Assembly: GCA_964487665.1 (NCBI GenBank)
Contig: CAZARR010000003.1
Span: 6,998 to 70,997 of the forward strand
Direction of reading: 5' to 3'
Length of the DNA stretch: 64,000 nt
Source: an uncultured Pseudomonadales bacterium
GTDB taxonomy: Bacteria > Patescibacteriota > Microgenomatia > UBA1400 > MFAQ01
Made by a program: the position numbers and the translations under genes. Positions within the stretch are counted from its first letter, which is position 1, and every line of letters starts with the position of its first letter. Of this stretch, positions 1 through 64,000 are shown in pieces. The notes beneath the pieces were generated by a model. The model saw only the letters and a program-made list of their open reading frames with translations, had not been told where the DNA came from and did not search any database.

Positions 1-79
1 AAGCGAGGTAAGAAGTAATAATAATGATCCAGCGGCTATTTTAGAAGTTACCAAAAGTGGTCGGGCAGGCATTGTTTTA

Positions 80-1390
80 TTAGTTTAAACGAAAATCTAC
101 CCTCTCCATGTCTCGGGGAAATAGTGACGCCTGGCGAACGTTGTCTAAACCCAGAAGAAGCATGGTTAGTCTCTCGAGGCCAAAGGAGAAACCTCCCTCG
201 GGAGGCATTCCATACTTAAAAGCAGAAAGGTACATAGAAAAGTTTTCTGGATTCATACCTTTGTTTTTAATAGCAGTTACCAACTGGTCATAGTTTGAAA
301 TACGCATCGCTCCGCTAGTGATTTCTACACCACGGAAGAGGAGGTCGAAACTAAGACAGAATTCTGGATTGGTGGGGTCCGGAAGGCTGTAGAAGGCTCT
401 TTTTTGGGTGGGATAATGGGTAATTGTAACTATGTCACAGCCATGTTCCTCTCGGGCATAACGACAAATTTCACGTTCGTCCTCGGGCATTAAGTCCGGC
501 TCCTGGGTATGATCCACGCCAGTGCGTGTTTTGATAATTTCTTGAGCTTGTCGCATGGTCAGGCGAGGAATAGATTTTTCTAGTAACAAATCGGTCTGAC
601 CAAGTGAATTAAAAATATCAAGGTGAGACTTTCGGGTAAGTTCGAGAATATTACGCCCGACAAATTCTACAGCGTCAAGCAGTTCGTTGAAATCGACAAA
701 CCCTAGCTCGCAGTCGAGTTGGGTTGATTCGGACAGGTGTCGGGTGGTGACTGATGGTTCTGCACGGTAGATTTTGGCAACAACAGACACACGCTCAAAG
801 ACAGGTACCAACATTTGTTTGTATAACTGGGGGCTTTGCGTAAGAAAAGCTGGGCGGCCATAGTAATCGATCTTGAATACTTCTGCTCCCCCTTCGGTTG
901 ATGACGCAGAAATGGTGGGAACGACTATCTGAACGCAGCCCAGCTCTTTTGCAGATATTAGGAAATTATTTAATATTGATTCCTGAATGAGAAATATATT
1001 GCGAGTTTGAGGGTGCCGGAGGGTAAGAGTGCGATTGTCAAGCAGTGTGGGTAGCTGTAATTGAGGAGTTGAGTCTAGATCGAAAGGCAATTCCGCGGCA
1101 GAAGCCAAGAGCTTGATCTCTTTGGCTTCGATTTCAACTGTACCTGTGAGAAGGTTGGGGTTAATAAGTTTTTCAGGGCGAGCTTTGACCTGGCCAAGGA
1201 TTTCGACCACGCTTTCGGGGTGAAGAATAAATGTTGGTTTGTTGATAACCACGACCTGAACAATACCCGATCGATCGCGAAGATCAACAAAAGTAATCTT
1301 GCCATGGTCACGAATAGAATTCACCCAACCTTTTAAAATAACTTCTTCACCTACTTTATTAACTGTTTTACTGATTAACGTTCGGTTCAT
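80..1390 (-). CDS. Class IIb aminoacyl-tRNA synthetase (aspartyl- or asparaginyl-tRNA synthetase; archaeal/eukaryal-type AspRS likely)
   Basis: N-terminal OB anticodon-binding fold (KGWVNSIRDHGKITFVDLRD), class II motif 2 YRAEPSVTTRHLSE, motif 3 GGFSFGLERL. Probable start is MNRTL at 1390, overlapping the rel stop as ATGA. Confidence 0.75.
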   Translation of the reverse strand: MNRTLISKTVNKVGEEVILKGWVNSIRDHGKITFVDLRDRSGIVQVVVINKPTFILHPESVVEILGQVKARPEKLINPNLLTGTVEIEAKEIKLLASAAELPFDLDSTPQLQLPTLLDNRTLTLRHPQTRNIFLIQESILNNFLISAKELGCVQIVVPTISASSTEGGAEVFKIDYYGRPAFLTQSPQLYKQMLVPVFERVSVVAKIYRAEPSVTTRHLSESTQLDCELGFVDFNELLDAVEFVGRNILELTRKSHLDIFNSLGQTDLLLEKSIPRLTMRQAQEIIKTRTGVDHTQEPDLMPEDEREICRYAREEHGCDIVTITHYPTQKRAFYSLPDPTNPEFCLSFDLLFRGVEITSGAMRISNYDQLVTAIKNKGMNPENFSMYLSAFKYGMPPEGGFSFGLERLTMLLLGLDNVRQASLFPRDMERVDFRLN

Positions 1391-2898
1391 ATCGCATATT
1401 GTAGACCTGCATTGGGTTTGCGGTCTAGATATTTTTTGATCCACATCCTGGCCTTGGCGGTTTTGACGAATGACAACCAGTCCCTAGAGGGAAGCCTTTT
1501 AGATTTTGAACATAAAATTTCTACCAAGTCTCCGTTTTCTAAGTGGTGTTCGAGTGAGGCAATTCGACCATTTACTTTGGCCGACTGGATGTGCAACCCG
1601 AGGTCAGAATGAATAGCGAAAGCGAAATCGACAGGGGTAGAGGCAGAGGGCAAATCGAATACGTCTCCCTTTGGAGAAAAGACATAAATCCTATTTGAAA
1701 GAACGTCTAACTTTAAGTTTGTAACTAGTTCTTTGTTGTTGGCGATTTGCTCTTGCCAACGAGCGAGCTCTTGTATCCAACTAAGTTTATTTGATATAGG
1801 AAAAGCGAGACCCTTTTCAAGTTTTTCTGAAGAAACACCCGAGGATTTGGCTTCTGAATACAAGGAGTGGGTCGCTGCTCCGTATTCAGCATGTCGGTGC
1901 ATTTCTTCGGAACGAATTTGGATTTCGAAAATTCGACCAGTGCGATAAAAAACCTTGGTGTGTATTGACTGATAACCATTGGGTTTGGGGGAGGCGATAA
2001 AATCGCTAACGCCTAAATGCGGGGCGGGTTTGTAAATTTGGTGGACTACTCCAAGCGCAGCGTAGCAATCGATAGTGTTTTTGGTGATAACTCGACAAGC
2101 GATCAGGTCGTGGACCTTGCTTATGTCTTGATCGATATTGTCCCGATTTAATTTGCAGTAGAGACTATATAAATGCTTTCTTCTACCGGTAACCTTCGCC
2201 GGGATATGGGCACGGGTAAGTTCCTTTTTGAGTTTGTGAATAATTCTAGTAGCGGTGGCGCGCGCGGCACGTAAGTGAGTTGAGGCCAAACTACTTACCC
2301 AGGCATGCTCTTTGGGATACACATAAGGGAAAGCCAGGTCTTCGAGCTCACCTTTTACTTTGCCCATACCCAGCCGTCCAGCTAGAGGGGCGTAGATTTC
2401 TAGTGTCTCGAGGGCTATTCTTTTTTGTTTATCGAGTGCTAATGCATCGAGAGTTTGCATATTATGCAGGCGATCAGCGAGACGAATAAGAATCACTCTA
2501 ATATCCTTGGCCATGGCCACAAACATTTTTCGTAGATTTTCGACATAGTAGGCTTGACCGGAGATTTTAAGTCGAACTTTGCCAACTTTGGTAACCCCAT
2601 CGACAAGAAAAGCCACTTCAGATCCGAATTTGGATTTGATGTTGTCCAAAGTGAATGAGGTGTCCTCGACCACGTCGTGAAGTAGAGCCGCTTCGATCGC
2701 GGCTTGGCCTTGATGCCAGGAAATCAAATGAGAGGCTACTGCCAGTGGGTGGGAAATGTAAGGGTCACCGGAGTCACGAAACGTACCGTCGTGGGCGTTT
2801 TGGGCAAAGCGATAAACGTCGTTGAGGCGATCGAGATCGAAGTTTCTGTTTTGAGATTTAATTAGTTTTACTAGATCGGCGTAAGTCAGTGTGGCCAT
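1387..2898 (-). CDS. rel: Bifunctional (p)ppGpp synthetase/hydrolase Rel/SpoT homolog, short form (HD + synthetase + TGS, no ACT domain)
   Basis: HD motif HDVVEDT; synthetase signature EIQIRSEEMHRHAEYGAATHSLY; TGS domain VFSPKGDVFDLPSASTPVDFAFAIHSDLG. 503 aa. Confidence 0.85.
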   Translation of the reverse strand: MATLTYADLVKLIKSQNRNFDLDRLNDVYRFAQNAHDGTFRDSGDPYISHPLAVASHLISWHQGQAAIEAALLHDVVEDTSFTLDNIKSKFGSEVAFLVDGVTKVGKVRLKISGQAYYVENLRKMFVAMAKDIRVILIRLADRLHNMQTLDALALDKQKRIALETLEIYAPLAGRLGMGKVKGELEDLAFPYVYPKEHAWVSSLASTHLRAARATATRIIHKLKKELTRAHIPAKVTGRRKHLYSLYCKLNRDNIDQDISKVHDLIACRVITKNTIDCYAALGVVHQIYKPAPHLGVSDFIASPKPNGYQSIHTKVFYRTGRIFEIQIRSEEMHRHAEYGAATHSLYSEAKSSGVSSEKLEKGLAFPISNKLSWIQELARWQEQIANNKELVTNLKLDVLSNRIYVFSPKGDVFDLPSASTPVDFAFAIHSDLGLHIQSAKVNGRIASLEHHLENGDLVEILCSKSKRLPSRDWLSFVKTAKARMWIKKYLDRKPNAGLQYAI

Positions 2899-4493
2899 AT
2901 GGTAGATATTTGCAGTTGTAATTTAGTCTTTGAGTTGAAAGTGTTTTCGCGAAGATAAAAAGAGAGAGAGACAAGGCCAGAAAGCGAAGTGGGTTGGTGT
3001 GGAGATGAGAACTGAATTGCGTCGATAGTCAAATTGTTTAATGCTAATGTAAGTTGGAGGTGGTCCCTAGACCGACCAACCAGGCGCGAAGAGATAACTC
3101 GAATGTTTTGGTAGGCGAGTTTTGGCTCGGGGAAACCTTGACCAAATGGGGCGAGCCGATAAAGAGCATCATGAATAACTTTGAGATCTTGTTCTGGGTG
3201 TAAAAGTAGGTCAACGGATTCCGAGACTACACTTGATTCAAAATCAGAAAAACTGGATGATGTCATCAAAGCAGAAGCAAATGAACGTAGTGTTTTTGTA
3301 TCGATGGTAAACCCAGCAGCAGAGGCGTGGCCACCTATCTCTTTAATTTGAGGGAAGTTTTTGAGAATTTGAGTGATATTTAACCCAGTTGGGACACGAG
3401 CAGAACCTTTTGAAAAGTTACTTTGTTTAGAAACTACAATAGCAGGACGTTGGTACTTCTCCATGAGCCTAGCGGCAACAAGACCAATAACACCCTCGTG
3501 GAGGTCACTGTCTGCAAAGAAGAGAACTGGGGGTAAATCGCTTAGGGCAGAGAACTTTTTTTCTGCGAGTGACACTCCAAGCTGGGTCAGATCGCGTCGT
3601 TTTTGATTGAGGTCTAATAATAAACGACATATTGATCTAGCCTTGGGAATGGAACTGGTACACAAAAGGCGGACGGCATCAAGGGCATTACCCAGACGAC
3701 CGACCGAGTTGATTTGAGGTCCGCAGGTGAATCCAAGGTACGAAGCGTCCAGTTTATGAATGTCGGTCAACCCGGATTGGTTAAATAGAAGCTTGAGTCC
3801 CAAGCGGGGGGATTGGCGTATTTGGTCAAGACCAGAGATCACCAGTGAGCGATTCATTTCTAGGAGTGGAATTTGGTCACAAATTGTAGCTAGAGCAACG
3901 AGATCCATTCCGAGACAGTCAGGCGAAAGGCTTTGTGCCAGGATAAATGCAAGAGTGGCTCCACAGGTAAGGGTGGAATGAATTAGGGGTGCGGGAGGGG
4001 GGATGTCGGGAAGTTGGTGGTGGTCGGTAATAACAAAGTCAACGCCGAGCCGCTGGTATTGGGAAACTACATTGAAAGAGGTTGCCCCGCAATCGACTGT
4101 GATGATCAGAGGTTTCTGATTAGGGAACATAGATAAAGCTAGATCGAGGGCGGCGGAACTGAGACCGTAACCATGATGTTGCCGATCGGGAATAAAAGGG
4201 AGTGAGTTTAGACCAATGTTGTGTAATGTTTGCCACAAAATTGATGTAGCGCAAATGCCATCAACGTCATAATCACCAAATACGATGACTGGGCGATTTG
4301 ACTTGAGACAATCGTTGATTAGCTCAAGTGCTTGGTCTAGGGCTTTTTTGTCTATTTGTAAAAAGTGACAAAGTGAGGCAAGGTCAGTTTTTTGTGGCTT
4401 TAGTCCTGCCAAATTTCGGCCACTCATAATGGTATCAACAATTTCTGTAGCAGTTTGGGGGTGGGTTTGTTGGGTAACTACCTGCCAATTCAT
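2886..4493 (-). CDS. recJ: Single-stranded-DNA-specific exonuclease RecJ (DHH/DHHA1)
   Basis: DHH motifs VFGDYDVDG and ITDHH; DHHA1 GGHASAAG. Confidence 0.85.
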   Translation of the reverse strand: MNWQVVTQQTHPQTATEIVDTIMSGRNLAGLKPQKTDLASLCHFLQIDKKALDQALELINDCLKSNRPVIVFGDYDVDGICATSILWQTLHNIGLNSLPFIPDRQHHGYGLSSAALDLALSMFPNQKPLIITVDCGATSFNVVSQYQRLGVDFVITDHHQLPDIPPPAPLIHSTLTCGATLAFILAQSLSPDCLGMDLVALATICDQIPLLEMNRSLVISGLDQIRQSPRLGLKLLFNQSGLTDIHKLDASYLGFTCGPQINSVGRLGNALDAVRLLCTSSIPKARSICRLLLDLNQKRRDLTQLGVSLAEKKFSALSDLPPVLFFADSDLHEGVIGLVAARLMEKYQRPAIVVSKQSNFSKGSARVPTGLNITQILKNFPQIKEIGGHASAAGFTIDTKTLRSFASALMTSSSFSDFESSVVSESVDLLLHPEQDLKVIHDALYRLAPFGQGFPEPKLAYQNIRVISSRLVGRSRDHLQLTLALNNLTIDAIQFSSPHQPTSLSGLVSLSFYLRENTFNSKTKLQLQISTIWPH

Positions 4494-4535
4494 AGTAGAT
4501 ATTTTAGACGAGACCAGAATGCTAAGATATGGGTG

Positions 4536-5993
4536 ATGCAGAGAGACTTACTAACTGACGAAATCGACTTGATTGGAGAAGTAACTTTGGGCTTGATGGG
4601 TCGTTTTGAGGAGAGAGGTTATGAAATATATCTGGTGGGCGGGGGGGTCCGCCGGGTGTTGTCAGGGCAAAGGCCGATAAATCCTGATTTGACGACCAAT
4701 GCCACCCCACAACAAACACAAGAAGTTCTAAAAGAATTTGATACTTATTACGAAAATGATTTCGGGATGGTGGGCTTGAAACATAATGATGACATTTATG
4801 AGATAACAACTTTTCGTAGTGAGAAGGGATACTCTGATTTTCGTCGCCCAGACAAGGTTATTTGGGGTAAGTCACTTGAAGAAGATATAAAAAGACGAGA
4901 CTTTACCATGAACACAATGGTGATGGGTAGACGGGATGGAAAATACAAATTAATTGACACCCAGGGTGGACTCGATGATTTCGAAAGGGGAATTATTCGT
5001 ACCGTTGGTAACCCAAAAGAAAGATTCGGAGAGGATGCCCTAAGAATGATGCGAGCGGTGCGATTTGCCACCACGCTGTCGTTTCAGATCGAAAAAGAAA
5101 CCCTAGAGGGGATAGTTAGCCAGGCCCCAGTGATGGGGAAAATAAGCAGGGAAAGAGTACGCGATGAACTGTTTAAAATAATAAAGTCCGATTACCCAGC
5201 GGATGGGATTAGATTGTTAATCAATACCGGGTTGATGGAACACATAATTCCCGAGCTGTTGGAGGGAAAGGGGGTCGAACAGACCGGGCACCATACACTG
5301 GATGTACTAGATCATATGATTGAGTCATTGAGAAATTGCCCGGCAAGCGATCCCATCGTGAGGTTGGCGACCTTGATACACGATATCGGGAAGCCACGTA
5401 GTAAACGGTGGAAGTGCAGGTCGTGTCATGCGATGTTGAAAACTTCTGATTTAAAGACCGACAACAACTTGGTTTGTCGAGTTTGTGGAGCAATTCAAAC
5501 GACTAGACAGTCATCAACATTCTACGGCCACGAGGTAATCGGAGCAAAGATGGCTGAAAAGATTGCTGATGATTTACGTCTAACTAATAACGATAAAAAG
5601 CGGGTGGTTACATTGGTGCGGTGCCATATGTTTAATTATCAAAAGGAGATGACAGACGCCGCCATCAGGCGATTTATACGCCGGGTTGGAAAGGAAAATA
5701 TTAACGATGTTCTGCTCCTACGAATAGGTGATCGTAAAGGAGGGGGTAGCAAGACGACAAACTGGAGATTGATGGAATTACAGCGAAGAATCGGGGAGCA
5801 GCTTTTTGAGCCTTTGCAAATTCGGGATATGGCTGTGAATGGTGAAGATGTGATGAGGGTGTTGGGAATCAAACCCGGGCCTAGTGTTGGTGAGATCCTA
5901 AAAAAGTTATTTGACGAGGTGTTGGAAGATACAAGAAAAAATCAACGTGAGTTGTTGCTCGAGCGCATCAAGGAGATCGACTCAGCGAAGTGA
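4536..5993 (+). CDS. cca: CCA-adding tRNA nucleotidyltransferase / polyA polymerase-family enzyme with HD domain; contains a CxxC-x17-CxxC zinc-ribbon insertion
   Basis: Pol-beta head GGGVRRVL and RRDFTMNTM; HD domain LIHDIGKP ... FYGHEVIGAKM. Start taken at ATG 4536 (MQRDLL); the ORF-track start at 4455 is an alternative-codon extension. Confidence 0.8.
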   Translation: MQRDLLTDEIDLIGEVTLGLMGRFEERGYEIYLVGGGVRRVLSGQRPINPDLTTNATPQQTQEVLKEFDTYYENDFGMVGLKHNDDIYEITTFRSEKGYSDFRRPDKVIWGKSLEEDIKRRDFTMNTMVMGRRDGKYKLIDTQGGLDDFERGIIRTVGNPKERFGEDALRMMRAVRFATTLSFQIEKETLEGIVSQAPVMGKISRERVRDELFKIIKSDYPADGIRLLINTGLMEHIIPELLEGKGVEQTGHHTLDVLDHMIESLRNCPASDPIVRLATLIHDIGKPRSKRWKCRSCHAMLKTSDLKTDNNLVCRVCGAIQTTRQSSTFYGHEVIGAKMAEKIADDLRLTNNDKKRVVTLVRCHMFNYQKEMTDAAIRRFIRRVGKENINDVLLLRIGDRKGGGSKTTNWRLMELQRRIGEQLFEPLQIRDMAVNGEDVMRVLGIKPGPSVGEILKKLFDEVLEDTRKNQRELLLERIKEIDSAK

Positions 5994-6866
5994 TTTAAAG
6001 ACTTTGTTCCAAACGGTAATAAGAGGAACGGCAACGAAAGGTGATGAGTAGGTGCCGGAGATGGTGCCTATGAGTAGGGCAATAGCAAAACCTCGAATAC
6101 TGTCTCCGCCGAGAACAACTAAGGCAATTAACATAAAGATAATCGTGAGTGAGTTGTTGATTGACCTGGTTAGAGTCTGGCTGACAGCAAGATTGGTTAG
6201 CTCGAGGAAGTCGGGGACTTTTTGTTTGTGAGACAGTTCACGGATACGATCGTAGACGACAATGGTATCGTGAACTGAAAATGAAAGGGTGGTAAGTACC
6301 GCGGTAACGAAGAGCAAATCGGTGGTAAGTCCAAAAAAGTGCCCCAAAAGGGAAAAGGAACCGATAAGTACAATACTATCGTGAAGCATGGCTAGAACGG
6401 CACTGAGGCCATATTTAAGCTCTTTGAACACGTATGCCACATAACCGAGAATCACTAGCGAAGCAAGTAACAGTCCCATGGCGGTCTTGCGAATCGTTTC
6501 CCGACCAAGGACTGGACCGACTGTTTCGAAACTTGAGAGTTTGGCAGCTGAATCAGTTTGAGAGAGTGCGGTTTTTATGTCGTTGGCCTGTTGTTGTGTT
6601 ATGGTCTTGAGTTCCAACTTGACAAGGTTACCTTTTTGAGTCAAATCGGTGACGGGATAATCTTTGAGAAGTTCTTTGGTCTTTTCGGGAAGTAGGGTGA
6701 CGCCTTCGACTACCAGGGTGGATCCCCCAGTAAACTCGATCGACAATTTTAAACCAAAACGTATCAGCGAATAGACGCCTGGAAGGATGACTATTAGTGA
6801 AATAAGTGCATAAATTGGTCTTAGTCGCATCCAGTTGAAGGTTTGGGGTTGTATTTGTTTGGACAT
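5982..6866 (-). CDS. secF: Protein-export membrane protein SecF
   Basis: SecF-like TM topology and sequence. Start MSKQ at 6866 sits just after the secD stop (6868-6870); they do not overlap. Confidence 0.8.
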   Translation of the reverse strand: MSKQIQPQTFNWMRLRPIYALISLIVILPGVYSLIRFGLKLSIEFTGGSTLVVEGVTLLPEKTKELLKDYPVTDLTQKGNLVKLELKTITQQQANDIKTALSQTDSAAKLSSFETVGPVLGRETIRKTAMGLLLASLVILGYVAYVFKELKYGLSAVLAMLHDSIVLIGSFSLLGHFFGLTTDLLFVTAVLTTLSFSVHDTIVVYDRIRELSHKQKVPDFLELTNLAVSQTLTRSINNSLTIIFMLIALVVLGGDSIRGFAIALLIGTISGTYSSPFVAVPLITVWNKVFKSLR

Positions 6867-6867
6867 T

Positions 6868-8235
6868 TTATTTGGTTGTCTTGGGCTGGCCTTTGTAAAA
6901 GACGCGTAGTAAATTGCGGGTAACAAAAATACCAGTAAATAACGAAACAATAATACCTAGAATCAGTGTGAAGGCAAAACCCCGAACCAAACCTGAGACA
7001 TTTAGAAACTCCCAGTTGAGTGGGTTAAAAAGAATAATTCCGGTCAAAATAGTTGTGGTGTTGGCATCACGAATTGAATCCCAGGCGCGACCGAAGGCAA
7101 GCTCTAAGGCCACTTGCCAGTTTCTATCGGATCGAATTTCCTCTTTGTAGCGTTCAAAGATAAGAATGTTGCTGTCTACGGCCATACCCACAGAGAGGAT
7201 AAATCCAGCGATACCAGGCAAACTGAGGGTAACGGGAATAAGCTTGTAGAGAGCTAGGGTAATAAGTCCGTAGATGACTAACCCAGCGCTGGCAATAACT
7301 CCAAGGCGCCCGTAAAGGACGGACATAAAAATTATTACGCTGGCAAGGCCTACGCCACCAGCAACAAGGCTTTTTTGCACTGATTCGACCCCCAAACTTG
7401 GAGGTATGTTTTTTTGCCCCTCTATGTTGATGGGTACCGGAAGAGCACCCGCATCGAGTTGAACCGCCAAAGATTTGGCCTCTTTGGTGGTAAACTTGCC
7501 AGTAATTTGGGCATTGCCATCGGCTATTTCGGTTTGGACAACGGGCATCGTAATGGGGTAACCATCAAGAAGAATGGCAATTGGTTTGTTGATATTTTCT
7601 TTGGTAAGTTTTGCGAACTTGTCTTTACCCGAATCCTGAAATGAAATTGCGACAGCTGGTGACCTGTCTTCTGTTTCGAAGCTAACTGAGGCCTTTTTTA
7701 AATCCGATCCAGTTAGGTCAGTCAGACTAAAACCAACAAATGTAGCCGCATCAGATGCGGTTTTGCCTGGCTTGTATTGAGGTAGAGCAAACTGCAATTT
7801 TGCTGTTTGACCTATAAGACTTATAGCTTGGGTGGGGTCTTCTACACCAGGCAACTCAACGATAAGTCGGTAGTTTCCGCCACTATTAAGCGTTTTGATA
7901 GAAGATTCGGCAACTCCATACAAATCGACCCGACGGGAGATCACTGAGCGGACAGACTCTAGGGCGGCCTCGCGGTCTGAGTTGTTAATTTTCGACATAT
8001 CAGCGGTTAGGGTAACCTGCATCCCCCCCAATAGGTCCAGTCCCCTTTTTATATCGAAGTCGCGTCTGAGCGAAAAGTTGCCAATTTTTAGATCCAATGA
8101 TGGCCGGGAGAGATCGACCTTGATATTTTTGTTAAATATGTTGGTTGAGAAAATATAGTCTTTGGGAACATCAATTACTAGGCAAAGGGCAGTGATGAGG
8201 ATAATAAGAATGAGATTTTTTTGCTGATCTTTCAT
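6868..8235 (-). CDS. secD: Protein-export membrane protein SecD
   Basis: SecD periplasmic domain followed by C-terminal 6-TM bundle; lies immediately upstream of secF. Confidence 0.85.
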   Translation of the reverse strand: MKDQQKNLILIILITALCLVIDVPKDYIFSTNIFNKNIKVDLSRPSLDLKIGNFSLRRDFDIKRGLDLLGGMQVTLTADMSKINNSDREAALESVRSVISRRVDLYGVAESSIKTLNSGGNYRLIVELPGVEDPTQAISLIGQTAKLQFALPQYKPGKTASDAATFVGFSLTDLTGSDLKKASVSFETEDRSPAVAISFQDSGKDKFAKLTKENINKPIAILLDGYPITMPVVQTEIADGNAQITGKFTTKEAKSLAVQLDAGALPVPINIEGQKNIPPSLGVESVQKSLVAGGVGLASVIIFMSVLYGRLGVIASAGLVIYGLITLALYKLIPVTLSLPGIAGFILSVGMAVDSNILIFERYKEEIRSDRNWQVALELAFGRAWDSIRDANTTTILTGIILFNPLNWEFLNVSGLVRGFAFTLILGIIVSLFTGIFVTRNLLRVFYKGQPKTTK

Positions 8236-8967
8236 CTATGTGAGAATTGTAACCCCTGAGTCTGTAACAAAGACAGTCTCTTCGAAAAGGGCGCTCAGTG
8301 AACCGTCTGCGGTTTCGATGGTCCATCCATCGTTCGATAGTTTTAGCTGTGACCCCCCCATGGTATACATGACCTCAATAGCGAGCGCCTGACCTGGATA
8401 AATGATGTCTTTCTGGGATTTTTTATCGGGGTAACAGGGGATGTTCGGCGGCTCGTGAAGAGAGTGACCAATACCGTGGCCAGTAAGGTCATAGACAACT
8501 TGGTACTGATGGAATGAAATGGTGTTGAATATGGCTAGACTAATGTCATAAACTGTGCCACCCGGCTTGGTAGCACGGATCGCATTGTCCAGAGCAATTT
8601 GGCCGGCTTTTAGGAAATGCTCCACCTTGGGCGTGTTCGGAGGTAGCTGAAACGATATGGATGTATCAAGATGATAATTCTGATACATCAATCCTAGGTC
8701 GATAGAGACAATGTCTGAAGGCTTGAGTGCTTTTTGATCAGGAAGGCCGTGAACGATACCCGCGTTGAGATTGATACAGGTAGCATGATGGTAATGAGGA
8801 ACTGTCTTGAACGAGGCTAGACAACCGTGTTTCGCGATCAGTTGTTCAGCTAACGCGTCAATTTGGGAGAGGGTGACCCCTACTTTGGCGGTCTGACAAA
8901 GCTCATCTCTGATTTGGTGGAGGATTTGACCTCCTTTTTGCATGATGGGAAATTTGGCTGATTTCAT
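8236..8967 (-). CDS. map: Methionine aminopeptidase type I
   Basis: Metal-binding signature TGHGIGHSLHEPP and pita-bread fold motifs. Start overlaps the adk stop as ATGA. Confidence 0.9.
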   Translation of the reverse strand: MKSAKFPIMQKGGQILHQIRDELCQTAKVGVTLSQIDALAEQLIAKHGCLASFKTVPHYHHATCINLNAGIVHGLPDQKALKPSDIVSIDLGLMYQNYHLDTSISFQLPPNTPKVEHFLKAGQIALDNAIRATKPGGTVYDISLAIFNTISFHQYQVVYDLTGHGIGHSLHEPPNIPCYPDKKSQKDIIYPGQALAIEVMYTMGGSQLKLSNDGWTIETADGSLSALFEETVFVTDSGVTILT

Positions 8968-9527
8968 GAACCCAGATGGTCGAGGTTAGAGCAAATATTT
9001 TTGTGAATGGTTTCAACGTCGGGAGAGCCATCTATATCTATTACTAGGTTTTGTGCGCGGTAATAATCAATTACTGGTTTGGTATCGCGCTCAAAGGTTG
9101 TTAGGCGAATATTTATTGAGTCTAGATTGTCGTCACTTCGGCCTTCAGTCTGGGCACGGTGTAGTAGACGTCTGACGCTTTCTTCTCGTGAGAGAATAAG
9201 ATTAAGAACTTTGGTCAAAGAGATTTTGTTTTCGTGAAATATATATTCAAGGTCTTTGGCTTGTTCTAGATTTCTGGGGGTACCATCGAGGATAAACCCA
9301 TCCTGGCTTAATAAATCTAGTTCAATAAGAGACAGGACTAGGCTAAAAGGCACCAACTTCCCTTTGTTAAAAATAGAGGTAATAAGCCGACCTTGGGGCG
9401 AGTTTTCCTGGGCTTTACGGCGTAGGGCTGCACCCGTAGAAATGTGCCGAAGGTTGTAGCGGGCAGAGATAAGTTTGGCCTGAGTGCCCTTCCCGGACCC
9501 CTGTGGTCCGATAATAATTAGATTCAT
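8964..9527 (-). CDS. adk: Adenylate kinase (short LID form)
   Basis: P-loop IIIGPQGSGKGTQA; NMP-binding region; 187 aa. Confidence 0.9.
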   Translation of the reverse strand: MNLIIIGPQGSGKGTQAKLISARYNLRHISTGAALRRKAQENSPQGRLITSIFNKGKLVPFSLVLSLIELDLLSQDGFILDGTPRNLEQAKDLEYIFHENKISLTKVLNLILSREESVRRLLHRAQTEGRSDDNLDSINIRLTTFERDTKPVIDYYRAQNLVIDIDGSPDVETIHKNICSNLDHLGS

Positions 9528-9533
9528 ACAGAA

Positions 9534-10823
9534 TCAGTCGAGAAATTTGTTGTAATTGTGCATAACTAACTGAGATTGTAGCGACTTGAGCACTTCAAGT
9601 ACAACTGAGATAACAATGAGGATACCGGTACCACCAATGGATAGGGTGGTTACGTTTGTCAGACGGGAGACAAGCGACGGGGCAACAGCAACCAGACCAA
9701 GAAAAACAGCTCCGGCTAAAGTGATCCGGTTGATAACAAAGGACAGATAATTGGCAGTTTGTTTACCTGGGCGGATTCCGGGAATAAAGCCGCCGTGTTT
9801 TTTTAGTTCATCAGAGATTTTCTCACTGTTAAATACAATAGCGGTATAAAAAAAGGTAAAAGCGACGATGAGCAGGAAGTATAGAAAATTGTAAGGGAAA
9901 GAGTTGGGGGATAAGTATTGACCCATTAGCCTACCGAGGTTGGCAAGAAACGGCTGGGAAGATACCTTGAGGGCATTTGATAGAAATCCAGGAACCAACA
10001 TTAGAGAAACCGCGAAAATAATCGGAATTACCCCGGACTGATTGAGACGCAAAGGTAGGTAGGTGGCATTGGTGGGCGAATTGTTGGCGGTGCGGCGAGC
10101 ATATGTAATCGGTACTTGACGGGTGGCTTCGGTAATCTTGACCACAAGAAATATAAGAAGAATAGCAAGAACTACAAAAACTAAAAAGCTAGAAAAGTTG
10201 GTAGACTCGACAACAGAAGCGGTTTGGGCTAGCGACACTGGAAGACGAGAGACTATGCCGGCAAAGATAATTAGACTTGAACCATTGCCTAAGCCATAGT
10301 CAGTGATAATTTCGGAAAGCCACATTAGGAAGACAGTTCCGGCAAGCAGGGTGACGATGACAGTCAGAAGACGGGTGGGATCGGAAAGAGAGATTAGATG
10401 TTGGTTCTTGAGAAGCATGATTAGACCGATTGATTGAGCTATTCCCAGTGGGATGGTGAGAAGTCGAGTGTATTGGGTTATCTTTTGGCGACCGAATTCT
10501 CCTTCTTTGGATAGCGCCTCAAGGCTGGGAATAACCATCGTAAGCATTTGGATGATTATCGAGGCGTTGATGTATGGCCCAAGGGCCAGGGCCATAATAG
10601 AAAAGTTAGCCAAAGTGCCTCCCGAAAAGACATCTAGGAGAGAAAGAAATTGTGAGGAGTTGAATAGGTTTTGCAAGGCAGAGTGGTCAATTCCTGGAGC
10701 GGGTATGTGTGCGCAAAGGCGAAAAATAGCGAAAACAAACATAGTTACAAATAATCGGCGGCGTAGTGATTCGACTTTGAGAATGTTACGGATGGTGGCG
10801 AGGGCAGACCCGATCAATTGCAT
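9534..10823 (-). CDS. secY: Preprotein translocase SecY
   Basis: 10-TM SecY sequence; located after rplO as in spc operons. Confidence 0.9.
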   Translation of the reverse strand: MQLIGSALATIRNILKVESLRRRLFVTMFVFAIFRLCAHIPAPGIDHSALQNLFNSSQFLSLLDVFSGGTLANFSIMALALGPYINASIIIQMLTMVIPSLEALSKEGEFGRQKITQYTRLLTIPLGIAQSIGLIMLLKNQHLISLSDPTRLLTVIVTLLAGTVFLMWLSEIITDYGLGNGSSLIIFAGIVSRLPVSLAQTASVVESTNFSSFLVFVVLAILLIFLVVKITEATRQVPITYARRTANNSPTNATYLPLRLNQSGVIPIIFAVSLMLVPGFLSNALKVSSQPFLANLGRLMGQYLSPNSFPYNFLYFLLIVAFTFFYTAIVFNSEKISDELKKHGGFIPGIRPGKQTANYLSFVINRITLAGAVFLGLVAVAPSLVSRLTNVTTLSIGGTGILIVISVVLEVLKSLQSQLVMHNYNKFLD

Positions 10824-11254
10824 TTGCCCCCGGCGGCTTCAATTAGTACCTTAGCAGTTTGACTAACGGGAATTTTTACCTTGAGGGCTCTATCCACTTT
10901 ACCACGGACGACGATTTTGAGGCCTCGGCTTGTTACAGCACTAGGTGAGAGGCGCAGCATCTTGGTAATCGAATTCGCGTCAACAAGACTACCCTCGCGA
11001 AATTTGGTCAAATCGGCAAGCGAAATAAGAATCGGCTTTGCCTTGAGAGGCTTGAACCTATTTTTGCCTTTGATAAAGGGGGTGCGGCGAATGAGCGGAA
11101 GCTGACCGCCTTCAAACCAGATGGGTACTTTGTTGCGGACTTTTTGGCCTTTGTTTCCTCTTCCGGTGGTGTGCATACCCTTGCCACTGCCAACCCCGCG
11201 ACCGACACGTTTTTTACCTTTGGTAATGATTGAAGGTAGATTACTTAGATTCAT
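10814..11254 (-). CDS. rplO: 50S ribosomal protein L15
   Basis: KKRVGRGVGSGKGMHTTGRGNKGQKVR. ATG start at 11254 (MNLSNL); the track start at 11275 is GTG. Confidence 0.85.
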   Translation of the reverse strand: MNLSNLPSIITKGKKRVGRGVGSGKGMHTTGRGNKGQKVRNKVPIWFEGGQLPLIRRTPFIKGKNRFKPLKAKPILISLADLTKFREGSLVDANSITKMLRLSPSAVTSRGLKIVVRGKVDRALKVKIPVSQTAKVLIEAAGGKCN

Positions 11255-11741
11255 ATTTTTTGTGCAACTGATCACGCTTGTGACCCATTACTTCAATTGC
11301 CCGCATGGCTTTGAAGGTGGCGAAAACGTTACTCATTTTGTTTGAACCTCCCAAACATTTGGTTACAATGTTCTTGACTCCGGCCATTTCCACGACGGAG
11401 CGGACAGCCCCACCGGCAATAACTCCGGTCCCCTGGGGGGCAGGGCGAAGCATGAGTCGGGCGCCTTTGAATTTTTGATTGATTGGAAAGGGAATGGTAC
11501 CGTCCTTGAGGGGAATTTGAACCATGTCTCGCCTGGCCAAGCGACTAGCTTTTTTTATGGCGGCGACGACGGTAGGAGCCTTGCCTAGACCAACACCAAC
11601 CTTCCCCAACTTATCCCCAGTTACCACTAAGGCAGTAAAGGTAGGACGGTTACCGCCTTTGGTTTTTTTGTTGACTCGACGGATTTGGATGACCTGGTCG
11701 TTATTTGACTCTGGTGCTCGGTTTCTATTGGTTGATTGCAT
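11241..11741 (-). CDS. rpsE: 30S ribosomal protein S5
   Basis: S5 dsRBD and C-terminal domain ([17 protein letters not shown] ... [16 protein letters not shown]). Directly followed by L15 with no L30 gene. Confidence 0.9.
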
Positions 11742-11757
11742 GGAGTGTGATTATATA

Positions 11758-12090
11758 TTAAAACTTGAGGCCACCTTCGCGAGCTGATTCGCAAAAGGCT
11801 TTGACTCGACCGTGAAAGCGAAATCCGCTCCGGTCAAAATACACAACAGAAATTTTAGTCTGTTTTGCCTTGGCAGCAATAATTTCTCCTATCTTTTTGG
11901 CACTATCAATTTTACTCTTGAACTTCTCTTTGAGACTTTTTGTATCAGCGCTAACGAGGGTCAGGGAACGCGTATCGTCAATAATTTGAGCGAATAGGTG
12001 CAAGTTCGAACGGTAGAGTGACAGACGATATTTATGGGGATTAAGAGCCCTTAATTTGGTTCTGATTCTTTGTACTTTACGTGTATTCAT
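11758..12090 (-). CDS. rplR: 50S ribosomal protein L18
   Basis: L18 sequence; position between L6 and S5. Confidence 0.85.
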   Translation of the reverse strand: MNTRKVQRIRTKLRALNPHKYRLSLYRSNLHLFAQIIDDTRSLTLVSADTKSLKEKFKSKIDSAKKIGEIIAAKAKQTKISVVYFDRSGFRFHGRVKAFCESAREGGLKF

Positions 12091-12099
12091 ATGTTTAGT

Positions 12100-12648
12100 T
12101 TATTTTTCGGCTCCTTTGGTGGCTTTACCCGCTTTGATCCTGACGCTTTCACCAGAATAGCGGATACCCTTGCCTTTGTAACTTTCTGGTGGCCTGAGTG
12201 ATCGAATATTCGCGGCAACCTGGCCGACGAGATGTTTGTCTATACCCTTGATAAAAACTATATTGTTTTTTTCAACTGAGAATTCGATTCCCTTGATCAG
12301 TTTGAACTCAATGGGGTGGGAAAAGCCCAGAGAGAAGACTAGGTTACCACCCTCGAGTTTCACCCGATAACCTGTGCCGACCAATTCCAACTGCTTTTCG
12401 TAACCTTTACTCACACCAATAATTGCGTTTTGCACCAGGCTTCGAATCAGTCCATGAAGTGCCTTGACTTGAAGATTGTCGGAATTGCGCGAAATCTTTA
12501 TTAAGTCTGACTCCTGGGTGAGCTTGATGCTTTTGGGTAAATCAACAAAAAGACTACCTTTGGGGCCAGTAACAGTAACTCTATCCGAGGCGGGTTCTAG
12601 TTTTACTTCGGGTGGAATTCTGATAGGTTTTACTCCGATTCGGCTCAT
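12100..12648 (-). CDS. rplF: 50S ribosomal protein L6
   Basis: MSRIGVKPIRIPPEVK..; start at 12648, just after the S8 stop. Confidence 0.85.
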   Translation of the reverse strand: MSRIGVKPIRIPPEVKLEPASDRVTVTGPKGSLFVDLPKSIKLTQESDLIKISRNSDNLQVKALHGLIRSLVQNAIIGVSKGYEKQLELVGTGYRVKLEGGNLVFSLGFSHPIEFKLIKGIEFSVEKNNIVFIKGIDKHLVGQVAANIRSLRPPESYKGKGIRYSGESVRIKAGKATKGAEK

Positions 12649-12649
12649 G

Positions 12650-13042
12650 TTACCAGACTGTACAAATAAGCTCACCACCGAGGCGCATTTTTATTGCTTC
12701 TCTTTGTGTCATCAATCCTTTGGATGTGCTAAGAATAACCACACCCACATCGGATGGGGTGCGGGGAATGTTGTTCCAAGATACGTAGCTACGAACCGAC
12801 GGGCGACTAAGGCGCTTTATGCCCGAGACAGCCGGTTGACCATCAAAATATCTAAGAGTGAGGTGAAGTTCACGGTGAGGGGCGTCGCCAGAGCCACTGG
12901 TCGAGGATTCGAGGAAGCCGGATGTTACCAAAAGGTCGGCGATACGGGCATTAATTATAGAATGCGGTAATGTTACGCTGTCTCTGCGAGCTAGATAGGC
13001 ATTGCGGATGATAGTCAAAAGGTTGGCGATAGAATCGGTCAT
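12650..13042 (-). CDS. rpsH: 30S ribosomal protein S8
   Basis: MTDSIANLLTIIRNA.. S8 signature; start at 13042. Confidence 0.85.
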   Translation of the reverse strand: MTDSIANLLTIIRNAYLARRDSVTLPHSIINARIADLLVTSGFLESSTSGSGDAPHRELHLTLRYFDGQPAVSGIKRLSRPSVRSYVSWNNIPRTPSDVGVVILSTSKGLMTQREAIKMRLGGELICTVW

Positions 13043-13046
13043 GGTG

Positions 13047-13232
13047 TTATTTTGAGCATTTTTTAACTCCTGGAAGTTCCCCCTGGTGAGCCAGTCGACG
13101 AAAACACAGACGACAGATGCCGAAGAGACGCATATAACCTCGGGGACGTCCACACATCTGGCAGCGGTGGTGATCACGCGTCGAGTGACCCTTTAAACGA
13201 TTGTGTTTGACTAATTTACTTGTTTTTGCCAT
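13047..13232 (-). CDS. rpsN: 30S ribosomal protein S14 type Z (zinc-binding)
   Basis: 61 aa with CxxC-x12-CxxC ([20 protein letters not shown]). Confidence 0.9.
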
Positions 13233-13238
13233 AAATGT

Positions 13239-13781
13239 TTACTTTGCAAAAGGCATGCCCAGAGCTGTCAGTAAAGCCCTTGCCTGCAGAGGATCTTTGG
13301 CTGTGGTTGAAATACTAATATTGAGGCCAGTAATCTTGCCGATTTTATCATAATCCACCTCCGGGAAGATAATTTGTTCGGTAAGACCAAGATTATAATT
13401 CCCTTGTTTATCAAAGGCGGTATTTTTAACTCCCTGAAAGTCTTTGACCTTGGGTAGGACAATCGTTACTATTTTCTGGAAAAAATCATACATTCGGTCT
13501 CCTCGAAGGGTGACTGATAAACCAACAATTTCCCCCTCGCGAACGTTGAAACTAGCAACGGAGATACGAGCTTTGGCAACTTTGGGTTTTTGGCCGCTGA
13601 TTTGAGACAGCCAACCTTTGGTTTTTTCGAGTAATTCTTTTTCGCTTTTGTATTCCCCGGAAGAGACGCTAATGGAAATTTTGCTAAGTTTGGGGACGGA
13701 AAAGATATTAGGGAGTCCTAACTCTTCTTTGATCTTTGGCCTAATTTCCTGTTGGAACCGTAGTGCTAGTGCGTTTTTCAT
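13239..13781 (-). CDS. rplE: 50S ribosomal protein L5
   Basis: L5 sequence (NVREGEIVGLSVTLRGDRMYDF). Confidence 0.9.
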   Translation of the reverse strand: MKNALALRFQQEIRPKIKEELGLPNIFSVPKLSKISISVSSGEYKSEKELLEKTKGWLSQISGQKPKVAKARISVASFNVREGEIVGLSVTLRGDRMYDFFQKIVTIVLPKVKDFQGVKNTAFDKQGNYNLGLTEQIIFPEVDYDKIGKITGLNISISTTAKDPLQARALLTALGMPFAK

Positions 13782-13783
13782 GT

Positions 13784-14110
13784 CTATTTCTTTTCTTTGG
13801 GTAAGCTAATAACTCCTGAACATTTTTTGCATATTCTCACTTTAGCTTTGCCCACACCCTCAAAACCAACCCGGGTGGTCTTTTTGCAATTTGGGCAGAC
13901 AAGGGCAATTTTGGCAACATTCAAAGGCCGACTGAGTGTCGCAATTTGACCAGAGCCACCCGATCTAGCCTTTTGATGCTTTTTGTAGGTATTTTTCCCT
14001 TCGACAATGAGACTGTGCCTCTTGGGAAAGGTAGCGATCACTTTACCGGTTTGGTTTTTGTCCTTGCCGATAATGATAGTAACGGTGTCGTTGACTTTGT
14101 ATTTGAACAT
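13784..14110 (-). CDS. rplX: 50S ribosomal protein L24 (KOW) with C-terminal four-Cys zinc-ribbon variant
   Basis: KOW motif IIIGKDKNQTGKV; C-terminus CPNCKKTTRVGFEGVGKAKVRICKKCSGV. Confidence 0.85.
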   Translation of the reverse strand: MFKYKVNDTVTIIIGKDKNQTGKVIATFPKRHSLIVEGKNTYKKHQKARSGGSGQIATLSRPLNVAKIALVCPNCKKTTRVGFEGVGKAKVRICKKCSGVISLPKEKK

Positions 14111-14114
14111 GTTT

Positions 14115-14489
14115 TTATAAAACTTCAGGCGCTAATGAGGCAATACGGGCAAATCCTGCGTCTTTGACCTCGCGGGCTACCGGACCAAATATTCTAGTAC
14201 CTAATGGATTCTTGGTGGCAATTCCATCGATAATGACAGCAGCATTGTCGTCAAAACGGACATAGCAACCGTCTGAGCGAAGAGTCTCTTTGCGAGTCCT
14301 GACTATAACAGCCTTGACAACTTGTTTATTTTTGACCATGCCATTGGGTTCTGCACCTTCTACTGCAGCCGTCACGACATCGCCACAATAACCAAAGGTC
14401 TGACTTGATCCCTTGTGGACATGAATGACTCGTAGCGATCGGGCTCCTGAGTTGTCCGCAAGTTTGAGCATGGATCGTAGTTGAATCAT
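14115..14489 (-). CDS. rplN: 50S ribosomal protein L14
   Basis: MIQ...LKLADNSGA.. L14 signature. Confidence 0.9.
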
Positions 14490-14495
14490 GATAAC

Positions 14496-14729
14496 TTAGT
14501 TGTTTATAACTTTGGCAACTTTATAAAATTTATTCTTACTGATTGGCTTGGTCGGCTCGATGGAAACCCTGTCGCCTACTTTGGCTCCCAAGTCGTTGTG
14601 AACCAGGAATTTTTTATTGGTTTTGACTCTTTTTTTATATTTTGGGTGAAGCCTGAAATGAACAACTTCGACCGTGACTGTCTTGGTCATCTTGTCGCTA
14701 ATAACTGTACCGGCTAAACGTCTAATCAT
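14496..14729 (-). CDS. rpsQ: 30S ribosomal protein S17
   Basis: S17 OB fold; start overlaps the rpmC stop as ATGA. Confidence 0.9.
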   Translation of the reverse strand: MIRRLAGTVISDKMTKTVTVEVVHFRLHPKYKKRVKTNKKFLVHNDLGAKVGDRVSIEPTKPISKNKFYKVAKVINN

Positions 14730-14878
14730 TTTTTATCAGTATTTTCAGTTAATAGTTGGGCAATTTTTTTCTTGGTCTTTTTGTGGGCATTAGAGTCCTT
14801 TTGTTTACCAGAACGAATATCCATGCGGATAAGGGCGAGTTCATTTTTTAGGTCGATAACGGACTTGGTGGTACTCAT
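14726..14878 (-). CDS. rpmC: 50S ribosomal protein L29 (50 aa; absent from the ORF track because it is under 60 aa)
   Basis: Manual translation gives MSTTKSVIDLKNELALIRMDIRSGKQKDSNAHKKTKKKIAQLLTENTDKK, which is L29-like. ATG at 14878 overlaps the rplP TAA by 1 nt; TGA at 14726-14728 overlaps the rpsQ ATG. Confidence 0.75.
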   Translation of the reverse strand: MSTTKSVIDLKNELALIRMDIRSGKQKDSNAHKKTKKKIAQLLTENTDKK

Positions 14879-15285
14879 TATTCTTTGGATACAAATCTAG
14901 TAGAAACAGATAATTTATGGCTAGCTAACCGAGTTGCTTCTTGAGCAATACTCTTTTTGATTCCTGTAAGCTCGAATAGCATTTGTCCTGGTTTAACTAC
15001 CGCGACATAAGAGGACACGTCTGCTTTTCCCGAGCCCATACGGGCCCCGGCAGCTTTTTTCCCAATTGGTTTGTGGGGAAAAACACGAGAAAAAATCTTC
15101 CCAACTCTTTTGGTGTGATGAGCAATGGTGCGGCGGGCAGATTCAATTTGGGCGGCACTAACCCAGCCGCAAGCGGTTGATTTGAGCCCGAATTCGCCAA
15201 AAGATAACTTGTTTCCCCGGTTGGCAACGCCACCCATTGTCCCACGGAACTCTTTACGATGTTTACGACGTGCTGGCTGTAACAT
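14878..15285 (-). CDS. rplP: 50S ribosomal protein L16
   Basis: MLQPARRKHRKEFRG.. L16 signature. Confidence 0.9.
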   Translation of the reverse strand: MLQPARRKHRKEFRGTMGGVANRGNKLSFGEFGLKSTACGWVSAAQIESARRTIAHHTKRVGKIFSRVFPHKPIGKKAAGARMGSGKADVSSYVAVVKPGQMLFELTGIKKSIAQEATRLASHKLSVSTRFVSKE

Positions 15286-15301
15286 GTTATTTTATATTTA
15301 A

Positions 15302-15952
15302 CTATTCGACAATTTCTCCGGTATATATCCAGACCTTGACGCCCACGTTTCCGAAGCTGGTCATGGCTGGACAATTGTAATAATCAATATTGGCTCGGAG
15401 AGTCTGGCTGGGAACCTGACCTTCTTTGTAGACCTCGCGTCGGGCGATTTCGGCTCCGCCTATTCTACCAGATAGTTGTATTTTTATTCCTTTTGCCCCG
15501 GCCGTCATAACTTTTTCAATAGCCTGGTTGACCGCTCGGCGGTGTGGGTAACGGTGTATTATCTGGCCAATAATGCGGTCTGCGACAAGAACGGCTGAGA
15601 GATCCGGAGCTTTGACTTCGATCGGGTGAATATTAATTTTCGTTTGTTGTTTGGTATCTTTGTTGTGGATCAATTCTTCCAGGCTTTTTTTTAGCTGCTC
15701 AAGACCGGAACCACCACGGCCGATAACTACGCCCGGGCGAGAAATATGAATGTAAAGCTCTAGACTGTTGATGGATCTTTTGATTTCGACTTTGGTCAAA
15801 CCGGCGTTGAAGAGTTTATCCTTGATGAATTTTCTGATTTTGGCGTCCTCGAGAACGTAAGCGGCATACCCCCTTTTGTCTGCGTACCAAACGGATTTGG
15901 TGTCGAAGATGATTCCCGTCCTAAAGCCTGTGGGGTGAATTTTGTGTCCCAT
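15302..15952 (-). CDS. rpsC: 30S ribosomal protein S3
   Basis: KH domain and S3 C-terminal domain. Confidence 0.9.
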   Translation of the reverse strand: MGHKIHPTGFRTGIIFDTKSVWYADKRGYAAYVLEDAKIRKFIKDKLFNAGLTKVEIKRSINSLELYIHISRPGVVIGRGGSGLEQLKKSLEELIHNKDTKQQTKINIHPIEVKAPDLSAVLVADRIIGQIIHRYPHRRAVNQAIEKVMTAGAKGIKIQLSGRIGGAEIARREVYKEGQVPSQTLRANIDYYNCPAMTSFGNVGVKVWIYTGEIVE

Positions 15953-15955
15953 AGA

Positions 15956-16303
15956 TTATTTTTTGGTTGATTGATCTTTCAACTTGATAACAATGTGTGA
16001 GGTTGGTCGCTCGTAAAGTCGTCGACGTCCCCGGCCGGCGAATCGGATTTTCTTGTTGTTGGCCCCCTTGGTGGCATATGCTTCGCTAACAATTAGATTG
16101 CTATTATTTTGTTTGGGGTCAGATTTGGCATTTGCAATGGCTTGCCTGAGAACTTTGGCTAGATAAGAAGCTGCTCTTCGGGGTGAAAATTGCAGATGAA
16201 CCAGAGCCCTGTCAACACTTTTTCCACGAATCGAAGAGGCGACTAAATTTATCTTGCGGGGAGATTGGGGTGAAAAACTAGATTTTGCGAGTGTGGTTGG
16301 CAT
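15956..16303 (-). CDS. rplV: 50S ribosomal protein L22
   Basis: L22 sequence; position between S19 and S3. Confidence 0.85.
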   Translation of the reverse strand: MPTTLAKSSFSPQSPRKINLVASSIRGKSVDRALVHLQFSPRRAASYLAKVLRQAIANAKSDPKQNNSNLIVSEAYATKGANNKKIRFAGRGRRRLYERPTSHIVIKLKDQSTKK

Positions 16304-16312
16304 GAGATGCTG

Positions 16313-16594
16313 TTAGGTTTTGCTGATAACGCGCTTGGTAACTTTTCCATGGCCACGGAATGTGCGGGTGGGGGAAAATTCTCCCAGCCGGTGGCCGACC
16401 ATGTTTTCACTAATAAATACTTCTTTAAAAATCTTGCCATTGTGAACAAGAAAAGTTAGACCGACAAACTCCGGGGAAATTTGGGATGATCGAGCCCAAG
16501 TCTTTATCGGTTCTTTTTTGCCCGCTTTCTTGAGCCTTGCTATTTTTATAAGCAGTTTGGCGTCTACATATGGGCCTTTTTTTGTGCTGCGCAT
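16313..16594 (-). CDS. rpsS: 30S ribosomal protein S19
   Basis: KKGPYVD ... [16 protein letters not shown] signature. Confidence 0.9.
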
Positions 16595-16597
16595 GTT

Positions 16598-17362
16598 TTA
16601 CCTAGATACTTTGTTACTTTTAATGATGTATTTGTTTGAGTACTTTTTGCGTTTACGAGTTTTTTTGCCCAGAGCTTTTTTACCCCATGGGGTTTTGGGG
16701 GCTTTCATACCTATTCCGGATCTACCTTCACCCCCTCCGTGTGGATGAGAACGAGGATCTTGAGCTACTCCTCGGACGGTAGGACGAACACCCATAAGGC
16801 GATGTCGGCCGGCACTGCCAATTTTTTCGTTTTTGTGGTCGGGGTTGGTTAGAGCACCAATGGTTGCCCGGCAGTCAGGGTTGATAAAGCGGAGAACACC
16901 GGAGGGTAATTTGATAATAATTTTGTCTTCCTCTTTTGACTGAACCAGTGCGAAGTTACCTGCTGAACGCGCGAGTTGGGCGCCCTTACCAGCCTTGATT
17001 TCTACACAATGAATTGGTGTGCCAACGGGAATATTTTTCAGTTGGCAACAGTTCCCAGGGCGAATTTCGGCAGCAGGAGAAGATATCAGCCAGTCCCCTT
17101 CTTTGACCCCTTGTGGGGCGAGAATGTATGTCTTGAGACCATTTTCGTAAACTAAAAGTGCAATATCGGCAGTGCGGTTTGGATCGTATTCGATACTTGC
17201 CACTCTGGCCTTGATATCGGTTACGTTTCTTTTCCAATCAATTTGGCGAAGGAATCGTTTTTGACGTCCACCTTGTCCGCGTACCGTTATTTTACCAGAA
17301 GAGTTTCGGCCAGAGGATTTTGGGTTGATTTTGAGTAGATTTTTTGGGATCGATGTGGACAT
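16598..17362 (-). CDS. rplB: 50S ribosomal protein L2
   Basis: PHGGGEGR signature; start MSTSIP at 17362, adjacent to the rplW stop. Confidence 0.9.
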   Translation of the reverse strand: MSTSIPKNLLKINPKSSGRNSSGKITVRGQGGRQKRFLRQIDWKRNVTDIKARVASIEYDPNRTADIALLVYENGLKTYILAPQGVKEGDWLISSPAAEIRPGNCCQLKNIPVGTPIHCVEIKAGKGAQLARSAGNFALVQSKEEDKIIIKLPSGVLRFINPDCRATIGALTNPDHKNEKIGSAGRHRLMGVRPTVRGVAQDPRSHPHGGGEGRSGIGMKAPKTPWGKKALGKKTRKRKKYSNKYIIKSNKVSR

Positions 17363-17363
17363 G

Positions 17364-17648
17364 TTATTTTTTGATGTTGAATAGTTCAATTGTTTGCTTG
17401 TCTTTGAGCTTGACTAGAGCTTTTTTTGAGGCTGGTAAGTTACGATACCGGCCAGTTCGGCGCTGGCGGACCTGACGCTTTGGGAGTCGTTGGGTTTTGA
17501 CATCGGTAACGTTGACCTTGAACAAGGACTCAACGGACTCTTTGATCTGATGTTTGGTGGCTGCGAGACGGACCACGAATGTGAAGACTCCTTTTTTTGC
17601 ATTGGCCAGGCTCTTTTCGGTAATTCGAGGTTTAATTACTGAGTTCAT
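17364..17648 (-). CDS. rplW: 50S ribosomal protein L23
   Basis: L23 sequence; order L4-L23-L2. Confidence 0.85.
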   Translation of the reverse strand: MNSVIKPRITEKSLANAKKGVFTFVVRLAATKHQIKESVESLFKVNVTDVKTQRLPKRQVRQRRTGRYRNLPASKKALVKLKDKQTIELFNIKK

Positions 17649-18301
17649 TTTTGTGCACTAATACTTTTGACCAATCTATTTTGGAGCTCTTCGAAAGCAC
17701 TTTGGGTAAAAATAACAGTGTCGGCTCGGAAGATTTGATAGGTATTGGCTCTAATAACGTTAACAAGGCTGGTCTTGGAAAGATTGCGAAATGAAAGTTG
17801 GAGGTCCTTTTTGTCGCGGGGCGAGAACAGGAGGTCGATTGAACGCCCTGACCGGCCGGTCTCTTTTAGAATTGCTTGGGCAGTCTTGGAGCTCGGTCTG
17901 GAAAAATGGGATGTGTCGAGAATGAAAAAGCGACTTTTTTCGGCCTTGTTTTTCATAGCCATACAAAGGGAAATAATACGCTGGTGTCGTGAAAGTTTAA
18001 GTGGCATGGGGCGGATGCCACTTGGCCCGTGGGCAACGCCGCCACCAACAAATATGGGGGCTTTACGCGAACCGTGCCGGGCGTTTCCTGTTCCCTTTTG
18101 TGCATATACTTTTCGAGTGGTGCCGACTATTTCACTGCGTCTTTTGGTTTTTTTTGTCTTTTGGTGTGAGTGGTCTTGGTAGTAGCGGATGGCCTGTGCG
18201 AAAGCCTTGGAAGAAAATTCGATAGCACAAATTTCTTTGGCAAGCTCCTGTTCTTTTTCTGTTGAGCTTTTGGGGATTATCGGGACAAAATATTTTTTCA
18301 T
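17645..18301 (-). CDS. rplD: 50S ribosomal protein L4
   Basis: QKGTGNARHGSRKAPIFVGGGVAHGP signature. Confidence 0.9.
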   Translation of the reverse strand: MKKYFVPIIPKSSTEKEQELAKEICAIEFSSKAFAQAIRYYQDHSHQKTKKTKRRSEIVGTTRKVYAQKGTGNARHGSRKAPIFVGGGVAHGPSGIRPMPLKLSRHQRIISLCMAMKNKAEKSRFFILDTSHFSRPSSKTAQAILKETGRSGRSIDLLFSPRDKKDLQLSFRNLSKTSLVNVIRANTYQIFRADTVIFTQSAFEELQNRLVKSISAQK

Positions 18302-18915
18302 TTACTTTGAGGAAGAGTTATCTTGGTAAGACTGTTACGACCGCCTGGTGTGGTTCCTTTAAGAACGAGTATGTTTTTTTCTTTGTCGAAATCTAGGATG
18401 GATAGCGTTTTGACTGTGGCAGTAGTATTTCCGAGGTGCCCTGCCATCTTTTTGCCTAAGACCACTCGCCCTGGGGTGGTTCTTCTCCCGAGAGACCCTG
18501 GGCCACGATGTCGGTCTGACTGACCGTGGGTTCGGGGCTGTGTAGCGAAACCCCAGCGTTTGATCCAACCACCAAACCCTTTGCCCTTGGAAGTAGCAGT
18601 AACTTTTACCAAAGTGTTGGGGGTTAGCAATAGAGAGATGTCGACTCCTGCAAGTTGTTCGGGGGTTGGGTTGGTTACTGTTGGTGACTGTTTAAAAATT
18701 CTGGGGGTGAAATCAAGTTTAAATTTGTTGATCAATCCTTGAATGGGTTTGCTGGCCTTTCTTTTTTTGGTACCGATGGCCAGTAAGACCGCTGACTCAC
18801 CGACGGGGACTATGGCCCGATGGGTGGGGACAATAAAGCAAGTGACAGGAACGCGACGTCCATCGACGAAACGTTGTTCCATGTGTGATTTGTAGGCGTA
18901 TATGTATTTGATCAT
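18298..18915 (-). CDS. rplC: 50S ribosomal protein L3
   Basis: L3 sequence (GKGFGGWIKRWGF ... QSDRHRGPGS). Confidence 0.9.
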   Translation of the reverse strand: MIKYIYAYKSHMEQRFVDGRRVPVTCFIVPTHRAIVPVGESAVLLAIGTKKRKASKPIQGLINKFKLDFTPRIFKQSPTVTNPTPEQLAGVDISLLLTPNTLVKVTATSKGKGFGGWIKRWGFATQPRTHGQSDRHRGPGSLGRRTTPGRVVLGKKMAGHLGNTTATVKTLSILDFDKEKNILVLKGTTPGGRNSLTKITLPQSK

Positions 18916-18949
18916 CGTCTTTGTGGCACCAGACTTTGGTAACCATAGG

Positions 18950-19267
18950 CTACATTTTTATTTGAATATCCACACCTGCGGGTAGATCGAGGTGCTGTAG
19001 AGAGTCAATAGTTTTGTTGGTCGGCATAATAATGTCGATAAGTCGACGATGGGTACGAATCTCAAAGTGTTCCCGAGCGTCTTTGTTTATATGAGGACTA
19101 GTCGTGACAACTATTGATTTTTTCTTGGTTGGCAGAGGAACCGGACCGACGACTTGAGCTCCGGAGACTAAAGCAGTTTGGATAATTTTGTTGGCTGTTT
19201 CGTCAATTACCCTATGATCAAACGACCGGAGCTTTATTCTAATTTTGGGAGTGTTGGTTCCGGCCAT
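18950..19267 (-). CDS. rpsJ: 30S ribosomal protein S10
   Basis: [15 protein letters not shown].. S10 signature. Confidence 0.9.
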
Positions 19268-19278
19268 ATGGTACCATT

Positions 19279-20454
19279 CTAGGCAAGAACCTTGGTAATT
19301 ACTCCCGAGCCGATGGTTTGCCCACCTTCGCGAATAGCAAAGCGCAAACCTTCTTCCATAGCTACTGGTTGAATTAGTTCAACGGTAAACTTGGCATTAT
19401 CACCAGGCATAATCATTTCTACTCCTTCGGGGAGGGTGACTGAACCAGTTACGTCGGTGGTACGAACGTAAAATTGGGGTTTGTAGCCACTAAACATGGG
19501 GGTGTGTCTACCACCCTCATCCTTGCCAAGAACGTATACTTCCGCCTCAAATTTGGTGTGAGGAGTAATGGTTCCAGGCTTGGCTAGAACTTGTCCACGC
19601 TCGACATCCTCTTTTTCAATTCCTCGCAATAGAAGGCCGGCGTTGTCTCCCGCCATTCCCTGGTCGAGTGATTGACGGAACATTTCGACACCAGTGACAA
19701 CGCTTTTTTTGGTGGGACGAAGACCAATTATTTCAATTTCTTCACCAACCTTAACGGTGCCACGCTCGATTCTGCCGGTAACAACAGTACCTCGACCTTT
19801 GATTGAAAACACATCCTCGATGGGCATAAGGAATGGTTTGTCGAGGTCTCGAATCGGATCGGGAATCCATGAGTCGACAGTATCCATTAGTTTCATGATC
19901 TGCTCTTGAGCAGCAGCATCACCCTCGAGAGCTTTGAGTGCGGAAACGCGAATGATTGGGGTGTTTTCTTCGTATTCAAACTTTTTGAGAAGTTCACGAA
20001 TCTCCATCTCGACTAGCTCGATGAGCTCTGGATCATCAACCATGTCAACCTTGTTTAGAGCGACAACGATTTTTGGAACATTAACTTGGCGGGCTAAGAG
20101 TAAGTGCTCTTTGGTCTGGGGCATAGGACCGTCTGTAGCCGCAATAACTAGAATGGCACCATCCATTTGGGCCGCACCAGTAATCATGTTCTTGATAAAG
20201 TCGGCGTGTCCTGGACAGTCGATGTGGGCATAGTGACGTTTTTCTGTTTCGTAGGGGACGTGGGTAATGTTGATGGTAACACCACGAGCTTTTTCTTCGG
20301 GGGAGGCATCAATTTGGTCATAAGCCATGGCTTGAGCCAGACCTTTTTTAGCTAGGGTTGCGGTAATAGCGGCTGTTAGAGTGGTTTTGCCATGGTCAAC
20401 GTGACCAATGGTACCAATGTTAACGTGAGGCTTTGTTCTTTGAAATGTAGCCAT
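19279..20454 (-). CDS. tuf: Elongation factor Tu
   Basis: [23 protein letters not shown]-motifs; 391 aa. Confidence 0.95.
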
Positions 20455-20488
20455 TGTTGCTTAAAATAATATTAAATAATTGCTAACG

Positions 20489-20521
20489 AAGCGGCGTTTA
20501 TTGTACCAGATCTATATAATT
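20489..20521 (-). promoter_or_regulatory. Candidate internal promoter for tuf (extended -10 TGGTACAAT on the minus strand at about 20500-20508) in the 67-nt AT-rich fusA-tuf spacer
   Basis: Minus-strand reading gives TTAAAATTATATAGATCTGGTACAAT, a TGn-TACAAT extended -10 about 40 nt upstream of the tuf ATG. The -35 is weak. Confidence 0.3.
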
Positions 20522-22639
20522 TTAACTAGCAGGTTTGATCAGTTTCGAGGCGAGAGAATCGGGTAGAATCTGGTAATGGCTGGGTTCCATATAATAGCTA
20601 GCTCTACCAGCAGTAAGAGAGCGAATAACCGTCGAGTAGGATCCCATCTCGGCTAAAGGGACATGGGCGGTAATAACTCGAGCGTTACCGCGTTGTTCTG
20701 TCCCCAAAATTTGGGCGCGACGACTTGATAAGTCGCCAATGATGTCACCCATGTAGGTTTCCGGGGTGGTCACTTCGACCTTCATGATTGGTTCGAGAAC
20801 GACCGGGGAGGCTTTTTTGATTGCATCCTGAACCGCTAAAGAGCCGGCTATTTTGAAGGCAATTTCAGAAGAGTCAACCTCGTGGAAGCTGCCATCGACC
20901 ACGCTAACCTCGATATCCACAACCGGAAAGCCAGCGATGACCCCGTTTTCCAACGCCTCCTTGATACCCTTTTCGATGGGGGCGATAAATTCTCGTGGTA
21001 TGGCACCGCCAGTAATTTTATTTACAAAGGTAAAACCTTCTCCCCTGGTCTTGGGAGTGATGGTCAGAACACAGTGTCCGTATTGCCCACGCCCACCTGA
21101 TTGGCGGATGTACTTGCCCTCGGCCTCAGCATCTTTGGTGATTGTTTCTCGATAGGCAACTTGGGGCGTACCGGTGTTGGCATCAACTTTGAATTCACGA
21201 CGCAATCTTTCGACCAAAACTTCGAGGTGGAGTTCGCCCATCCCCGAGATGACTGTTTGTCCGGTTTCGGGATTGCTTTTTATTTTGAAGGTGGGGTCTT
21301 CGTCGGAAAGTTTTCCGAGGGCCAGTCCAAGTTTTTCTAAATCGGCTTTGGTTTTGGGTTCGATGGCAAGAGAGATAACAGGTTCGGGGAAGTTAATGCT
21401 TTCGAGGATAATTGGTTTGTTCTCGTCACACAATGTATCACCGGTTTTGGTATTTTTGAGCCCGACCACAGCAACGATCTCACCAGCTGAGGCTTCAGCG
21501 GTTTCTTCCCGTTGGTTGGCATGCATCAAAAGAATCCGACCAATCCTTTCTTTTTCGGACTTGGATGAGTTGTAAATATAACTACCGGAGGTAAGTTTTC
21601 CGGAATACACCCTGAGATAAGTTAGACGACCAACATGTGGATCGGTTTGAATTTTGAAAGCAAGAATGGCAGTGGGATCTGTGGGAGTGGGTTTGCGTTC
21701 TTCGATATTGTTGGTTTTAGGGTTGGTACCAGAAACCGAACCACGGTCTAGAGGGCTGGGTAAATATTCGACTACAGCATCGAGCAGAGGCTGGACACCT
21801 TTGTTGCGTAAAGAAGAACCTGGATATACGGGAACAAGTTGGTTGGTTATGGTGGCGCGGCGCAGGGCGACTTTGATTTCAACCAGATCCAGATCTTCGC
21901 CATTAAGGAATTTTTCCAATAAGGTGTCATCGGTCTCAGCAATGATTTCCACCAGCTTTTGCCGATGGGTTTGGACTTCATCTGCCATGGTGTCGGGAAT
22001 GTCGGTAACTTGATATTTGGCTCCGGTCTCGTCTCCTTCCCAAATAATTGCTTTACGCTCGAGTAAGAGAGCCACCCCTTTGAATGAATTTTCGACTCCG
22101 ATGGGAAGAGCCATGACTGCTGTCTTGGCTCCTAGTTTTTCGTGAACATCATTTATGGTGGCCATAAAATCGGCACCAAGAACGTCCATTTTGTTGACAA
22201 AAGCGATACGGGGTACTTTGTATTTGTCTGCCTGGCGCCAGACGGTTTCAGTCTGGGATTGGACACCTGAGCCAGCATCTAAGACAATGATTCCTCCGTC
22301 CAAAACACGCAATGATCGTTCAACCTCAGCGGTAAAGTCTACATGGCCCGGTGTATCAATAATATTGAAACGATGCTCGGACTTGATGCTGGAGGTGTCG
22401 AGGATGGGGGTCCAAAAAGTGGTAGTAGCCGCTGAGACGATAGTAATCCCACGTTCACGTTCTTGGTCCATCCAATCCATTTGGGTGTCACCATCATCGA
22501 TGTCTCCGATTTTGTAACTTTTGCCGGTGTAGTAGAGAATTCGCTCAGTGGTAGTGGTTTTTCCGGCATCTATGTGAGCAATGACACCAATGTTACGTAC
22601 GCGTTCAAGGGGGGTGGACTTGTTACTATTAACGGCCAT
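20522..22639 (-). CDS. fusA: Elongation factor G
   Basis: G domain [17 protein letters not shown]; domains II-V; 705 aa. Confidence 0.95.
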
Positions 22640-22643
22640 GGCT

Positions 22644-23135
22644 TCACCAACGGAAGTGACTAAAGGCCTTGTTGGCTTCGGCCATCTTATGTGTTTCTAG
22701 TTTTTTCTTGATGGCATTACCTTGATTTTCGTGAGCTTCGAGTATTTCCGCAGCTAGTTTTTCAGCGAAGGTGTGGTAAGTTTTGTTAGGTCGGTTCGTG
22801 GCTGATTCTACTAGCCAGCGCAACGATAGGCTTTGTTTGCGCTCAGGTCTGACTGCCGTAGGTACTTGGTAGTTGGCACCGCCAACTCGGCGACTACGAA
22901 CCTCCATCTCTGGCTTAATATTCTCAAGGGAGGTCTTGAAAAATTCCAGCGGATCAGTTTTGGTTTGTTCTCCAATAATATCAAAGGCCTTGTAAACTAT
23001 TCTCTCCGCGATAGTTTTTTGGCCGTTGTTCATGCAATAGTTAATTAATTTGGTGACCAAGACACTGTGATAAACAGAATCCGGTTTTGATTGCCGGTAA
23101 ATTGGTTTGACTGTGGCGACTTTTTTGTGTCTCAT
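22644..23135 (-). CDS. rpsG: 30S ribosomal protein S7
   Basis: S7 sequence; str operon position. Confidence 0.9.
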
Positions 23136-23138
23136 GTT

Positions 23139-23552
23139 TTATGCGGTCGGTCGTTTAACACCATATTTCGAGCGACTAGTCTTTCTTTTTTCGACACCAG
23201 TGGCATCAAGGTGACCACGAACTATGTGATATTTGACGCCGGGGAGATCTTTGACACGGCCGCCGCGAACTAAAACTACCGAGTGTTCGGCAAGGTTGTG
23301 ACCTTCTCCCATAATATAGGCGGTAACTTCTTGTTTGTTGCTGAGACGAACTCGGGCAACCTTACGGAGGGCCGAGTTTGGTTTTTTTGGTGTCATGGTT
23401 TTGACCAAGATGCAAACTCCGGACTTTTGGGGACCCATGGTGCTAATCATGCGCCTTTTCACCGAGTTATAACTTTTGCGCAGGGCGGTAGTTTTGATCT
23501 TTTTTTTAACGCTTATTCGCGGTTTTTTGATTAGCTGATTGATCGTAGGCAT
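23139..23552 (-). CDS. rpsL: 30S ribosomal protein S12 (roughly 13-aa N-terminal-region insertion relative to E. coli S12)
   Basis: [12 protein letters not shown] ... [11 protein letters not shown] ... [19 protein letters not shown]. Start taken at ATG 23552, 13 nt after the rpoC stop. Confidence 0.9.
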
Positions 23553-23565
23553 GCGCGTTATTGTA

Positions 23566-26500
23566 TCAAAGATTCTCGATATTGGCTCTCTTTTTGCTGG
23601 TTGGAATAAGTCGGCCAATAATAACGTTCTCCTTCATGCCGAGCAATCGGTCGATTCGACCCTGGAAGGCAGCGTCGGTAAGAACACTAGTCGTGTCTTG
23701 GAAAGATGCAGCTGACAGCCAGCTTTCGGTGAATAGGGCGGTTCGAATACAACCTAAAACTAGCTGACTGGCAACAGCGGGTTCTCCTCCGGCAGCTAGT
23801 GATGCTTCGTTGGATTCTTCATAAAAACCACGGCTAATAATGTCACCGGGGACTAAGGTGGTATCTCCGGTCGAATCAATACGAACTTTGTTGCTCATCT
23901 GACGGACAACTATTTCGAGATGTTTGTCGTGGATGCTAACTCCTTGTGACTCGTAAACCGATTGGATTTCTTCGATAAGGTACTCCTGAGCCGAACGTAG
24001 TCCACGGATTCTTAAAACCTGTTGAATGTCTAAGGAACCGCTGGCTAGTTGCATTCCGGCGGCGACCAAACCCCCATCGGCAATCTTGAGAGTGCTAGTA
24101 AGTGGAATGAGATATTCTCGACGCTCGCCAGAATCGGAAGATTTGGTGGAAGTGATAGTAACCCGGTAACCAGAATCAGTTTCGAGTACCTTGGCTTTTC
24201 CGGTAATTTCAGCAATCGGTGAGGCAATTTTGGGAGCTCTGGCTTCGAAGAGTTCGATTACTCGAGGTAGTCCTTGGGTAATTTCTGCTTGGAGGGCACC
24301 AGAAGTATGTTTTGTCCGCATGGTCAGCTGGGTACCAGGTTCCCCAATTGACTGGGCTGCGACGACACCAACTGGGTCGCCAATTTTGGCGATGGAGTTG
24401 GTGGCGTAGTTGTGACCGTAACATTTGGCACAAATACCATATCGCAGTGTGCAACAAAGGGGAGAGCGAACCTCAACTTCGGTGATATTGGCAGTAATAA
24501 TTTTTTTGACCGCAACGTGGGTGATTAACTCTCCCTTTTCAACGATCACCTCCTTGGAGGCAGGGTTGGTAATTTTACTAGCAGCGAAACGGTCGACAAT
24601 TCTTTTACTAAAAACCTTTGAGCGATTACCCTCTAGTCGGACAGTAAGCTTGTCAGGGGTACCGCAATCTTCTGCCCTGATGATCACTTCGTGGCTGGCG
24701 TCAACTAGTTTTCGGGTTAAATATCCCGCGTCTGCAGTCCTAAGAGCCAAGTCAGTCAAGCCTTTGCGGGTGCCTCTGGTTGAGTTGATATATTCGAAGA
24801 TGGAGAGACCCTCCCGATAGTTACTTTTGGTCGGTAGCTCTACGATCTTTCCCAATGGATCAACAGTAAGACCCCTCATAGCCGAGAGCTGCTTGATGGT
24901 CGACTTGGAGATTCGTCCCATGCCCGTATTAACAATAAGTCGGATGGGATTGTCTGCACGCATACTATCCCAAGTCCGGTCAGCAAGTTCATCAGAGGTA
25001 AGAATCCAGGTGTTGTTGTTGTTACGGCGACGTTCTTCGTCGGTAATCAAACCAATACGATAATTATCTTCGTTTGCTTTGACTTTGGAGTTGGCTTCGG
25101 CAATTATTCTATCTTTTTCGGAATAAATTTCGTTGTCAGTAATAGAAAGCGATAGACCGGAAACCGTAGTCATTTCGAACCCGAGATTTTTGATATCGTC
25201 GACCATATTCGACACGCGCTGTGTCGCGCACTCCTTGATTGCCCGATTAAAAAGTGCAACCAGATCCGGACGGGTAAAGTCCTGGTTATAGAATTCCCAC
25301 CCCTCTGGTAAGACATCGTTGAACAAAATTCTTCCCGGTGTGGTAGTGATGATACCGGAGGCAAGACGGACATTGATCTGTTGACGTAAGCCGACTATTT
25401 CTGATTGATATGCAGTAATCGCTTCGGCCCTGTCGGAAAAGACCGATGGTGCCAATGGTAATGACTCGTCAACTGAGTTTAGATAATAAATCCCGATGGC
25501 CATTTCTTTTCCATCTGGAATAGTAATTGGAGAGCCAGAGCTAGGTTTGAGCAGATTACTTTGGGGGGTCATGTACTTGAGAGCTTCTTTGCGCGCTTTT
25601 TTGGTCAAGGGTACGTGAACGGCCATTTGATCTCCATCAAAGTCGGCATTAAAACCACCACAAACAACCGGGTGTAATCGAATCGCCGAGCCTTCGACAA
25701 GGATAGGCATAAAGGCTTGGATAGAAAGTTTATGGAGAGTAGGGGCTCTGTTGAGAAGGACGGGGTGGTTACGAGTTACCTTCTCGAGCACATCAAAAAC
25801 TTCGGGGGTGCGACGCTCAATAAGATTTTTTGCCGATCGAACATTAGGAGCGAGTCCTTTGGCAATCAATTGGTGGAGGACAAACGGCTTAAACATTTCG
25901 AGAGCCATGTCTTTGGGAATACCACACTGGTTTAGTTTGAGTTCTGAACCGACGACGATAACGCTTCGCCCAGAGTAGTCCACCCGTTTGCCGAGAAGGT
26001 TTTGGCGGAAACGGCCCTGTTTACCCTTGAGCATGTCAGAAAGACTTTTTAGTTCTTTCCCCGTGCGCGAGCGCCGGTTGGTTTTTGATTGGCTGGAATC
26101 AATAAGAGAATCGACAGCCTCCTGAAGCATTCGTTTTTCGTTGTTCAGGATGATGCTGGGTGCGCCGAGGTTTATTAGGTGTCTAAGACGATTATTGCGG
26201 TTAATCACTCGTCGGTAAAGGTCATTGAGGTCAGAGGTGGCGAATCGGCCCCCCGATAGCTGAACCATTGGACGAAGGTCTGGAGGTATAACCGGGAGAA
26301 CCTGAAGAATTGACCATTCGGGATTTACATTTGAATTGAGCAAGCCCTTGACTACCTGGTAGCGTTTGATCGCTTTTATACGACGAGTCTCGGAAGTGCT
26401 TTTTATTTCCTCTTTTAATTTGATTGCAAGTTCTTTAAGATTAACTTGTTTGAGCGACTCGAGTACCGCTTCGGCACCCATTTGAGCGCGGAAAAAACTA

Positions 26501-27270
26501 ACCGCGTCGTACTCGTCCAGCTTGATGTATTCAGTTTCAGTCAGCAAAGAATTCGGGGTAATCTGACTAACTAGCTCGAGAACCCGGTTGACTATCTCAG
26601 TCGACATAGTTACCTCTGAGGCCATTTGTTCACGTAGAGCGGCAACTTTTTGTTTAGCTGACAATTTGACAGACTCGGTTTTTAAAGCCTGCTCATCTTT
26701 GTCCTTAACTGATTTTTTAAGGGCTAAGACTTCTTTTTCTCCAGCCACTTTGACGGCCTCGATTTGTTTTTCGAAGTTTAGGCGAATCTCTTCCGCTTTG
26801 GTTTCTTTAGTTGCTTCTAGACGCTTAACGGTTTCTTCTTTGACTGTTTCATCTATAGATAAAACAAGAAAACGAGAAAAATAAATTACTGAGGTTAATT
26901 TTTTTGGGACGATATCGAGTATAAGGGAGATTTTTGAAGGTGCTCCTTTGAAAAACCAGACGTGGGCAACGGGGGCAGCAAGTTCGATATGACCCATACG
27001 TTCACGGCGAACCCGACTTAGAGTGACCTCGACTCCGCATTTGTCACAAATGATGCCTCGGAAACGCACACGCTTGTATTTTCCACAATAACATTCCCAA
27101 TCTTTGGTCGGACCAAAAATCCTTTCACAAAAAAGACCATCTTTCTCGGGTTTCTGGGTACGATAATTAATCGTCTCAGGTTTGGTGACTTCTCCTCTGG
27201 ACCAACCACGAATATCGTCAGGAGAAGCTAGCTTAATTTGCAAACCGGAAAAGTCAAGTGCATTTTTCAT
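23566..27270 (-). CDS. rpoC: DNA-directed RNA polymerase subunit beta-prime
   Basis: Zinc-binding CxxC motifs, NADFDGD catalytic loop, trigger loop; 1234 aa. Confidence 0.95.
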
Positions 27271-27273
27271 ATT

Positions 27274-30200
27274 TTATGCCGCGATTGGAGTAATTACTGA
27301 TTCGTCAGGGTCAGTGGCAGGACCACTAGTAGTGGTGTCATCATCACCAACTGTCGGCGCCGGATTGGTTGGGCTAACCGGTTGAGTGGGGAGGGCAATA
27401 CCGCCTTCTGCACTATTTAGTTGGATGTCAGAGCCGACTGGGGATACGTTGAGACATAGAGAGTTTAATTCTTTGACTAAAACCTTAAAGGACTCAGGAA
27501 TCGTGGAGTCGGGTATGGGCTCGCCTTTGACGATTGCTTCAAACGCCTTTGAGCGGCCAACGACGTCGTCACTCTTGAGAGTAAGCATTTCTTGGAGAAC
27601 GTGGGCGGTCTTGTGTGCTTCTAGGGCCCAAACTTCCATTTCCCCTAAGCGTTGGCCTCCCATCTGGGCTTTGCCCCCCAAGGGTTGCTGGGTAACGATT
27701 GAGTATGGCCCAGTTGAGCGGGCATGGGCCTTGTCCTCAACCATATGGTTGAGCTTGAGAATATAAGCAGTTCCCACAGCCATGCGATTACTGAAAGCGT
27801 GTCCTGTGCGACCATCGTAAAGCTGTATTTTGCCATCAGTGGGGAGCCCCGCCTCATTCATCAAGCCGGCTATTTTGTCTTCTGAGATATGCTCAAAAAC
27901 AGGAACGGCTATGGTTTGGCCAAGCTTTTTGGCTGCCAAACCTAACTGGGCTTCTAGGAGCTGCCCCAGGTTCATACGAGCAAGAGCAGACAACGGGGAA
28001 ATCATTATGTCGATCGGGGTACCGTCCGGTAGGTAGGGCATGTCACACTGGGGAATAATCTTGCTGATGACGCCTTTGTTCCCGTGGCGACCGGCGACCT
28101 TGTCCCCGGCAGTGATTTTTCTAAGTTGTGCTACCTTGACCTTGATTATCTTGGTGACACCACTCTCTAGCTCGTCACCCTTTTCACGATCAAGTATTTG
28201 AATTTCTACGACTGTCCCTTGCTCACCATGAGGCATACGTAAGGACGTGTCGCGAACTTCTCGAGCTTTTTCACCGAAAATTGCGCGGAGAAGTCTTTCT
28301 TCGGGAGTTAGTTCGGTCTCGCCACGAGGGGCAATTTTGCCAACCAATATATCATTAGGACTGACATGGGCGCCGATCATAACAATACCTGTACTGTCTA
28401 AGTTCTTTAATTCACCTTCGGCAACATTAGGAATGTCGTTAGTGAGTTCCTCTGGTCCAAGCTTGGTATCCATAACTTCGGCAACATATTCGTCAATATG
28501 AATTGAGCTGAGAAGGTCTTCGCTGACAACACGATCAGAAATAACGATAGCGTCTTCGTAACCCAAGGCTTCGTAAGTCCCATAAGCGATGGTAAGATTT
28601 TGACCTATTGCTAACTCGCCCGCATCAGTTGCAGGTCCATCGATAATTAGATCCCCTGGTAAAATTTTCTCTCCGATCTTTACCAATGGTTTCTGTGAAT
28701 AGCAAGTACTCTGGGCAGTGCGATAAAATTTTTTGACTTGATAAGTAAGAATGTCGTTTTCGAGTGATACATAGCCACTGTTGAAGCGATCGAGGTCTGA
28801 CCTGGCAGTTTGAACGTCGTCAGGGAGAAGTTTTAGACTGACTGTGCGGGAGTCTGCGTGGACGACTGTAGCATGGTAAGGCGATTTCACCACCCAGCCC
28901 ATGGCTTCAGCAACTACGCGCTCCATGCCAGTACCGACTACAGGGGCTGCAGGTTTGAGCAGGGGTACAGCTTGGCACTGCATGTTGGTTCCCATAAGCG
29001 CGCGGGTGCCATCGTCGTGGTGAACAAAAGGAATTAAAGCAGCCGAAGTACCCACGAGCTGTTGGGGTACTGTGTCAATAAATTGAATTTTGTCGACATC
29101 AACTTCGATATATTGACCGCGGTAGCGCGCAGGGACCCATTTATCGGTAATTCGGTTGTTTTCTTGTTTCACCTCGGCATGAGTGGTGTAATATTCTTCT
29201 TCCTCGGCGGCAGTTAGATAAACCAAGTCTTGGGAAATAACACCATCCTTGACCCGAAGGTAAGGAGCTTCAAGGAAGCCATACTCGTTGACGTGGGTAT
29301 AGAGAGAAAGATAGGTAACCAGGCCAATATTTTGTCCTTCTGGTGAGCGGATTGGACAGATACGGCTATACTGGCTGGAGTTGATATCGCGCATAGAAAA
29401 ACTGGCTCTTTCGCGGGTAATTCCACCGGTGCCCATCACCGATACCCTACGGAGATTGTCTACTTCGGACAGTGGATTAATTTGGTCCAAAATTGCACTA
29501 AGGCGGTTTCTGCGGAAAAATTCGGAAATTGAGGCGATAATCGGACGGGCATTAACAAAACTACTGGGAGCGTGTAATTCATCGGGGCGGGCAAGACTCA
29601 TTTTTTCCTTGATCGATCTTTCGAGGCGGATTAGTCCCATGCGAAACGCTGTTTGACCAACAAGTTCGCCCACTCGACGCATACGGCGGTTGGCGAGGTG
29701 ATCGATATCATCGACTCTACCTTTGTTGTTTTGCAGGTTGATTAGGTAGCGGATTGTAGCAATGATATCGTCGCGATCCAATATTGTGTGGGCTTGATCA
29801 ATTGGCGTGGTTAACCCGAGTTTGGTGTTGAGTTTGTAGCGCCCGACCTTGCCTAGGTCATAGCGGCGATGGTCAAAAAACATCTGATGCATCAGGTTTT
29901 TGGCGTTCTCAATTACAGCTGGTTCCCCAGGACGAATTTTGTCATAAAACTCTAGCAAGGCTTCTTCTGTGGTTTTGCTAGTATCCCGCATGAGCGTGGT
30001 ATCAATGTAGGAATGGTTCTCGTCTGTATCACAGTCAGTAAATAGTTCTTTGATCGACTCGTCAGTAGGAAAGCCTAGGGCACGAAGGAGAGTAGTGGCT
30101 GAGATTTTGCGAAAACGGTCAATTTTGACTGAAAGATGGTCATTGCGACTGACAGTCATTTCGAGCCAAGAACCTCGCAGCGGACGAATTTCTGACGAGT

Positions 30201-30657
30201 GGAGTAAACGACCAGAGTTGGGGTCAAGCTCTGATGTGAAAAAGACTCCGGGGCTACGAACCAACTGATTGACGACGACACGCTCAACACCGTTGACAAT
30301 AAAGGTACCAGCATCAGTCATGAGAGGAATGTCACCGAGAAAAACTTCCTGCTCCTGTTCTACCTTGGTTTGTAGATTGGTCAGCTTAGCTGTAACTCGT
30401 AGAGGAGCTTCGAAATTGAGACCTTTTTCGATACATGTTTTGGGGTTAAGCTTGGGTTTGCCAATGCGGTGGTCGTAAAATTCTAGTTCAAAGATTTTGC
30501 CGGTAAAATCTTTAATGGGGTTAATTTCGTGTAAGGCTTCTTTGATGCCTTCTCTTAAAAACTCTTGGTATGATTCTATCTGATAGCGGGTAAAGTTTAG
30601 TTCGGGGGTAATTTTAAATGGTTTTCCCCAATTTTGGCGTTTGTTTACCTTTGGCAT
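27274..30657 (-). CDS. rpoB: DNA-directed RNA polymerase subunit beta
   Basis: Rifampicin-region and catalytic motifs; 1127 aa (shortened). Confidence 0.95.
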   Translation of the reverse strand: MPKVNKRQNWGKPFKITPELNFTRYQIESYQEFLREGIKEALHEINPIKDFTGKIFELEFYDHRIGKPKLNPKTCIEKGLNFEAPLRVTAKLTNLQTKVEQEQEVFLGDIPLMTDAGTFIVNGVERVVVNQLVRSPGVFFTSELDPNSGRLLHSSEIRPLRGSWLEMTVSRNDHLSVKIDRFRKISATTLLRALGFPTDESIKELFTDCDTDENHSYIDTTLMRDTSKTTEEALLEFYDKIRPGEPAVIENAKNLMHQMFFDHRRYDLGKVGRYKLNTKLGLTTPIDQAHTILDRDDIIATIRYLINLQNNKGRVDDIDHLANRRMRRVGELVGQTAFRMGLIRLERSIKEKMSLARPDELHAPSSFVNARPIIASISEFFRRNRLSAILDQINPLSEVDNLRRVSVMGTGGITRERASFSMRDINSSQYSRICPIRSPEGQNIGLVTYLSLYTHVNEYGFLEAPYLRVKDGVISQDLVYLTAAEEEEYYTTHAEVKQENNRITDKWVPARYRGQYIEVDVDKIQFIDTVPQQLVGTSAALIPFVHHDDGTRALMGTNMQCQAVPLLKPAAPVVGTGMERVVAEAMGWVVKSPYHATVVHADSRTVSLKLLPDDVQTARSDLDRFNSGYVSLENDILTYQVKKFYRTAQSTCYSQKPLVKIGEKILPGDLIIDGPATDAGELAIGQNLTIAYGTYEALGYEDAIVISDRVVSEDLLSSIHIDEYVAEVMDTKLGPEELTNDIPNVAEGELKNLDSTGIVMIGAHVSPNDILVGKIAPRGETELTPEERLLRAIFGEKAREVRDTSLRMPHGEQGTVVEIQILDREKGDELESGVTKIIKVKVAQLRKITAGDKVAGRHGNKGVISKIIPQCDMPYLPDGTPIDIMISPLSALARMNLGQLLEAQLGLAAKKLGQTIAVPVFEHISEDKIAGLMNEAGLPTDGKIQLYDGRTGHAFSNRMAVGTAYILKLNHMVEDKAHARSTGPYSIVTQQPLGGKAQMGGQRLGEMEVWALEAHKTAHVLQEMLTLKSDDVVGRSKAFEAIVKGEPIPDSTIPESFKVLVKELNSLCLNVSPVGSDIQLNSAEGGIALPTQPVSPTNPAPTVGDDDTTTSGPATDPDESVITPIAA

Positions 30658-30713
30658 TAGTTTTGTAGCAAAAAGGGACAGATTTTAATAATAATAAATT
30701 CCCTGTACAGGAA

Positions 30714-30743
30714 CACATAAAAACACTGGCTACAAAAAGCCAG
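30714..30743 (-). terminator. Rho-independent terminator downstream of mltG
   Basis: Minus-strand RNA CUGGCU-UUUUGU-AGCCAG (stem 30726-30731 / 30738-30743) followed by UGUUUUUAUG (30716-30725). Confidence 0.55.
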
Positions 30744-30801
30744 CAAGATCCACAGAGAATGAGAGGATAGCATATTTTTTAGTGATCTGTCAACGGGCTA
30801 G

Positions 30802-31797
30802 TTAGCAACTTTTTCGGAGATATGTGCAAATATTACGGTTATGCTGCTCAACAGTTTGGGCGTAATGAACAACACCTTGGTTATCGTGAAGATAGAACCA
30901 GTTACTGGTGATAGCGGGATTTTTTGCTGCGATGAGACTGTCCTTCCCGGGGTTACCTATTGGACCGGGGGGTAGGCCCTGGTTAATATAGGTATTGTAA
31001 GGTGAGATAATTTTTAGATCTGCGCTGGTAAGAGAGTTGGGCCACCAAACACATTGCCGAAAGCGGCAATGGGAGCTGGCAAGAGCAAACTGGACTGTAG
31101 CGTCAATTTGGAGAGGCCAATTGTTAGCTAAACGATTGGCAATGATTCCGGCAATTTCCTTTTTTTCGGCTAGGTTTCCTCTGGATTCGCGTTCGAGTAG
31201 GGAGGCAACAATAAGCTCTTTTTTGGTGATAGGGGCGATTTTGGATGAGGAAATAATCTGTTCGTAACGAGATAGAAGAGCGGAAATGACTTCTTCAGCT
31301 GATGTGGCATAGGAAAAGTTGTAGGTATCGGGAAACAGTTTACCTTCGAGAGTGGAAGACTTTTGGATAAACAGGTCAACGTCGAAGTTGTTCTGGGGGT
31401 TTTGCTTGTGAAACTGATCAAGGAAAAGATTGGCGACTTCCTCGTGGCGTAGGCCCTCTGGAACAACGACGCGTACTTGTTTATCTATGGCTTTAGTTAG
31501 AGAAGTAATAATCTCAGGCGTCGATAGCGATGGCGAGAGATAAACAAAACCGGCTTTGATATTTTTTCCCTGACCGGACGCGATTAGGTAGTAACGAGCA
31601 GCAGCTGAGGAGCGAATCAGATTGTTTTGGCGAAGGATGGCGATGACTTGGCGGCTACTTTGACCTTGTTTGATTTCGATCTCAACTGGAATTGTGTTGT
31701 TTTTGTCGACGGGGGAAAGGACGGAATAAACAAAGATGAAAAGCAATATCGAGGCAATTACTAAAATGGTAGAGATCGAGCCAAGGAGGCGATTCAT
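30802..31797 (-). CDS. mltG: Endolytic murein transglycosylase MltG/YceG
   Basis: N-terminal TM; YceG signatures KLFPDTYNF and GLPPGPIGNPG. Confidence 0.85.
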   Translation of the reverse strand: MNRLLGSISTILVIASILLFIFVYSVLSPVDKNNTIPVEIEIKQGQSSRQVIAILRQNNLIRSSAAARYYLIASGQGKNIKAGFVYLSPSLSTPEIITSLTKAIDKQVRVVVPEGLRHEEVANLFLDQFHKQNPQNNFDVDLFIQKSSTLEGKLFPDTYNFSYATSAEEVISALLSRYEQIISSSKIAPITKKELIVASLLERESRGNLAEKKEIAGIIANRLANNWPLQIDATVQFALASSHCRFRQCVWWPNSLTSADLKIISPYNTYINQGLPPGPIGNPGKDSLIAAKNPAITSNWFYLHDNQGVVHYAQTVEQHNRNICTYLRKSC

Positions 31798-31800
31798 AGC

Positions 31801-32016
31801 CTAGACCTCTTCGAAAAGAGCTCTTCGATAGGATTTGTTTTTGTGGTGGTGCATAAATATGCGGCCACACTTACAAGTGACTTGGTCGTGGTCTGCAACT
31901 TTAGCTTTCTGTATTTTACCTTTGGAAAGCGCGGCACCACAGCCAACGCACTGACCTCTTGAAAGCAACCAGGATTGAATGGGGGCGATAAGATTTTTTA
32001 GTACAGTTGGTTTCAT
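31801..32016 (-). CDS. Hypothetical small zinc-ribbon protein (CxxC ... CxC)
   Basis: 71 aa; CVGCGAALSKG ... VTCKCGRIF; tightly packed between ruvX and mltG. Confidence 0.5.
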   Translation of the reverse strand: MKPTVLKNLIAPIQSWLLSRGQCVGCGAALSKGKIQKAKVADHDQVTCKCGRIFMHHHKNKSYRRALFEEV

Positions 32017-32039
32017 ATTTGATTGGCGTGTTTATTCTA

Positions 32040-32435
32040 TCATTTTTTACTATCTAGGTATTCTTCGAGAATAATAGCAGCCGAATTGGCGTGGAGCGAA
32101 GATTTGTAATGGCGGGGACTGACGTTGGCCCGGGCCAATTCTGAACTTGCCTGGTGAGAGCTATTATCCTCAGAATAAAGGACAAACTTGATAGTGGGAA
32201 AGTTTGTACTCAGACTGCGATGAAGATTCTGAGAGAAGCGGACTATCGGTCCCGATCGAGGTTGCCCAATGACAACAATCTGTGGATGATACTGGGTGAT
32301 GATTGAATTAAGCGATACAACCAAATGTTTTAGAGACTTTGATTCAATAGTAGATAGGGGCAGAGCCAAAAGGTTTTGGTTGGCTATGGCGACACCAGTG
32401 TGTGAAAGGCCGGGGTCGAGGCAAAGTATCGTCAT
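32040..32435 (-). CDS. ruvX: Holliday-junction resolvase-like nuclease RuvX/YqgF
   Basis: N-terminal ILCLDPGLSHTGVAIA (YqgF RNase H-like motif); 131 aa. Confidence 0.8.
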   Translation of the reverse strand: MTILCLDPGLSHTGVAIANQNLLALPLSTIESKSLKHLVVSLNSIITQYHPQIVVIGQPRSGPIVRFSQNLHRSLSTNFPTIKFVLYSEDNSSHQASSELARANVSPRHYKSSLHANSAAIILEEYLDSKK

Positions 32436-33223
32436 ATGTTTCTGACTAGATCCGCCTCGACAATTAGGCGTTTGAGACGAGTTCCTGGCGGAACGCAGGT
32501 TATTAATTTCAATTTTTTGTGGTCGTAAATTTGTCGTAGTACCCAGGTGTCGCTTGGTTTGACTTGGTAAACTTTGGTCACTTTGTAGGTATAAGTGTTA
32601 TTGTTAAAATTTGTAAGAATAAGGTCGTCTAATTTTACGCTAGGGAGGTAAGTAAAGATGCTCATATAGTCATTCGGTTTGGTAAGCTGGGGAAGGGTCG
32701 AGTGTCCGAAAATAACTGTGTCGCCAAATCCCCCTGGGAGCGCAGTGCCAGGGAAGTGGACAAGACTTTTGCCCAGATCGTCGCCGTTGATTGTGACGAT
32801 TGCTAGATCAAGCTTGAGGCTAGGTACGCTAATGGTAAAGGTCTTGAGATCTGTGGGGGGAGGGTTGAGTTGTGAGATCGTAGTTGGTTCTGAAGGAGGA
32901 ATGTTTTTGGCGGCAAACCAGTTACTGGCCTTGGTAAAGTCGAGGTCGGAAACCACCTGAGGGCCGTTTTCGGTATCAAGTGAGGGGAATGATGACGCAT
33001 CGACGATTGGTGAAAGAAGTCCAACGCGGGCATATCGATCGGTTGTGGGTGAGTTGGATCTGTCAGTGAACTGATACTCGACGATCGGCCAAGTCACACT
33101 GGCAATAATTGCTAAGCCAAGAGCAGAAATTATTATAGGTAGTAACTTTAGATAAAGCGGGAGAATGTGTCCAGGATAAGGATTTTCTGGTGTGGCTTTT
33201 TGATATGCGTACGGTTCATACAT
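32432..33223 (-). CDS. Sortase-family transpeptidase (N-terminal TM anchor)
   Basis: Catalytic His in VIFGHSTLPQ, TLxTC-type Cys in KLITCVPPGT, conserved Arg in RLIVEADLVR. Confidence 0.8.
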   Translation of the reverse strand: MYEPYAYQKATPENPYPGHILPLYLKLLPIIISALGLAIIASVTWPIVEYQFTDRSNSPTTDRYARVGLLSPIVDASSFPSLDTENGPQVVSDLDFTKASNWFAAKNIPPSEPTTISQLNPPPTDLKTFTISVPSLKLDLAIVTINGDDLGKSLVHFPGTALPGGFGDTVIFGHSTLPQLTKPNDYMSIFTYLPSVKLDDLILTNFNNNTYTYKVTKVYQVKPSDTWVLRQIYDHKKLKLITCVPPGTRLKRLIVEADLVRNI

Positions 33224-35333
33224 TGGTTTGGTTAGAAACTATTATGATTTTTATCCTAGCGGGGTTTCTGGGGAGATATTGATTGAGAATTGGTAGACTG
33301 GGGGTAATTTTTACAACGATTGACGAAACTCCGCTGGTGTTGTCGAATAGGGAAGGAATTTTGCTTACCGATTTCCCGGCGAGAACCGAGGGATATTGGG
33401 CAACATTAATATCCGGAACTAATTGCCCTTGGACGGCGGCTGAGGCTGTGTAGCTGTCATTGGTGATCTTTTTTATATCGTTTAATACGATAGTAGTTGA
33501 GGTCGGATCAAGTTTTTTTTGACTGTATTTGCCAGACACAATTTGTTTGGTTAAGTTGTTTATCAAATTCTCTGGGGAATAAACCAAGACTGGTACAGAA
33601 GCGGATAAGTTGAGAGAAAGTTCGTCTGACGCCTCGGATATTTTGGCAGAAAACTTTTTGGTGGTAATCTTGATATCTCCCGAGACACTTTTTGACTCGT
33701 TGTCATTTGAGGTAGATTCGCTATTTACTTTGGTGCTGACCTCTGCGAGCGCTTGTTCTTCGAGAGACTTGATGTCTCTATCAGAAACAGCTTTGACTGT
33801 TTTTGAAGATCCGCCGGAGAAATCCTTGTCGCAAATGGCAATTAGTGTGCTTTTTGGATATTTATCGACAGAAAATTGGGTGTCTTTGGGGAGGTTGCTC
33901 TCTGCGCCAATTTTGAGAGCGCTTACGGTAATTGCTGAACTACCAGGAGTGATAACAAAGGGTGGTTCAGGCTGGGAGGAGCTTGAGGCAATAAAAACTG
34001 AGTCGTCTAGGCTGAAGTCCTGGCCATTGCTGGCAGTAACTTTTGTTCCTGCTTTAAGTGCTATCAATTGACTTGAACGGTTGTAGATTGTGATCGTGCC
34101 CTTGGCTTTGTCGCCAACTACGGTTTCTCCCGTGGTGCTTATCTTTTTTTCCACATTTACGGTTAGAGTTTCTTCGCGAAGAATAGCTGAGCCGGCCTGA
34201 TCTTTGGAGAGATTAACAGTGACTGTTTGTTCGAGACTTTCTGGTTTGGTCTTGATGGTAATTTCTGCCCGAACAAGAGATTGGTAGAAAAGGAATAGAA
34301 TAGCAGGAATTATTGGCACGCCAATAAGGAAAAAATATTTAAGTGAAAGTTGAGGAAGACGAAGCCTAGGAAGAGACAGGCTAGGAATAAGCCTATGTTT
34401 AAGTGATGTTTGGGGTTCGGGTTGGTGAATAACAAGAGGTGTTGGAGGCAAAGGAGGTGTGGAATCGATTTCCGGCGATTTATTTTCCGATTCGACTTCG
34501 AACCCAAGGTCTTTGAGGGTTGCCTCGTTTACCGGAGTGACATCAGAAGAGGCGATTGTGCCATCTTCTGTTGTTGGGGTAGTGACAACATCTAGCCCAA
34601 GAGATTTGGCAGCTTCAGTGCCACCACATAGGGCAATAGCCTTGATGGAAAAATCACTATCAAGAACTTCAACCTTGGGAAGATGTAAAAAGTTGAGTTT
34701 TTCTAACCATGGATAAGAGATAATCTGTTGGCGTTCATTGTCTAAGTTGGAACCATTTGTCAAGATGAAACGGACAGGGAGGCGGTCGGCTCCAATGCGA
34801 ACCAGGGCCTCTTCTACGTCCTTGGCCAGGTCATCGGAACGACCCACCTCTTCTTGTCTTTCCACCTGTCCAACCCTAATTAGCGATACTACGGCTCGGG
34901 TGGGGTAAATTTCAATAAGAATAGCAGTGGGAGGAATACCATCCTGTTTTTTGAGCTGCTGGACAATAGCTTCGGTGATCGTTACCAAGCCAATGGGCTT
35001 GAGGTTAAGATCGTTGATAATCTTTTTGATCTGTGAACTGTAGTCAGTGGAAATTTTGTCACCATCGAGCCAAGACTCGGGTAGTCCAAGGATAACCCGG
35101 TCTGGTTCGCTGCCTAAGGTCTTGACTGCGTTGGTAAGTGAAATGTCTACACCATTGACCAAGGACTCGCTATCTTCCCAGGCTTCGTATGAACCGACAG
35201 CGATAATTTCCGGCTGGTTGTCTACAACTTTCCAAGAAGCTGTTTTTACTAAAGAGTCATGAATTTCTAGAGCTAAGAAAAACTCCTCGGTCTGAGTGGG
35301 GCTGTCTTTTTTAAATAGGCGTTTTATCTCCAT
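33216..35333 (-). CDS. Hypothetical bitopic membrane protein. N-terminal cytoplasmic domain has weak actin-like (FtsA/PilM/GspL-cyto-like) resemblance; single TM; Ser/Thr-rich beta-rich extracytoplasmic C-terminal domain
   Basis: 705 aa. Degenerate phosphate-1-like LALEIHDSLVK. TM YFFLIGVPIIPAILFLFYQSLV at about residue 335. No LPXTG. The domain assignment is tentative. Confidence 0.35.
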   Translation of the reverse strand: MEIKRLFKKDSPTQTEEFFLALEIHDSLVKTASWKVVDNQPEIIAVGSYEAWEDSESLVNGVDISLTNAVKTLGSEPDRVILGLPESWLDGDKISTDYSSQIKKIINDLNLKPIGLVTITEAIVQQLKKQDGIPPTAILIEIYPTRAVVSLIRVGQVERQEEVGRSDDLAKDVEEALVRIGADRLPVRFILTNGSNLDNERQQIISYPWLEKLNFLHLPKVEVLDSDFSIKAIALCGGTEAAKSLGLDVVTTPTTEDGTIASSDVTPVNEATLKDLGFEVESENKSPEIDSTPPLPPTPLVIHQPEPQTSLKHRLIPSLSLPRLRLPQLSLKYFFLIGVPIIPAILFLFYQSLVRAEITIKTKPESLEQTVTVNLSKDQAGSAILREETLTVNVEKKISTTGETVVGDKAKGTITIYNRSSQLIALKAGTKVTASNGQDFSLDDSVFIASSSSQPEPPFVITPGSSAITVSALKIGAESNLPKDTQFSVDKYPKSTLIAICDKDFSGGSSKTVKAVSDRDIKSLEEQALAEVSTKVNSESTSNDNESKSVSGDIKITTKKFSAKISEASDELSLNLSASVPVLVYSPENLINNLTKQIVSGKYSQKKLDPTSTTIVLNDIKKITNDSYTASAAVQGQLVPDINVAQYPSVLAGKSVSKIPSLFDNTSGVSSIVVKITPSLPILNQYLPRNPARIKIIIVSNQTNV

Positions 35334-37203
35334 CTGGGGCAGTTAATTGCAAGTAGATACGCCGAGTGTTGGCACCGAGTGACTCTTGACGCACCACCTT
35401 AATAGTACCAATTTCTTTGGTGCGCGTCACATGTGGTCCCCCACAAAGTTCTTTGGAATAACTTCCAATTGAAAAAACCGTAACTAAATTGGGATATTTT
35501 TGTTTGAAAAAGGCAAGAGCCCCTGAAGCGATTGCTTCATCAAAAGACATGGTAGTTGAAGAAACGGGGAGATTTTCGGTGATTTTTTGATTGATGGTGT
35601 TTTGAATTGAATCAATTTGATCTGGAGTGAGGGGCTTGTCGTAAGAGAAGTCGAAACGAAGACGATCGGCGGTAATATTGGACCCAGCTTGGTGGACAGT
35701 ATCCCCCAATATGTCACGGAGGGCTTGGTGGAGAAGGTGGGTGGCTGTGTGATACTTGGTGGTGACCTGAGAGTGATCAGCTAGTCCGCCCTTGAACATA
35801 CCTGCTGAAGCCGATCTTGAAGTGTTTTGATGTTTGACCATTTCGTTTTCAAAGTCGATTTTTTTTGGCGGTATATAACCTGGTTTGCCCGAGATTATTT
35901 CTTGGGTGACCTCGAAAGGGAAACCAAAGTTTTGGAATAGATTGAAAGCAAATTGGCCATTAATTTTATTGGCAGGGGTTTTTTCTATTAGTCGATAACC
36001 AGTGGTGAATACCTTGGCGAATTTCTCCATTTCCGTAGTAATGGTCGCCAAAGCGCTTGGGTAAACCCCAGATAGATAATTGGGGTATATGTCACAAACG
36101 ACCTGGATCAATTTGGTTAGGTTGTTGGCAAAGTTAGCTTCACCGGTCAGTTGGTAGACTTTGACGGCAGAGCGGCGCAAGAGTCGACGAAGAACATAAC
36201 CCTGTTGCTTGTTGCTTGGTTCGAGCCCTGCTGCGATCATAAACACTGAAGCTTTGAGGTGATCGGCAATAATTCGCATAATGGTCTGATCTCTTCCCTG
36301 GTATTTTTTACCCGTAAGTTGGGAGATCTGATTGATTATAGGCAAGAATAAATCGGTGAGAAAAATATCAGGATTGTTGTTGTGGGCGGCAAGTATTCTT
36401 TCTAGGCCTCCACCGAAGTCAACGTTTTTGTGAGGCAAGGCGGTGCAGGAGCCATCTGAGTTTTTTTGATATTCCATGAATACTGAGTTGCCTATTTCGA
36501 GAAAGTGTCCACAGTCACAATTGGGGTGACATTTTTGGCCGAATTTCGTATCGTGAGGTATATCAGTAAATTCGAAAAATATTTCGGAGCTGGGACCTCC
36601 TGGTTCTCCTGTGGGCATGGTGGTTGGAGTATGACCATTTCTAGCCCACCAGTTTTTTTTGGAATCGTAGTAAAAGATACGACCACCTGCCAACCCTACC
36701 TTGGCTGCGTTTTCGAGAGTATCGAGCGAGACAATTTCGGCATTTACGTTGTGCTGTTTAAAAAGTTTTTGCCACAGTTTTGGAGATAATTCATCTCTTG
36801 AAATATTGTTTTGAGGGTCGCCATTGAAAACGGTGACATATAGTTTTTCTGGATTTAGACCGACAATGTTGACTAGAAATTCAAAGATCCAAGTCAGCTG
36901 TTCTTCTTTAAAGTAGTCTCCCAGGGACCAATTACCAAGCATTTCAAATAGGGTGGTGTGGCGATTGTCGCCGATCTCGTTTAGATCTTCGGCTCGAAAA
37001 CAAACTTGCGAGTCGACTAACCGGACTCCCAACGGGTGAGTCTGTCCCAATAGATATGGCATCATGGGCTGCATACCAGAACCAGTAAAAAGGGTGGTTG
37101 GGTCCCCTTCGGGTAGTAAACTACTACTGGGGATGGGACGATGTTTTCTTGTTGAGTCGCAAAAAAAATCAAGATACTTTTGGCGCAATTCCTGTCCGGT
37201 CAT
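35311..37203 (-). CDS. alaS: Alanyl-tRNA synthetase, truncated form lacking the C-Ala domain
   Basis: Class II catalytic core (FTGSGMQP, FRAEDLNEIGDNRHTTLFEMLGNWS); editing domain HTATHLLHQALRDILG and CGGPHV; 630 aa. Confidence 0.9.
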   Translation of the reverse strand: MTGQELRQKYLDFFCDSTRKHRPIPSSSLLPEGDPTTLFTGSGMQPMMPYLLGQTHPLGVRLVDSQVCFRAEDLNEIGDNRHTTLFEMLGNWSLGDYFKEEQLTWIFEFLVNIVGLNPEKLYVTVFNGDPQNNISRDELSPKLWQKLFKQHNVNAEIVSLDTLENAAKVGLAGGRIFYYDSKKNWWARNGHTPTTMPTGEPGGPSSEIFFEFTDIPHDTKFGQKCHPNCDCGHFLEIGNSVFMEYQKNSDGSCTALPHKNVDFGGGLERILAAHNNNPDIFLTDLFLPIINQISQLTGKKYQGRDQTIMRIIADHLKASVFMIAAGLEPSNKQQGYVLRRLLRRSAVKVYQLTGEANFANNLTKLIQVVCDIYPNYLSGVYPSALATITTEMEKFAKVFTTGYRLIEKTPANKINGQFAFNLFQNFGFPFEVTQEIISGKPGYIPPKKIDFENEMVKHQNTSRSASAGMFKGGLADHSQVTTKYHTATHLLHQALRDILGDTVHQAGSNITADRLRFDFSYDKPLTPDQIDSIQNTINQKITENLPVSSTTMSFDEAIASGALAFFKQKYPNLVTVFSIGSYSKELCGGPHVTRTKEIGTIKVVRQESLGANTRRIYLQLTAPDGDKTPI

Positions 37204-37229
37204 ATGGCTAATTATAGCCCAAGAGCGCG

Positions 37230-37514
37230 CTAGTTTTCGAAATATTGAGGTTCTGGAAGCGGGGGGCGATAACCGGAGGGGGAAGATGGGCTATCTTGAA
37301 CAAGGGTTCCAACACGGGAAAGGGTTTCCTTGGTAGCATTCTTAATTTTGTCCGTTATCGGTGACTGGGAGAGTTCATCGAGAAAAGTTTTGGTGATACG
37401 TCGCCCTTCCTTGGTGCCCAACATCAGAGCCCCGATGGCTCCGAAGGTCAGGCCAAGCATAAAAACAGAAAAGGAATGGTCAATGGTGATCTCCTTAGAA
37501 TTATTCCCGGTCAT
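37230..37514 (-). CDS. Hypothetical small membrane protein (YtxH-like)
   Basis: 94 aa; single TM FSVFMLGLTFGAIGALMLG. Confidence 0.45.
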   Translation of the reverse strand: MTGNNSKEITIDHSFSVFMLGLTFGAIGALMLGTKEGRRITKTFLDELSQSPITDKIKNATKETLSRVGTLVQDSPSSPSGYRPPLPEPQYFEN

Positions 37515-37770
37515 GATTCCTGTTTAAGACGCTGGTGATAATCTCGATAATTTTCGAGGATTGACGTACCCCCTCTACCAAACCGGCGATTCCGGTAACT
37601 GGTGCAGCAAATTTTTGAATTGTCGCCTCGGCAGAATTGAGAACCTCATCAAAGCGAGCCAGCGATTTTTGCATTTGTTTAAGAATAATTACTACCTGGA
37701 TGCCGATTACCACAGCGACGAGGGTAAGAATGGTAATGGCAGAAGTAGAGATGATTTCGGGAATTGTCAT
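37501..37770 (-). CDS. Hypothetical small membrane protein (DUF948-like)
   Basis: 89 aa; N-terminal TM then a helical region. Confidence 0.45.
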   Translation of the reverse strand: MTIPEIISTSAITILTLVAVVIGIQVVIILKQMQKSLARFDEVLNSAEATIQKFAAPVTGIAGLVEGVRQSSKIIEIITSVLNRNHDRE

Positions 37771-37799
37771 GTGTGAGTTTAATTAAGCCAGTAGAGAGA

Positions 37800-38567
37800 C
37801 TAATTGTCAAATGATAGCTTGCGGCAGAGTAAAGCCATGAACAAAGGGATCTCGTGACGAGCGATATTTTCTGATTTGGCACGCGTACCCCTGCTAACAC
37901 GTCCGGAGGTCCATTCTTCGATGGTTTCCACGATAAATCCCGCTTGGCGGAGCTGCTCAGAATAGGTGGACAGAGCCAGGTGATATGACCAAGTAATCGG
38001 TGATTTTTTCTGGCCGGGATGGGTAAGTATGGGAATTTTAAGTGGTTGCAAATATCGATTTACAAAACGGTACTGAGTTTTGGTGTCGGGATTTTGACCC
38101 CACCCACTCTGGCGAGGAATTCGGAAACAAGGGTGGTTAATGACAACCAGGAATTTACCGGTAGTGGCCAGTAACCGAGAGGCATTTGCAAAAACGGCTT
38201 GTGATTGGTCGATGTTCTGTAGGGCCAATATGATTGCAGCGTGTGAAAATATCTGGTTGAGATTGAGAGGTTTGGTTACATCTCCGATATGGTAGGAATG
38301 ATGAGGTGACCGGTCTAGCTTTTTGGCTGTGGAAATTAACGATGGAGACAAGTCTATTCCAAGATATGTGTTTTGAGGGTTTATCGATCGGCCGAGAACT
38401 CCTTGGCCGCAAGCTAGGTCAAGAATTTTAGACGAGGAATCTATTCTAAGTAAACTAAGAGACTGAGGAATGACAACGTGTTGATGATAATAATGCCCCC
38501 CACGGGAAACGATTTGGTTGTACCACACAGAACTCGATTCCCAAGATGTAACTGAGTCGTTTTTCAT
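37800..38567 (-). CDS. Class I SAM-dependent methyltransferase
   Basis: Motif I ILDLACGQGVLG; Rossmann-fold pattern. Confidence 0.7.
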   Translation of the reverse strand: MKNDSVTSWESSSVWYNQIVSRGGHYYHQHVVIPQSLSLLRIDSSSKILDLACGQGVLGRSINPQNTYLGIDLSPSLISTAKKLDRSPHHSYHIGDVTKPLNLNQIFSHAAIILALQNIDQSQAVFANASRLLATTGKFLVVINHPCFRIPRQSGWGQNPDTKTQYRFVNRYLQPLKIPILTHPGQKKSPITWSYHLALSTYSEQLRQAGFIVETIEEWTSGRVSRGTRAKSENIARHEIPLFMALLCRKLSFDN

Positions 38568-39181
38568 TGGCTAATTATGACAATTGGAATTTTTTGGGAA
38601 TTGGATTGATGGTAACGGTTCGTCGAGACCACAACAATTTCTTTTATCAGAGGATCAAAGATAATCGTTTCTTTGAAATAACCGTGTGAATCTGGTTTGA
38701 CGGTGTTTGTCGAGTTAATTGTTATGATCGATCCGGGATCTGTTTTTCCCTCAATGGTTATATCCGGCCCGGTTACTGCTTGTGGTTCTGGGCGGACAAT
38801 TTCCAGTTTGGGTGGGGTGATGACGGCTCGGAATTGAAAAATTAGGTAACTCACGAAAACTAAAACCCCCACAAAAATGTAAATCATTGGTCCGGGTCTT
38901 TTGGCGAGCCCGAAACGATTCCGGAGAGTGAGATGCTGGGAGGGTGTATCTGTTTTAAAGTCGCGGCGATAAAGTGCAATTAGTGGTTCGGGTGGGGCAC
39001 CCAGCGCCCTAGCGATAATTTTTATGTAGCCTTTGGCTGTGGTATTGGGAATACGAGCAAATTGGTTTGATTCCAAAAGGATAAGTTTTTGGGAATCAAT
39101 CTTGGTTGTCTGTGACAGTTGATCAATAGATATGTTTTGAGACAGACGGGTTTTTTTTATTTCCTCCCCTACAGTCATCAT
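38564..39181 (-). CDS. RodZ-like membrane protein with N-terminal XRE-type HTH
   Basis: HTH region IDQLSQTTKIDSQKLILLESNQFARIP...GYIKIIARALG; TM IYIFVGVLVFVSYLIF; C-terminal extracytoplasmic domain. Confidence 0.6.
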   Translation of the reverse strand: MMTVGEEIKKTRLSQNISIDQLSQTTKIDSQKLILLESNQFARIPNTTAKGYIKIIARALGAPPEPLIALYRRDFKTDTPSQHLTLRNRFGLAKRPGPMIYIFVGVLVFVSYLIFQFRAVITPPKLEIVRPEPQAVTGPDITIEGKTDPGSIITINSTNTVKPDSHGYFKETIIFDPLIKEIVVVSTNRYHQSNSQKIPIVIISQ

Positions 39182-39185
39182 GGGG

Positions 39186-41321
39186 TCAGTTGCGGTAGCT
39201 GGCTAAAAATTCCTCAGCGTTTTTGATAAGGACATCGCGAGGCTTACTACCCTCGGGAGCAGATATTACTCCCGCCTGTTCTAATTGGTCAAGAATTCGT
39301 GCGGCACGGGCGTAACCAATAGAAAGACGGCGTTGTAAAAGGGAGGCGCTGGCTTTGCCGTACTCAACACAAACGCGAACGGATTGTTGAAATTGTTCGT
39401 CTACGTCTTCGATATTCGGATTACTAGAAATTGATTTTTTGCTTTGGTAGCTAGTAGTGACAGCATCCTGATATTGTGGTGCTACCCCTTTGGAGCGTAG
39501 ATAAGAAGTAAGACCAGTAATTTCGGCATCATCAACATAGGCACCTTGGATCCGATGAGGTTTGGCCTGATCCGGAGGAATATAGAGCATGTCACCTCGA
39601 CCAAGGAGTTTTTCAGCCCCAGGGGTGTCGATGATAACGCGAGAATCAACCATCGAAGTGACGTTGAAAGCGATACGGCAAGGAATATTGGCTTTGATTA
39701 AACCGGTAAGGATGTCGACCGAGGGCCTCTGGGTGGCTACTACCAAGTGGATGCCAACCGCACGAGCCATTTGTGCCAGACGAGTAACAGCTTCTTCGAC
39801 CTCGCTTACTGAATAAAGCATGATGTCGGCTAACTCGTCGATCAAAAAGATAATGTAGGGCATAGCCTGAAAACCAGACAGGCTGTTGTATCCTGCGATA
39901 TTGCGAACGCCGACCTCGGCAAATAATTTATAGCGATTTTCCATTTCGGCTAAAGCCCACTTAAGGGCTGAGATTACTTTGTCTGGTTCGACAATTACAG
40001 GGGTAAGCAAATGGGGGATGCCGTTGTACCCCGTTAGTTCAACCCGCTTGGGGTCGACCATGATAAATTTAACCTCGTCGGGAGACGCGCGAAAAAGAAT
40101 GGATGCGATGAAGGCATTAAGGCAAACCGACTTCCCCGATCCGGTTGACCCAGCAATTAAAACGTGGGGCATCTTTGATATTTCGGCTACTGCGGCATCA
40201 CCAGAGACGTCAATACCGAGAGCGACAGCTGTTTTAGAGGTGTTTTTTTGCATTATTGGCGAGGTTAGGATTTGCTTGAGAGAGACATATTCCAAAGAAC
40301 GGTTGGGGATTTCTATACCCACCAAAGAACGCCCGGCGATGGGTGCCTCGATACGAATTTGCCCTTGAGGAGCGGCTAGGGCCAAAGCGAGATCGGACTG
40401 GAGAGTGACAATTTTGCTAACCTTGGTACCTAGGGCAATTTCGAGAGCATATTGGGTAACAGCTGGTCCGCAATTTACCTCGATTACTTTGGCCTCGATA
40501 CCAAAGGAATCGAGAGTGCGCTCAATTACAGCGGCGTTGTGTTTGATGTCTCCTCGATCTGCCTTGCCACGTTTTTCGTCAGACAGGATACTTAGAGGGG
40601 GAAGTTCCCACACAGTAGAACTTCCTGTCGGCTGATTGCTAACAACCGTACCGACTGTGGGGGTTTCGGGTGGACGGTTTGCATTAACAACAAATGGGGT
40701 GGGTGGTTTTTTTTCTAATTTTTGAGAAGAGGTACTTTCGGTCTCTAATTCTTGGGGAATCCCTTTGACTTTTATTTCTTTGGAACCCAAGTGGCTAACT
40801 TGATCCAACCGGTTTCTGGTCACTTTGGTTTGGAGCAGTTGAGTAATCTTGTTGAAAATATTTCTAAAAAATATCGAAAGATCCTGGAGAGAGGTCTCAA
40901 AAAAAATAATAATACCGATAGCAAGTCCGGTTAAATAAAATAAATACGAACCGGCGGGATTGATAAGTGAAGCAATGGAAAGAAAAAGTTGGTGGCCAAT
41001 TTCACCCGCCTTGGTTAGGCCCAAGGAGGAAATTAACACAATTAGGTAGCCAAGAAATGTGCTGAAGCGTGCGAGGGCCCATTTAACACGGCTAAGTATC
41101 AGACCTGAAGAAATAAACAAAAAGGGTACTAGGATAAACGTCCAGCCTAGATAGCGACTACCCAAATTGAAAACTGTCTGCAGTATTACCCCCTGGCGCG
41201 AGAAAGAAACACTTACCAGACAACCCAGACTGACAATGAGGATTCCAATAATGGATAGTACGGTTTCCCTTTTAAGAGACACCGAAGTTTTCTTGTGACG
41301 TCTCTGCCTTCTTTTGGGCAT
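39186..41321 (-). CDS. ftsK: DNA translocase FtsK/SpoIIIE
   Basis: N-terminal TMs; motor domain GSTGSGKS Walker A; C-terminal gamma winged-helix domain. Confidence 0.9.
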   Translation of the reverse strand: MPKRRQRRHKKTSVSLKRETVLSIIGILIVSLGCLVSVSFSRQGVILQTVFNLGSRYLGWTFILVPFLFISSGLILSRVKWALARFSTFLGYLIVLISSLGLTKAGEIGHQLFLSIASLINPAGSYLFYLTGLAIGIIIFFETSLQDLSIFFRNIFNKITQLLQTKVTRNRLDQVSHLGSKEIKVKGIPQELETESTSSQKLEKKPPTPFVVNANRPPETPTVGTVVSNQPTGSSTVWELPPLSILSDEKRGKADRGDIKHNAAVIERTLDSFGIEAKVIEVNCGPAVTQYALEIALGTKVSKIVTLQSDLALALAAPQGQIRIEAPIAGRSLVGIEIPNRSLEYVSLKQILTSPIMQKNTSKTAVALGIDVSGDAAVAEISKMPHVLIAGSTGSGKSVCLNAFIASILFRASPDEVKFIMVDPKRVELTGYNGIPHLLTPVIVEPDKVISALKWALAEMENRYKLFAEVGVRNIAGYNSLSGFQAMPYIIFLIDELADIMLYSVSEVEEAVTRLAQMARAVGIHLVVATQRPSVDILTGLIKANIPCRIAFNVTSMVDSRVIIDTPGAEKLLGRGDMLYIPPDQAKPHRIQGAYVDDAEITGLTSYLRSKGVAPQYQDAVTTSYQSKKSISSNPNIEDVDEQFQQSVRVCVEYGKASASLLQRRLSIGYARAARILDQLEQAGVISAPEGSKPRDVLIKNAEEFLASYRN

Positions 41322-41341
41322 GCTATTAGTATAACCCTGAC

Positions 41342-42988
41342 TTAGACCTCAATAACCATGGCTATAATCAGTGGCCTTCTGTTAGTTGCATCATATAGAA
41401 ATTTTTCTAATACATTTTCGATCTTGTGACGTAAAAAATTCCAGTCAGTGACTTTTGTATGTTGTCCATGGAGACAGTCAACCACTTTGTCTTCTGCCGA
41501 TTTGATTAGATCCTGGGATTCTTTGACATAAACAAACCCTCTAGTGACAATTTCTGGGTGACCAGAGACCTGACCATTATCTTTGTTAACAGGAACGATC
41601 GCCAAAAGGATGCCATCTTCAGCCATAACTTGCCTGTCTCGTAACACTACGTTGCCCACATCTCCGATACCTAGGCCGTCAACATAAACATTTTTTGTAA
41701 TAATTTTGTCAACAACTTTTACTTCATGTCGGGAAATTCCCAATACTTGTCCATCATCCAGGATATGGACGCGATCTTTGTCATAACCCATTTCAGTCGC
41801 CAAATCCCGATAAAGGTGGAGGTGGCGAATGGCGCCGCCGATGGGGACTATATGGCGGGGCCGGACCAGACGAGCCAAGAGGGTTAGATCGCCGCGGTGG
41901 CCGTGACCAGAGACATGCAACCCTGGTGTTGAGCCGGAATAGGAAACCTGGATTTCCTGCCTGTAAAGAGTGTCAATAAGGCCAAAAACATCCGACTCAG
42001 TCCCTGGAATAGCATCGGCGCTAATAACCACGTGATCGCCGCTATGTAGTTGAACGAACTGGTGTTCACCAGCGGCAAGTCTTTGCATGGCGGAACCTTC
42101 TTGTCCTTGGGATCCAGCAACTATCAAGGTGATCTGGTTTGGCTTGTAGTGACGAACTTTTTTGGCATCGACTATCGACTCCGGGGGTAGATTGAGGAAA
42201 CCATGTTTGGCAGCGGCGAGACAATTGTTGGAGATGGAACGGCCAATAAGAGCGACTTTGCGGTTGTATTTGAGTGAAGCGTCGATTGCCATGCCTATAC
42301 GGGAAATCGATGATGAGATTGTGGTAAAAATGAATTTACCCTTGGTCATCTTGACTGCGTTGTCGACGGCAGCCAACAGTGTTCTTTCGGTGGGGGTAAA
42401 ACCAGGTGATTCGACTCGAAGAGAATCGGTAAGTAGTAAGTCAACACCTTCGTCTCCGGCTTTGGCCATACTAGAAAGATCTGAGGGGTTGTTGTCGATA
42501 GGAGTGAGATCGAACTTGAAGTCGGCTGCGTGATAGATGTTGGCAACTGGGGTTTTGATAAACAAATGTTTACAGTTGGGAATGGAGTGGGTGCTGTGTA
42601 TGAGTTTGATATCAAATGAACCAAGGTTTATGTGGTCTTCAACGGGAATTAGCTTGTTTGTGAGACCAAATTCACGTACTTTTTGCTCCGCAAGTGCAAT
42701 AGTCAGAGTCGAACCATAAATATCAACCTTGGGAAGTCGGGGCAAAATGTATGGTAGTCCGCCAATGTGGTCCATGTGACCATGGGTAAGGACAATCCCT
42801 AAAATATTTTTGTGTGTTTTCTCGAGGTAGGAGATGTCGGGGATGACTACATCGACCCCTAAGGCGGCATCGGATGGAAAGCCAATGCCACAGTCGACGA
42901 TTAGCTGTTCGTCGCCGTATTCGTAAACATACATATTTTTGGTAACATCACCAATGCCTCCCAGAGGGATAAGTTTTAGTTGTTTCAT
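41342..42988 (-). CDS. rnj: Ribonuclease J (metallo-beta-lactamase / beta-CASP)
   Basis: HGHMDHIGG motif; beta-CASP region; 548 aa. Confidence 0.85.
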   Translation of the reverse strand: MKQLKLIPLGGIGDVTKNMYVYEYGDEQLIVDCGIGFPSDAALGVDVVIPDISYLEKTHKNILGIVLTHGHMDHIGGLPYILPRLPKVDIYGSTLTIALAEQKVREFGLTNKLIPVEDHINLGSFDIKLIHSTHSIPNCKHLFIKTPVANIYHAADFKFDLTPIDNNPSDLSSMAKAGDEGVDLLLTDSLRVESPGFTPTERTLLAAVDNAVKMTKGKFIFTTISSSISRIGMAIDASLKYNRKVALIGRSISNNCLAAAKHGFLNLPPESIVDAKKVRHYKPNQITLIVAGSQGQEGSAMQRLAAGEHQFVQLHSGDHVVISADAIPGTESDVFGLIDTLYRQEIQVSYSGSTPGLHVSGHGHRGDLTLLARLVRPRHIVPIGGAIRHLHLYRDLATEMGYDKDRVHILDDGQVLGISRHEVKVVDKIITKNVYVDGLGIGDVGNVVLRDRQVMAEDGILLAIVPVNKDNGQVSGHPEIVTRGFVYVKESQDLIKSAEDKVVDCLHGQHTKVTDWNFLRHKIENVLEKFLYDATNRRPLIIAMVIEV

Positions 42989-42997
42989 ATTTTTTTA

Positions 42998-44065
42998 TTA
43001 AGTCATTAAATGTTCTTTTGGTAAATAAGTTTTGAGGTTATCGGCGACAATATTAACGGAGGCGGCTTGACCTGAAACGATAGTACTGGCAGCCTTTCTG
43101 GTAAGGCCTTCGATGGTGCGATTTAGGGTACGGAGTCCGGCATCAAAGCCGAATGGGCGGACGATTTGAGGCCAGAGGCTGTCGCTGATGGTTAGAGAAA
43201 GAGGGTTAAGGCCAGATTCCTTAATGGCCTTGGGGAGTAGATACTCCTTGGCAATGTGAATTTTCTCTTCATCGGTGTAGCTAGGCATGCGGAGTGGTTC
43301 CAGACGATCCATGACAGCAGTGGCAATATTTCCTGTATTATTGGCCGTGGCGATAAATAACGCTTCGGACAAGTCAAAAGGATAATCGACATAATGATCT
43401 AGGAACCGATTGTTTTGACTTGGATCCAAAACCTCTACGAGAACACCCATAATGTCGGCCTTGGCTTCGGAGGTGACCCTGTCTATTTCATCGAGAAGAA
43501 TAATGGGGTTTTTCACCCCTGAGTCGCGGAATGCGCGAATGATGAGGCCGGGCTCAGATTCTAGGTGTAGTCTAGATTGTCCACGTAAGTCCCGGGCGGA
43601 TCCCATGCCACCAAAAGGGATCCTGGTAATTGGACGTCCCAAAGCTTCGGATAGGGCATAGGCAAAAGTAGTTTTGCCGGTACCCACAAGGCCGACAAGC
43701 AAGACGGCTGGGGCTTTGGCAGTGCCCGATCCTTGTTGTAGGCGTAGTTTGTACACAGACATGTATTCGATAATGCGATCTTTTACTTCTTCCATGCCAT
43801 AGTGATGTTTGTCTAATGTTTGCCGGATAGACACTAGATCGATAGGTTTTTCAACGCGTTTGTCCCAAGGCAGGGAGGTGATCCAATCAATATAATGGCT
43901 GATTTTTTCGAATTCTTCGGAGTAAAACCCTTGATTGGCCATACGTTCAAGGCGGTCGATCGACGTGTTCGTTTTTTGAGCTAGATCGGTGGGTAAGGCA
44001 CACGAGGAAACCCGGTCGTGCAAGGCGACAAGATCCTTTTGGACTAAACTAAGAGACGTATCCAT
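42998..44065 (-). CDS. Lon-type AAA+ ATPase module without the N-terminal substrate domain and without the protease domain
   Basis: Lon pre-AAA helix (DKHHYGMEEVKDRIIEYMSVYKL), Walker A GLVGTGKTT, Walker B ILLDEIDRV, sensor and lid. The ORF ends at the AAA/protease boundary, 10 nt before rnj. Confidence 0.75.
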   Translation of the reverse strand: MDTSLSLVQKDLVALHDRVSSCALPTDLAQKTNTSIDRLERMANQGFYSEEFEKISHYIDWITSLPWDKRVEKPIDLVSIRQTLDKHHYGMEEVKDRIIEYMSVYKLRLQQGSGTAKAPAVLLVGLVGTGKTTFAYALSEALGRPITRIPFGGMGSARDLRGQSRLHLESEPGLIIRAFRDSGVKNPIILLDEIDRVTSEAKADIMGVLVEVLDPSQNNRFLDHYVDYPFDLSEALFIATANNTGNIATAVMDRLEPLRMPSYTDEEKIHIAKEYLLPKAIKESGLNPLSLTISDSLWPQIVRPFGFDAGLRTLNRTIEGLTRKAASTIVSGQAASVNIVADNLKTYLPKEHLMT

Positions 44066-44078
44066 TGATTAAAGTATA

Positions 44079-46262
44079 TCAGCGGTGGTCCCGGAATCGC
44101 TTGAAGACCTGAGGTTTACCCGGTGACGAGGGAGCGGGTCTATTGGATTGATAGGAAGATTGGTGTTGTGGTGAATCAGAGGAGGGTGTCCGGCCACCGG
44201 ACAACAGGCTGAGATTAAGCCGGCCACGATCGTCGATCTCATCAGCCCGCACTGTGACGGTATCGCCGACACTGACCACCTGGCTAGCGTCAGAAACATA
44301 TACCCCTTTACCCATGCGCGAAACGTGCACCAAACCAGACTTTCCTGGCAAAACATCAACAAAAGCGCCAAAACTTTCGACGCGAGTAACAGTGCCTTCG
44401 TATGTTTTTCCAATCTCTGCCTCAGTAACTAGACCTGAGATGTGGTTTTTGGCTTTTTCAACTTGATTGGGGTCGTTCCCAGTGATACTAACCTTCCCGC
44501 TATCGTCTATGTCGATTTCGACCGTATAGGTTTGTTGTAACAAGCGGATCATCCGACCGCCTGGCCCAATAATTTCACCAATTTTCTCGCTATCAATTTT
44601 CAGGGTGGCGATGTTGGGGGCATACTGACTGAGACTTGGGCGGGGCTTGTCGATAACAGCAAGCATTTTACTAAGGATAAAAAGACGACCTTGGCGGGCT
44701 TGCTCTAAGGCTTGTTCAAGTATTTTGGCGGTAACACCAGGAACTTTTATATCCATCTGCATAGCCGTAACACCATCAGCGGTTCCGGCGACTTTGAAGT
44801 CCATGTCTCCGTAGTGGTCTTCGGGGCCAGCTATGTCGCTGAGGGTAATGTATTTACCAGCTTCGCTAATAAGACCCATTGCAATACCAGCTACAGGTTT
44901 TTTAATAGGTACACCTGCATCCATGAGAGATAAGGTTGAACCACAGACAGAAGCTTGGGAGGTGCTACCATTGCCAGACATGATTTCAGAAACGATACGA
45001 ATGGTATAGGGGAAGATATCTTCGTCTGGAATGACCGGAAGTAGGGCTTTTTCTGCTAGGGCTCCGTGTCCAGTTTCGCGACGATTGGGCGTGCCAATAC
45101 GTCCTGGTTCACCGGTGGCATAACCCGGCATGTTGTAATGATGCATATAACGCTTGGTTTCTTCACCGTTCATACCCTCGATCAGTTGTTCTTGCGAAGG
45201 CGAACCAAGGGTGACAACCGACAAAGCGTGTGTCAGCCCCCGTTTAAATAATGCCGATCCGTGGGTTCGGGGCAAAAGACCAATAGCAATTTCAATGTCT
45301 CGAATTTCGTCGAATTTGCGACCATCTATTCTGATAGAACGTGTCAGTATACTGGAGCGGAAGTGTTCTCTAATTTTGTCGTCAATCAAACGCGCGATTT
45401 GATTTTTGTCAACATCGGGGTTATCGGCGAGAATAGCGGTGACGACGTGGTCATATTTGATTCCTTCTCCGCTGGCAGCCTTGGCATCGGAAAGCAACTT
45501 GGGGGCATCGAGATATTTATCAATCAGTTTTTTCTGTTCGGGTGTAACCTTGGCGGGATTGACGCTTTTTTTGGTCTTGGAAATTTCCTGAGAAAATTCA
45601 TCAATGGCATCGACAATTGTGTCAATGTGTTTTTGGGCAAATTGCATTGCAGATAGAATTTTGTCTTCGGTCACTTCTTTTGCACCAGCTTCCACCATGG
45701 CAATTGAACCCTTGGCTCCTGAAACAACCAAATGTAAGGAGGAGGCTTCGTCCTGCGAGAGGCCTGGATTGATGAGAAATTGATTATTTTGATCAAGACC
45801 AACCAAGGCAGCACCGACGGGACCGGACCATGGAATATCGGAGATGGTCAGAGCGGCAGAGGTGGCGATTAAACCTAGAATGGCGGGGTCTGTTTGCCCA
45901 TCAATAGACAGCGGAGTAACCACCACTTGAACAGTATCGAAATAGTTTTTTGGGAATAGCGGGCGGATTGAACGATCAATCAGGCGTGAGGTAAGGATCT
46001 CTCGGTCGGAAGGCCTACCTTCGCGCTTTATAAATCGCGATGAACTAATTACGCCTCCCGCATAATGACGTTCTCGATATTCCACTTGGAGAGGAAAGTA
46101 GTCTATTTCTTCGTCGGCTGGTCCGGAAACAACTGCGGCCAAAACGATTGTGTCACCACATCGGGCGGTGACGGCCCCATTGGCCTGTACAGCCAAAACA
46201 CCTGTTTCTAAAATAATATCTTGTCCACCATCTAATTGGATGGTGTGCGTGTGTACTGACAT
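44079..46262 (-). CDS. pnp: Polyribonucleotide nucleotidyltransferase (PNPase)
   Basis: Two RNase PH domains plus KH and S1 (GKTYEGTVTRVESFGAFVDVLPGKSGLVHVS); 727 aa. Confidence 0.95.
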   Translation of the reverse strand: MSVHTHTIQLDGGQDIILETGVLAVQANGAVTARCGDTIVLAAVVSGPADEEIDYFPLQVEYRERHYAGGVISSSRFIKREGRPSDREILTSRLIDRSIRPLFPKNYFDTVQVVVTPLSIDGQTDPAILGLIATSAALTISDIPWSGPVGAALVGLDQNNQFLINPGLSQDEASSLHLVVSGAKGSIAMVEAGAKEVTEDKILSAMQFAQKHIDTIVDAIDEFSQEISKTKKSVNPAKVTPEQKKLIDKYLDAPKLLSDAKAASGEGIKYDHVVTAILADNPDVDKNQIARLIDDKIREHFRSSILTRSIRIDGRKFDEIRDIEIAIGLLPRTHGSALFKRGLTHALSVVTLGSPSQEQLIEGMNGEETKRYMHHYNMPGYATGEPGRIGTPNRRETGHGALAEKALLPVIPDEDIFPYTIRIVSEIMSGNGSTSQASVCGSTLSLMDAGVPIKKPVAGIAMGLISEAGKYITLSDIAGPEDHYGDMDFKVAGTADGVTAMQMDIKVPGVTAKILEQALEQARQGRLFILSKMLAVIDKPRPSLSQYAPNIATLKIDSEKIGEIIGPGGRMIRLLQQTYTVEIDIDDSGKVSITGNDPNQVEKAKNHISGLVTEAEIGKTYEGTVTRVESFGAFVDVLPGKSGLVHVSRMGKGVYVSDASQVVSVGDTVTVRADEIDDRGRLNLSLLSGGRTPSSDSPQHQSSYQSNRPAPSSPGKPQVFKRFRDHR

Positions 46263-46274
46263 TTACTTACCTTT

Positions 46275-46324
46275 CTTGGGAAATGCACCGGGAGAAGAAA
46301 GTCGCAGGAGCCTGGATTCCCAAG
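46275..46324 (-). promoter_or_regulatory. Stem-loop in the pnp 5-prime leader / rpsO-pnp intergenic region
   Basis: Perfect 8-bp inverted repeat CTTGGGAA (46275-46282) / TTCCCAAG (46317-46324) with a 34-nt loop. It sits immediately 5-prime of an AAAGG Shine-Dalgarno-like element and the pnp ATG on the transcribed strand. Confidence 0.5.
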
Positions 46325-46363
46325 CACCTCTGCCTCGCTCCTCTCAATTGGTTACTTCCCAAT

Positions 46364-46633
46364 TTAACTATTAATATTGAGCTCACCGAGCAATTTTTGA
46401 TAGTCGGTGGCGTTGGTATTTGACAAATAACTAAGCAGACGACGGCGTTTGCTAATTATTTTCAACAGGCCTCGACGCGAATGATTGTCTTTGCGATGGG
46501 CTTGAAGATGCTTGGTCAGTTGCTCTATCTGTTGTGAAAGCAGAGCTACTTGGACCCTAGGGGAACCCGTGTCCTTTTGGGTAGCGGCAAATTTCTTGAT
46601 GATTTCTTGTTTTGAGGACGCTGTCAGAGCCAT
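46364..46633 (-). CDS. rpsO: 30S ribosomal protein S15
   Basis: DTGSPRVQVALLSQQIEQLTKHLQAHRKDNHSRRGLL. Start taken at MALTAS (46633), giving 89 aa. Confidence 0.85.
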   Translation of the reverse strand: MALTASSKQEIIKKFAATQKDTGSPRVQVALLSQQIEQLTKHLQAHRKDNHSRRGLLKIISKRRRLLSYLSNTNATDYQKLLGELNINS

Positions 46634-46643
46634 ACGGGCGATA

Positions 46644-47528
46644 TTATACATTACCGGGGATGGTAGGTTTTCCTGACCTGAAAACCTTTGGCTTTTGCCA
46701 ATCGTTGGGAATCTTGGAGCCTTTTGTTTTGTGATTAAGTGGTGGCAGGTCCATTAGGGACCCGGGGAAATTTAGCATGGGTGAGGTAGGGGTAGCAGGG
46801 AACTCGCGTCTGGCGCCATTGCGCATCAAATAGGCCGTGGCTTCGAAAGTATCGGCGGTTACTTTGAAAGAAGAAAAATTCTGGGTAATTTGGGTTAGAC
46901 AGTTGAACATGTTTGAAGAGGCTTGAGCTGTAGGGGGGATATTAAGGCTTTTCAAAATTATGGTAATAATTTCGCTTAGACAAGTGGCTTTTTCGGAATG
47001 TAGCGAGATCTTGGCAAAGCTACTTGGTGAACTTGTTTGGTTAAAACTGACAATCTTGGCAGCGTCGAAGAAATTCTTTTCTTCAGAATAAAGCCGTCCC
47101 AGCTCTTCAAGGGTTTTTATGCCCAGGACGAAAACCATATCGGCCTCGGCACCGGTATACTTGAAGGTTACCTTGTCGGAGGTGGGCGGAGTTTCGCCTG
47201 TACGAGGTTTGATGATTAACTTGGCTTTGCCGTCATCTGTTTTTTCATAGTCAATTTTCTCTAATTTGTCCTCAGGGTAATCAAATACGATAACAAGATT
47301 CTTGTTGCCAATTGATGTTTGAATTTTTTCTATACCAGCAAGACCATCTTTGACGTCACTGAGTCGGCTACAGCCGATTTGAGCTTGTTTTGTGTTTTGT
47401 AAGCTTTGATATAAGGCTAGACCAGCAGCGGTGGTATCCTGATCTGGTTCGGGGGGGAGGACAATAACGACTGATTTGGCTGCGTCCAGATCACTTTTAA
47501 GGGAATCGAGAAGGTTTTGGTCAAACAT
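46644..47528 (-). CDS. DHH-family (NrnA-like) protein with degenerate catalytic motifs
   Basis: The N-terminal VVIVLPPEPDQDTTAAGLALYQSL mimics DHH motifs I/II but lacks the canonical Asp/His residues. DHH motif III is replaced by DYP. Lies between infB and rpsO. Confidence 0.45.
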   Translation of the reverse strand: MFDQNLLDSLKSDLDAAKSVVIVLPPEPDQDTTAAGLALYQSLQNTKQAQIGCSRLSDVKDGLAGIEKIQTSIGNKNLVIVFDYPEDKLEKIDYEKTDDGKAKLIIKPRTGETPPTSDKVTFKYTGAEADMVFVLGIKTLEELGRLYSEEKNFFDAAKIVSFNQTSSPSSFAKISLHSEKATCLSEIITIILKSLNIPPTAQASSNMFNCLTQITQNFSSFKVTADTFEATAYLMRNGARREFPATPTSPMLNFPGSLMDLPPLNHKTKGSKIPNDWQKPKVFRSGKPTIPGNV

Positions 47529-47537
47529 AGTATTTTC

Positions 47538-48935
47538 TTATAGTTTGTTACTATAGGATTCTACTATATCCCCCTCTTTTAGGTCAAGAGGGGGAAGCAA
47601 AACCAAGCCGAACTCATTGCCTTTTTTGGCTTCTGTTATTTGGTTTTTTTGGGTGCGAAGGCTGGATATTTTGGCAGAGCCGATGGTATCACCTAGGCAC
47701 AGCTTGCCGCTAAGGACTTGGCAACCGTAAATAGTTTGCCCGGAAATGTGGAAAATTTTAAGAATTTTAGCAGTGCCCAAGGGAGGTTTGACTTCTTCTT
47801 TCTGGTGGAGTGCCAGCTGTTCTTTGAGATAGTCAAGAAGCTCATAAATGATCTGGAAGTTATTGAATGTTACTGACTCGATTTGTATAAGCTTTTTGAC
47901 ACTACTGGTGAGTTTGGCATTAAACCCAACAATCAGAGCTTTTTCCTGCTTGGCCATCTCGACATCATTCTCATTGACCAGACCAACGCTTGAACTGACT
48001 AGGTGAATGTTGGGCGGAAGAGAAGCTACAATGGCTTCGAGCGATCCCGCTAGGTCGGCCTTGATAATAATGGGAATTGGCGGATTTGACTCGTCCAAGA
48101 CGGATATGGGCGTAATTATAGATTGGGTTATGGTTTCTTCTTGACGAAGGGTGAATAGAACATCCCCAACGTTGGGGATGGTCTCGAAGCCGATAATGCG
48201 GACAGGGGTAGAGGCGGTAGCAAAGGTTAGTGGATGGTTGGTGAAATTGAACATTGCTCGGACACGCCCATAAAGACGGCTGCCGTTGAAAAGCGGATCT
48301 TTGAGACACAGTTTGCCTGATTTTACTAGCAGGAGAGCGGTGGGGCCGATCTGGGGGTGGATTTCAGATTCTAGAACCAGTGAGTTAGTCGGTTTGTTGG
48401 AGTTGTCTTTAAGTTCGAGTAAGTCGGCGAGTAGGATAATTGTTTCGAGTAAACTGGCAAGGTTTTGGCCAGTTTTGGCAGAGACTTCAACTACGGGGAC
48501 GTTGCCGCCAAAGCCCTCGAGATACTCCCCCATTTCGGCAAATTGGGTTTTAACTTTTTGTGGATTGGCACCATCTACATCAATTTTATTTATCGCCACG
48601 ATATAGGGTATCTCGGATTGCTTGATGTGTTCGAGAGATTCTTTGGTTTGGGGCATAACACCATCGTCGGCAGCAACAACTAAAACAGCAAGGTCAGCCA
48701 CCTTGCCACCACGGGCCCGCATGGCGGAAAAGGCAGCGTGACCTGGTGTGTCGATAAAGGTTAGGGAATGCTCTTGGTAATCAACCTGGTAAGCACTGAC
48801 CTTTTGGGTGATGCCTCCCGCTTCGGTGTCAACTACATGGGTCTTCCGAATCTGGTCCAACAGTGAGGTTTTTCCGTGATCAACGTGGCCCATGATGGTT
48901 ATGACCGGAGGACGATTGGGGTTTGAGGTGGCCAT
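47538..48935 (-). CDS. infB: Translation initiation factor IF-2, minimal form (G domain onward)
   Basis: [22 protein letters not shown]-motifs; 465 aa; downstream of nusA. Confidence 0.9.
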   Translation of the reverse strand: MATSNPNRPPVITIMGHVDHGKTSLLDQIRKTHVVDTEAGGITQKVSAYQVDYQEHSLTFIDTPGHAAFSAMRARGGKVADLAVLVVAADDGVMPQTKESLEHIKQSEIPYIVAINKIDVDGANPQKVKTQFAEMGEYLEGFGGNVPVVEVSAKTGQNLASLLETIILLADLLELKDNSNKPTNSLVLESEIHPQIGPTALLLVKSGKLCLKDPLFNGSRLYGRVRAMFNFTNHPLTFATASTPVRIIGFETIPNVGDVLFTLRQEETITQSIITPISVLDESNPPIPIIIKADLAGSLEAIVASLPPNIHLVSSSVGLVNENDVEMAKQEKALIVGFNAKLTSSVKKLIQIESVTFNNFQIIYELLDYLKEQLALHQKEEVKPPLGTAKILKIFHISGQTIYGCQVLSGKLCLGDTIGSAKISSLRTQKNQITEAKKGNEFGLVLLPPLDLKEGDIVESYSNKL

Positions 48936-48946
48936 AACTGAAGGTT

Positions 48947-50164
48947 TTATGTTTTGCTGGGACTTTGATAGGCAGTTAGTTTGGCGGCGATTTCTTTTTT
49001 GGCCTTGGCAGTCAAATCCACGGCCTCAAGTAATTCGGGGTGATTAATGAGCTCATCAATACGTATTAATTTGGCTTTAATCAATTTTGCACGAGTTTTG
49101 TCGGGTAGACCGAGCTGATCTATCTCGTACTCTTCGTTGCCGGTAACCACAATGCCCGGATCGGTCTGGTTAGATTTGATACTGATGGTCAGTCCGGTTA
49201 GTTTGGCGGCCAAACGTACATTTTGGCCACCTCGGCCGATTGCCAAAGAGAGCTGGTCGTGAGGGGCGGTAATGATTGTGTCCCGCTTGTCTTTGATGGC
49301 GACCTCTAAGTTATCCGCCGGAGAAAGAGCAGCCTTGACGAATTCCTCGAGGTTCTCGCTGAAGGGGACAATGTCAATCTTTTCCCCGTTGAGTTCATTA
49401 ATAATGGCTTGAACCCGAACTCCTTTTTGACCAACGCACGATCCGACAGGATCAACCCCCTCTTGGTGAGAGAGGACGGCCACTTTGACGCGGCTACCGG
49501 CTTCGCGGGCGATGGCTTTGATCTCGACCACACCCGAACCCACCTCCGGTACTTCACGGGCGAATAAACCTTTTACCAAATCTGGGTGGGAGCGAGAGAC
49601 GATAATAGTTTCGCCGCGGGGTAACAGTTCTATCTTTTCAATGAGAAAGCTAAAGCGAGCATTCAGGCGGTAAAACTCACCTTTAACCTGCCCATCGGGA
49701 AGAAGAGTGGCTTGACCACGTCCAAGATCAATAATGATATTGGCATTGTCGTGGCGGAGGACCATTCCGGGAATGATCTGGCCTACTTTGTCACGATAAT
49801 CGCTAATTGTGGCGGCGCGTTCGGCTTCACGGATCTTTTGAAGAACAACCTGTTTGGCAGTTTGGGCGGCGATTCGGCCAAAACCGGGAGGGGTAATGTC
49901 AACGAGATCTTTGGGTTTGTCGCCCTGATGTCCCTTAAAAAGTTTAAATTCACCGGTGCCAGAATCGAGCTCTACAACTATGTCCAGTTCCGAGTCGGCG
50001 ACCTTTTGGGCTTCGTCGGGATAGTCTTTGGCAAAGGAGGCTGCTAGGGCGGCCTTGATCGAGTCAATAACTATCTGCGGGGAAATACCCCGCTCGTTGC
50101 AAATTTGATTGATTGCGGCTGCGAATTCGGTGCGAGCGGTTAGTTGGTTGTCGTTAATACTCAT
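48947..50164 (-). CDS. nusA: Transcription termination/antitermination factor NusA
   Basis: S1 and KH domains; typical nusA-infB order. Confidence 0.9.
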   Translation of the reverse strand: MSINDNQLTARTEFAAAINQICNERGISPQIVIDSIKAALAASFAKDYPDEAQKVADSELDIVVELDSGTGEFKLFKGHQGDKPKDLVDITPPGFGRIAAQTAKQVVLQKIREAERAATISDYRDKVGQIIPGMVLRHDNANIIIDLGRGQATLLPDGQVKGEFYRLNARFSFLIEKIELLPRGETIIVSRSHPDLVKGLFAREVPEVGSGVVEIKAIAREAGSRVKVAVLSHQEGVDPVGSCVGQKGVRVQAIINELNGEKIDIVPFSENLEEFVKAALSPADNLEVAIKDKRDTIITAPHDQLSLAIGRGGQNVRLAAKLTGLTISIKSNQTDPGIVVTGNEEYEIDQLGLPDKTRAKLIKAKLIRIDELINHPELLEAVDLTAKAKKEIAAKLTAYQSPSKT

Positions 50165-50194
50165 ATTGATATTTTATAAACTAATAAATTAAGG

Positions 50195-50219
50195 CAAATA
50201 AAAAGGTGGCCTAGCCACC
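50195..50219 (-). terminator. Rho-independent terminator after dnaJ
   Basis: Minus-strand RNA GGUGGC-UAG-GCCACC (50205-50219) followed by UUUUUAUUUG (50195-50204). Confidence 0.55.
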
Positions 50220-50264
50220 CTATTCACTCTTAACTCCCAGCTTGAATTATAACACTTTGGCGGA

Positions 50265-51125
50265 TTAATTTTGATCGAATTGTTCCAACAATTGCTTTTG
50301 GCGGTTGGAAATACGAGTGGGTAGTTTGATGATTAGGCGGATGTAGAAATCTCCGCGCCGGTGTGAGTGGACATCTTTGGCACCAACACCAGAAAGCCTG
50401 ATAACGGTACCCGGCTGGGTTCCTGGGCGAACCTTAATTTTCAAATCATCTTTATCGAGCGTTCTGACTCGAATATCTGTTCCCAGTATGGCCAAGCTAA
50501 AGGGTAGTTCGTAATCTACGTAGATATCATTTCCGTCTCGTTTAAAATAGGGGTCCGGTAAGACATCAACGCTTACATCGAATTGGTCATAACGGATGCG
50601 GGTGCCATTGTCAGACCCTGCCGGGATTTTGATGGTGTGTTGACGGCCCTGGTGGACAATTGTCCGGGAAACCCCGCGAATAGCGTCAAGAAAATCGATT
50701 TTTAGACTATAGTGGGGTTTGGCCGGGCGGCCTCCCATTCGGCCACCAAAAAAACTTTCAAAAATTTCGAAAGGGTCTGAGAATCCACCGAACATGTCGG
50801 CAAAATCCCCTGGGGAGCCGGTAGAGGTGTAATAAGTGTAGTTGAATGGTCCAGTCCGACCAGGAGCTCCTGAGCTGGCAAATGGTCCACCGCTGGCGGG
50901 GTCAAAGGCTGCGTGGCCAAATTGGTCGTAAGCCTGTTTTTTATCGGGATTTGAAAGAACCTCGTAGGCTTCGTTGATTTCCTTAAACTTATCCTCAGCA
51001 TCGGGGGCTTTGTTGCGGTCAGGGTGAAACTGCAAGGCCATCTTGCGGTAAGCCGACTTGATTTCGGTAGCCGAAGAGTTCTTGGTGACACCCAAAATAT
51101 CATAATAATCCCGCTTGGTGGACAT
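50265..51125 (-). CDS. dnaJ: DnaJ-family co-chaperone, type II (J domain + G/F region + C-terminal domains, no CxxCxGxG zinc finger)
   Basis: J domain DYYDILGV ... HPDRN; G/F-rich linker; 286 aa. Confidence 0.85.
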
Positions 51126-53056
51126 TACTCAACCACCGTGCCTTCCTCGACAGTACCGGCGTCTTTCTCAGACTTCTTGTCTTTGCTGGAGGCGTCCTTT
51201 TGCTGATCTTCTTTTGGGGTTGCTTGTTCGTCTGCAGCTGGGGTGGTGGGTTGAGCAGCCTTGTAAAGAGCCTCGGAGTGTTTTTGGGCAATATCTATTG
51301 CCTTTTTCATCTTGGTATCGATTGAGTCGAGGGTGGCGCTATCTTTTTTAGTTTCGTCTTCGAGCTCGGTGAGGGCTTTTTCTATTTCGTCTTTGGCTCC
51401 ACTGTCAAACTTATCACCAGCGTCCTTGATCGTTTTGCGGGTTGAACCGATAAAAGCATCTGCTTCATTACGTTTGTCAACGAATGCTTTGCGTTTTTCA
51501 TCAGCTTCTTTGTTGGCCTCTGCCTCTTTGCGCAATCGCTCGACCTCATCTTCGCTCAAATTGGTGGCATTCTTTATGGTAATTTTTTGGACTTTATCGG
51601 TAGCCTTGTCTTTGGCCGAAACGTTAAGGATGCCGTTTGAGTCAATATCAAAAGTGACTTCAATTTGAGGTACACCACGGGATGCTGGGGGAATCCCATC
51701 GAGAATAAAACGTCCGAGCGACTTGTTGTCTGTGGCCATGGGACGCTCGCCCTGGAGAACGTTGATTTCCACCTGGGGCTGGTTGTCCGAGGCCGTGGAA
51801 AACACCTGAGATTTGTTGGTGGGAATTGTAGTGTTGCGCTCTATCAAAGGAGTCATCACACCGCCGAGGGTTTCTAACCCCAAAGTCAGGGGGGTGACAT
51901 CCAACAAAAGGACATCTTTAACATCTCCGGCTAAGACTCCACCTTGAATGGCGGCTCCTAAGGCGACAACTTCGTCAGGATTGATACCCTTGTGGGGCTC
52001 TTTGCCAAAAAATTCTTTGACCACAGATGAGACCATGGGCATTCTGGTCATTCCACCAACCAAGACAACCTCATCGATCTTGGTGACGTCAATTTTGGCA
52101 TCCTTAAGAGCCTGTTTGACTGGATCAAGTGTTTTTTGAACCAAATCTTTGACAAGGTCTTCTAGCTTGGCTCGAGTAAGTTTCAGGTTTAGGTGCAGAG
52201 GCTGCCCGTCACTTCCCTGAGAGATAAAGGGTTGGTTAATCTCAGTTTCGGTGGCACTAGAAAGCTCAATCTTGGCTTTTTCAGCAGCGTCTTTGATGCG
52301 TTGAAGAGCCTGCTTGTCTTTGCCTAGGTCGATACCATTTTCTTTTTTAAACTCCGCAAGGATATACTCGATGATTCTTTCGTCGAAGTCATCACCTCCC
52401 AGAAAGGTGTCGCCATTGGTGGATTTGACCTCGAAAAGACCATCGCCAAGTTCGAGGATCGAGATATCAAAGGTGCCACCACCCAGATCATAAACGGCGA
52501 TAGTTTCGCTTTTGCCTTTGTCCAAACCATAAGCTAGGGCAGCGGCTGTTGGTTCGTTGATAATACGCTTGACTTCGAGCCCGGCAATTTGGCCCGCTTG
52601 TTTGGTCGCTTGGCGTTGTGAATCGTCGAAATAGGCCGGAACGGTAATAACTGCTTCCGTCACGGTCTGGCCTAAATAACTTTCGGCGTCTGTCTTGGCT
52701 TTTTGAAGTATTTTGGCGCTAATTTCCTGGGGAGTATAGGTTTTGTCCCCGATTTTGACTGCGGCAGATTGGTCAGAACTTTTAACGATATTATAGGGAA
52801 CAAGTTTTTTAGTTTTTTCAACTTGCGGATCATCGAATCGTCGACCCATGAGACGCTTGACGGAATAGATGGAGGTTTCGGGGTTTAAAATCATTTGCCG
52901 CTTGGCCACGTCCCCAACTAGATTTTTTAGGGGGGAAACAATCGAAGGAAAGGTGTTTCTTCCTTCAGCGGTGGGGATAATTTTGGCAGTGCCACCTTCC
53001 ATGACGGCAACTGCGCTGTTAGTGGTTCCTAGATCGATACCGATGATTTTTGTCAT
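51125..53056 (-). CDS. dnaK: Chaperone DnaK (Hsp70)
   Basis: [18 protein letters not shown], Hsp70 substrate-binding domain; 643 aa. Confidence 0.95.
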
Positions 53057-53080
53057 ATTGTTTGATTAAAAAATAATAAT

Positions 53081-53518
53081 TTAATTGGTAGCGCCAGCGA
53101 TTTTTCCCCGACCAACTTTGACACCGGCGGGGCGGATAAGTTTACCGTTGTGGTAACGGTAACCTCGCGAGATGGTTTCGATGACTTTGTTTTTTGGCCC
53201 GTCAACTGTTTCGAGACATTCCATGGAGCTTGGATCAAAATCCGAGTTAGTTGGCTCGAAGATTACAATGCCCTCTTCACTGAGCATTTTTTCGATACCA
53301 ACAATGATCTGATTGAGGCCTTGGTCGTGAAGATGTGTCTGGGCTCGGATGAGGTCATCAACCACCGGGAGCAGTTTCTCGATGAGGACCTCGTTGGCAA
53401 AGCGGATGATGTTGATTCTATCTACCTCGAACCGTTTTTGTAAATTTTGATAGTCCGCCAGGGCGCGTTTGTACTTTTCTTCATATTGGTCGGTATGGGA
53501 GTGTGGTTTGGTGGTCAT
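53081..53518 (-). CDS. grpE: Nucleotide exchange factor GrpE
   Basis: GrpE coiled-coil plus beta domain; position between hrcA and dnaK. Confidence 0.85.
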   Translation of the reverse strand: MTTKPHSHTDQYEEKYKRALADYQNLQKRFEVDRINIIRFANEVLIEKLLPVVDDLIRAQTHLHDQGLNQIIVGIEKMLSEEGIVIFEPTNSDFDPSSMECLETVDGPKNKVIETISRGYRYHNGKLIRPAGVKVGRGKIAGATN

Positions 53519-53524
53519 GAATGA

Positions 53525-54247
53525 TTATTCGGAGGCTATTTGATTAACTAAGTTGGCAATATAGCGAAGCATGGGTATATTGTGATTGTATGTCTGCCGA
53601 GAGGGAGCAATCAGACCTAATCGGCCGCGTTTATCACCCACTTGAATATCCGCGTACAGACAACTGACATCCGCCAAATTATCGTAACCCAATTCTGCAC
53701 CCACTAAAAGATGGATAGGGTCGTTGCCGAAACCACGGTTGAACATTTCCCAGATAGAGCCATAGTGGTCAATAATCATAAATACTTGACGAGTGGCTTG
53801 CAGGTTTAAAAATTCCTGAAACTCAAGCAAATAAGGGTAGCCGTGGTGGTATAGGTGTGAGTCTTCAAGAACAGCAATGGATAACGATCTGGTTCTATCA
53901 GCCAGTATTCTGGTGGCTTCCTGAAGTAAACTTTCAGAGTCGCGGCGGTTTTCCCAAACTTTTTCTTTGACGACGATCTCCTCGGCTACGGACAGGCCCC
54001 GTTCTTGCATTAATTCGTTGACATAGAGCTTGATAGCCATAGGAGTGGGGACACGGCCGGCTGAAGAATGGGGCTGTCGAAGGTAGCCTTTGGATTCCAA
54101 ATCGGCCATTTCGTTTCGCAGTGTAGCGGGCGAAACTCCCAGGCGATATTTTTGCTCGAGGGTGACACTGCCGACGGGGTCAGCAGTGGCTGTATATTCG
54201 TCAACGATGGCCTTTATGATGGCGATTTGGCGCGAGGTTAAATCCAT
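53525..54247 (-). CDS. hrcA: Heat-inducible transcription repressor HrcA (short form)
   Basis: N-terminal winged-helix (LTSRQIAIIKAIVDEYTATADPVGS); first gene of the hrcA-grpE-dnaK-dnaJ block. Confidence 0.8.
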   Translation of the reverse strand: MDLTSRQIAIIKAIVDEYTATADPVGSVTLEQKYRLGVSPATLRNEMADLESKGYLRQPHSSAGRVPTPMAIKLYVNELMQERGLSVAEEIVVKEKVWENRRDSESLLQEATRILADRTRSLSIAVLEDSHLYHHGYPYLLEFQEFLNLQATRQVFMIIDHYGSIWEMFNRGFGNDPIHLLVGAELGYDNLADVSCLYADIQVGDKRGRLGLIAPSRQTYNHNIPMLRYIANLVNQIASE

Positions 54248-54249
54248 AA

Positions 54250-54276
54250 TTAGCAGAAGGATAGCACGAGTGATAA
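54250..54276. promoter_or_regulatory. CIRCE-like imperfect inverted repeat immediately upstream of the hrcA start
   Basis: TTAGCAGAA-GGATAGCAC-GAGTGATAA versus CIRCE consensus TTAGCACTC-N9-GAGTGCTAA. Left arm 6/9, right arm 8/9. Located 3-30 nt from the hrcA ATG. Confidence 0.35.
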
Positions 54277-54315
54277 ATTGGTGTCAAGCAGCCGAAAGTT
54301 GGGTATGATGGAAGT

Positions 54316-55698
54316 ATGAAACCAAAGAGTTGGGGGGTTTGGCTACCACTCGTGTTGGGAAGCGTGATAATAGTGTTACTGGGAGTGATAATTCCTCGCA
54401 GGGTAAGATATTCTTCCCGCGCTCGGGACGTGGCAGCAAATCTGACCATTGATCTTTCGGGGCATCTTGGCAAACAACCTAAACTGTGGGCTGATTTGGC
54501 TCAGGGGGGAGAAGAAAACAAACCAATGTTGGGTCCGGCCATTGACAAAATAAGCGATTTGTCGCCCGGATATATTCGACTTGATCATATCTATGACTTT
54601 TTTAATGTGGTTAAGGTTGAGGGAGGCCAGGTTCAATTTAACTGGAGCGGGTTGGACCGAGCAGTTGGTGAGATAACAATGACGGGAGCTAAGCCTATGC
54701 TGGTGTTGTCATATATGCCACTATCGATATCTTCCGGCTCGATTACCGATCCTCCAAGAAATTGGAGTGATTGGCAAAATCTCGTTCGAGCGACCATAGA
54801 GCATTATAGTGGTCGGGGGAACAAGGCTATAGGGGGGGTAATTTACGAGGTTTGGAACGAACCGGATCTGTTTGGCAGCTTCAAAACTTATGGACCGAGG
54901 AATTATCTGACGATGTACCAATATGCGGCTCAGGGGGCGATGCAGGCACGTGACGTGTTGCACTTTGAAATTGGTGGGCCAGCGATAACTAACTATTATG
55001 CAAACTGGATCGAAAGGTTGATTAATTACGCTGATGAGAATAAATTACGTCTAGATTTTGTTAGTTGGCATCGATATTCATTGGACGTAGATAGTTTTGC
55101 CATAGATATAGACAAGGCGAGACAGTTGGCAGAGAGAATTCCGGCTCTGGTTAATTTAAAGTTCTATTTGACTGAGTGGGGACACAATAGCGCTAACGAT
55201 AGCGGTTATGACACTACTTTTGGAGCTATTCATAACATGGCGGTATATCAGTCGATTGTTGGTAAGGTCGATCGGGCTTTTTCATTCGAAATAAAAGATG
55301 GTCCTGGAAGCTCAAAGTACTGGGGCAGGTGGGGAATGTTGACACACGAAAATTTTGGGGTGGATGAAAAGCCGCGGTATAAGGCACTTAGATTTTTAAA
55401 TAATCTGTATCAATTCCGACTAGGGGCTGTTGGTCAGGGAACTTTTGTGCGGGCTCTGGCTACGACAAATGAAGCCGGGGATGTCAGATTACTTTTGACT
55501 AATTTTGACACAGAAGGGAGACACTTTGAGTCCGTGCCCATTTTGTTTGACAATTTGCCCAAGAGGGAATTTAGCTACAAGCGAATAGATTTTTTGGGGG
55601 GGAGTAATACTGTTAGAGTGGCTACATCCGAGGCGGTTTTTGCGTCTAGAGAGGGGATTGGACCAAATAGTGCAGCAATAATCGAGCTGGATTTTTAG
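54316..55698 (+). CDS. Membrane-anchored glycoside hydrolase, clan GH-A (GH39/GH5-like TIM barrel)
   Basis: N-terminal TM WGVWLPLVLGSVIIVLLGVII; acid/base motif IYEVWNEPD; nucleophile motif YLTEWGH; 460 aa. Confidence 0.6.
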   Translation: MKPKSWGVWLPLVLGSVIIVLLGVIIPRRVRYSSRARDVAANLTIDLSGHLGKQPKLWADLAQGGEENKPMLGPAIDKISDLSPGYIRLDHIYDFFNVVKVEGGQVQFNWSGLDRAVGEITMTGAKPMLVLSYMPLSISSGSITDPPRNWSDWQNLVRATIEHYSGRGNKAIGGVIYEVWNEPDLFGSFKTYGPRNYLTMYQYAAQGAMQARDVLHFEIGGPAITNYYANWIERLINYADENKLRLDFVSWHRYSLDVDSFAIDIDKARQLAERIPALVNLKFYLTEWGHNSANDSGYDTTFGAIHNMAVYQSIVGKVDRAFSFEIKDGPGSSKYWGRWGMLTHENFGVDEKPRYKALRFLNNLYQFRLGAVGQGTFVRALATTNEAGDVRLLLTNFDTEGRHFESVPILFDNLPKREFSYKRIDFLGGSNTVRVATSEAVFASREGIGPNSAAIIELDF

Positions 55699-55701
55699 AT
55701 T

Positions 55702-57480
55702 TCAATTCAGCTTCAAAATCGACAGGAATGTCTGAGGCGGAAGACTGACCTTGCCAAATTGTCGCATCCTTTGTTTACCTCGCTTTTGTTTCTCGAGCAG
55801 TTTCATTCGTCTGGTGCGATCCCCTCCATGCAGTTTGGCTGTGACGTCTTTGCGAAATGCTTTGATAGTGCGTCGGGCAATAATCTGATGATTAGCTGTT
55901 ACTTGTACGGCTACTTCAATTTGCTGCCGTGGTATGGATTGGGCCAATTTGTCTGCTAGTAGACGGGCTTTGGATTGGCTTTGGTCGGAACTTATGAGGA
56001 TCGATAGCGGAGTCACCTCGACGCCATTTAATAGTACGGTAAGTTTGGTTAGGTTCACTTCGCGCCAACTGTCGATTTGATAATCGACAGAAGCGTAACC
56101 AGAAGTAGATGATTTGAGGTTATCGTGAAGAGCGGTGATGACTTCGAGCAAAGGCATGGAATAAACGACGTTTGCCAGTTGATCGAGATAGCTAACATCG
56201 ATGAGGTCACCGCGAAGGTGTTCGCAAACAGAAAAGATGTCCCCGAGATAGCTACTCGGGGCAATAATGGTGGTTTTGGCCATTGGCTCGTAGATGGTAC
56301 CAATGTGAGAGGCGGGGTCAAAGTCAGCGGGGTTGGCGATAAATCGTTCCTCGCCATTAGAAGAGATCACTTTGTATTCAACTGAGGGAGAGGTGGTAAT
56401 GATATCAAGATGAAACTCCTGCTGTAATCTTTCGGAGGTTACTTCAGCGTGGAGCAGCCCAAGGAACCCAACCCGCAAACCCTGGCCCAGAGCAGGTGAA
56501 CTGATGGGGCGGATTTCTAGGGAACTATCGCTCAGACGTAATTTCCCCATCGCGTCACTTAGTTCCTTGTACAAGCCATTAACTAAAAAGATATCAAGAA
56601 ATAGGTTGGGGTGGACGCGACGATAACCTGGGAGGGAAGCCAAGTTATTTGGTTGGGGGTAATGGCAGATGGTGTCTCCTACGCCTACCTCGCGAATATC
56701 TTTGAAATTGGTGACGATGTAACCAACCTCACCCGAGGACAAGCTGTCTTTTGGCTCTCGGTTGGGGGTAAAAACCCCAAACTCAGTCGGGCGGAATCGA
56801 CGATGACTCGACATAAAAGTCAGTTCCTGATTGGGCAACAGAGTGCCTTCGCAGATTTTGACAAAGGCAATCACTCCTAAATGTTGATCAAAGGTGGAGT
56901 TGAAGACAAAAGCGCGAAATGGCTTACCAAGGTTAATAGCACTAGGACGAATAGAGTCTATAACTCGTTTTATAAGCTCTCCAATACCTTGACCGGTTTT
57001 GGCGCTGATTTGCAATGGGGCTAATGCCGGGAGCAACAACTTTGTTTGATTAATAACTGCTGGTACGTCGGCTAGAACGGCGTCAATCTTGTTGATGGCA
57101 GGGACAATGTCTAGGTTGAGATTTTGAGCTAAACGTAGATTAGCCACGGTCTGCGCTTGGACTCCCTTGGTGGCGTCGATGAGTAATATTGCACCTTCAC
57201 AAGCCTGAAGCGCACGCTCAACTTCGTAGTTAAAGTCGACGTGGCCGGGAGTATCGATGAGATTTAAAAGATACTGGTTGTCGGCAAGCCGATAGTGCAT
57301 GGAGACAGGAGCCATTTTGATGGTTATTCCGCGTGAGCGTTCGATGGGATTGCTATCAAGCAATTGATCATGCATTAACCGAGCATCGATGGTATTGGTT
57401 GCTTCGAGGAGGCGATCGGCTAGGGTGGATTTTCCAGCGTCGATGTGGGCAATAATGGCAAAGTTACGGATGTTGATCAC
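55702..57480 (-). CDS. lepA: Elongation factor 4 (LepA)
   Basis: [23 protein letters not shown]; LepA C-terminal domain; 592 aa. Confidence 0.95.
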   Translation of the reverse strand: MINIRNFAIIAHIDAGKSTLADRLLEATNTIDARLMHDQLLDSNPIERSRGITIKMAPVSMHYRLADNQYLLNLIDTPGHVDFNYEVERALQACEGAILLIDATKGVQAQTVANLRLAQNLNLDIVPAINKIDAVLADVPAVINQTKLLLPALAPLQISAKTGQGIGELIKRVIDSIRPSAINLGKPFRAFVFNSTFDQHLGVIAFVKICEGTLLPNQELTFMSSHRRFRPTEFGVFTPNREPKDSLSSGEVGYIVTNFKDIREVGVGDTICHYPQPNNLASLPGYRRVHPNLFLDIFLVNGLYKELSDAMGKLRLSDSSLEIRPISSPALGQGLRVGFLGLLHAEVTSERLQQEFHLDIITTSPSVEYKVISSNGEERFIANPADFDPASHIGTIYEPMAKTTIIAPSSYLGDIFSVCEHLRGDLIDVSYLDQLANVVYSMPLLEVITALHDNLKSSTSGYASVDYQIDSWREVNLTKLTVLLNGVEVTPLSILISSDQSQSKARLLADKLAQSIPRQQIEVAVQVTANHQIIARRTIKAFRKDVTAKLHGGDRTRRMKLLEKQKRGKQRMRQFGKVSLPPQTFLSILKLN

Positions 57481-59127
57481 TTAGTTTTGGGTTTGGGTAT
57501 CAATGACATCGCTGCTTGAGGATAGAATTTGGCGCCAGTTGCCCAGACGTTTTATTAGAGCCAAAGCATCGCGTAATTCTTCAATTTTGAAAATAAAACA
57601 AACCAGTACATATACCCCAACGCCAATGATGCTGACAATGGTAGTAAGGAGGATAAGAGGTAGGGTGTGGGTAGTGTCAAAAACAAAACGGTCAAGCAGA
57701 CGCATGGGAATCCATAGACAAATTCCGGTGGTAAGGCCAGCGGCCAGGTATTTTAAAAGCCGTTTTTCCAAGACTAGCGAGCCGGTTTTTTTGAGAATGA
57801 AATAGTAAAGGAGTAAAAAATCAATCGAGTTCGAAATAGTTAAAGCAAGACTAAGGCCTGGTAACCCAAGATGGAGAATAGTAACCAAAACGAACCCAAG
57901 TAAAGTAAATAGGGTGATGGTGATGAGGCTGATTAGTAGGGGGGTTTTGGTATCTTTGTGGGCGTAAAAGGCACGGACTAGAATGTGAGTAGTCGCCTGG
58001 GGGGCAATCGAAAGAGAAAGTAGAGCAAGCGTTTTGCCAGTCAAAAGGGTTGCCTCCCAAGGAAAGTTGTCGGCGCCGAAGGAGAGCCGGACCAAAGGAA
58101 TACGAAGAATTAGAACTAAAACCGAGGCAGGAATGGCAAAGAATAGGGTTTGTAACAACGATTTGCGAAGGGTTTGACGAAAAGCCTGTTGGTCAGAAAG
58201 AGCGGCCTCTTTTGACAAACTGGGAAAAGAGGCCTGGCCGAGAGCAACCCCAAAAAGACTTATCGGTAGTAAGTACAGCTGTCGGGCAAAGGTAAACATT
58301 GCCAGAGAACCACTAACCAAGAGGGAGCTAAGGTTGGTGGCAATAAAACGTTCGAATTGAGCGACTCCCAAGGCAGCGCTTCGCGCAGGCATCAAACGAA
58401 ACATGCTAACTACACCACGGTGTCGGAACGAAAATGACAATTTGGGAGTAAAACCCAAAGAGACGGCTGTGGGCAATTGAATGAGAAAATGCAGGATTGA
58501 ACCAATGACCATGCCAATGGCTGCAGAGTAGATACCAAAACGTGATGAGAGAGTAATGATACCAATGATGGTGCCCAGGTTATATAGAACCGGAGCCAAA
58601 GCTGGCAGCAAAAAACGGCGGTGGGCCTGAAGAACGCCGGTAAGAAAAGCGGAGATAGTAAAAAAGATTTGGGAAATGGCCATTATTCTCATCAGATCGG
58701 CTAACAAAAGGGTCTGTTGCACTCCGAAGTGGGTAATAAGTTGGGCCAGTGGTACTGCAAAAATAATTACCAATAGGGTAAAGAGAGCAAGAAGTAAGCC
58801 AAGCATGGTCATGGCGGTATTGGTTAGGTGGTTAGCCTCTTTTTCAGAAACTTTGAGGTAGTCCTGATAGATTGGCATAAAGGCCGCGGATAGAGAACCG
58901 ACAATTAGCAGCTGAAAAATGCCATCAGGAATAACCGAGGCGGCAAAATAGACATCAAGAGAACCTTCGTTGCCACCGAAGAACTGACCGGCCAGCAGGC
59001 GGTTGCGAATTACACCGAGTAGGGCCGAAAGTAGATAAGAGATGGCAATAATTGCGGCTGCCGAGAGAATATTTTTGTTTTCGCCATTTAATAGATGGCG
59101 CGAACGTTTGAGTATCGATTGGACCAT
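57481..59127 (-). CDS. murJ: Lipid II flippase MurJ/MviN
   Basis: 14-TM MOP-superfamily pattern with a MurJ N-terminal signature; 548 aa. Confidence 0.8.
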   Translation of the reverse strand: MVQSILKRSRHLLNGENKNILSAAAIIAISYLLSALLGVIRNRLLAGQFFGGNEGSLDVYFAASVIPDGIFQLLIVGSLSAAFMPIYQDYLKVSEKEANHLTNTAMTMLGLLLALFTLLVIIFAVPLAQLITHFGVQQTLLLADLMRIMAISQIFFTISAFLTGVLQAHRRFLLPALAPVLYNLGTIIGIITLSSRFGIYSAAIGMVIGSILHFLIQLPTAVSLGFTPKLSFSFRHRGVVSMFRLMPARSAALGVAQFERFIATNLSSLLVSGSLAMFTFARQLYLLPISLFGVALGQASFPSLSKEAALSDQQAFRQTLRKSLLQTLFFAIPASVLVLILRIPLVRLSFGADNFPWEATLLTGKTLALLSLSIAPQATTHILVRAFYAHKDTKTPLLISLITITLFTLLGFVLVTILHLGLPGLSLALTISNSIDFLLLYYFILKKTGSLVLEKRLLKYLAAGLTTGICLWIPMRLLDRFVFDTTHTLPLILLTTIVSIIGVGVYVLVCFIFKIEELRDALALIKRLGNWRQILSSSSDVIDTQTQN

Positions 59128-59166
59128 AGACTGGTTGATTATAAAGTGAAATGCTATAGTTTAAAT

Positions 59167-60855
59167 ATGCACGAAACTTCGATGGTGTTTGCGAAAGCGA
59201 TATTGGTTGTTATTCCCCTCTTGTTGATTGCAATAACGGTGGTGGGGGCCAAAATGGTTCTTAATACCAATCGATCCTTTGATGAGAGAAGTAGGGCGTA
59301 CAGTCCCGATGCCAAGACCGGAAGAGGCGGTGAAACAGGTGAAATTCCCACTGGTATCGTAATCAGCAAGACTGTTTGCCCCGACCCTACTGTTCCGCTG
59401 CCGGGGTGTGATTACTATGGTGGAGATGGAATAGCCCAAGCAATTTCGGGATTTAATCAGCCGGGGAATACATTATTGGTTAGGCTAAGAAGTACTGCAA
59501 TAAATTCATCGAGTGAGTATTGGCCTACGCAGGAAATGACTGTGAGAAATAATAATATTCTGGTATCTGGTGAGGGCAACAGGAAACCGGTGATTGTTGT
59601 TAACAATGTTCGGGGGGCTCATTATTTAACCGCGGGGGTGGGATCGTCTTTGAGGCTGAACAATATACGCATTGAGGGAGGAATGAATAACAAGTCAAGT
59701 TTGCTAAGGGTGGAAAACGCTGGAAAATTGGAGTTAGTTAGCAGTGAGATAGCCAATACAAAAATTGGTGTTCTTGGAATCGAGGGAACTGTCAGGTTGA
59801 CCGATAACCTTTTTCAGGGTAATAACATGGCGGTACAGATTCAGTATTTCGATAGGGTGCAACACAATTCGCTGTTAAGAAATAATGTCTTTCTGAGTAA
59901 CGGAGGGGGTCTACGGGCTGGTTGTTATTATGCAAACACAGATGATTTATCTGTCCAAAATAACGTATTTTTTACCAACTCTAGCGTAAGCAGCCCCCAG
60001 CTTTCTCTACATGTTGGGTCTGAACCATGTCGCTCATTATCGGTAAACAATAATATATTTAAGGGGACGCAAAATATCGGAAATGGCTTATTTATCGAGT
60101 TTTCGAATCCTAACCCCGTGCCAACTGTCCTGGGAGCAATTAAATATAATAATGCTTTTGGGTTTCAATCCAACTTTTTACTTAATGGATCGGGGTCGGG
60201 CCAAATGGATCCTACAAATATTTCAGTAAACCCCAAGTTTGTGGGGGAACCGAGTAATTTCAGGTTGGCGGCCAACTCTCCACTTATTAATGCTGGAAAT
60301 CCCGAGCAGATGTATTTGGACACGGATGGAAGTAGAAATGATATGGGGGTTTATGGCGGGCCATTTGGAAGTTATTTTGGTAATTGGGGATCGCCAGCGA
60401 CCTGCAACCTTTGTGACTTGGATGATGACAACTTGGTAGAGGGAGGTAATGCGACTCCGCGAGGAGATGACATAAACCGGGTGATTGCCTGTCTGGGACA
60501 GCGTGTTGCCACCAATCCAAGTTGTGCAAAGGCAGATTTTACGGCTGATGGATTGCTGATAAACTCAGGCGACGTGACCAGTTTTGTTGGCTTGTGCAAT
60601 GGGATGCAGGGACGCAGTTGTTCGAGTGCTATTTGTAGCGCCCCAAATATCCCCGGACAGAGAGCGGACACTGACTTGAATAAAGATTATGTTGTTAACA
60701 ACATAGATGTGGCGATATTTGATAATAGTCTTTGCTCAGGAATAGCTAGCTTATCTGGCCAGGTTTGGAAGTATTGCCGGATGTTTGACATAAATGGCGA
60801 TTACCAGGTGGACCAGGTTGATAGGCAAATGGTTAGTAGTTGTGTTGGACAATAG
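59167..60855 (+). CDS. Secreted/anchored right-handed beta-helix (PbH1 repeat) protein with four C-terminal Cys-containing dockerin-like calcium-binding repeats
   Basis: Start MHETSMVFAKAILVVIPLLLIAI (signal/anchor). PbH1-like repeats NNVFLSNGGG, NNVFFTNSS, NNNIFKGTQN. The C-terminal 147 aa (60412-60852) carry the repeats DLDDDNLVEGG..IACLG, DFTADGLLINSGDVTSFVGLCNG, DLNKDYVVNNIDVAIFDNSLCSG, DINGDYQVDQVDRQMVSSCVGQ. Confidence 0.6.
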   Translation: MHETSMVFAKAILVVIPLLLIAITVVGAKMVLNTNRSFDERSRAYSPDAKTGRGGETGEIPTGIVISKTVCPDPTVPLPGCDYYGGDGIAQAISGFNQPGNTLLVRLRSTAINSSSEYWPTQEMTVRNNNILVSGEGNRKPVIVVNNVRGAHYLTAGVGSSLRLNNIRIEGGMNNKSSLLRVENAGKLELVSSEIANTKIGVLGIEGTVRLTDNLFQGNNMAVQIQYFDRVQHNSLLRNNVFLSNGGGLRAGCYYANTDDLSVQNNVFFTNSSVSSPQLSLHVGSEPCRSLSVNNNIFKGTQNIGNGLFIEFSNPNPVPTVLGAIKYNNAFGFQSNFLLNGSGSGQMDPTNISVNPKFVGEPSNFRLAANSPLINAGNPEQMYLDTDGSRNDMGVYGGPFGSYFGNWGSPATCNLCDLDDDNLVEGGNATPRGDDINRVIACLGQRVATNPSCAKADFTADGLLINSGDVTSFVGLCNGMQGRSCSSAICSAPNIPGQRADTDLNKDYVVNNIDVAIFDNSLCSGIASLSGQVWKYCRMFDINGDYQVDQVDRQMVSSCVGQ

Positions 60856-60876
60856 TAAACTGGTAAAATCACCGGC

Positions 60877-61122
60877 ATGCCAGTACTAAAACACGCAAAA
60901 AAGAAGCTTCGCGCAGACATCAAGAAACAGGTAGCCAACCGGACAGTAAGAACGCGGGCGGTAAGTGCTTTGGACAAGGCCAAAAAGACAAAGGAGGCCG
61001 TGGACATGTCCGAGGCATTTCGCAGGCTAGACAGGGCAGCCAAGACCGGTGTCTTTCACAAGGGAAAGGTCGACCGTCTCAAATCTAGGCTGGCCAAACT
61101 TTTCTTGACTCTGAAGAAATAA
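60877..61122 (+). CDS. rpsT: 30S ribosomal protein S20
   Basis: MPVLKHAKKKLRADIKKQVANRTVRTRA.. S20 signature. Confidence 0.85.
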   Translation: MPVLKHAKKKLRADIKKQVANRTVRTRAVSALDKAKKTKEAVDMSEAFRRLDRAAKTGVFHKGKVDRLKSRLAKLFLTLKK

Positions 61123-61149
61123 TCCCTGATAAGTTATACTTAGTTTTGT

Positions 61150-61713
61150 ATGTCTGCCCAGCGGAAGATTGTTGGTATTGATTTGCTTCCTGGAAACTCG
61201 TTTGAGAAGAGCGATCTGGGTTTGGTATTGAATTGGATCAAGATATCGGGTAGAACGATAATTGTATTGACGGAGTTTGCGGTTATTTTGGCCTTTGGTT
61301 CGCGGTTTTGGTTTGACAAAACACTTAATGACCTGAAGGAGACGGTGGATCAAAAACAAAGCGTGGTGCGAAGCTACGAAAGTGTCGAGACAAAGATGCG
61401 GGATACACTGGCTCGCGAAGCCGTGGTCAGTGGATCGTTGGGAGGTAGTGCCCGAATAAATATACTGGTCGAGGATCTGGTGGTAGCAACACCAATTGAC
61501 GTTTTTTTTGAGAATATCTCTTGTATTGGTTCTTTGGTGGCTATCCGAGGAAGAGCCGGATCTGAGCTAGGACTTTCGGGTTTATTGGCGAACTTGACCA
61601 AAAACCCTAAGGTGGGCCAAGTATCGTTAAGCGAAATTAAATATTCCCAGACGGACAAACAACTTAGTTTTGGAGTAAGTTTTGAATACACAAACGAAGG
61701 GGGTAAAAAATGA
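61150..61713 (+). CDS. Type IV pilus assembly protein PilN-like
   Basis: N-terminal IVGIDLLPGN (INLLP-like PilM-binding motif); TM IIVLTEFAVILAFG; periplasmic domain; 187 aa. Confidence 0.6.
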   Translation: MSAQRKIVGIDLLPGNSFEKSDLGLVLNWIKISGRTIIVLTEFAVILAFGSRFWFDKTLNDLKETVDQKQSVVRSYESVETKMRDTLAREAVVSGSLGGSARINILVEDLVVATPIDVFFENISCIGSLVAIRGRAGSELGLSGLLANLTKNPKVGQVSLSEIKYSQTDKQLSFGVSFEYTNEGGKK

Positions 61714-62360
61714 TAATAAATCGAGCCGGTTATGATGCTTATTACCAAAGGATAAGAGATTTGTATCAACAGCCCGTAGTGTCTGTATCAGTTGAGGTGA
61801 TTCTGAATATTTTCGTAGTGGCCTTTTTGGTAACGTTTGTGATCAGGCCTACTTTTGGGGTAGTAGCTAGCCTAAAAAAACAAACTGAAGACCAAAGGAT
61901 CGTAGACACAAAGTTGACAAGTAAAATCAATTCCCTTAATCAGGCCCGGGGTACATTAGCGGAACAAGCAGCATTTTTGCCGCTATATACATCTGCAGTC
62001 AGCAAAGAATCGGACTTGGACGGGTTGGTTCTTCGGATCGAAAAATTGGCGTCTGAATATCAGATCCAGCTTACGGGGCTAAAATTGGGGGGGGTAGCTT
62101 TATTGGGAGACGATCTGGAGCTGGACAAAGGTAAGGGGGTAAGGAAAGTATCTACAGAAAAGGCAAATGAAGTATCTATGTCATTTACTGTAGAGGGGAG
62201 TTTTGCAAGACTAACCCCCTTTTTGTCTGATATGCAAAAGATGGATAGGCTGGTTAAGGTAGATGGGGTAAGCTTTAGTAAAGACAAAAAAAGTAAAACG
62301 GGGTTGGTGGCCATGTCTGGAACAGCACATGTTTACTATATGCCTAGCAAATCATTGTGA
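61710..62360 (+). CDS. Type IV pilus assembly protein PilO-like
   Basis: TM ILNIFVVAFLVTFVI, coiled-coil, C-terminal ferredoxin-like domain; 216 aa; 4-nt overlap with the upstream gene. Confidence 0.55.
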   Translation: MIINRAGYDAYYQRIRDLYQQPVVSVSVEVILNIFVVAFLVTFVIRPTFGVVASLKKQTEDQRIVDTKLTSKINSLNQARGTLAEQAAFLPLYTSAVSKESDLDGLVLRIEKLASEYQIQLTGLKLGGVALLGDDLELDKGKGVRKVSTEKANEVSMSFTVEGSFARLTPFLSDMQKMDRLVKVDGVSFSKDKKSKTGLVAMSGTAHVYYMPSKSL

Positions 62361-62653
62361 AAATTAAAAAAGCTCCAAGCGCATACGTGGCAATAATTGG
62401 GGTGGTCACCCTCTGTGTCGCAGGAAGTTTTTTGCTGTATACGATCTACTCGGCGCTGAGAAAAAGCCAGATAAGTCCTCAGCAAAAATTGGATATACTT
62501 CCCCTTGTTGGTCAGCTAAATTCAAAGGTGATAGATGATTTAAAAAGCAGACGACGGTTTGAAAAAAGCGAGCTGGAAAATATTCCGAGAGTGAGCCCAA
62601 GTATAACTGTCACAGCAATACCAAGTAGTCCATCGGCACAACCAGCACCATGA
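62357..62653 (+). CDS. Hypothetical small membrane protein with Pro/Ser-rich tail (pilus-cluster member)
   Basis: TM YVAIIGVVTLCVAGSFLLY; 98 aa; ATGA overlaps on both sides. Confidence 0.45.
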   Translation: MKIKKAPSAYVAIIGVVTLCVAGSFLLYTIYSALRKSQISPQQKLDILPLVGQLNSKVIDDLKSRRRFEKSELENIPRVSPSITVTAIPSSPSAQPAP

Positions 62654-64000
62654 AATTTGGAGTAAGAACAATACTAAGCAGAAAGGTCCCAACTTTGTTG
62701 GCCTTGCCCATATTGGTGTTGGGGTTGGTGGGTGGCGTGATGGTGGTAGGTAAAAAAAGTAATTTTGGAATCAAGGCAGGACCGACATCGGTGCCAAAAA
62801 ATGTTCGCGTGACTAACCTAAGTCACGACAAGATGACCATCTCCTGGGTGACTGACACCCCGGTAGTTGGTTTTGTGAAATACTCGGAAAACCCTAGTAA
62901 TATAAATACACCAGCGGGGGACGGCAGAGACCAAAGGTCAGGTTCGAATGGTTTGTACACCACACACTCGGTTGACCTAAATAGCCTATCCCCAACAAAG
63001 ACGTATTATTTCGAAGTCGGTTCTGGTTCGGTAATGTACGATGATTCCGGACGCCCATACCAAGCAACAACTTTTGCAGCCATGGCGGTACCAAGCGAAG
63101 ATGTAGCCAACGGAAAGGTACTGGCAACAAACGGGCAGGCGGCTGGAGGAGTACTGGTTTACGCAGAACTGGAAGCGGGGCAGGGTTTGTCTACTATTAG
63201 TCGAGACGACGGAACGTGGAGAATCAACTTGTCAGAAGCACGCGGGCAACAAGGGCAACCTTTGGGTTACAACACACAGACAACCCGGATAAATTTGTTT
63301 TTTCAAGGGGGCTTACTAGGATCTTCGGGCGTGACGACAACAACTGGCCAAGACAGTCCCGTACCAGATACGGTTTTGGGGCGAACATACAACTACATTG
63401 ACCCACCGACCCCAACAGCAACTATGGCGCCCGCTTCACCCACACCCAGTGTGGGGGCAAGTAATCCGTTTGGAGGGATGGTACAAAACCAACCAACCCC
63501 TTCGGTCGTGGCCAATAGTGGGATTCAGCTAGAGAATCCTGCTTTTGAGGGAGAGGCAATTTCAACCGGGGTACCTGAGTTGAGAGGAACCGCACCGGCG
63601 GGAGTAGTACTTTCTATCACTGTCCACTCTGAAACAGTTATTACCGGACAGGTAGTGGTGGGTAATGACGGCCAGTGGTCTTTTACTCCCCCATCCGGTT
63701 TAGAACCCGGTGAGCATACCGTGACGGTTGAATACACGGATTTGCAGGGGGTGGTACAGCGGCTAACCAGAAGTTTCGTGGTCCTTGCTGATGATGGTAC
63801 GAATTTCCCAGCCTTTACCTCGACACCATCGGCGACCCCCACATTGACTATCACACCAACACCAACACCAACGTACTACTACCTGTCACCAACGGCGACT
63901 CCATCAACCGTTGCCAGTATGCCTTCGACAAATTCGAGCCTACCTACGGTTGGGTCATTGACACCCACCGTAGCACTATTTATATTGGGAGTGGGCCTGT
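62650..64000 (+). CDS. Large cell-surface protein, partial (continues beyond the window). N-terminal anchor, FN3-like domain, Ig-like domain, Pro/Thr-rich linker, C-terminal hydrophobic segment
   Basis: Absent from the ORF track (no stop in window). Manually translated from ATG 62650 (MKFGVRTILSRKVPTLLALPILVLGLVGGVMVVGKKS...); open through 64000, 450 codons. FN3-like VRVTNLSHDKMTISWVTDTPVVGFVKY...TYYFEV. Ig-like GTAPAGVVLSITVHSETVITGQVVVGNDGQWSFTPPSGLEPGEHTVTVEYTD. Tail SLPTVGSLTPTVALFILGVGL. Confidence 0.6.
   Translation, partial: MKFGVRTILSRKVPTLLALPILVLGLVGGVMVVGKKSNFGIKAGPTSVPKNVRVTNLSHDKMTISWVTDTPVVGFVKYSENPSNINTPAGDGRDQRSGSNGLYTTHSVDLNSLSPTKTYYFEVGSGSVMYDDSGRPYQATTFAAMAVPSEDVANGKVLATNGQAAGGVLVYAELEAGQGLSTISRDDGTWRINLSEARGQQGQPLGYNTQTTRINLFFQGGLLGSSGVTTTTGQDSPVPDTVLGRTYNYIDPPTPTATMAPASPTPSVGASNPFGGMVQNQPTPSVVANSGIQLENPAFEGEAISTGVPELRGTAPAGVVLSITVHSETVITGQVVVGNDGQWSFTPPSGLEPGEHTVTVEYTDLQGVVQRLTRSFVVLADDGTNFPAFTSTPSATPTLTITPTPTPTYYYLSPTATPSTVASMPSTNSSLPTVGSLTPTVALFILGVGL

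Follow-up and report, generated by a model that had tools for sequence, protein, structure and literature searches.

What brings a sortase and a 705 amino acid protein known only as 'hypothetical' into the midst of a housekeeping gene cluster, and do the two proteins work together? The genes in question lie on the minus strand of the 64,000-nucleotide stretch of DNA that was analysed (the window), and the open reading frames given in the initial annotation for alaS, the 705 amino acid protein (referred to here as X705), the sortase, ruvX and mltG proved to be correct in position and strand. The alaS gene (35311..37203), encoding a short 630 amino acid AlaRS, lies upstream of X705 (33216..35333). 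Then follow, on the same strand, the sortase gene (32432..33223), ruvX (32040..32435), an ORF encoding a 71 amino acid cysteine-rich small Zn-ribbon protein (31801..32016), mltG (YceG/MltG; 30802..31797) and, after mltG, a terminator-like hairpin (30745-30724). The alaS, ruvX and mltG assignments are each supported by Pfam and NCBIfam. The overlaps described earlier between alaS and X705 (23 nt, 35311-35333) and between X705 and the sortase gene (8 nt, 33216-33223) are real and the sortase gene overlaps ruvX by 4 nt, with the four genes from alaS to ruvX forming an end-to-end overlapping chain.

The X705–sortase pair was originally viewed as an insertion into a conserved alaS–ruvX–mltG block, a view that is not borne out by synteny comparison. 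All 86 related loci, a set that includes six named Microgenomates lineages (Collier-, Woese-, Chisholm-, Shapiro-, Beckwith- and Amesbacteria), display the order ftsK–rodZ-like–alaS–X705–sortase–(ruvX)–mltG–rpoB, and because the position of the pair is fixed in 86/86 loci, it is to be seen as an ancestral feature of the lineage rather than the result of a recent local insertion. The GC content of the X705 locus is the same as that of its flanks. The sortase gene comes directly after X705 in every one of the 83 loci whose sequence extends beyond X705; measured from the stop codon of X705, the closest potential start codon of the sortase lies at −4 to +17 nt in 75 out of 80 loci. The breaks in synteny that are seen fall between the sortase gene and ruvX, between ruvX and mltG or between mltG and rpoB, with none separating X705 from the sortase. 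The junction of alaS and X705 is similarly contiguous (82/83 loci). As alaS is functionally unrelated and yet is joined to X705 as tightly as X705 is to the sortase, adjacency alone does not prove shared function in a streamlined genome such as this.

X705 is a real gene: the initial search recovered 159 full-length homologues, and an exhaustive profile search expanded the family to at least 3,240 cluster representatives at 50% identity (E ≤ 1e-30). No description of X705 was found in the literature. The initial annotation had allowed that the pair might turn out to be present at this locus across all relatives under a known annotation; it is indeed present in all relatives examined, but 'hypothetical' is the label in every source that gives the protein a name. 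The X705 family is unannotated and conserved across the Microgenomates, a large uncultured CPR group whose envelope and host-contact machinery is essentially unknown, with X705 itself being found in every sampled member of the group at one fixed core locus. The AF2 model of the protein (mean pLDDT 87) comprises an N-terminal domain, a linker, a transmembrane helix and a β-rich C-terminal domain, in agreement with the bitopic N-in/C-out topology proposed previously. The architecture of X705 is new but draws on known folds, a cytoskeleton-type one on the cytoplasmic side of the membrane being combined with a module of the phage-baseplate type on the outer side, and the protein is without exception encoded together with the sortase that is near-universal in the lineage. 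Whatever its function, these assignments give thousands of proteins labelled 'hypothetical' a domain annotation.

The N-terminal domain (residues 18-244; 34602..35282) had been suspected of having an actin-like fold, and here Foldseek and the AF2 model agree on a generic ASKHA fold, PilM being among the best structural matches of the model. This is the most conserved portion of X705, with a mean pairwise identity of 55% (compared with 29–38% for the ectodomain and 23% for the linker). Of its 227 residues, 213 align to the actin-like core only and this, together with a secondary-structure map, indicates that X705 is without subdomains 1C and 2B. The phosphate-1 motif, correctly described at the outset as degenerate, has histidine in place of glycine across the family (consensus E-I-H-E-S-L-I-K, compared with the DxGxxxxK of FtsA and PilM), whilst phosphate-2 has become E-I-Y-P-S/T (consensus E-I-Y-P-S-K) in place of DxGGG, leaving the adenosine GG (residues 237-238) as the sole nucleotide motif kept in the family. 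Because both glycine phosphate loops have been lost family-wide, X705 is probably not an ATPase, and its ASKHA domain is probably a pseudo-ATPase that does not bind ATP. Searches of X705 for PilM (PF11104) and GspL (PF05134) produced no Pfam match at E ≤ 0.1; there was no Pfam match to FtsA/SHS2_FtsA either, and none of the three was matched in NCBIfam. Comparison of the family profile with E. coli FtsA and with the window's own DnaK by hhalign was not significant (probabilities of 0.6% and 0.1%, respectively), the short alignments covering phosphate-1 and phosphate-2 and being used for motif placement only. A PDB sequence search with the same profile returned chance-level matches only (E ≥ 0.1), diffocin TRI-2 among them.

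The ASKHA domain is joined to the membrane by a disordered P/E/S-rich cytoplasmic linker (residues 245-330; 34344..34601), defined by its composition and by pLDDT values, which fall below 50 at residues 255-268 and 281-321 of the AF2 model. The linker varies in length from 54 to 148 amino acids across the family and contains a short conserved motif, L-x-x-[LIF]-G-F-x-[VLI]-[ED] (the GF motif; residues 273-281, 34491..34517), that was delineated by column counts, G277 being present in 70 and F278 in all 71 of 71 sequences. The single transmembrane helix (residues 331-353; 34275..34343) corresponds to a helix in the AF2 model. The hydrophobic stretch is preceded by the sequence KHRLIPSLSLPRLRLPQLSLK, and the N-in/C-out orientation follows from the basic residues on the N-terminal side of the helix.

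This arrangement brings to mind FtsA, in which an actin-fold domain is connected by a long flexible linker to a membrane anchor, as well as ZipA, the linker of which is also P/E/S-rich. X705 could on this basis be a membrane anchor for the divisome or elongasome, an FtsA/ZipA-like tether with a transmembrane helix replacing the amphipathic helix, that acts independently of the sortase, the adjacency of the two genes being a case of frozen gene order. That FtsK, a RodZ-like HTH_25 protein and MltG are encoded by members of the same conserved block as X705 would fit with such a role, and the tightness of the alaS–X705 junction illustrates that adjacency can be non-functional. In FtsA, however, subdomains 1C and 2B recruit late divisome proteins and bind the C-terminal peptide of FtsZ, and X705 possesses neither subdomain, nor does it have the glycine phosphate loops of FtsA, a Pfam match to FtsA or a significant hhalign match to it. 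In addition, where FtsA has an amphipathic helix, X705 has a true transmembrane helix followed by a conserved ectodomain of 350 amino acids, for which a simple tether offers no explanation. On balance, we regard a sortase-independent anchor as unlikely.

Beyond the membrane, the ectodomain includes a β-barrel of ~100 residues (about residues 400-510; 33804..34136) of the type seen in Baseplate_J proteins and GlxA, with matches to Baseplate_J and to baseplate-wedge proteins being obtained by profile as well as by structure. The window's X705 scores 17.6 bits against Baseplate_J (PF04865), short of the gathering cutoff of 21.1 bits, whereas relatives exceed this cutoff with scores of 32.8, 24.9 and 22.5 bits; the match is limited to profile positions ~20-110 of 255. 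The C-terminal α/β subdomain (residues 543-705; 33219..33707) is also extracytoplasmic and has no structural neighbour in PDB. Within it, P681 and P688 are invariant and P678 is at least 90% conserved. Further conserved residues of X705 are G402, G407, G412, N480 and the GGSSR stretch at 507-511. The protein ends ...LPRNPARIKIIIVSNQTNV, with neither a sorting signal nor a hydrophobic helix, confirming the earlier statement that X705 lacks LPXTG.

Could X705 be the remnant of a phage or tailocin baseplate, or a domesticated piece of one, related to the Baseplate J wedge protein? The profile and structure matches speak for such an origin, but the barrel (PF04865, PF21110) is the one module that X705 has in common with Baseplate J, gp6, Mu gp47 and TssF-type wedge proteins and with GlxA: the rest of the wedge is missing, there is no contractile context, and the barrel of X705 is located outside the cytoplasmic membrane, behind a transmembrane helix. 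Neither tail genes nor other phage genes are present in the window, no relatives of X705 were found in 2.9 million viral contigs, there is no PHROG match to the window's X705, and both the fixed position of the gene among core genes in 86 genomes and its flank-like GC content are at odds with a baseplate remnant, which we consider extremely improbable. An ancient recruitment of the domain is conceivable. The broader idea of X705 as a mobile or prophage element is effectively refuted by the lack of viral relatives and of a PHROG match, and was dropped along with a possible role in defence, for which no PADLOC match was seen.

Another way of viewing the barrel is suggested by GlxA, an enzyme that is anchored in the membrane and takes part in depositing glycan. 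X705 might be a transmembrane sensor or surface-interaction protein with no tie to the sortase, its ectodomain binding a ligand of the wall, the S-layer or a host, with its pseudo-ATPase domain acting as a relay or an anchor of the signal. The combination of a bitopic topology and a ligand-binding-type β-barrel, also seen in GlxA, would suit such a protein, and sequence change is faster in the ectodomain than on the cytoplasmic side, as expected of an outward-facing binding surface. Against this, X705 has no recognisable signalling output domain, and a gene that is strictly single-copy, fixed within a housekeeping operon and universal in the lineage points to a core structural function more than to adaptation, making a sensor role improbable.

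The gene adjacent to X705 encodes a membrane-anchored protein of 263 amino acids whose identification as a sortase is upheld by above-cutoff matches to Pfam PF04203 (E 7.5e-21; 74.6 bits, cutoff 26.6) and NCBIfam TIGR01076 (55.7 bits against 39.35). The protein has an N-terminal transmembrane segment at approximately residues 20-48 and a catalytic domain at residues 131-260 in which, across 81 orthologues, conservation reaches 90% or more for each of the three residues previously described as intact, the histidine H174 (FGHS), the cysteine C243 (LITC) and the arginine R252. Judged by these sequence features, the sortase looks functional. It is left unclassified here because none of the class-specific NCBIfam models (classes A–F) reaches its cutoff, the best being class C with 64.6 bits against 160 and classes D, E and F scoring lower. 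The closest solved sequences belong to classes C and D (8t28 at E 8.9e-12), and the His-Cys-Arg triad, the TLxTC-like LITC, the N-terminal anchor and the fold family are all shared with Gram-positive class C/D enzymes. In contrast to those enzymes, this sortase carries an additional pre-catalytic motif (D95..W102-F103; D..NWF) that is conserved in its orthologues, and is encoded in a housekeeping operon rather than beside pilin or substrate genes.

The search for sortase substrates identified two candidates with LPxxG/VPExG-type tails, both encoded on the plus strand in a separate operon located ~27 kb from X705 that also includes pilN (61150-61713), pilO (61710-62360), each recognised by Pfam, and an ORF for a 98 amino acid transmembrane protein. 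Pfam matches to Pur_ac_phosph_N and Big_13 were also obtained in this operon. The first candidate, P0121, begins at 62650 and is cut by the end of the window; the full protein is 467 amino acids long and has the tail ...LPTVG followed by a transmembrane helix and basic residues. In its family, 54 of 64 proteins have [VTLI]-P-x-x-G and then a hydrophobic helix, with most also having basic residues at the C-terminus. The second is a 974 amino acid protein encoded further downstream, with the tail LPEAG and a transmembrane helix. Judging from these tails, the two proteins are likely substrates of the sortase. The P-x-x-G, the transmembrane helix and the usually basic C-terminus are features in common with substrates of class C/D sortases, the predicted signal here being [V/T/L]P-E-x-G as opposed to the canonical LPXTG, and this sequence is a candidate sorting signal for CPR surface proteins more widely.

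The pilN–pilO operon, which is conserved in L087, L088 and L090, contains no pilM gene, and its PilN retains an IDLLP-type N-terminus. These features raise the question of whether X705 serves this orphan PilN–PilO pair as an assembly platform of the T4P/T2SS type, either as a GspL analogue or as a PilM–PilN fusion, particularly given that the operon carries sortase-type substrates. X705 shares with GspL, PilM–PilN and BfpC-type platforms a cytoplasmic actin-like domain, a single transmembrane helix and an extracytoplasmic domain, as well as having a peptide motif in its linker, and the actin-like domain of GspL is nucleotide-free. To this extent the initial annotation was right to describe its topology as like that of GspL or a PilM–PilN fusion. 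The likeness goes no further, as X705 has no PilM, PilN or GspL profile match and no 2B or 1C subdomain, the latter of which helps form the groove for the PilN peptide in PilM. The ectodomain, composed of a Baseplate_J/GlxA-type barrel and an orphan subdomain, does not resemble the ferredoxin-like domains of PilN, PilO or GspM, and a pilus platform consequently survives for topology only. X705 is next to pilus genes in none of the 86 loci, its neighbours being alaS and the sortase, and a related Microgenomates genome is reported to have a canonical PilM in its T4P locus (PMC7143001). Taken together, these results make a role for X705 in pilus assembly quite improbable.

The explanation that we favour, tentatively and at somewhat less than an even chance, is that X705 is a transmembrane scaffold that works with the sortase, the two forming a conserved two-gene envelope module of the Microgenomates. 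X705 would be non-enzymatic, its ectodomain serving, on the outer side of the membrane, to dock or position the sortase itself or its intermediates with substrates, whilst the pseudo-ATPase domain and the GF motif would engage a partner in the cytoplasm that is itself conserved, a component of the divisome or elongasome being a plausible candidate. The outcome would be the anchoring of [V/L/T]P-x-x-G-tailed proteins at sites of new wall synthesis. In favour of a scaffold are the X705–sortase junction, unbroken in the loci compared, the envelope-related products FtsK, RodZ-like protein and MltG of the surrounding block, the strong conservation of the cytoplasmic domain and GF motif, and the conserved triad and candidate substrates of the sortase. 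Should X705 and the sortase cooperate in this way, the pair would be the first example in which a sortase has its own transmembrane partner of a cytoskeleton-like kind, and would offer a handle on surface-protein placement in the Microgenomates. Counting against a scaffold is that housekeeping sortases elsewhere, to our knowledge, need no such partner. A more elaborate proposal, to which we would give little credence, joins X705, the sortase, the pilM-less PilN–PilO operon and its [V/L/T]P-x-x-G wall proteins into one undescribed envelope-spanning, Microgenomates-specific apparatus, such as a wall-anchored conduit or attachment structure, in which the pseudo-actin domain and GF peptide would couple to the cytoplasm and the baseplate-wedge-type barrel would oligomerise on the outer membrane face.

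Rate covariation gives at most a weak hint of a tie between X705 and the sortase. In a mirror-tree analysis of 54 genomes, the catalytic domain of the sortase and the ecto-barrel of X705 showed a small residual covariation (partial correlation 0.31), with the comparison within X705 itself, between the N-terminal part and the ecto-barrel, giving 0.18. In the same analysis, mltG covaries equally well with X705 and with the sortase.

The 705 amino acid protein X705 is encoded on the reverse strand at 33216-35333, between alaS (35311-37203, −), which specifies a 630 amino acid AlaRS, and the gene for a 263 amino acid sortase (32432-33223, −), with ruvX (32040-32435, −) and mltG (30802-31797, −; YceG/MltG) following; each of these neighbours is identified by both Pfam and NCBIfam. 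The initial annotation described this layout correctly, including the overlaps at either end of X705: adjacent ORFs overlap end to end by 23 nt (alaS/X705), 8 nt (X705/sortase) and 4 nt (sortase/ruvX). The GC content of the X705 region is that of its flanks. Directly 5′ of alaS is a promoter-like site (37240-37211), and mltG is followed by a hairpin resembling a terminator (30745-30724); both are consensus matches only. The ruvX–mltG gap is occupied by a 71 amino acid Cys-rich ORF (31801-32016, −) with zinc-ribbon-like CxxC...CxC spacing, and two related loci (L001, L002) have a predicted 67 amino acid gene at this position. The AlaRS is of the short NF002436 type (profile length 595) and matches the TIGR00344 bacterial alaS model at positions 1-431 of 847 only.

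X705 belongs to a large family. An initial search recovered at least 159 full-length homologues (31-48% identity), the few named ones belonging to Collierbacteria and Curtissbacteria and every source name seen being 'hypothetical protein'. When 1.84 billion cluster representatives were searched exhaustively with a profile, 3,240 matched at E ≤ 1e-30, the total rising to 9,368 at E ≤ 1e-10 and to 11,705 at E ≤ 1e-3; the best 150 are all 670-822 amino acids long, nearly all matching end to end and a few in two stretches. Scanning GTDB with one genome per species identified relatives in 165 species, from which 80 loci were kept, spanning Collier-, Woese-, Chisholm-, Shapiro-, Beckwith- and Amesbacteria among others.

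When the window's proteins were compared by tblastn with all 86 related loci, the order was, wherever the contig reaches, ftsK, HTH_25 (RodZ-like), small TM ORFs, alaS, X705, sortase, (ruvX), mltG, rpoB, placing X705 in the same block as the genes for FtsK, a RodZ-like protein and MltG. The sortase directly follows X705 in 83 of 83 loci, and in 75 of 80 the distance between the X705 stop and the nearest possible sortase start is −4 to +17 nt. Insertions (gaps over 400 nt) occur between sortase and ruvX (8/46), ruvX and mltG (12/40) and mltG and rpoB (18/57); none was found at the alaS–X705 or X705–sortase junctions, where the few large values are partial HSPs. Because the 86 loci share this order as far as their contigs reach, the X705–sortase pair is an ancestral, fixed feature of the lineage and not a recent insertion between alaS and ruvX, as had been proposed. 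What does resemble a lineage-specific insertion in this block is a gene for a class I SAM methyltransferase (37800-38567, −), which separates the HTH_25 gene from the small TM ORFs and for which tblastn found no counterpart in the 86 loci. Those small ORFs, single-TM proteins of 94 and 89 amino acids (37230-37770, −) preceding alaS, have tblastn counterparts in many related loci and no Pfam family assignment.

An AlphaFold2 model of X705 built from 71 homologues (mean pLDDT 87) has an ordered N-terminal domain (residues 18-244), a disordered linker (approximately 255-321), a helix at the hydrophobic segment 331-353 and an ordered beta-rich ectodomain (355-700). Basic residues precede the hydrophobic helix, indicating an N-in/C-out orientation and bearing out the single-TM topology first suggested. 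The N-terminal domain structurally matches the FtsA core and also EutJ, ParM and MreB; Foldseek gave a concordant picture, ranking the small ASKHA protein EutJ first. The alignment to the FtsA core covers 213 of 227 residues, so the modelled domain comprises only the RNase-H-like halves 1A and 2A. The actin-like fold guessed from sequence is thus upheld, the modelled domain being a core-only ASKHA fold lacking subdomains 1C and 2B, through which FtsA and PilM engage their partners. The phosphate-1 motif, already recognised as degenerate, is A-x-E-I-H-E-S-L-I-K across the family and phosphate-2 is L-L-E-I-Y-P-S-K, both replacing the canonical loops, whilst the adenosine-motif GG (237-238) is invariant. 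Since the phosphate loops are replaced family-wide, the domain is probably not an ATPase. Despite this degenerate site it is the most conserved region of X705 (mean pairwise identity 55%, as against 23% for the linker, 24% for the TM helix and 29-38% for the ectodomain). The linker spans 54-148 amino acids, has a high content of P, E and S and holds a single short motif, L-x-x-[LIF]-G-F-x-[VLI]-[ED], with F278 invariant (71/71) and G277 present in 70 of 71; both the cytoplasmic domain and this one peptide are strongly constrained.

X705 itself matches no Pfam or NCBIfam family above threshold, its only Pfam match being a sub-threshold one to Baseplate_J (residues 408-508). That family is matched above threshold by the X705 relatives P0111 (32.8 bits), P0114 (24.9) and P0084 (22.5), a further relative (P0118) matches the GlxA barrel profile, a PHROG baseplate wedge subunit matches P0111 (E 1.7e-9) and Foldseek aligns the ectodomain barrel with Mu gp47 (25% identity, 109 columns). 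On these profile and model comparisons, the ectodomain is judged to carry a beta-barrel of around 100 residues homologous to the Baseplate J wedge/GlxA barrel. X705 has this one module in common with the wedge proteins and GlxA and nothing else, and no relative was found in 2.9 million viral contigs; that X705 is a phage remnant is extremely improbable.

The sortase matches PF04203 (E 7.5e-21) and passes the TIGR01076 cutoff. His174, Cys243 and Arg252, noted as intact at the outset, are each at least 90% conserved in 81 orthologues; an N-terminal TM segment and, ahead of the catalytic region, a D95..W102-F103 motif are conserved to the same degree. No NCBIfam model for classes A-F reaches its cutoff, and among solved sequences those of class C and D sortases come closest; judged by sequence, this is a genuine sortase that belongs to no established class and is predicted to be active. 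X705 has no sorting signal and, as supposed, would not itself be a substrate. Candidate substrates are encoded elsewhere. P0121 (467 amino acids with FN3-like and Ig-like domains), whose ORF starts at 62650 (+) and is truncated by the window end at 64000, has a C-terminal tail of LPTVG followed by a hydrophobic helix and basic residues. Such a [V/T/L/I]-P-x-x-G plus hydrophobic helix tail, most commonly VPEPG, TPETG or VPESG, is present in 54 of 64 homologues, usually with basic C-terminal residues, and a 974 amino acid protein encoded two genes downstream ends in LPEAG and a hydrophobic helix. These tails resemble a variant of the LPXTG signal that would serve CPR sortases.

P0121 lies in a conserved operon with rpsT, pilN, pilO and a small TM ORF; the pilN–pilO pair and 98 amino acid TM ORF (61150-62653, +) directly follow rpsT. 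The operon, with its putatively sorted protein, is kept in related loci L087, L088 and L090; in L090 the two proteins with sorting-type tails are encoded at 10001-11404 and 13743-16667. The proteins with such tails in this pilN–pilO operon, some 27 kb away, are therefore plausible substrates of the sortase. The window's operon lacks pilM, and its PilN keeps an IDLLP-type N-terminus, a PilM-binding motif in other systems. The initial annotation had likened X705 to GspL or a PilM–PilN fusion. The topology and a structural similarity to PilM stand, but nothing else does: the ectodomain folds contradict a pilus platform, subdomain 1C is missing, the gene context (alaS, sortase) is against it and a canonical PilM is reported in a Microgenomates genome (PMC7143001). 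We regard this role as decidedly improbable.

More generally, X705 is topologically like GspL or a PilM–PilN fusion and like FtsA in core fold, but differs from all of these in the features tested (profile membership, subdomains, nucleotide loops, partner-type ectodomain and gene context). A core-only pseudo-ASKHA domain, TM helix and Baseplate_J-type barrel locked to a sortase in an alaS–ruvX–mltG block was not found in the libraries and papers searched, and the literature searched yielded nothing on X705; the arrangement is judged to be a new combination of familiar kinds of parts.

Our tentative explanation is that X705 serves as a transmembrane scaffold with no enzymatic activity, its ectodomain acting together with the co-translated sortase. 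Inside the cell, a conserved partner would be bound by the pseudo-actin domain and the GF motif, and this might link the attachment of [V/L/T]PxxG proteins to the wall with sites of envelope growth. The operonic pairing with the sortase is strict, but the alaS–X705 junction is equally tight and therefore adjacency in a compact genome is suggestive rather than decisive; rate-covariation between X705 and the sortase gives a weak signal. That X705 is instead a divisome anchor of the FtsA/ZipA kind, with no relation to the sortase, is unlikely, and that it is a sensor or surface-binding protein is improbable. Whichever applies, the family is large, universal in the lineage, unannotated and testable, with a function that we infer.

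Adjoining murJ is the gene for a 586 amino acid protein (59095-60855, +) with a TM/signal segment at the N-terminus and a dockerin-type module at the C-terminus (PF00404, E 8.6e-5). Many public MAG records with a locus of this Microgenomates type (L007, L009, L010, L026, L057, L066 and others) bear titles such as 'uncultured Pseudomonadales', 'Gammaproteobacteria', 'Spirochaetia', 'Bathyarchaeia' or 'Nevskiaceae', which look like taxonomic errors in the source records. The + strand GC skew is strongly and persistently positive over 26000-41500 (maximum +0.33), with a climbing cumulative curve, and nearly all genes over 80-54247 lie on the − strand; both agree with the unusual strand G/C disparity reported for genomes of the order UBA1400 (Collier-, Beckwithbacteria, Ch65) (PMC7143001).

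Follow-up and report, generated by a model that had tools for sequence, protein, structure and literature searches.

A stand-alone Lon-type AAA+ ATPase gene that lacks a protease domain and lies between pnp and rnj in a Microgenomates genome

The locus

The window analysed here is a stretch of DNA of 64,000 nucleotides (64 kb). Within it, an open reading frame of 355 amino acids is found between the genes for PNPase and RNase J, and all three are in the same orientation:

44079..46262, minus strand: pnp (PNPase, 727 aa), the upstream neighbour, assigned from Pfam RNase_PH (two copies), KH and S1 and from the junction sequence
42998..44065, minus strand: protease-less LonA-type AAA+ ATPase gene, a 355-aa open reading frame with an ATG start and a tandem TAA-TAA stop
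41342..42988, minus strand: rnj (RNase J, 548 aa), the downstream neighbour, assigned from Pfam Lactamase_B, beta-CASP and RNase_J_C and from the junction sequence

The end of pnp is followed by 13 nt, the lon-type gene, 9 nt and the start of rnj. A scan for promoters and terminators between the three genes gave nothing convincing. The coordinates in the preliminary description stand, with the strand corrected to minus. PNPase is trimeric; its six RNase-PH domains together make up a pseudo-hexameric ring around a central channel.

The RNase J Pfam models cover the rnj product from residue 14 to its C-terminal end. With rnj complete and a gap of 9 nt before it, a protease domain displaced by a frameshift would have nowhere to fit downstream. 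This rules out a split or frameshifted lon with a downstream protease fragment, in agreement with the preliminary description. In a related locus (L051), an open reading frame of 353 aa ends with a TAA stop and rnj begins 3 nt later.

Domain content and predicted structure

Pfam detects AAA (residues 121-256) and Lon_lid (282-333) in the 355-aa protein and nothing else; neither the S16 Ser-Lys protease domain (PF05362) nor the LAN, or LON N-terminal substrate-binding, domain (PF02190) is among the Pfam matches. A phmmer search against the PDB retrieves LonA chains (E = 6e-73), with query residues 10-350 equivalent to E. coli Lon ~252-580. The LonA alignment thus opens at about residue 252, and the protein stops 5 residues past the last LonA-aligned residue of the lid. 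Identity to LonA is ~37-42% across the whole 355 aa. The NCBIfam model TIGR00763 (lon) is matched over positions 256-571 of 795, with 308 bits against a cut-off of 608, and NF008053 gives 245 bits against a cut-off of 891. The original view of the protein as a Lon AAA+ module on its own, lacking both N-domain and protease, is borne out by these data, and the peptide quoted for it, DKHHYGMEEVKDRIIEYM, is located at residues 85-102. The module displays three parts and a C-terminal end:

43856..44065, minus strand: end of the long N-domain helix of LonA and three-helix bundle (NTD-3H), residues 1-70, aligned to E. coli, Y. pestis and B. subtilis Lon ~252-305
43280..43855, minus strand: AAA+ alpha/beta (nucleotide-binding) subdomain, residues 71-262, from Pfam AAA 121-256 and the motif coordinates
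43016..43279, minus strand: Lon-type alpha-helical lid, residues 263-350, from Pfam Lon_lid 282-333
43001..43039, minus strand: C-terminal end NLKTYLPKEHLMT, atypical for the family and of low pLDDT

The alignment with Lon was initially thought to begin at the helix that precedes the AAA+ core. The Lon match holds, but more is kept, namely the end of the long helix and the whole three-helix bundle (~1-70). The AlphaFold2 (AF2) model has a pLDDT of 92.8 and places helices of the bundle region at residues 2-21, 26-42 and 48-64. Residues E51, Y58, P66 and W67 are invariant in both the protease-less family and LonA. In LonA, the NTD-3H is positioned above the pore.

In Foldseek comparisons, the AF2 model superposes on the AAA+ modules of LonA (TMq 0.8-0.88) and LONP1 and on an E. 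coli Lon fragment that consists of the AAA+ module only, residues 235-584 (PDB 6n2i; TMt 0.89). Structures of the Lon alpha-domain (1qzm, 1x37, 4git) match residues 260-350 by phmmer against the PDB. Membership in LonB was rejected, as LonA supplies all best matches and the alignment runs through the AAA+ domain uninterrupted by a transmembrane insertion. A BrxL-like defence-system protein was also rejected; PADLOC gave weak generic AAA matches of 21-26 bits and no BrxL.

ATPase motifs and pore loops

Residue conservation was assessed in 170 protease-less sequences (118 of the close family, 41 divergent loci and 11 distant forms) and compared with 63 LonAs. The motifs in the window protein are as follows:

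43667..43693, minus strand: Walker A GLVGTGKTT (K131), the clade form of LonA GPPGVGKTS; all 170 have its G, G, G, K and T
43547..43585, minus strand: pore-loop-1 segment RGQSRLHLESEPG, with His167 for the invariant Tyr398 of LonA and Glu169 for Gly400
43481..43504, minus strand: Walker B IILLDEID (D192, E193), D and E 100% conserved
43445..43480, minus strand: pore-loop-2 segment RVTSEAKADIMG, with the invariant Gly434 of LonA replaced by Ala or Met and position 432 by Ala
43391..43429, minus strand: LonA-type LDPxQN...DHY segment LDPSQNNRFLDHY, located 5' of sensor-1 and retained, as judged by conservation
43340..43342, minus strand: sensor-1 Asn242 (E. coli N473), 100% conserved
43304..43306, minus strand: arginine finger Arg254 (E. 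coli R484), which acts in trans, 100% conserved
43130..43132, minus strand: sensor-2 Arg312 (E. coli R542 equivalent), 100% conserved

As read from the alignment, the catalytic residues of the ATPase are all intact in the 170 protease-less members. The suggestion of a Lon pseudo-enzyme is hence wrong as far as the ATPase is concerned. The conserved, trans-acting arginine finger implies an oligomeric active site. Together with the LDPxQN segment, whose D445, P446, N449, F452 and D454 (E. coli numbering) are shared by the protease-less family and LonA, it points to a putative hexameric ring that would hydrolyse ATP. The functional label of LDPSQNNRFLDHY is taken from LonA structures.

The family departs from LonA at 25 clade-specific substitutions, which include P357L, P358V and S364T in Walker A. 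Pore-loop 1 reads RRTY[VI]G in LonA (Y in 63/63) versus SRLHLE in the close family (H in 118/118). The Tyr398 position is H in 24, F in 14 and Y in 3 of the divergent loci, and F, S, N or H in the distant forms; the Gly400 position is Glu or Asp in the close family. Position 432 of pore-loop 2 is F, Y or H in 42 of the 63 LonAs. The mean pI of the family is 5.95; the corresponding LonA region has a mean of 7.24. With Tyr changed to His and Gly to Glu, the pore loops suggest that the protein may no longer grip polypeptide in the manner of the processive Lon translocase.

Most members end in [FY][LM]P[KQ][WY]-COOH, and a terminal aromatic residue [WYF] is present in ~75%; the last residue is W in 80, Y in 36 and K in 23 of ~159. 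The window protein and ~25% of members have no terminal aromatic. The aromatic tail does not fit the HbYX pattern. It could be a putative docking motif for a partner.

Family, phylogeny and selection

The truncated form is conserved in related CPR genomes. More than 120 close homologues of 351-375 aa share it, and loci with a 350-375-aa form were collected from 80 GTDB species of Collier-, Woese-, Chisholm- and Cerribacteria and others. The homologues carry the names Collierbacteria and Microgenomates, in agreement with an early guess of CPR origin. More distant protease-less forms display 38-54% identity. In a neighbour-joining tree of 340 columns, all 68 protease-less sequences sampled form one clade, to the exclusion of 63 full-length LonAs, in 50/50 bootstraps. 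The closest full-length LonAs, including the ten next in rank after P0177 and its relatives, are, where they carry a name, from Clostridia, Negativicutes and Deinococcus and not from CPR.

Purifying selection on the protease-less ATPase, as estimated from codon substitutions, is very strong. The median dN/dS is 0.056 in 247 orthologue pairs (range 0.006-0.099), and one pair displays 98.8% amino-acid identity at a dS of 1.57. Fusion to another domain, rnj and pnp included, was not detected in the 120 closest homologues or in the loci.

Several candidates were set aside. P0193, considered as a CPR full-length Lon, is high-GC and non-CPR, and P0177 and its relatives, considered likewise, are from Clostridia. 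The top-scoring multi-stretch matches are tandem-AAA+ Lons in which S16 is retained. P0164 (Dojkabacteria, 548 aa) is not an intermediate with a degenerate S16, as its C-terminal 200 aa are a Ser/Asn-rich low-complexity tail. The N-terminal extensions of distant members are Pro/Gln/Ser/Thr-rich and of low complexity; with no Pfam match, they were rejected as novel domains. IMG and several GenBank/UniRef records label the family's proteins 'Lon protease' or 'ATP-dependent Lon protease'. Full-text literature searches turned up no account of a CPR Lon that lacks the protease.

Gene neighbourhood and search for a protease partner

The gene rnj is found on the same strand and at most 3 kb downstream in 50/61 species loci, and pnp at most 3 kb upstream in 41/55. 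Adjacency within 300 nt is observed in 20/69 species for rnj and in 23/67 for pnp. The tight pnp-lon-rnj operon is thus a minority form, present in ~30% of species; the neighbourhood first described holds for the window and, within 3 kb, for most loci, but immediate adjacency does not extend to most of the family. The genes ftsK (43/50) and rpsO (37/45) are kept within 8 kb at rates similar to those of pnp and rnj within 3 kb. Since this linkage is equally strong, it points to block synteny rather than specific coupling, and the position between pnp and rnj is probably for the most part inherited gene order. The order nusA...rpsO-pnp...rnj...ftsK is presumably present without a Lon gene in B. 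subtilis and M. tuberculosis, in which case the block is older than the lon insertion. Full-text literature searches gave no citation for the order pnp...rnj...ftsK in Firmicutes.

The arrangement with pnp and rnj persists in deep branches (P0129, P0271). In some lineages the gene has other settings: after dnaG-rpoD, after sugar-metabolism genes or beside alaS. One protease-less lon gene (P0174) has no rnj nearby, and one distant member adjoins M16 and M23 peptidase genes. The pnp-lon-rnj block also encodes a divergent NrnA-like DHH protein. Two genes downstream of pnp, E. coli has deaD, which encodes an ATP-dependent RNA helicase.

HMMs for S16 and for the Lon N-domain, built from the 63 LonAs, gave positive controls of 1e-56 to 1e-76 and no match in six frames of the window and 88 loci (1.47 Mb). 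An approximate E. coli S16/Lon N-domain probe found nothing by tblastn in the 1.47 Mb of related loci. The 64-kb window contains no ClpP, HslV, FtsH or S16 gene, and none is present among the immediate neighbours inspected. Apart from the distant member beside M16/M23, no peptidase gene was found within ~10 kb in the loci examined.

Alternative readings

The gene order raises the possibility of an ATPase associated with RNA decay, whose ring cooperates with PNPase and/or RNase J, remodels either of them or strips proteins from RNPs to clear the way for the nucleases, and so would take the role that DEAD-box helicases have in degradosomes. The gaps of 13 and 9 nt in the window, with no space for a promoter or terminator, are consistent with this, as are the frequent occurrence of rnj and pnp within 3 kb, its persistence in deep branches, the NrnA-like protein in the block and the precedent of deaD as a pnp-linked ATPase gene. 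This reading is nevertheless unlikely. The link with a degradosome is weaker than the window suggests: close adjacency is restricted to a minority of species, ftsK and rpsO are linked as well, the gene is elsewhere in some lineages and is found without rnj in P0174, no fusions with rnj or pnp occur, and the block presumably preceded the insertion. The acidic pI and the Glu in pore-loop 1 disfavour direct threading of RNA, and with it a direct RNA translocase. A more elaborate version, in which a Lon-type ring is stacked on PNPase or RNase J to form an ATP-driven machine that degrades RNA or RNPs, with the C-terminal aromatic as docking tail and pore loops suited to stripping proteins from RNA, is highly speculative and quite improbable. 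If true, it would represent a 'Lon' in which a nuclease chamber has taken the place of the protease chamber.

The protein might instead be the ATPase half of a two-component protease, with a peptidase (a stand-alone S16, which would make it a split Lon, or another enzyme) encoded elsewhere. Such a peptidase would dock beneath the ring in the manner of ClpP on ClpX or HslV on HslU. Intact ATPase and ring-signalling residues would fit such a role, the aromatic C-terminus of ~75% of members might dock a peptidase, and one distant member is beside M16/M23 genes. Against it, the 1.47 Mb searched at the window and 88 loci yielded no S16, and the window itself has no ClpP, HslV or FtsH gene; halves of a split gene would normally be expected to remain adjacent. 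The clade is old (identity down to 38%) and has no neighbouring peptidase other than the M16/M23 case; the family has lost the pore-loop Tyr that a Lon needs to move its substrate into a protease chamber; the window protein and a quarter of the family have no terminal aromatic; and the nearest full-length LonAs are non-CPR. This arrangement appears doubtful, slightly more so than a role in RNA decay. The truncation relative to LonA, and nothing else, would suggest a lon pseudogene or decaying remnant, or a normal lon cut short by a sequencing or assembly error. The identical architecture in hundreds of independent assemblies, the low dN/dS, the 100% conserved catalytic residues, the intact flanking genes with their short spacers and the confident AF2 model leave this explanation with practically no weight.

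Proposed function

The favoured reading, with a probability of roughly 0.55, is that of a functional, stand-alone, ring-forming AAA+ ATPase derived from LonA that remodels proteins without degrading them. Remodelling without degradation is probable because the motor-only form is strongly conserved across a whole CPR class. In the proposed scheme, a LonA of an ancestor within the Microgenomates (CPR) would have lost the LAN and S16 protease domains and retained the three-helix bundle, nucleotide-binding domain and lid. The oligomeric ring predicted from the sequence would bind and hydrolyse ATP, and the energy would go into the remodelling, unfolding or disassembly of specific proteins, which are not degraded. 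The protease-independent 'chaperone' side of Lon may in this way have been made permanent, with specialisation on other, or fewer, clients, as the rewritten pore loops suggest. LonA hexamers are stabilised by the protease ring, and proteolytically inactive Lon (yeast Pim1) keeps a chaperone-like assembly activity.

Of the three possibilities raised in the preliminary description, a protease-independent unfoldase or chaperone fits best, given the ATPase and arginine-finger residues, the selection and the absence of a peptidase gene from the window and, within ~10 kb, from the loci examined. The label 'unfoldase' in its strict, threading sense may not apply, as the classical pore-loop aromatic is His in this lineage. 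Assembly of the ring, its remodelling activity and its class of substrate are each predicted from these features.

Comparison with known systems

LonA (endopeptidase La, MEROPS S16) and the protease-less family have the three-helix bundle, alpha/beta domain and Lon-type lid in common, with identical Walker A/B, sensor-1, arginine-finger and sensor-2 residues. The family differs in that the absence of LAN and S16 is its natural, conserved state, and in its SRLHLE pore-loop 1, the loss of Gly434 and a more acidic composition. LonC is a Lon-like protease whose ATPase domain is degenerate and does not hydrolyse ATP. It is a mirror image: LonC has kept the protease and lost the ATPase, whereas the Microgenomates family has kept the ATPase and lost the protease, so that each is a Lon derivative minus one of two catalytic activities. 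ClpX and HslU are likewise single AAA+ modules of the HCLR clade encoded without a protease domain, and a clpP or hslV gene commonly adjoins clpX or hslU. They have identified docking elements (IGF loops, C-terminal tail); for the Microgenomates family, the window and loci searched yielded no partner gene, and the aromatic C-terminus is at most a candidate docking motif.

Chaperone activity of Lon that is independent of proteolysis is described for a yeast Pim1 active-site mutant and for LONP1 (PMC5998145). By analogy, this ATP-dependent Lon action without cleavage of peptide bonds may serve as a working model. The inactive Pim1 and LONP1 are full-length, with the protease domain present as a structural ring, whereas the domain is absent from the Microgenomates family. 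DEAD-box helicases, such as the deaD product and RhpA, which is found with RNase J in H. pylori (PMC3592473), are likewise ATPases whose genes are co-located with pnp and/or rnj. They have an SF2 RecA-like fold, in contrast to the AAA+ fold of the Lon family, of which the protein and the pore loop are acidic.

Significance

Records that name these proteins Lon protease represent a mis-annotation, as the proteins cannot be proteases. Among AAA+ proteases made of a single chain, Lon is the archetype, and the chaperone versus the proteolytic share of its activity has long been debated. A family in which protease and N-domain are deleted and the motor is kept under strong selection across a bacterial class offers a clean test system. 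It opens the questions of what job a lone Lon motor has, how it assembles without a protease ring and which substrate a pore loop with His and Glu takes hold of. The answers would bear on protein quality control in the ultra-small genomes of CPR bacteria.

Gene and domain content

The Lon-like gene lies among the following features of the window.

46644-47528, minus strand: unknown open reading frame between infB and rpsO; 294 aa, no Pfam match
44079..46262, minus strand: pnp; ends 13 nt upstream of the Lon-like gene; Pfam architecture complete
42998..44065, minus strand: Lon-like open reading frame; 355 aa, ATG start, tandem TAA-TAA stop
41342..42988, minus strand: rnj; starts after a 9-nt spacer downstream of the Lon-like gene; Pfam architecture complete

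The preliminary description had reported the 355-aa frame as a stand-alone Lon AAA+ module without N-domain or protease domain. The frame is present as described, on the minus strand, and the domain content bears the description out. Pfam matches are limited to AAA (121-256) and Lon_lid (282-333). TIGR00763, the NCBIfam lon equivalog, is matched at model positions 256-571 of 795, with 308 bits against a 608-bit cut-off. In a phmmer search of PDB sequences, LonA chains match at E = 6e-73; the match spans query residues 10-350 and corresponds to about residues 252-580 of E. coli Lon. The AlphaFold2 model (input alignment of 65 sequences; pLDDT 92.8, pTM 0.87) superposes in Foldseek on the AAA+ modules of LonA and LONP1 (TMq 0.8-0.88) and covers nearly all of 6n2i, a crystal fragment limited to the AAA+ part of E. 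coli Lon (TMt 0.89). The protein consists of the last part of the long N-domain helix, a three-helix bundle, an alpha/beta domain and the lid. Both the LAN (substrate-recognition) and the S16 (Ser-Lys protease) domains are absent by Pfam, NCBIfam, PDB and model comparisons. Because the spacer is 9 nt and rnj is complete, a frameshift concealing a protease domain is ruled out, and the protease domain is, as proposed, not a downstream split fragment.

A conserved protease-less family

The best 120 database homologues (64-74% identity, nearly all 351-375 aa) carry AAA/Lon_lid domains only, and the named ones are from Collierbacteria or Patescibacteria. No fusions to other domains are found among the closest homologues. 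The same truncated form recurs across relatives: when each GTDB species was scanned through a single genome, 80 loci emerged at 54-72% identity. They come from Collier-, Woese-, Chisholm- and Cerribacteria as well as 'Microgenomates group' MAGs, and every one has an open reading frame of ~350-375 aa terminating at the lid. An exhaustive search of 1.84 billion representatives added distant protease-less forms at 38-54% identity, some with Pro/Gln/Ser-rich low-complexity N-extensions and one, from Dojkabacteria, with a Ser/Asn-rich tail. Ordinary full-length LonAs share 38-42% identity with the protein, and the closest are from Clostridia, Negativicutes and Deinococcus, not CPR.

A neighbour-joining tree (340 columns) groups all 68 protease-less sequences in a single clade and leaves the 63 full-length LonAs all outside it (50/50 bootstraps), so the domain loss was single and ancient. 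Over 247 orthologue pairs, dN/dS ranges from 0.006 to 0.099 with a median of 0.056, and one pair retains 98.8% protein identity despite a dS of ~1.6. The protease-less Lon is a conserved family and not an accident.

MAG JAHFKQ01 (Collierbacteria nzgw413) has two differing truncated copies on separate contigs (loci L019 and L042; 68% and 71% identity to the query), either real paralogues or two strains mixed in the bin. Many GTDB-representative MAG records of the typical Microgenomates locus (among them L006, L009-L012, L037 and L081) bear titles such as 'uncultured Pseudomonadales bacterium', 'Spirochaetia bacterium' or 'Vitreimonas sp.'; these labels appear to be placeholders or wrong. Five Lon-like proteins of 1000-1700 aa (P0121, P0122, P0124, P0126, P0131), which scored above ordinary LonA in the representative search, have an unusual architecture in which a single S16 domain comes after two or three Lon-type AAA+ modules in tandem.

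ATPase site, pore loops and C-terminus

Walker A (G356/G359/G361/K362/T363, E. coli Lon numbering), Walker B (D423/E424), sensor-1 N473, the trans-acting Arg finger R484 and sensor-2 R542 show no variation across 170 family members, just as in LonA, and the LDPxQN...DHY segment is kept. These are the residues needed for ATP binding, hydrolysis and inter-subunit coupling in a ring.

The pore loops, which grip the substrate, are rewritten. Pore-loop 1 of LonA is R395-R-T-Y398-[V/I]-G400, with Tyr in 63/63 LonAs; all 118 close members have S-R-L-H-L-E. At the Tyr398 position, more divergent Microgenomates have H/F/Y and the deepest forms F/S/N/H, and Gly400 is almost always replaced by an acidic residue. 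In pore-loop 2 the LonA-invariant Gly434 is gone, as is the F/Y/H that 42 of 63 LonAs have at position 432. Clade-specific substitutions number 25 and cluster in the Walker-A flank (LonA GPPGVGKTS to GLVGTGKTT) and at 381-400, 427-443, 478-485 and 535-541. The module is also more acidic, with a mean pI of 5.95 versus 7.24 for the same LonA region. The Tyr to His and Gly to Glu changes suggest that polypeptides are not threaded as in LonA.

About 75% of members share a conserved end, ...[FY][LM]P[KQ][WY]-COOH; of ~159 members, 80 finish with W, 36 with Y and 23 with K. The conserved terminal aromatic might serve for docking or might be a packing residue. An exception is the window protein, which ends ...YLPKEHLMT (43001-43039, minus strand), without it.

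Genomic context

The order nusA-infB-(unknown)-rpsO-pnp-lon-rnj-ftsK-HTH_25 is seen again among relatives from Collierbacteria and in deep branches.

Neighbours of the Lon-like gene in the 80 species loci, counting those with sufficient flank
rnj, downstream, same strand, <=300 nt: 20/69
rnj, downstream, same strand, <=3 kb: 50/61
pnp, upstream, <=300 nt: 23/67
pnp, upstream, <=3 kb: 41/55
ftsK, <=8 kb: 43/50
rpsO, <=8 kb: 37/45

Conservation extends to the block as a whole, into which other genes are often inserted. The window's tight three-gene operon is a minority state. Elsewhere the gene follows dnaG-rpoD and precedes nrdR (L044, L047, L052, L054, L060) or follows sugar-metabolism genes (L077, L079, L081, L085). 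Homologue P0147 is encoded beside alaS, and P0174 between pnp and ftsK with rnj absent there. In one deep branch (P0145; L091 8001-10191, a 480-kb JGI contig) two M16 peptidase genes precede the gene, an M23 peptidase gene follows after 4 nt, and no pnp or rnj is nearby.

A profile built from 23 orthologues of the 294-aa frame identifies it as a divergent NrnA-like DHH/DHHA1 protein, with PDB matches to TM1595, NrnA and Rv2837c at E = 8e-11. As the canonical DHH motif seems to be missing from its family consensus, it may be catalytically degenerate, in the rbfA/nrnA slot of the nusA-infB operon; its placement matches the mycobacterial nusA-infB-rbfA-nrnA arrangement.

The genes immediately upstream of nusA, in the same orientation, are hrcA, dnaK and dnaJ; their interval (50265-54247, minus strand) could also accommodate a small grpE. 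The best terminator-like hairpin of the region (50203-50221) separates them from nusA, so the Lon-like gene, though near this heat-shock operon, is probably not part of it. PNPase has a ~45-aa low-complexity Ser/Pro/Gln tail after its S1 domain (44079-44210, minus strand), terminating in basic KRFRDHR immediately ahead of the Lon-like gene. A conserved ~705-aa frame between alaS and a sortase gene (33216-35333, minus strand; 17965-20076 in relative locus L001) has no Pfam match in the window or relatives. The remainder of the window is a housekeeping core by Pfam (ribosomal proteins, tuf, secY, secDF, relA/spoT, recJ, alaS, ftsK, hrcA-dnaK-dnaJ, lepA, murJ, pilNO); rpoB/rpoC and fusA are assigned from size only.

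Functional interpretation

The best-supported reading, with a probability of roughly 0.55, is a stand-alone, ring-forming, LonA-derived ATPase that remodels proteins without degrading them. We infer that the motor assembles into a ring and remodels client proteins; it would be a natural, permanent form of Lon's protease-independent chaperone-like activity. A functional tie to PNPase and RNase J or their RNP substrates would be compatible with such a remodeller, as a special case, and the frequency of rnj and pnp within 3 kb favours it. It is nevertheless unlikely, since ftsK and rpsO are retained as well and the striking RNA-decay setting is for the most part inherited synteny. The verified E. 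coli order, nusA-infB-rbfA-truB-rpsO-pnp-nlpI-deaD, implies that pnp can adjoin an ATPase gene serving RNA decay and equally an unrelated lipoprotein gene. B. subtilis and M. tuberculosis presumably have rpsO-pnp ... rnj ... ftsK in the same order with no lon gene; if so, the block would be older than the Lon-like insertion.

Somewhat less probable still is a trans-acting peptidase partner or split Lon. Neither tblastn with an E. coli S16 probe (its 784-aa length agrees) nor HMMs from 63 genuine LonAs gave a match in the window and 88 loci (1.47 Mb, six frames), with positive controls at 1e-56 to 1e-76, and by Pfam the remaining genes of the window include no peptidase besides Map. Within the sequence covered, a peptidase is absent in cis and nearby. 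That the gene is a pseudogene or artefact is extremely improbable.

The protein descends from the LonA motor and would work like it, but the LonA-defining S16 domain, LAN domain and pore-loop Tyr are all missing. It belongs to neither LonB nor BrxL, and no curated NCBIfam model is matched above its cut-off. Family proteins are named 'AAA family ATPase' or 'Lon protease' in NCBI records and 'ATP-dependent Lon protease' in IMG. Because all three features are missing and the curated full-length Lon cut-offs are not reached, the protein should be neither classified nor named as a Lon protease. Full-text literature searches gave no description of a protease-less Lon in CPR. The family is a clean natural experiment on the role of the Lon motor without its protease, across an entire class of reduced-genome bacteria.

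Follow-up and report, generated by a model that had tools for sequence, protein, structure and literature searches.

A predicted surface protein combining a beta-helix with two tandem, cysteine-bearing dockerin modules in an uncultured bacterium

Dockerins in described systems and at this locus

Type I dockerins (PF00404), such as those of CelS (1DAQ) and Xyn10B (1OHZ) of C. thermocellum, consist of a duplicated F-hand, each copy being a 12-residue D-x-N-x-D-...-D loop with a helix, and form the C-terminal part of secreted proteins. Double dockerins are rare but documented: dDoc_0689 of C. thermocellum (Clo1313_0689, PDB 8X39) is one with a solved structure (Chen et al. 2024, as cited in PMC12484212, section 3.2), and DocDoc and ScaK of A. 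cellulolyticus are further proteins of this kind (PMC4217186). The known double dockerins are cellulosomal, occur on an S8 protease or alone, and draw their stability from a hydrophobic interface together with a non-covalent clasp, with no part played by cysteines; such non-covalent "intramolecular clasps" between the N- and C-terminal ends have been described for dockerins (PMC3821032). A cysteine-bearing variant, the GC-type dockerin, has been curated as well (NCBIfam NF041540). In the cultured Patescibacterium Southlakia epibionticum, the dockerin protein SEML1_0315 is reported as an essential component of the envelope, for which the targeting of host glycans has been speculated (PMC10633639).

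Within the stretch of DNA analysed here, a window of 64 kb, one gene encodes a protein that shares with type I dockerins the duplicated F-hand and its C-terminal position on a secreted protein. It differs from them in that neither a cohesin nor a cellulosome context came to light, in that the first of its two modules contains loop insertions of 7 and 1 residues and is missed by the type I model, and in that its tail carries 10 cysteines, whereas the canonical dockerins compared here have none. Furthermore, its host seems to be an uncultured, reduced bacterium rather than a cellulolytic clostridium, and its double dockerin sits on a beta-helix. By description the protein can be likened to SEML1_0315, which is also dockerin-bearing and envelope-associated and belongs to a reduced, host-attached bacterium that has no cellulosome.

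We consider it probable that the product of the gene is exported to the cell surface and is assembled from known modules, with a double-dockerin tail that docks a beta-helix head. If this reading is true, the locus represents another case of dockerins being used outside cellulosomes. Precedents exist for a beta-helix, a dockerin, a double dockerin, and a cysteine-bearing dockerin alike, and the locus does not constitute a new class of system. Module 1 is the one element that curated models miss; its loop insertions and "ACLG...PSC" staple signature could justify a new sub-family model.

The gene and its beta-helix head

An open reading frame at the locus spans positions 59095–60855 of the forward strand. 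A start at 59095 is unlikely and was rejected, because its ATG would run into the divergent murJ. The start at 59167 (MHETS...), which gives a product of 562 aa, is also called in a relative from JGI (P0002) that is 87% identical over the full length. The NCBI product (P0001) begins at 59182, 5 codons downstream, and is 100% identical across aa 6–562. Gene order around the target is kept at the relative's locus (L001). Both neighbours named in the initial annotation, the divergent murJ and a membrane-anchored glycoside hydrolase, were recovered (Table 1). Its observation that a cohesin partner is lacking also holds: cohesin (PF00963) matched none of the scanned window ORFs and none of the neighbours on the relative's contig. 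In addition, the window contains a sortase gene, and its S5 and L15 genes abut with no L30 gene between them.

Table 1. Coordinates of the gene, its parts, and two neighbouring genes in the window.
Feature	Residues (aa)	Positions	Strand	Basis or remarks
562-aa protein CDS, stop included		59167..60855	+	ORF list; P0001/P0002 matches; L001 synteny
N-terminal hydrophobic helix	8-31	59188..59259	+	Hydropathy; AlphaFold
Right-handed parallel beta-helix core	62-404	59350..60378	+	AlphaFold, Foldseek, remote homologues
Beta-helix C-terminal cap	353-404	60223..60378	+	NPKFV...FRLAANSPLINAGNP...DTDGSRNDMGVYGGP
Dockerin-like module 1	409-480	60391..60606	+	
R1 loop-helix	417-444	60415-60498	+	7-aa insertion GNATPRG; putative Ca ligands D417, D419, D421, E425, D435
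R2 loop-helix	457-479	60535-60603	+	1-aa insertion; putative Ca ligands D457, T459, D461, N466, D469
Dockerin module 2	485-562	60619..60852	+	Pfam PF00404, alignment A3
R3 loop-helix, canonical	503-525	60673-60741	+	Putative Ca ligands D503, N505, D507, N511, D514
R4 loop-helix, canonical	541-561	60787-60849	+	Putative Ca ligands D541, N543, D545, D549, D552
murJ		57481-59127	-	Divergent from the beta-helix/dockerin gene
Glyco_hydro_39 protein, membrane-anchored		54316-55698		~3.5 kb from the target gene

The signal or anchor expected at the N-terminus is represented by a hydrophobic helix with a mean Kyte-Doolittle hydropathy of 2.3–2.7 in 19-residue windows, and AlphaFold models a helix over aa 3–43. 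The sequence offers a candidate signal peptidase I site between VGA and K (aa 26–29) and no lipobox cysteine in the N-terminal helix region, and the helix may serve as a cleaved signal peptide or be retained as a signal anchor. A linker of roughly 30 residues joins it to the beta-helix.

For the core, AlphaFold predicts about ten recurring three-strand coils with a pLDDT of 70–90 over aa 62–397, and both this model and its Foldseek matches display a three-stranded, right-handed coil fold. The best match in the PDB is the PL6 enzyme 7dmk (E 4e-6), others are 1ru4 (PL9), RbmB, NosD, and AlgG/AlgE, and the top matches are beta-helix proteins throughout. The motif N-x-[VILA]-F occurs five times (aa 239, 265, 295, 306, and 328), a count equalled in only 1 of 5000 shuffles, and the turns contain an "NNxF" Asn ladder. 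The parallel beta-helix inferred earlier from such repeats, together with its resemblance to polysaccharide lyases, is thus borne out. The HMM search that had been suggested for this fold gave a divided result: Beta_helix (PF13229) and TIGR03804 do not match the target itself, but match its homologues P0085, P0097, P0123, and P0151. Remote homologues number 1331 over aa 200–405 of the core; Pfam Beta_helix, NosD, DUF5123, or DUF1565 is present in many of them, and TIGR03804 in some.

Both ends of the beta-helix are capped. The N-terminal cap motif TVCPx9GCDYYGGDGIxQA, which includes Cys71 and Cys81, is common to the target, P0085, P0122, P0123, and L075. The C-terminal cap is the best-conserved stretch among the remote homologues (invariant columns L367, S371, G377, P379, D387, G388, G394, G397, and G398), and aa 363–387 within it have a sub-threshold match to choice_anch_Q (NCBIfam NF041518; 14.9 bits against a cutoff of 25, E 0.024). 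A first profile scan of genome contigs recovered no close relative; a scan with the sub-family alignment found the beta-helix and its C-terminal cap spread over many phyla. The only near end-to-end match among the matches listed (aa 9–339) is a protein of Dojkabacteria (L075), which keeps the anchor, both caps, and the beta-helix, but differs from the target in its C-terminal modules. Its placement in Dojkabacteria as the closest full-length relative, taken with the sortase and the adjoining S5 and L15 genes, suggests that the window comes from a CPR/Patescibacteria-like bacterium.

Given these structural matches, it is possible, if doubtful, that the beta-helix cleaves polysaccharides as a lyase or hydrolase and that the protein is an enzyme docked like a subunit of a cellulosome. 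The best matches are indeed lyases (PL6 alginate lyases, the PL9 pectate lyase, and the RbmB lyase), a membrane-anchored GH39-like glycosidase is encoded 3.5 kb away, and the succession of signal, head, and C-terminal dockerin is the classical order of cellulosomal enzymes. The target has its fold, Asn ladder, and extracellular location in common with PL6 (7DMK), PL9 Pel9A (1RU4), RbmB, NosD, and AlgG/AlgE; however, it is only 10–16% identical to these proteins, with modest Foldseek E-values and no match to a family HMM, and NosD shows that non-enzymes are among the structural matches as well. Moreover, no CAZy-type Pfam family matches the target, and the alignments of its relatives contain no conserved Lys/Arg/Asp cluster on a helix face, their invariant columns being confined to the caps and the Asn ladder. 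With PL6 and PL9 the similarity found is one of fold (14–16% identity), and catalytic residues were not identified. Since the beta-helix lacks a conserved charged cluster that would mark an active site, it may be a binding head or a catalytic one.

Two dockerin modules in the tail

Pfam Dockerin_1 (PF00404) matches aa 502–557 with 23.3 bits within the full-length protein and 26.8 bits as an isolated module, above the gathering threshold of 22.9 bits. The search proposed for the tail thereby upholds the dockerin-like reading of the initial annotation. Module 1 has no Dockerin_1 match at E-values up to 10, and no curated dockerin model matches it. Canonical dockerins align over the full length of aa 409–480 (alignment A10) and, separately, over both halves of aa 499–562 (alignment A3). 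Module 1 is colinear with 13 dockerins, and a profile that includes it retrieves PDB dockerins at E 2e-13, although bona fide dockerin rows dominate this profile. In alignments A10 and A3 the tail thus consists of two complete, adjacent modules, about 20 residues apart, as in dDoc_0689. The four repeats, which had been regarded as a departure from the canonical two, are therefore two tandem dockerin modules and not a novel four-repeat domain: the count of four loops stands, and the architecture is a rare but documented one with a precedent in PDB 8X39.

Searched alone against the PDB with phmmer, neither module found anything significant, BLASTP detected no similarity between the two, and a protein search with the 158-aa tail gave no matches. 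The full protein retrieved only itself and the one 87% relative in a word-indexed search; a search of the whole library gave a match to P0106 at E 1.8e-10. A search with the tail alignment yielded four generic TSP3/dockerin proteins that do not have the cysteine pattern, and a metagenome scan found two loci only, one encoding a P0106-like protein (L002) and the other a generic dockerin (L003). In the MAFFT alignments A3, A5, A7, A8, and A9, the dockerin rows all fell on one module or were split chimerically. The tail model was built from A10, which covers module 1 cleanly and has no rows for module 2; for this reason module 2 is modelled with low confidence (unfolded, pLDDT below 50). The model places helices downstream of the loops in module 1, but since the alignment behind it consists of dockerins, the dockerin fold arises partly by construction. 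The tail model had zero Foldseek matches.

Each module duplicates a calcium loop followed by a helix. Loops with the start D-x-[DNT]-x-D lie at aa 417, 457, 503, and 541, the first of them immediately downstream of codon 416 (position 60412), and only 1 of 5000 shuffles produced four such starts. In R3 (aa 503–514) and R4 (aa 541–552) the loops are canonical, with 12 residues in the pattern D-x-N-x-D-x-x-x-[ND]-x-x-D. The R2 loop (aa 457–469) has T in position 3 and one inserted residue, and in the R1 loop (aa 417–435) the seven residues GNATPRG are inserted between loop positions 10 and 11. Positions 1, 3, 5, 9, and 12 are acidic or polar (D/E/N/T) in all four loops; nevertheless, the insertions in R1 and R2 may have abolished calcium binding there. 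Four C-x-G motifs (C442, C477, C523, and C559; a number reached in 54 of 5000 shuffles) accompany the loops, one for each, as the initial annotation had described. The 13-residue consensus that it gave for the repeats, in contrast, is matched literally by none of the four. The cysteines of the C-x-G motifs follow loop position 12 at distances of +7, +8, +9, and +7 in R1 to R4, that is, near the end of the helix but in no fixed register. In total, the tail contains cysteines at aa 413, 416, 442, 453, 477, 485, 490, 523, 537, and 559, among them Cys453 in the linker between R1 and R2, and a cysteine stands 4 residues ahead of loops R1, R2, and R4.

Thrombospondin type 3 repeats are likewise Asp-rich calcium loops with disulfides, and the dockerin profile also picks up the EF-hands of calmodulin at about E 1e-6. 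A thrombospondin type 3-like tail, a generic EF-hand array, or an Asp/Asn-rich low-complexity region were thus considered, all of which we regard as very improbable and have rejected on the basis of the Pfam matches and the shuffle tests. TSP_3, TSP3_bac, and the EF-hand families of Pfam gave no match at E-values up to 10, while Dockerin_1 passes its threshold, and an F-hand-like amphipathic helix is predicted after each loop, albeit for module 2 in a model with pLDDT <50. Chance and low complexity are contradicted by the shuffle tests as well as by the match to P0106.

Proposed cysteine pairing, relatives, and possible partners of the tail

The likely role of the protein is that of a glycan-binding or -cleaving surface head with a calcium-dependent docking tail. 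Export would proceed by way of the N-terminal helix and the Sec pathway, after which the tail would bind up to four Ca2+ ions outside the cell and then fold, each dockerin being formed by a pair of F-hand calcium loops and their helices. The ten tail cysteines could form disulfides within the modules. In a putative "linker staple," the end of helix 1 would be tied to the residue 4 positions before the next loop (C442–C453 and C523–C537), and in a "terminal clasp" the N-terminal flank would be connected to the C-x-G after helix 2 (C413–C477, and C485 or C490 with C559). The folded tail might then dock the head onto a protein partner in the envelope of the same cell or on a different cell, where the beta-helix would act as the working head that binds, and possibly cleaves, a polysaccharide. 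The surface carbohydrate or attachment function suggested initially is consistent with the evidence, although we infer it rather than observe it. The protein is a reasonable candidate for studies of how uncultured bacteria attach proteins or themselves to surfaces.

A parallel to the proposed clasp exists in P0097, a remote homologue of the core and a member of the GC-type dockerins (37.3 bits, cutoff 29), the only one examined. Like the target, P0097 consists of an N-terminal anchor, a beta-helix, and a dockerin C-terminal to it, with a cysteine before the first loop and a C-x-G after the last helix; of the cysteine positions proposed to pair it has these two only, which fits the clasp pair. 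Its insertions precede the D-G of the loop, whereas those of the target come after position 10. The GC-type model NF041540 matches neither the whole target nor either module at E-values up to 10. The earlier impression that the repeat architecture falls outside any standard family needs correcting in so far as cysteine-bearing dockerins as such are already curated.

Module 1 resembles a different group of proteins. P0106 is positive for Dockerin_1 (E 1.4e-13) and also for PG_binding_1, and the L002 protein (ORF 4936–8772) resembles it on sequence inspection. These two and module 1 have the signature "ACLG-x7-(T/N)PSC-xKADFxxDG" in common, or, in a broader form, a helix followed by "AC(L/F)G"-x7-"(T/S)P(S/L)C"-x-"KADFNxDG." The C-x10-C spacing is identical in all three, and at the loop position of R1 both P0106 and the L002 protein have an insertion of 6–7 residues. 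Unlike the target, they possess PG_binding_1 at both ends (a Pfam result for P0106, an assignment by resemblance for the L002 protein) and no beta-helix, and the C-x-G of the target is missing from their canonical F-hand helices. An Ig-like domain also belongs to their architecture, with a sub-threshold match to Pfam Big_7 in P0106.

These relatives bear on a further explanation, which we regard as rather unlikely: the tail might be independent of cohesin and either bind glycans of the wall or host or serve as a calcium- and disulfide-stabilised stalk, the protein being an adhesin of a host-dependent bacterium. It would agree with this explanation that no cohesin was found in the window or in the neighbourhood of the relative, that the closest relatives of module 1 occur in proteins with peptidoglycan-binding domains and not in cellulosome components, and that the sortase gene and the lack of L30 between S5 and L15 suggest a monoderm, reduced bacterium. 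A precedent is SEML1_0315 in a cultured Patescibacterium (PMC10633639). The missing cohesin also counts against our preferred reading of a docking tail. A 64-kb window, however, covers too little of a genome to be informative on the remainder. To our knowledge, all functionally characterised dockerins bind cohesin, which counts against a cohesin-independent tail. It is more speculative, and in our view improbable, that the cysteine-stapled F-hand with its loop insertion, which the target has in common with P0106 and the L002 protein and which all curated dockerin models miss, represents a distinct, cohesin-independent and disulfide-locked attachment module of uncultured, Patescibacteria-like bacteria that fixes glycan-binding beta-helix heads or peptidoglycan-binding proteins to the wall or to a host. 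The two modules of such a device might recognise two different partners.

Regarding our preferred reading of a beta-helix head docked by a double-dockerin tail, the comparison of the target with its one close relative (87%) revealed that the tail is far more constrained than the beta-helix. For this single sequence pair, dN/dS is 0.07 in module 1 and 0.12 in module 2, compared with 0.41 in the beta-helix and 0.17 in its C-terminal cap, and the relative has kept 10 of the 10 tail cysteines and all loop ligands. Purifying selection of this strength is no less compatible with a specific protein partner than with a cohesin-independent tail, and the rapid evolution of the beta-helix argues against a catalytic head. 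For a surface recognition protein, one would expect just such a combination of conserved tail and rapidly evolving head.

A beta-helix protein, probably exported

The protein of 562 aa that the initial annotation described from the sequence (Table) is real, as its ORF, hydrophobic segment and motif counts indicate, and both the description and, in essence, the interpretation as a beta-helix core with a dockerin tail were right. Translation from 59167 agrees with the start called for P0002, a metagenomic relative with 87% identity; the start of the NCBI product, P0001, lies five codons further downstream. The upstream ATG at 59095 was rejected as start because it would overlap the divergent murJ. 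Residues 8–31 are strongly hydrophobic by hydropathy, no lipobox cysteine is present at the N-terminus, and VGA|K is a putative signal-peptidase site. The protein is probably exported and would expose its beta-helix as a head that is docked to a presumed partner, by putative calcium binding, through a double dockerin braced by putative disulfides.

The core contains five copies of N-x-[VILA]-F, a count reached by 1 of 5000 shuffles. Profile searches, including the Beta_helix search proposed earlier, assigned it to no Pfam or NCBIfam family. An exhaustive phmmer search matched 1331 proteins at E ≤ 1e-3, and among the 150 best listed nearly all top-scoring alignments fell within aa 200–405. Many of these relatives match the Pfam models Beta_helix, NosD, DUF5123 or DUF1565, or have parallel-beta-helix repeats of TIGR03804. 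In an AlphaFold2 model built with 20 relative sequences, aa 62–397 form stacked three-strand coils (pLDDT 70–90), for which Foldseek retrieved from the PDB right-handed beta-helix proteins only, at 10–16% identity: PL6 alginate lyase 7dmk (E 4e-6), PL9 Pel9A, RbmB, NosD, AlgG/AlgE and phage tailspikes. Motif copies, coils and structural matches thus bear out the proposed parallel beta-helix with N-x-[VI]-F-like repeats. No conserved charged cluster was seen on the helix face in the relatives' alignments, and catalysis is possible but unsupported.

The C-terminal cap (aa 353–404), which has a sub-threshold match to choice-of-anchor Q, is the best-conserved part in the relatives' alignment and holds invariant columns. 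An N-cap, TVCPx..GCD[YF][IY]GGxGIxQA, is common to the protein, P0002, three further beta-helix relatives (P0085, P0122, P0123) and a Dojkabacteria protein on contig L075, which, judged by this motif, constitute a narrower sub-family. The Dojkabacteria protein retains anchor, helix and cap, but its C-terminal modules differ and a C-terminal membrane helix is added; head and tail are therefore separable modules. In frame-1 translation it is a surface protein of >1000 aa, encoded by a long gene running past the contig end, in which anchor, N-cap and beta-helix are followed by Thr/Pro linkers, Cys-rich repeats and the membrane helix.

A double dockerin tail

The C-terminal 158 residues contain four D-x-[DNT]-x-D loop starts (aa 417, 457, 503 and 541; 1/5000 shuffles) and four C-x-G (C442, C477, C523 and C559; 54/5000 shuffles). 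The four Cys-punctuated dockerin-like repeats reported initially are present at the coordinates given, although the 13-residue consensus typed for them literally matches none. The third and fourth repeats (R3, R4) have canonical loops of 12 residues; in R2, loop position 3 is Thr and one residue is added, and R1 carries a 7-residue insertion. The proposed Pfam search yielded a Dockerin_1 match at aa 502–557 that exceeds the gathering score of 22.9, with 23.3 bits in a full-length scan and 26.8 bits when the module is scanned by itself. In alignment A3, canonical dockerins cover module 2 (R3 and R4; aa 485–562) in both its halves.

Module 1 (R1 and R2; aa 409–480) matched no curated model in profile searches and is the sole element of the protein missed by such models. 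In the exhaustive search, however, it was linked by repeated matches (whole-library E 1.8e-10) to P0106, a Dockerin_1-positive protein (E 1.4e-13). Module 1, P0106 and a protein on contig L002 share the signature helix-AC(L/F)G-x7-(T/S/N)P(S/L)C-x-KADFxxDG and a 6–7-residue insertion at the equal place of the preceding loop. Moreover, in MAFFT alignments (A6, A10) 13 dockerin sequences are colinear with aa 415–480, placing D417, D419, D421, E425 and D435 of R1 and D457, T459, D461, N466 and D469 of R2 at loop positions 1, 3, 5, 9 and 12. Together with the tail model, partly circular as evidence because its alignment rows were dockerins, these results identify module 1 as a dockerin too. Module 2, for which that alignment had no rows, was modeled at pLDDT <50, and Foldseek found no match with the tail model. 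BLASTP detected no similarity between the modules, which therefore do not stem from a recent duplication. The four repeats, first taken for a non-standard architecture, make up a double dockerin.

Precedents for tandem dockerins, though "rare", are ScaK and a DocDoc protein of A. cellulolyticus (PMC4217186) and double dockerins of C. thermocellum, of which one has been solved (PMC12484212, section 3.2; PDB 8x39); like these, the tail comprises two tandem dockerins. Dockerin-like modules outside cellulosomes have long been recognized (Peer et al., 2009, as cited in PMC2930009), and a cultured Patescibacterium is reported to have an essential envelope protein with a dockerin domain (PMC10633639). 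The protein is a further example of already known kinds (beta-helix, dockerin and double dockerin).

Cysteines and selection

Ten cysteines lie in the tail vs. four in the remaining 404 residues, and C413, C453 and C537 stand exactly four residues ahead of loops R1, R2 and R4. P0106 and the L002 protein show the C442-x10-C453 spacing in all their Cys pairs; C442–C453 may be a disulfide that staples helix 1 to where loop 2 begins, and C523-x13-C537 would be its counterpart in module 2. P0097, a beta-helix protein with a curated "GC-type dockerin" tail (NF041540, 37.3 bits), has only one tail cysteine four residues ahead of loop 1 and one in a terminal S-C-W-G, which suggests a second bond type clasping N-flank to C-terminus; in the double dockerin the putative pairs are C413–C477 and C559 with C485 or C490. 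Dockerins whose termini clasp each other non-covalently have been documented (PMC3821032). P0106 and the product of the L002 ORF are large proteins of an uncharacterized architecture in which the module 1 signature recurs: each end carries a peptidoglycan-binding-type region (PG_binding_1 by Pfam in P0106, resemblance by eye only in L002), and arrays alternate canonical with insertion-type F-hands, their cysteines paired.

Between the gene and that of its relative, a single sequence pair, dN/dS was 0.41 in the beta-helix, 0.17 in the C-cap, 0.07 in module 1 and 0.12 in module 2, with dS alike between regions and lower in module 2 (0.14–0.24). All ten tail cysteines and all putative loop ligands are identical. 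For this pair, these values suggest a constrained docking tail and a faster-evolving head.

Genomic neighborhood

Table. Features in the window and on related contigs.
Feature	Position	Strand	Remarks
S5 and L15 genes	10814–11741	-	overlapping ORFs
Sortase gene	32435–33223	-	
705-aa protein	33219–35333	-	weak Baseplate_J, E 0.002
GH39-like gene	54316–55698	+	Pfam Glyco_hydro_39, E 6e-27
murJ	57481–59127	-	
ORF of beta-helix protein	59095–60855	+	
Beta-helix protein gene	59167–60855	+	562 aa
rpsT (ribosomal protein S20)	60877–61122	+	
pilN, pilO	61150–62360		
Pur_ac_phosph_N/Big_13 protein	start at 62650		
974-aa protein	L001 17226–20150	+	two TSP_1, E 8e-12
P0106-like ORF	L002 4936–8772	+	

The gene is flanked by murJ, divergent as first described, and by rpsT, which starts 22 nt past its stop with no terminator evident in between; pilN and pilO follow. 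The membrane-anchored glycosidase noted nearby corresponds to the GH39-like gene, whose product has an N-terminal hydrophobic segment. The order hrcA, GH39-like, lepA, murJ, beta-helix gene, rpsT, pilN, pilO is the same on the relative's contig, L001. The co-orientation of surface-protein, ribosomal-protein and pilus-assembly genes is odd, and it is conserved there. As anticipated for the window, no cohesin was found among its scanned ORFs, nor among the relative's neighbor genes.

Farther away, the sortase gene shares a few bases with that of a 705-aa protein with no confident Pfam family. This protein has a membrane helix at its center and is rich in Ser/Thr throughout its C-terminal half; it may be a sortase-associated surface protein. 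No L30 gene separates the abutting S5 and L15 genes, an arrangement common in Candidate Phyla Radiation genomes. Sortase and, with little weight, the S5/L15 arrangement would fit a monoderm, reduced bacterium. Just past the window's right end, the relative encodes a 974-aa protein with two thrombospondin type 1 domains, which are unusual in bacteria; upstream of it lie genes for a 779-aa protein without family and the Pur_ac_phosph_N/Big_13 protein.

Follow-up and report, generated by a model that had tools for sequence, protein, structure and literature searches.

The closest described relatives of the locus analyzed here are the pilMNOPQ operons of the T4aP of diderm bacteria such as Pseudomonas, Myxococcus and Thermus, in which pilM precedes the adjacent and translationally coupled pilN and pilO, followed by the genes for a beta-sandwich lipoprotein, PilP, and a secretin, PilQ. 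For the type IV pili (T4P) of single-membrane bacteria, which cross the wall and are braced against it, neither a secretin nor PilP nor any other part dedicated to the wall is known. CPR bacteria are thought to rely on T4P for host attachment and DNA uptake. In the single-membrane Clostridium perfringens and in loci 1 and 2 of the saccharibacterium TM7x, PilQ is lacking, and PilN and PilO serve the platform as accessory proteins in the membrane (PMC11623550, PMC11580942); there, pilM, pilN and pilO adjoin the genes for the ATPase, the platform and the pilins. CPR genomes are reported to be enriched in the families PilB, PilC, PilM, PilN and PilO and to lack PilQ (PMC6744442). In the complete genome of Ch65, which belongs to a lineage that is a sibling of the one studied here, the proteins listed for the single T4P locus are PilA, minor pilins, PilD, PilB, PilT, PilC and PilM, and include neither PilN nor PilO (PMC7143001).

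The window, that is, the whole 64,000-nt stretch of DNA under analysis, derives from a Collierbacteria-like member of the Microgenomates, in line with the CPR origin assumed in the preliminary description. Near its end, rpsT (60877..61122, plus strand; ribosomal protein S20, Pfam Ribosomal_S20p 35.6 bits) opens a run of same-strand genes and is directly followed, as previously noted, by a block of four genes: pilN (ORF1; 61150..61713, plus strand, 187 aa), which begins 27 nt downstream of rpsT, pilO (ORF2; 61710..62360, plus strand, 216 aa), the gene for a small bitopic membrane protein (ORF3; 62357..62653, plus strand, 98 aa) and the gene for an envelope protein with FN3, CarboxypepD_reg-like and Big_13 domains (ORF4; 62650..64000, plus strand, truncated where the window ends, at codon 450 of 467). 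The divergent neighbor of the block is murJ, the lipid II flippase gene (57481..59127, minus strand; Pfam MurJ on the orthologous gene). As in the T4aP operons, pilN and pilO are adjacent in this order and translationally coupled, PilN has an INLLP-type N-terminus, and two more envelope genes occupy the positions of pilP and pilQ. Unlike in those operons, rpsT rather than pilM lies upstream of pilN, and the host has a single membrane. Neither pilM, pilB, pilC, pilT, pilD nor genes for a pilin or a secretin were found among the larger ORFs at positions 80-6950 and in the ~30.8-64 kb portion of the window, which agrees with the earlier remark that no pilM, secretin or pilin gene is adjacent; the same genes, the secretin aside, are missing within ~10 kb of the block in ~60 relatives. 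The detachment of pilN and pilO from the other pilus genes also sets the locus apart from those of C. perfringens and TM7x, the descriptions of which do not include the small membrane protein and FN3/Ig genes (PMC11623550, PMC11580942).

Pfam assigns ORF1 to the PilN family (PF05137, residues 106-178, 34.7 bits, gathering threshold 22.8), and a family profile built from 31 orthologues matches the Myxococcus PilN structure 3jc8_Na (E=6.3e-8), so that the preliminary PilN-like call is upheld and ORF1 is, judging by sequence, a genuine PilN homologue. Its topology comprises a cytoplasmic N-terminus, one TM helix (approximately residues 35-52) and the C-terminal PilN domain. The INLLP-like motif IDLLP reported for this gene is indeed present, at residues 10-14, and nearly all of the 54 PilN orthologues carry INLLP or VNLLP at the N-terminus, which we take to be the PilM-binding peptide. 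The N-terminus of PilN is known to be bound by PilM (PMC6325625), and the PDB entry 5eou bears the title 'PilM:PilN1-12'.

ORF2 is a genuine PilO homologue, as supported by Pfam (PF04350, 36.7 bits, gathering threshold 22), by a family profile of 54 homologues that matches 3jc8_Oa (4.9e-11), 2rjz (2e-5) and 5uvr (1.2e-4), and by the AlphaFold2 model, and the suggestion of a PilO-like protein made earlier is thereby confirmed. The protein has the PilO architecture, with an N-terminal helix, a TM helix extended by a long coiled coil and, at the C-terminus, a ferredoxin-like domain; in the model (pLDDT 89.7), residues 22-85 form a helix and the core is of the beta-alpha-beta type. When this model was compared with the PDB using Foldseek, all four matches at E<=1e-3 were PilO structures, with PulM among the lower-ranked matches. 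In the T2SS, GspM, which acts in a GspL-GspM(-GspC) assembly, is a paralogue of PilO, and weak matches of ORF2 to GspM (NF040576, 23.7 bits, cut-off 60) and T2SSM_b (16.8 bits against 21.7) were detected; PilO was the better match throughout, and the GspM assignment was rejected. GspC joins the T2SS platform to the outer structure, a role akin to that proposed below for the extra proteins of the block, but the locus has no GspL fusion, GspC, secretin or pseudopilins.

ORF3 consists of a basic N-terminus, one TM helix, a conserved external segment of ~35 aa with the pattern K-P-L-D-G/P...L..L..R, and a Ser/Thr/Pro tail, and matches no family in Pfam or NCBIfam. In 48 loci, its orthologues (64-134 aa) are encoded between pilO and the FN3/Ig gene. 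In contrast to the third gene of the T4aP operons, it does not encode a beta-sandwich lipoprotein: the identification of ORF3 as PilP was considered and discarded, given the TM helix without a lipobox, the lack of a domain of beta-sandwich size and the lack of similarity to PilP.

ORF4 remains open for 450 codons up to position 64000, as stated in the preliminary description, which termed the product giant. That term is inappropriate: in the JGI contig L001, which is 97.0% identical at the nucleotide level, the stop lies 17 codons beyond the window end, the full protein has 467 aa, and the orthologue ends ...LPTVGSLTPTVALFILGVGLFVLGVFWRNKLAKYTRI. The purple-acid-phosphatase-type FN3 domain and the Ig-like domain recognized earlier both exceed the Pfam gathering thresholds (Pur_ac_phosph_N, residues 50-137, 41.4 bits against 30; Big_13, residues 308-373, 39.4 bits against 27), and homologues also bear PF13620 (CarboxypepD_reg-like) in the middle region. 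The order of elements is thus a signal or TM segment, FN3, CarboxypepD_reg-like (in the orthologues), Big_13, a Pro/Thr linker and a C-terminal signal. The N-terminal hydrophobic segment (62686..62751, plus strand; approximately residues 13-34, read off the sequence) lies between a conserved (K/R)IPT motif and the residues KAGP, a pattern retained in the orthologues, and is a predicted signal peptide or signal anchor. Unlike the fourth gene of the T4aP operons, ORF4 does not encode a secretin: no secretin domain was detected in the Pfam scan, and there is no similarity to secretins.

The preliminary description suggested that this protein could belong to a surface-adhesin module, but its behavior is not that of a variable adhesin. 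It occupies the same position in 53 loci, its length in the genome loci stays at ~420-510 aa with a constant architecture, and its cross-lineage identity (28-50%) is on par with that of PilN (20-44%) and PilO (25-43%). Constancy in size, together with conservation similar to that of PilN and PilO, fits a part of a machine; the truly variable surface proteins are encoded downstream of the FN3/Ig gene. A PilNO-anchored adhesin module with a role in host attachment, as originally put forward, stays at the level of conjecture.

The three junctions of the block are 4-nt overlaps, which the preliminary description gave as ATGA throughout; this is correct for 61710-61713 and 62650-62653, whereas 62357-62360 reads GTGA, and the GTG start of ORF3 is backed by the alignment of orthologues. 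The same description took the overlaps as a sign of a stoichiometric complex, for which they are no evidence in a genome that is this compact and has them routinely. Of the 55 same-strand neighbor pairs in the source genome, 8 share 4 nt and 37 lie no more than 10 nt apart; because four-base overlaps are ordinary here, they carry little weight alone. The feature of the block that rises above chance is its conservation across relatives. The order rpsT-pilN-pilO-small membrane protein-FN3/Ig, with tight junctions, was found in 54 of 61 sequences (53 loci and the window), and the same gene order was seen in every additional context looked up. Together with murJ in divergent orientation, this order recurs in ~60 Microgenomates loci, and the divergent arrangement of murJ and rpsT-pilN-pilO is kept in the genome loci; rpsT precedes pilN in 53 loci, usually by 9-110 nt, the pilN-pilO junction ranges from -13 to +12 nt, and that between pilO and the small gene is mostly -4 nt. 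The block is present in the Microgenomates lineages Collierbacteria, Woesebacteria, Chisholmbacteria and Amesbacteria, labeled as different candidate phyla in the source records, and is vertically inherited over many lineages of Microgenomates. In the relatives examined, the large ORF never occurs without the PilNO pair, and two loci (L043 and L055) that keep rpsT and murJ lack all four block genes. The four genes accordingly behave as one unit, as initially surmised; HMM and fold matches for the pair exist, and the coupling is conserved.

The interpretation that we favor, with a probability of roughly 0.5, is that the block encodes, in one operon, the PilN/PilO half of the T4P inner-membrane alignment platform and two lineage-specific envelope partners. 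PilN and PilO would form a membrane heterodimer through their coiled coils and ferredoxin-like domains, and the INLLP-type cytoplasmic N-terminus of PilN would be expected to dock PilM encoded at the main pilus locus, so that the pair would be connected with the motor formed by PilB and PilC. Where the diderm pilMNOPQ operon has pilP and pilQ, the block encodes the small bitopic protein and the FN3-CarboxypepD_reg-Big_13 protein, an analogy that is positional only. The cell has a single membrane and no secretin; the FN3/Ig protein would leave the cytoplasm through Sec, after which either its C-terminal helix would keep it in the membrane or sortase would link it to peptidoglycan; as a short stalk of three beta-sandwich domains, it might tie the platform to the wall or guide the fiber through it. 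The block points to a variant of the pilus platform that is linked to the wall and has not been described before, and it offers testable candidates, the Ig-like protein and the small membrane protein, for the missing wall-side parts of T4P. It also accounts for the absence of pilN and pilO from the pilus locus annotated in the sequenced relative. A more specific scenario, which we advance tentatively and hold to be less probable, is that the PilP-PilQ outer module was replaced in Microgenomates by two products of the pilN-pilO operon, namely the small bitopic protein and a stalk that consists of three beta-sandwich domains, is anchored by sortase and couples the platform to peptidoglycan; such a stalk would be, as far as we know, the first trans-wall component to be defined for a T4P machine in a single-membrane bacterium.

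The genomic context of the block also admits a different, somewhat unlikely, interpretation, namely that a PilN/PilO-type scaffold, with a PilM-like or other ASKHA partner, was co-opted for an envelope task other than pilus formation. The scaffold could organize a site for the export, O-glycosylation and anchoring of surface glycoproteins, or could be part of a T2SS-like piston that drives proteins through the wall, with the FN3/Ig protein being cargo or an anchoring element. The block always lies amid conserved envelope-biogenesis and glycosylation genes (murJ, PMT/GT39, GT4, GT87, DUF2298, LCP of the LytR_cpsA_psr family, and FemAB), is followed by genes for variable large surface proteins, and never adjoins pilus genes in the scanned window ORFs or in the ~60 relatives. 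Pro/Thr-rich segments are modified by PMT enzymes in actinobacteria, and the linker of ORF4 is a segment of this kind. There are also precedents: PilMNO homologues have been co-opted for non-pilus roles, as in the flagellar cage (PMC10823254), and secretion of BsaC across the C. perfringens wall needs pilM, pilN and pilO (PMC11580942). However, the glycosylation genes near the block are variable, both in their order and in which of them are present, whereas the four-gene core is not, and the conserved INLLP motif suits an ordinary partnership with PilM. Furthermore, CPR genomes generally carry T4P genes, the organisms need a PilN/PilO pair, and the simplest assumption is that the pair in the block is the missing one because the pilus locus of the sibling lineage lists neither protein. 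Should co-option nevertheless be the case, the block would be a second instance of the reuse of PilN/PilO for another envelope task; under either interpretation, three widespread families of 'hypothetical' proteins gain context.

We consider it rather improbable that the block reflects conserved synteny without a physical complex, such that the FN3/Ig and small proteins are ordinary wall or membrane proteins that share the pilN-pilO transcript behind the highly expressed rpsT, in a genome region that is compact and seldom rearranged. This possibility draws on the genome-wide tight packing and on the conservation of the nearby housekeeping order as well (hrcA-grpE-dnaK, lepA, murJ, rpsT), but the genes downstream of the block vary freely between families whereas the four block genes do not, all four are missing jointly from L043 and L055, and the start/stop overlaps at all three junctions persist where the identity of PilO is down to 25-45%. 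The CPR 'Pam' pilus, a CPR-specific envelope system assembled by donor-strand exchange that, like the block, involves Ig/FnIII-like domains and C-terminal TM helices, has homologues reported in Microgenomatia and includes PamR, described as two FnIII domains and a C-terminal TM helix, but that the block belongs to such a pilus, with the FN3/Ig protein as a PamR-like terminator or anchor, is highly improbable given that no PapD/FimC-like chaperone family was matched by Pfam in the block or its neighbors, that the available part of the Pam description sets the system apart by its PapD-like chaperones and an operon beside ATP synthase and corB/MFS genes rather than murJ/lepA/rpsT, and that this part of the operon description does not mention PilN/PilO (10.64898/2026.03.03.709456).

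In the preferred interpretation, the attachment of the FN3/Ig protein to the wall would depend on its C-terminus, which was earlier described as resembling, without matching, an LPXTG sorting signal. This description is accurate: the pentapeptide LPTVG (63940..63954, plus strand) has Val in place of the Thr of LPXTG and is followed by a hydrophobic stretch, and the L001 orthologue, with the C-terminus ...SLTPTVALFILGVGLFVLGVFW-RNKLAKYTRI, shows a hydrophobic stretch and then a basic tail. The ~45 orthologues have the motif [LVIT]-[P/x]-x-[ASTVP]-G, often without the canonical Thr, followed by ~16-22 hydrophobic residues and a basic tail at the extreme C-terminus. The TIGR01167 model (LPXTG_anchor) yields weak matches in 8 of the 45 orthologues (best E=0.018) and none in ORF4 itself. 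ORF4 can be predicted to carry a degenerate sortase-type tripartite signal, comparable to that of LPXTG surface proteins in the pentapeptide ending in Gly, the hydrophobic helix, the basic tail and the Pro/Thr-rich, wall-spanning linker that precedes them. Like organisms with LPXTG proteins, the bacterium has a sortase gene; the enzyme at 32432..33223 (minus strand), correctly listed in the preliminary description (Pfam Sortase 74.6 bits), is a candidate processor of the ORF4 signal. In contrast to the typical LPXTG systems, the gene lies 28 kb off, unlinked to the block, and its product falls below every NCBIfam class cut-off, the best being class C (64.6 bits against 160). Sortase is nearly universal in Microgenomates (PMC6744442).

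At the 3' end of the window, rpsT (60877-61122) is followed by pilN (ORF1, 61150-61713; 187 aa), pilO (ORF2, 61710-62360; 216 aa), a small protein gene (ORF3, 62357-62653; 98 aa) and an FN3/Ig gene (ORF4), which starts at 62650 and runs to the window end as an open frame of 450 codons with no stop. Re-reading of the sequence bears out the coordinates of the preliminary description as well as two of the three ATGA overlaps reported there, pilN/pilO and ORF3/ORF4; between pilO and ORF3 the overlap is GTGA, since the start codon of ORF3 is GTG, an assignment backed by the alignment of orthologues. The overlaps had been read as a sign of one operon and a stoichiometric complex, but 4-nt overlaps are ordinary in this genome (8 of 55 same-strand neighbour pairs), and gaps of at most 10 nt separate 37 of these 55 pairs. 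A promoter and terminator scan yielded no excess over shuffled sequences and says nothing on co-transcription with rpsT.

The initial PilN-like and PilO-like calls are substantiated by scores above the Pfam gathering thresholds, for ORF1 against PilN (34.7 bits; gathering score 22.8) and for ORF2 against PilO (36.7 bits; gathering score 22). Orthologue profiles were required to reach structural matches for either protein: single-sequence PDB searches were negative with PilN and only marginal with PilO, whereas a profile of 31 ORF1 orthologues matches Myxococcus PilN (PDB 3jc8, E=6.3e-8), and a profile of 54 PilO homologues matches PDB entries for PilO of Myxococcus (4.9e-11) and Pseudomonas (2e-5). 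The AlphaFold2 model of ORF2 (pLDDT 89.7) consists of a TM helix leading into a long coiled coil and a ferredoxin-like domain; all four of its Foldseek matches in the PDB at E<=1e-3 are PilO, and its scores against T2SS GspM models were under the cut-off. Nearly all PilN orthologues share the N-terminus (I/V)NLLPKDSFE.S..GK.L.W, which includes the INLLP motif that we take to be the PilM-binding peptide of PilN. Karuppiah and Derrick in 2011 and McCallum et al. in 2016 reportedly described INLLP as the peptide bound by PilM; a literature search on the motif text returned nothing relevant. The N-terminus of PilN is its PilM-binding part (PMC6325625; also the title of PDB 5eou).

Exact database look-ups of the window PilO returned no record, and a word-index search recovered only the query itself. 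An exhaustive HMMER search retrieved 1074 cluster representatives at E<=1e-3 (320 at E<=1e-10), ~200-250 aa long throughout, with Candidatus Collierbacteria as the nearest named relatives. With PilO as the only seed, a genome scan gave no loci, and PilO alignments proved too divergent to serve as seeds; a MurJ alignment was used instead and, with one genome per species, produced 54 loci from Collierbacteria, Woesebacteria, Chisholmbacteria, Amesbacteria and unnamed Patescibacteria. In each context examined, the gene order is murJ (on the opposite strand), rpsT, pilN, pilO, small ORF and FN3/Big_13 gene, and this order is kept from 45% identity down to matches ranked ~70 and ~115; at locus L061, rpsT was not called at its usual position. 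Of the FN3/Ig homologues looked up, the two most distant also lie within the same block.

Local phmmer and hmmsearch runs detected pilN and pilO in 54 of 61 sequences (53 loci and the window), the FN3/Ig gene in 53 and the small ORF in 48, the other six keeping a gap of 141-198 nt in its place; most of the sequences that lack the block end too early on that side. The co-occurrence across related genomes that had been proposed as a check is indeed observed: the four-gene block recurs with tight junctions (-13 to +12 nt between pilN and pilO in 54/54 cases, mostly -4 nt between pilO and the small gene, and mostly -8 to +7 nt between the latter and the FN3/Ig gene) and is missing as a whole from loci L043 and L055, which retain rpsT beside murJ. 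The four genes, jointly present, jointly absent and invariant in order, are one unit. The FN3/Ig protein has a steady length (~420-510 aa in genome loci), and its identity to the window protein (28-50%) is similar to that of PilN (20-44%) and PilO (25-43%). With this constant size and PilN/PilO-like conservation, it behaves as a machine component and not as a fast-evolving adhesin; the variable proteins are those encoded downstream.

ORF3 has no family match in Pfam or NCBIfam, and the orthologue alignment shows a small bitopic protein in which ~35 residues of the external part form a conserved segment. Pfam assigns ORF4 an FN3 domain of the purple-acid-phosphatase type at 41.4 bits and a Big_13 domain at 39.4 bits; its homologues have a CarboxypepD_reg-like domain between the two. 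The same region is present in a 228-kb JGI metagenome contig (97.0% nucleotide identity over window 51710-64000), where ORF4 encodes 467 aa; the gene therefore extends just 17 codons past the window, and the protein is not giant. The observation thus holds with minor corrections, and the earlier notion of a PilNO-anchored adhesin is partly supported: the PilN/PilO pair and the conserved four-gene unit stand, the giant size does not, and the behaviour is not that of a variable adhesin. The C-terminus of ORF4 in the JGI contig, ...SMPSTNSSLPTVGSLTPTVALFILGVGLFVLGVFWRNKLAKYTRI, is laid out like a sortase sorting signal: a Gly-ending pentapeptide, then a hydrophobic helix, then a basic tail. In orthologues this pentapeptide follows the pattern [LVIT]-x-x-[ASTVP]-G, so that the canonical Thr is often absent; the NCBIfam LPXTG model misses ORF4 and weakly matches 8 of 45 orthologues, in agreement with the preliminary description of a C-terminus that resembles an LPXTG signal without matching it. 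The sortase gene at 32432-33223 was confirmed by Pfam. Identification of ORF4 as an S-layer protein was rejected, S-layer models matching few orthologues, and weakly.

The Pfam scan of the window covered 36 larger ORFs, located at 80-6950 and between 30.8 kb and the window end. Apart from one GH39 and one dockerin/beta-helix protein, these are housekeeping genes, including AsnS/LysS-type tRNA synthetase, RelA, RecJ, SecF, AlaRS, FtsK, RNase J, PNPase, IF-2, NusA, DnaK/DnaJ/GrpE and HrcA; LepA and MurJ were named via the precomputed annotation of the orthologous JGI contig. None of the 36 is pilM, pilB, pilC, pilT, pilD, a pilin or a secretin, and for the part from 30.8 kb to the window end this upholds the earlier remark that no pilM, secretin or pilin gene is adjacent. 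Real ORFs with a prepilin-like N-terminus were found in none of the loci, the motif search giving only spurious alternative-frame ORFs. Genes after the block vary by lineage: a 779-aa protein without a domain match, a 974-aa protein (described below), a PMT (GT39) glycosyltransferase, GT87 and an amine oxidase in the JGI contig; between one and four large paralogous surface proteins, of which some contain DUF11, in Collierbacteria; and genes for a 187-aa cytoplasmic protein, GT4 and a methyltransferase in Amesbacteria. PMT-like, DUF2298, LytR_cpsA_psr and FemAB genes lie downstream in many loci. There, PMT (GT39)-like glycosyltransferases, often with LytR_cpsA_psr, are repeatedly accompanied by a DUF2298 membrane protein and a flavoprotein of the amine oxidase/DAO family (L004, L007, L009, L021-L023, L030-L032, L035, L036, L041, L066 and others), which suggests a conserved envelope glycosylation neighbourhood.

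With a probability of about one half, the block represents the PilN/PilO half of the type IV pilus (T4P) alignment platform together with two partners. PilN would use its N-terminus to dock PilM, the latter being encoded at the main pilus locus. ORF3 and the FN3-CarboxypepD_reg-Big_13 protein, which stand where pilP and pilQ would in the operon, would be lineage-specific partners; the FN3/Ig protein, retained via the helix at its C-terminus or attached to peptidoglycan through sortase, might brace the platform against the wall or guide the fibre through it. What the analysis establishes is which proteins these are, how they are built and that they are conserved together; their partnerships and role are inferred. 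PilB/T, PilC, PilO, PilN and 'GspL-domain PilM' families are enriched in CPR and co-localised in numerous genomes, PilQ is absent from CPR, and almost all Microgenomates have a sortase (Méheust et al. 2019, PMC6744442). In Saccharibacteria TM7x, pilB and pilC occur together with pilM, pilN and pilO (PMC11623550). The placement of PilM elsewhere derives from the literature on Ch65, a sibling lineage of Collierbacteria with a complete genome, whose single T4P locus is described as encoding PilA, minor pilins, PilD, PilB, PilT, PilC and PilM, with PilN and PilO not named (PMC7143001), as expected if pilN and pilO are located elsewhere, as they are here.

The main rival, possible but less likely, is that PilN and PilO form a scaffold for a different envelope task linked to export, glycosylation and anchoring of surface glycoproteins. 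The neighbourhood and the lack of pilus genes nearby favour it, and there are precedents: PilMNO has been co-opted into a flagellar cage (PMC10823254), and a Clostridium perfringens matrix protein crosses the wall in a pilM-, pilN- and pilO-dependent manner (PMC11580942). Synteny alone, with no complex formed, is improbable, being weakened by the joint loss of the four genes and by how much the genes downstream vary in comparison. The block is a widely conserved form of a known system and no new kind of system; it provides concrete candidates for the wall-side T4P parts in single-membrane bacteria. A 2026 preprint (10.64898/2026.03.03.709456) describes the Pam pili of CPR as Ig-like subunits joined by donor-strand exchange, with an operon that has PapD-like chaperones and adjoins ATP synthase genes; the block differs in both respects. 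No paper on the rpsT-pilN-pilO-small-FN3/Ig block was found in the literature.

Thrombospondin type 1 repeats are unusual in bacteria. Two of them (Pfam TSP_1, 45.6 bits; pattern WSxW...CSxTCGGG) are present in a 974-aa surface protein encoded ~2.7 kb past the window end (JGI contig L001, 14683-17607, plus strand), which is also rich in long runs of Ser/Gly and carries LPEAG at its C-terminus, followed by a hydrophobic stretch (TM). Several large downstream proteins (L001 12347-14686 and 14683-17607, and proteins of loci L003, L020, L021 and L029) share the motif F-(R/S)-G-D-(I/L)-R-Q-R-A just after the N-terminal TM helix, in some cases with a Pro-rich cytoplasmic N-terminus; with just 6 such proteins in the loci analysed, a general sorting signal was rejected.

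The sortase gene start is overlapped (33216-33223) by the gene for a 705-aa protein (33216-35333, minus strand) that matches no Pfam family, PilM and GspL included. Its AlphaFold2 model (pLDDT 86.7) has an N-terminal actin-like (ASKHA) domain, with EutJ, PPX/GppA, PilM and FtsA as best matches. After this domain come a Pro-rich linker that is disordered, a single TM helix (331-353) and an external domain, rich in beta structure, that is similar to phage baseplate-J proteins. There are ~160 homologues, in Microgenomates, and the order AlaRS, 705-aa gene, sortase, RuvX, YceG is kept in a 42%-identical relative. A specific call as the missing PilM was rejected, since the fold fits EutJ, PPX/GppA, sugar kinases and FtsA just as well and Pfam gives no PilM or GspL match; the protein could be a transmembrane partner of sortase, or PilM/GspL-like.

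Between murJ (57481-59127, minus strand) and rpsT lies a gene for a 586-aa secreted protein (59095-60855, plus strand) with beta-helix-like repeats and a C-terminal dockerin type I domain at threshold (23.1 bits). Of the loci compared, just the window and its 97% relative carry it; since the others lack it at this position, it is a recent insertion into the conserved murJ-rpsT junction. Across the window (1-64000), plus-strand GC skew is positive in all 2-kb bins (0.04-0.27), although up to 54 kb the minus strand carries most of the genes, and cumulative skew climbs monotonically with no turning point, in agreement with the one-strand G/C disparity published for Collierbacteria and relatives (PMC7143001).
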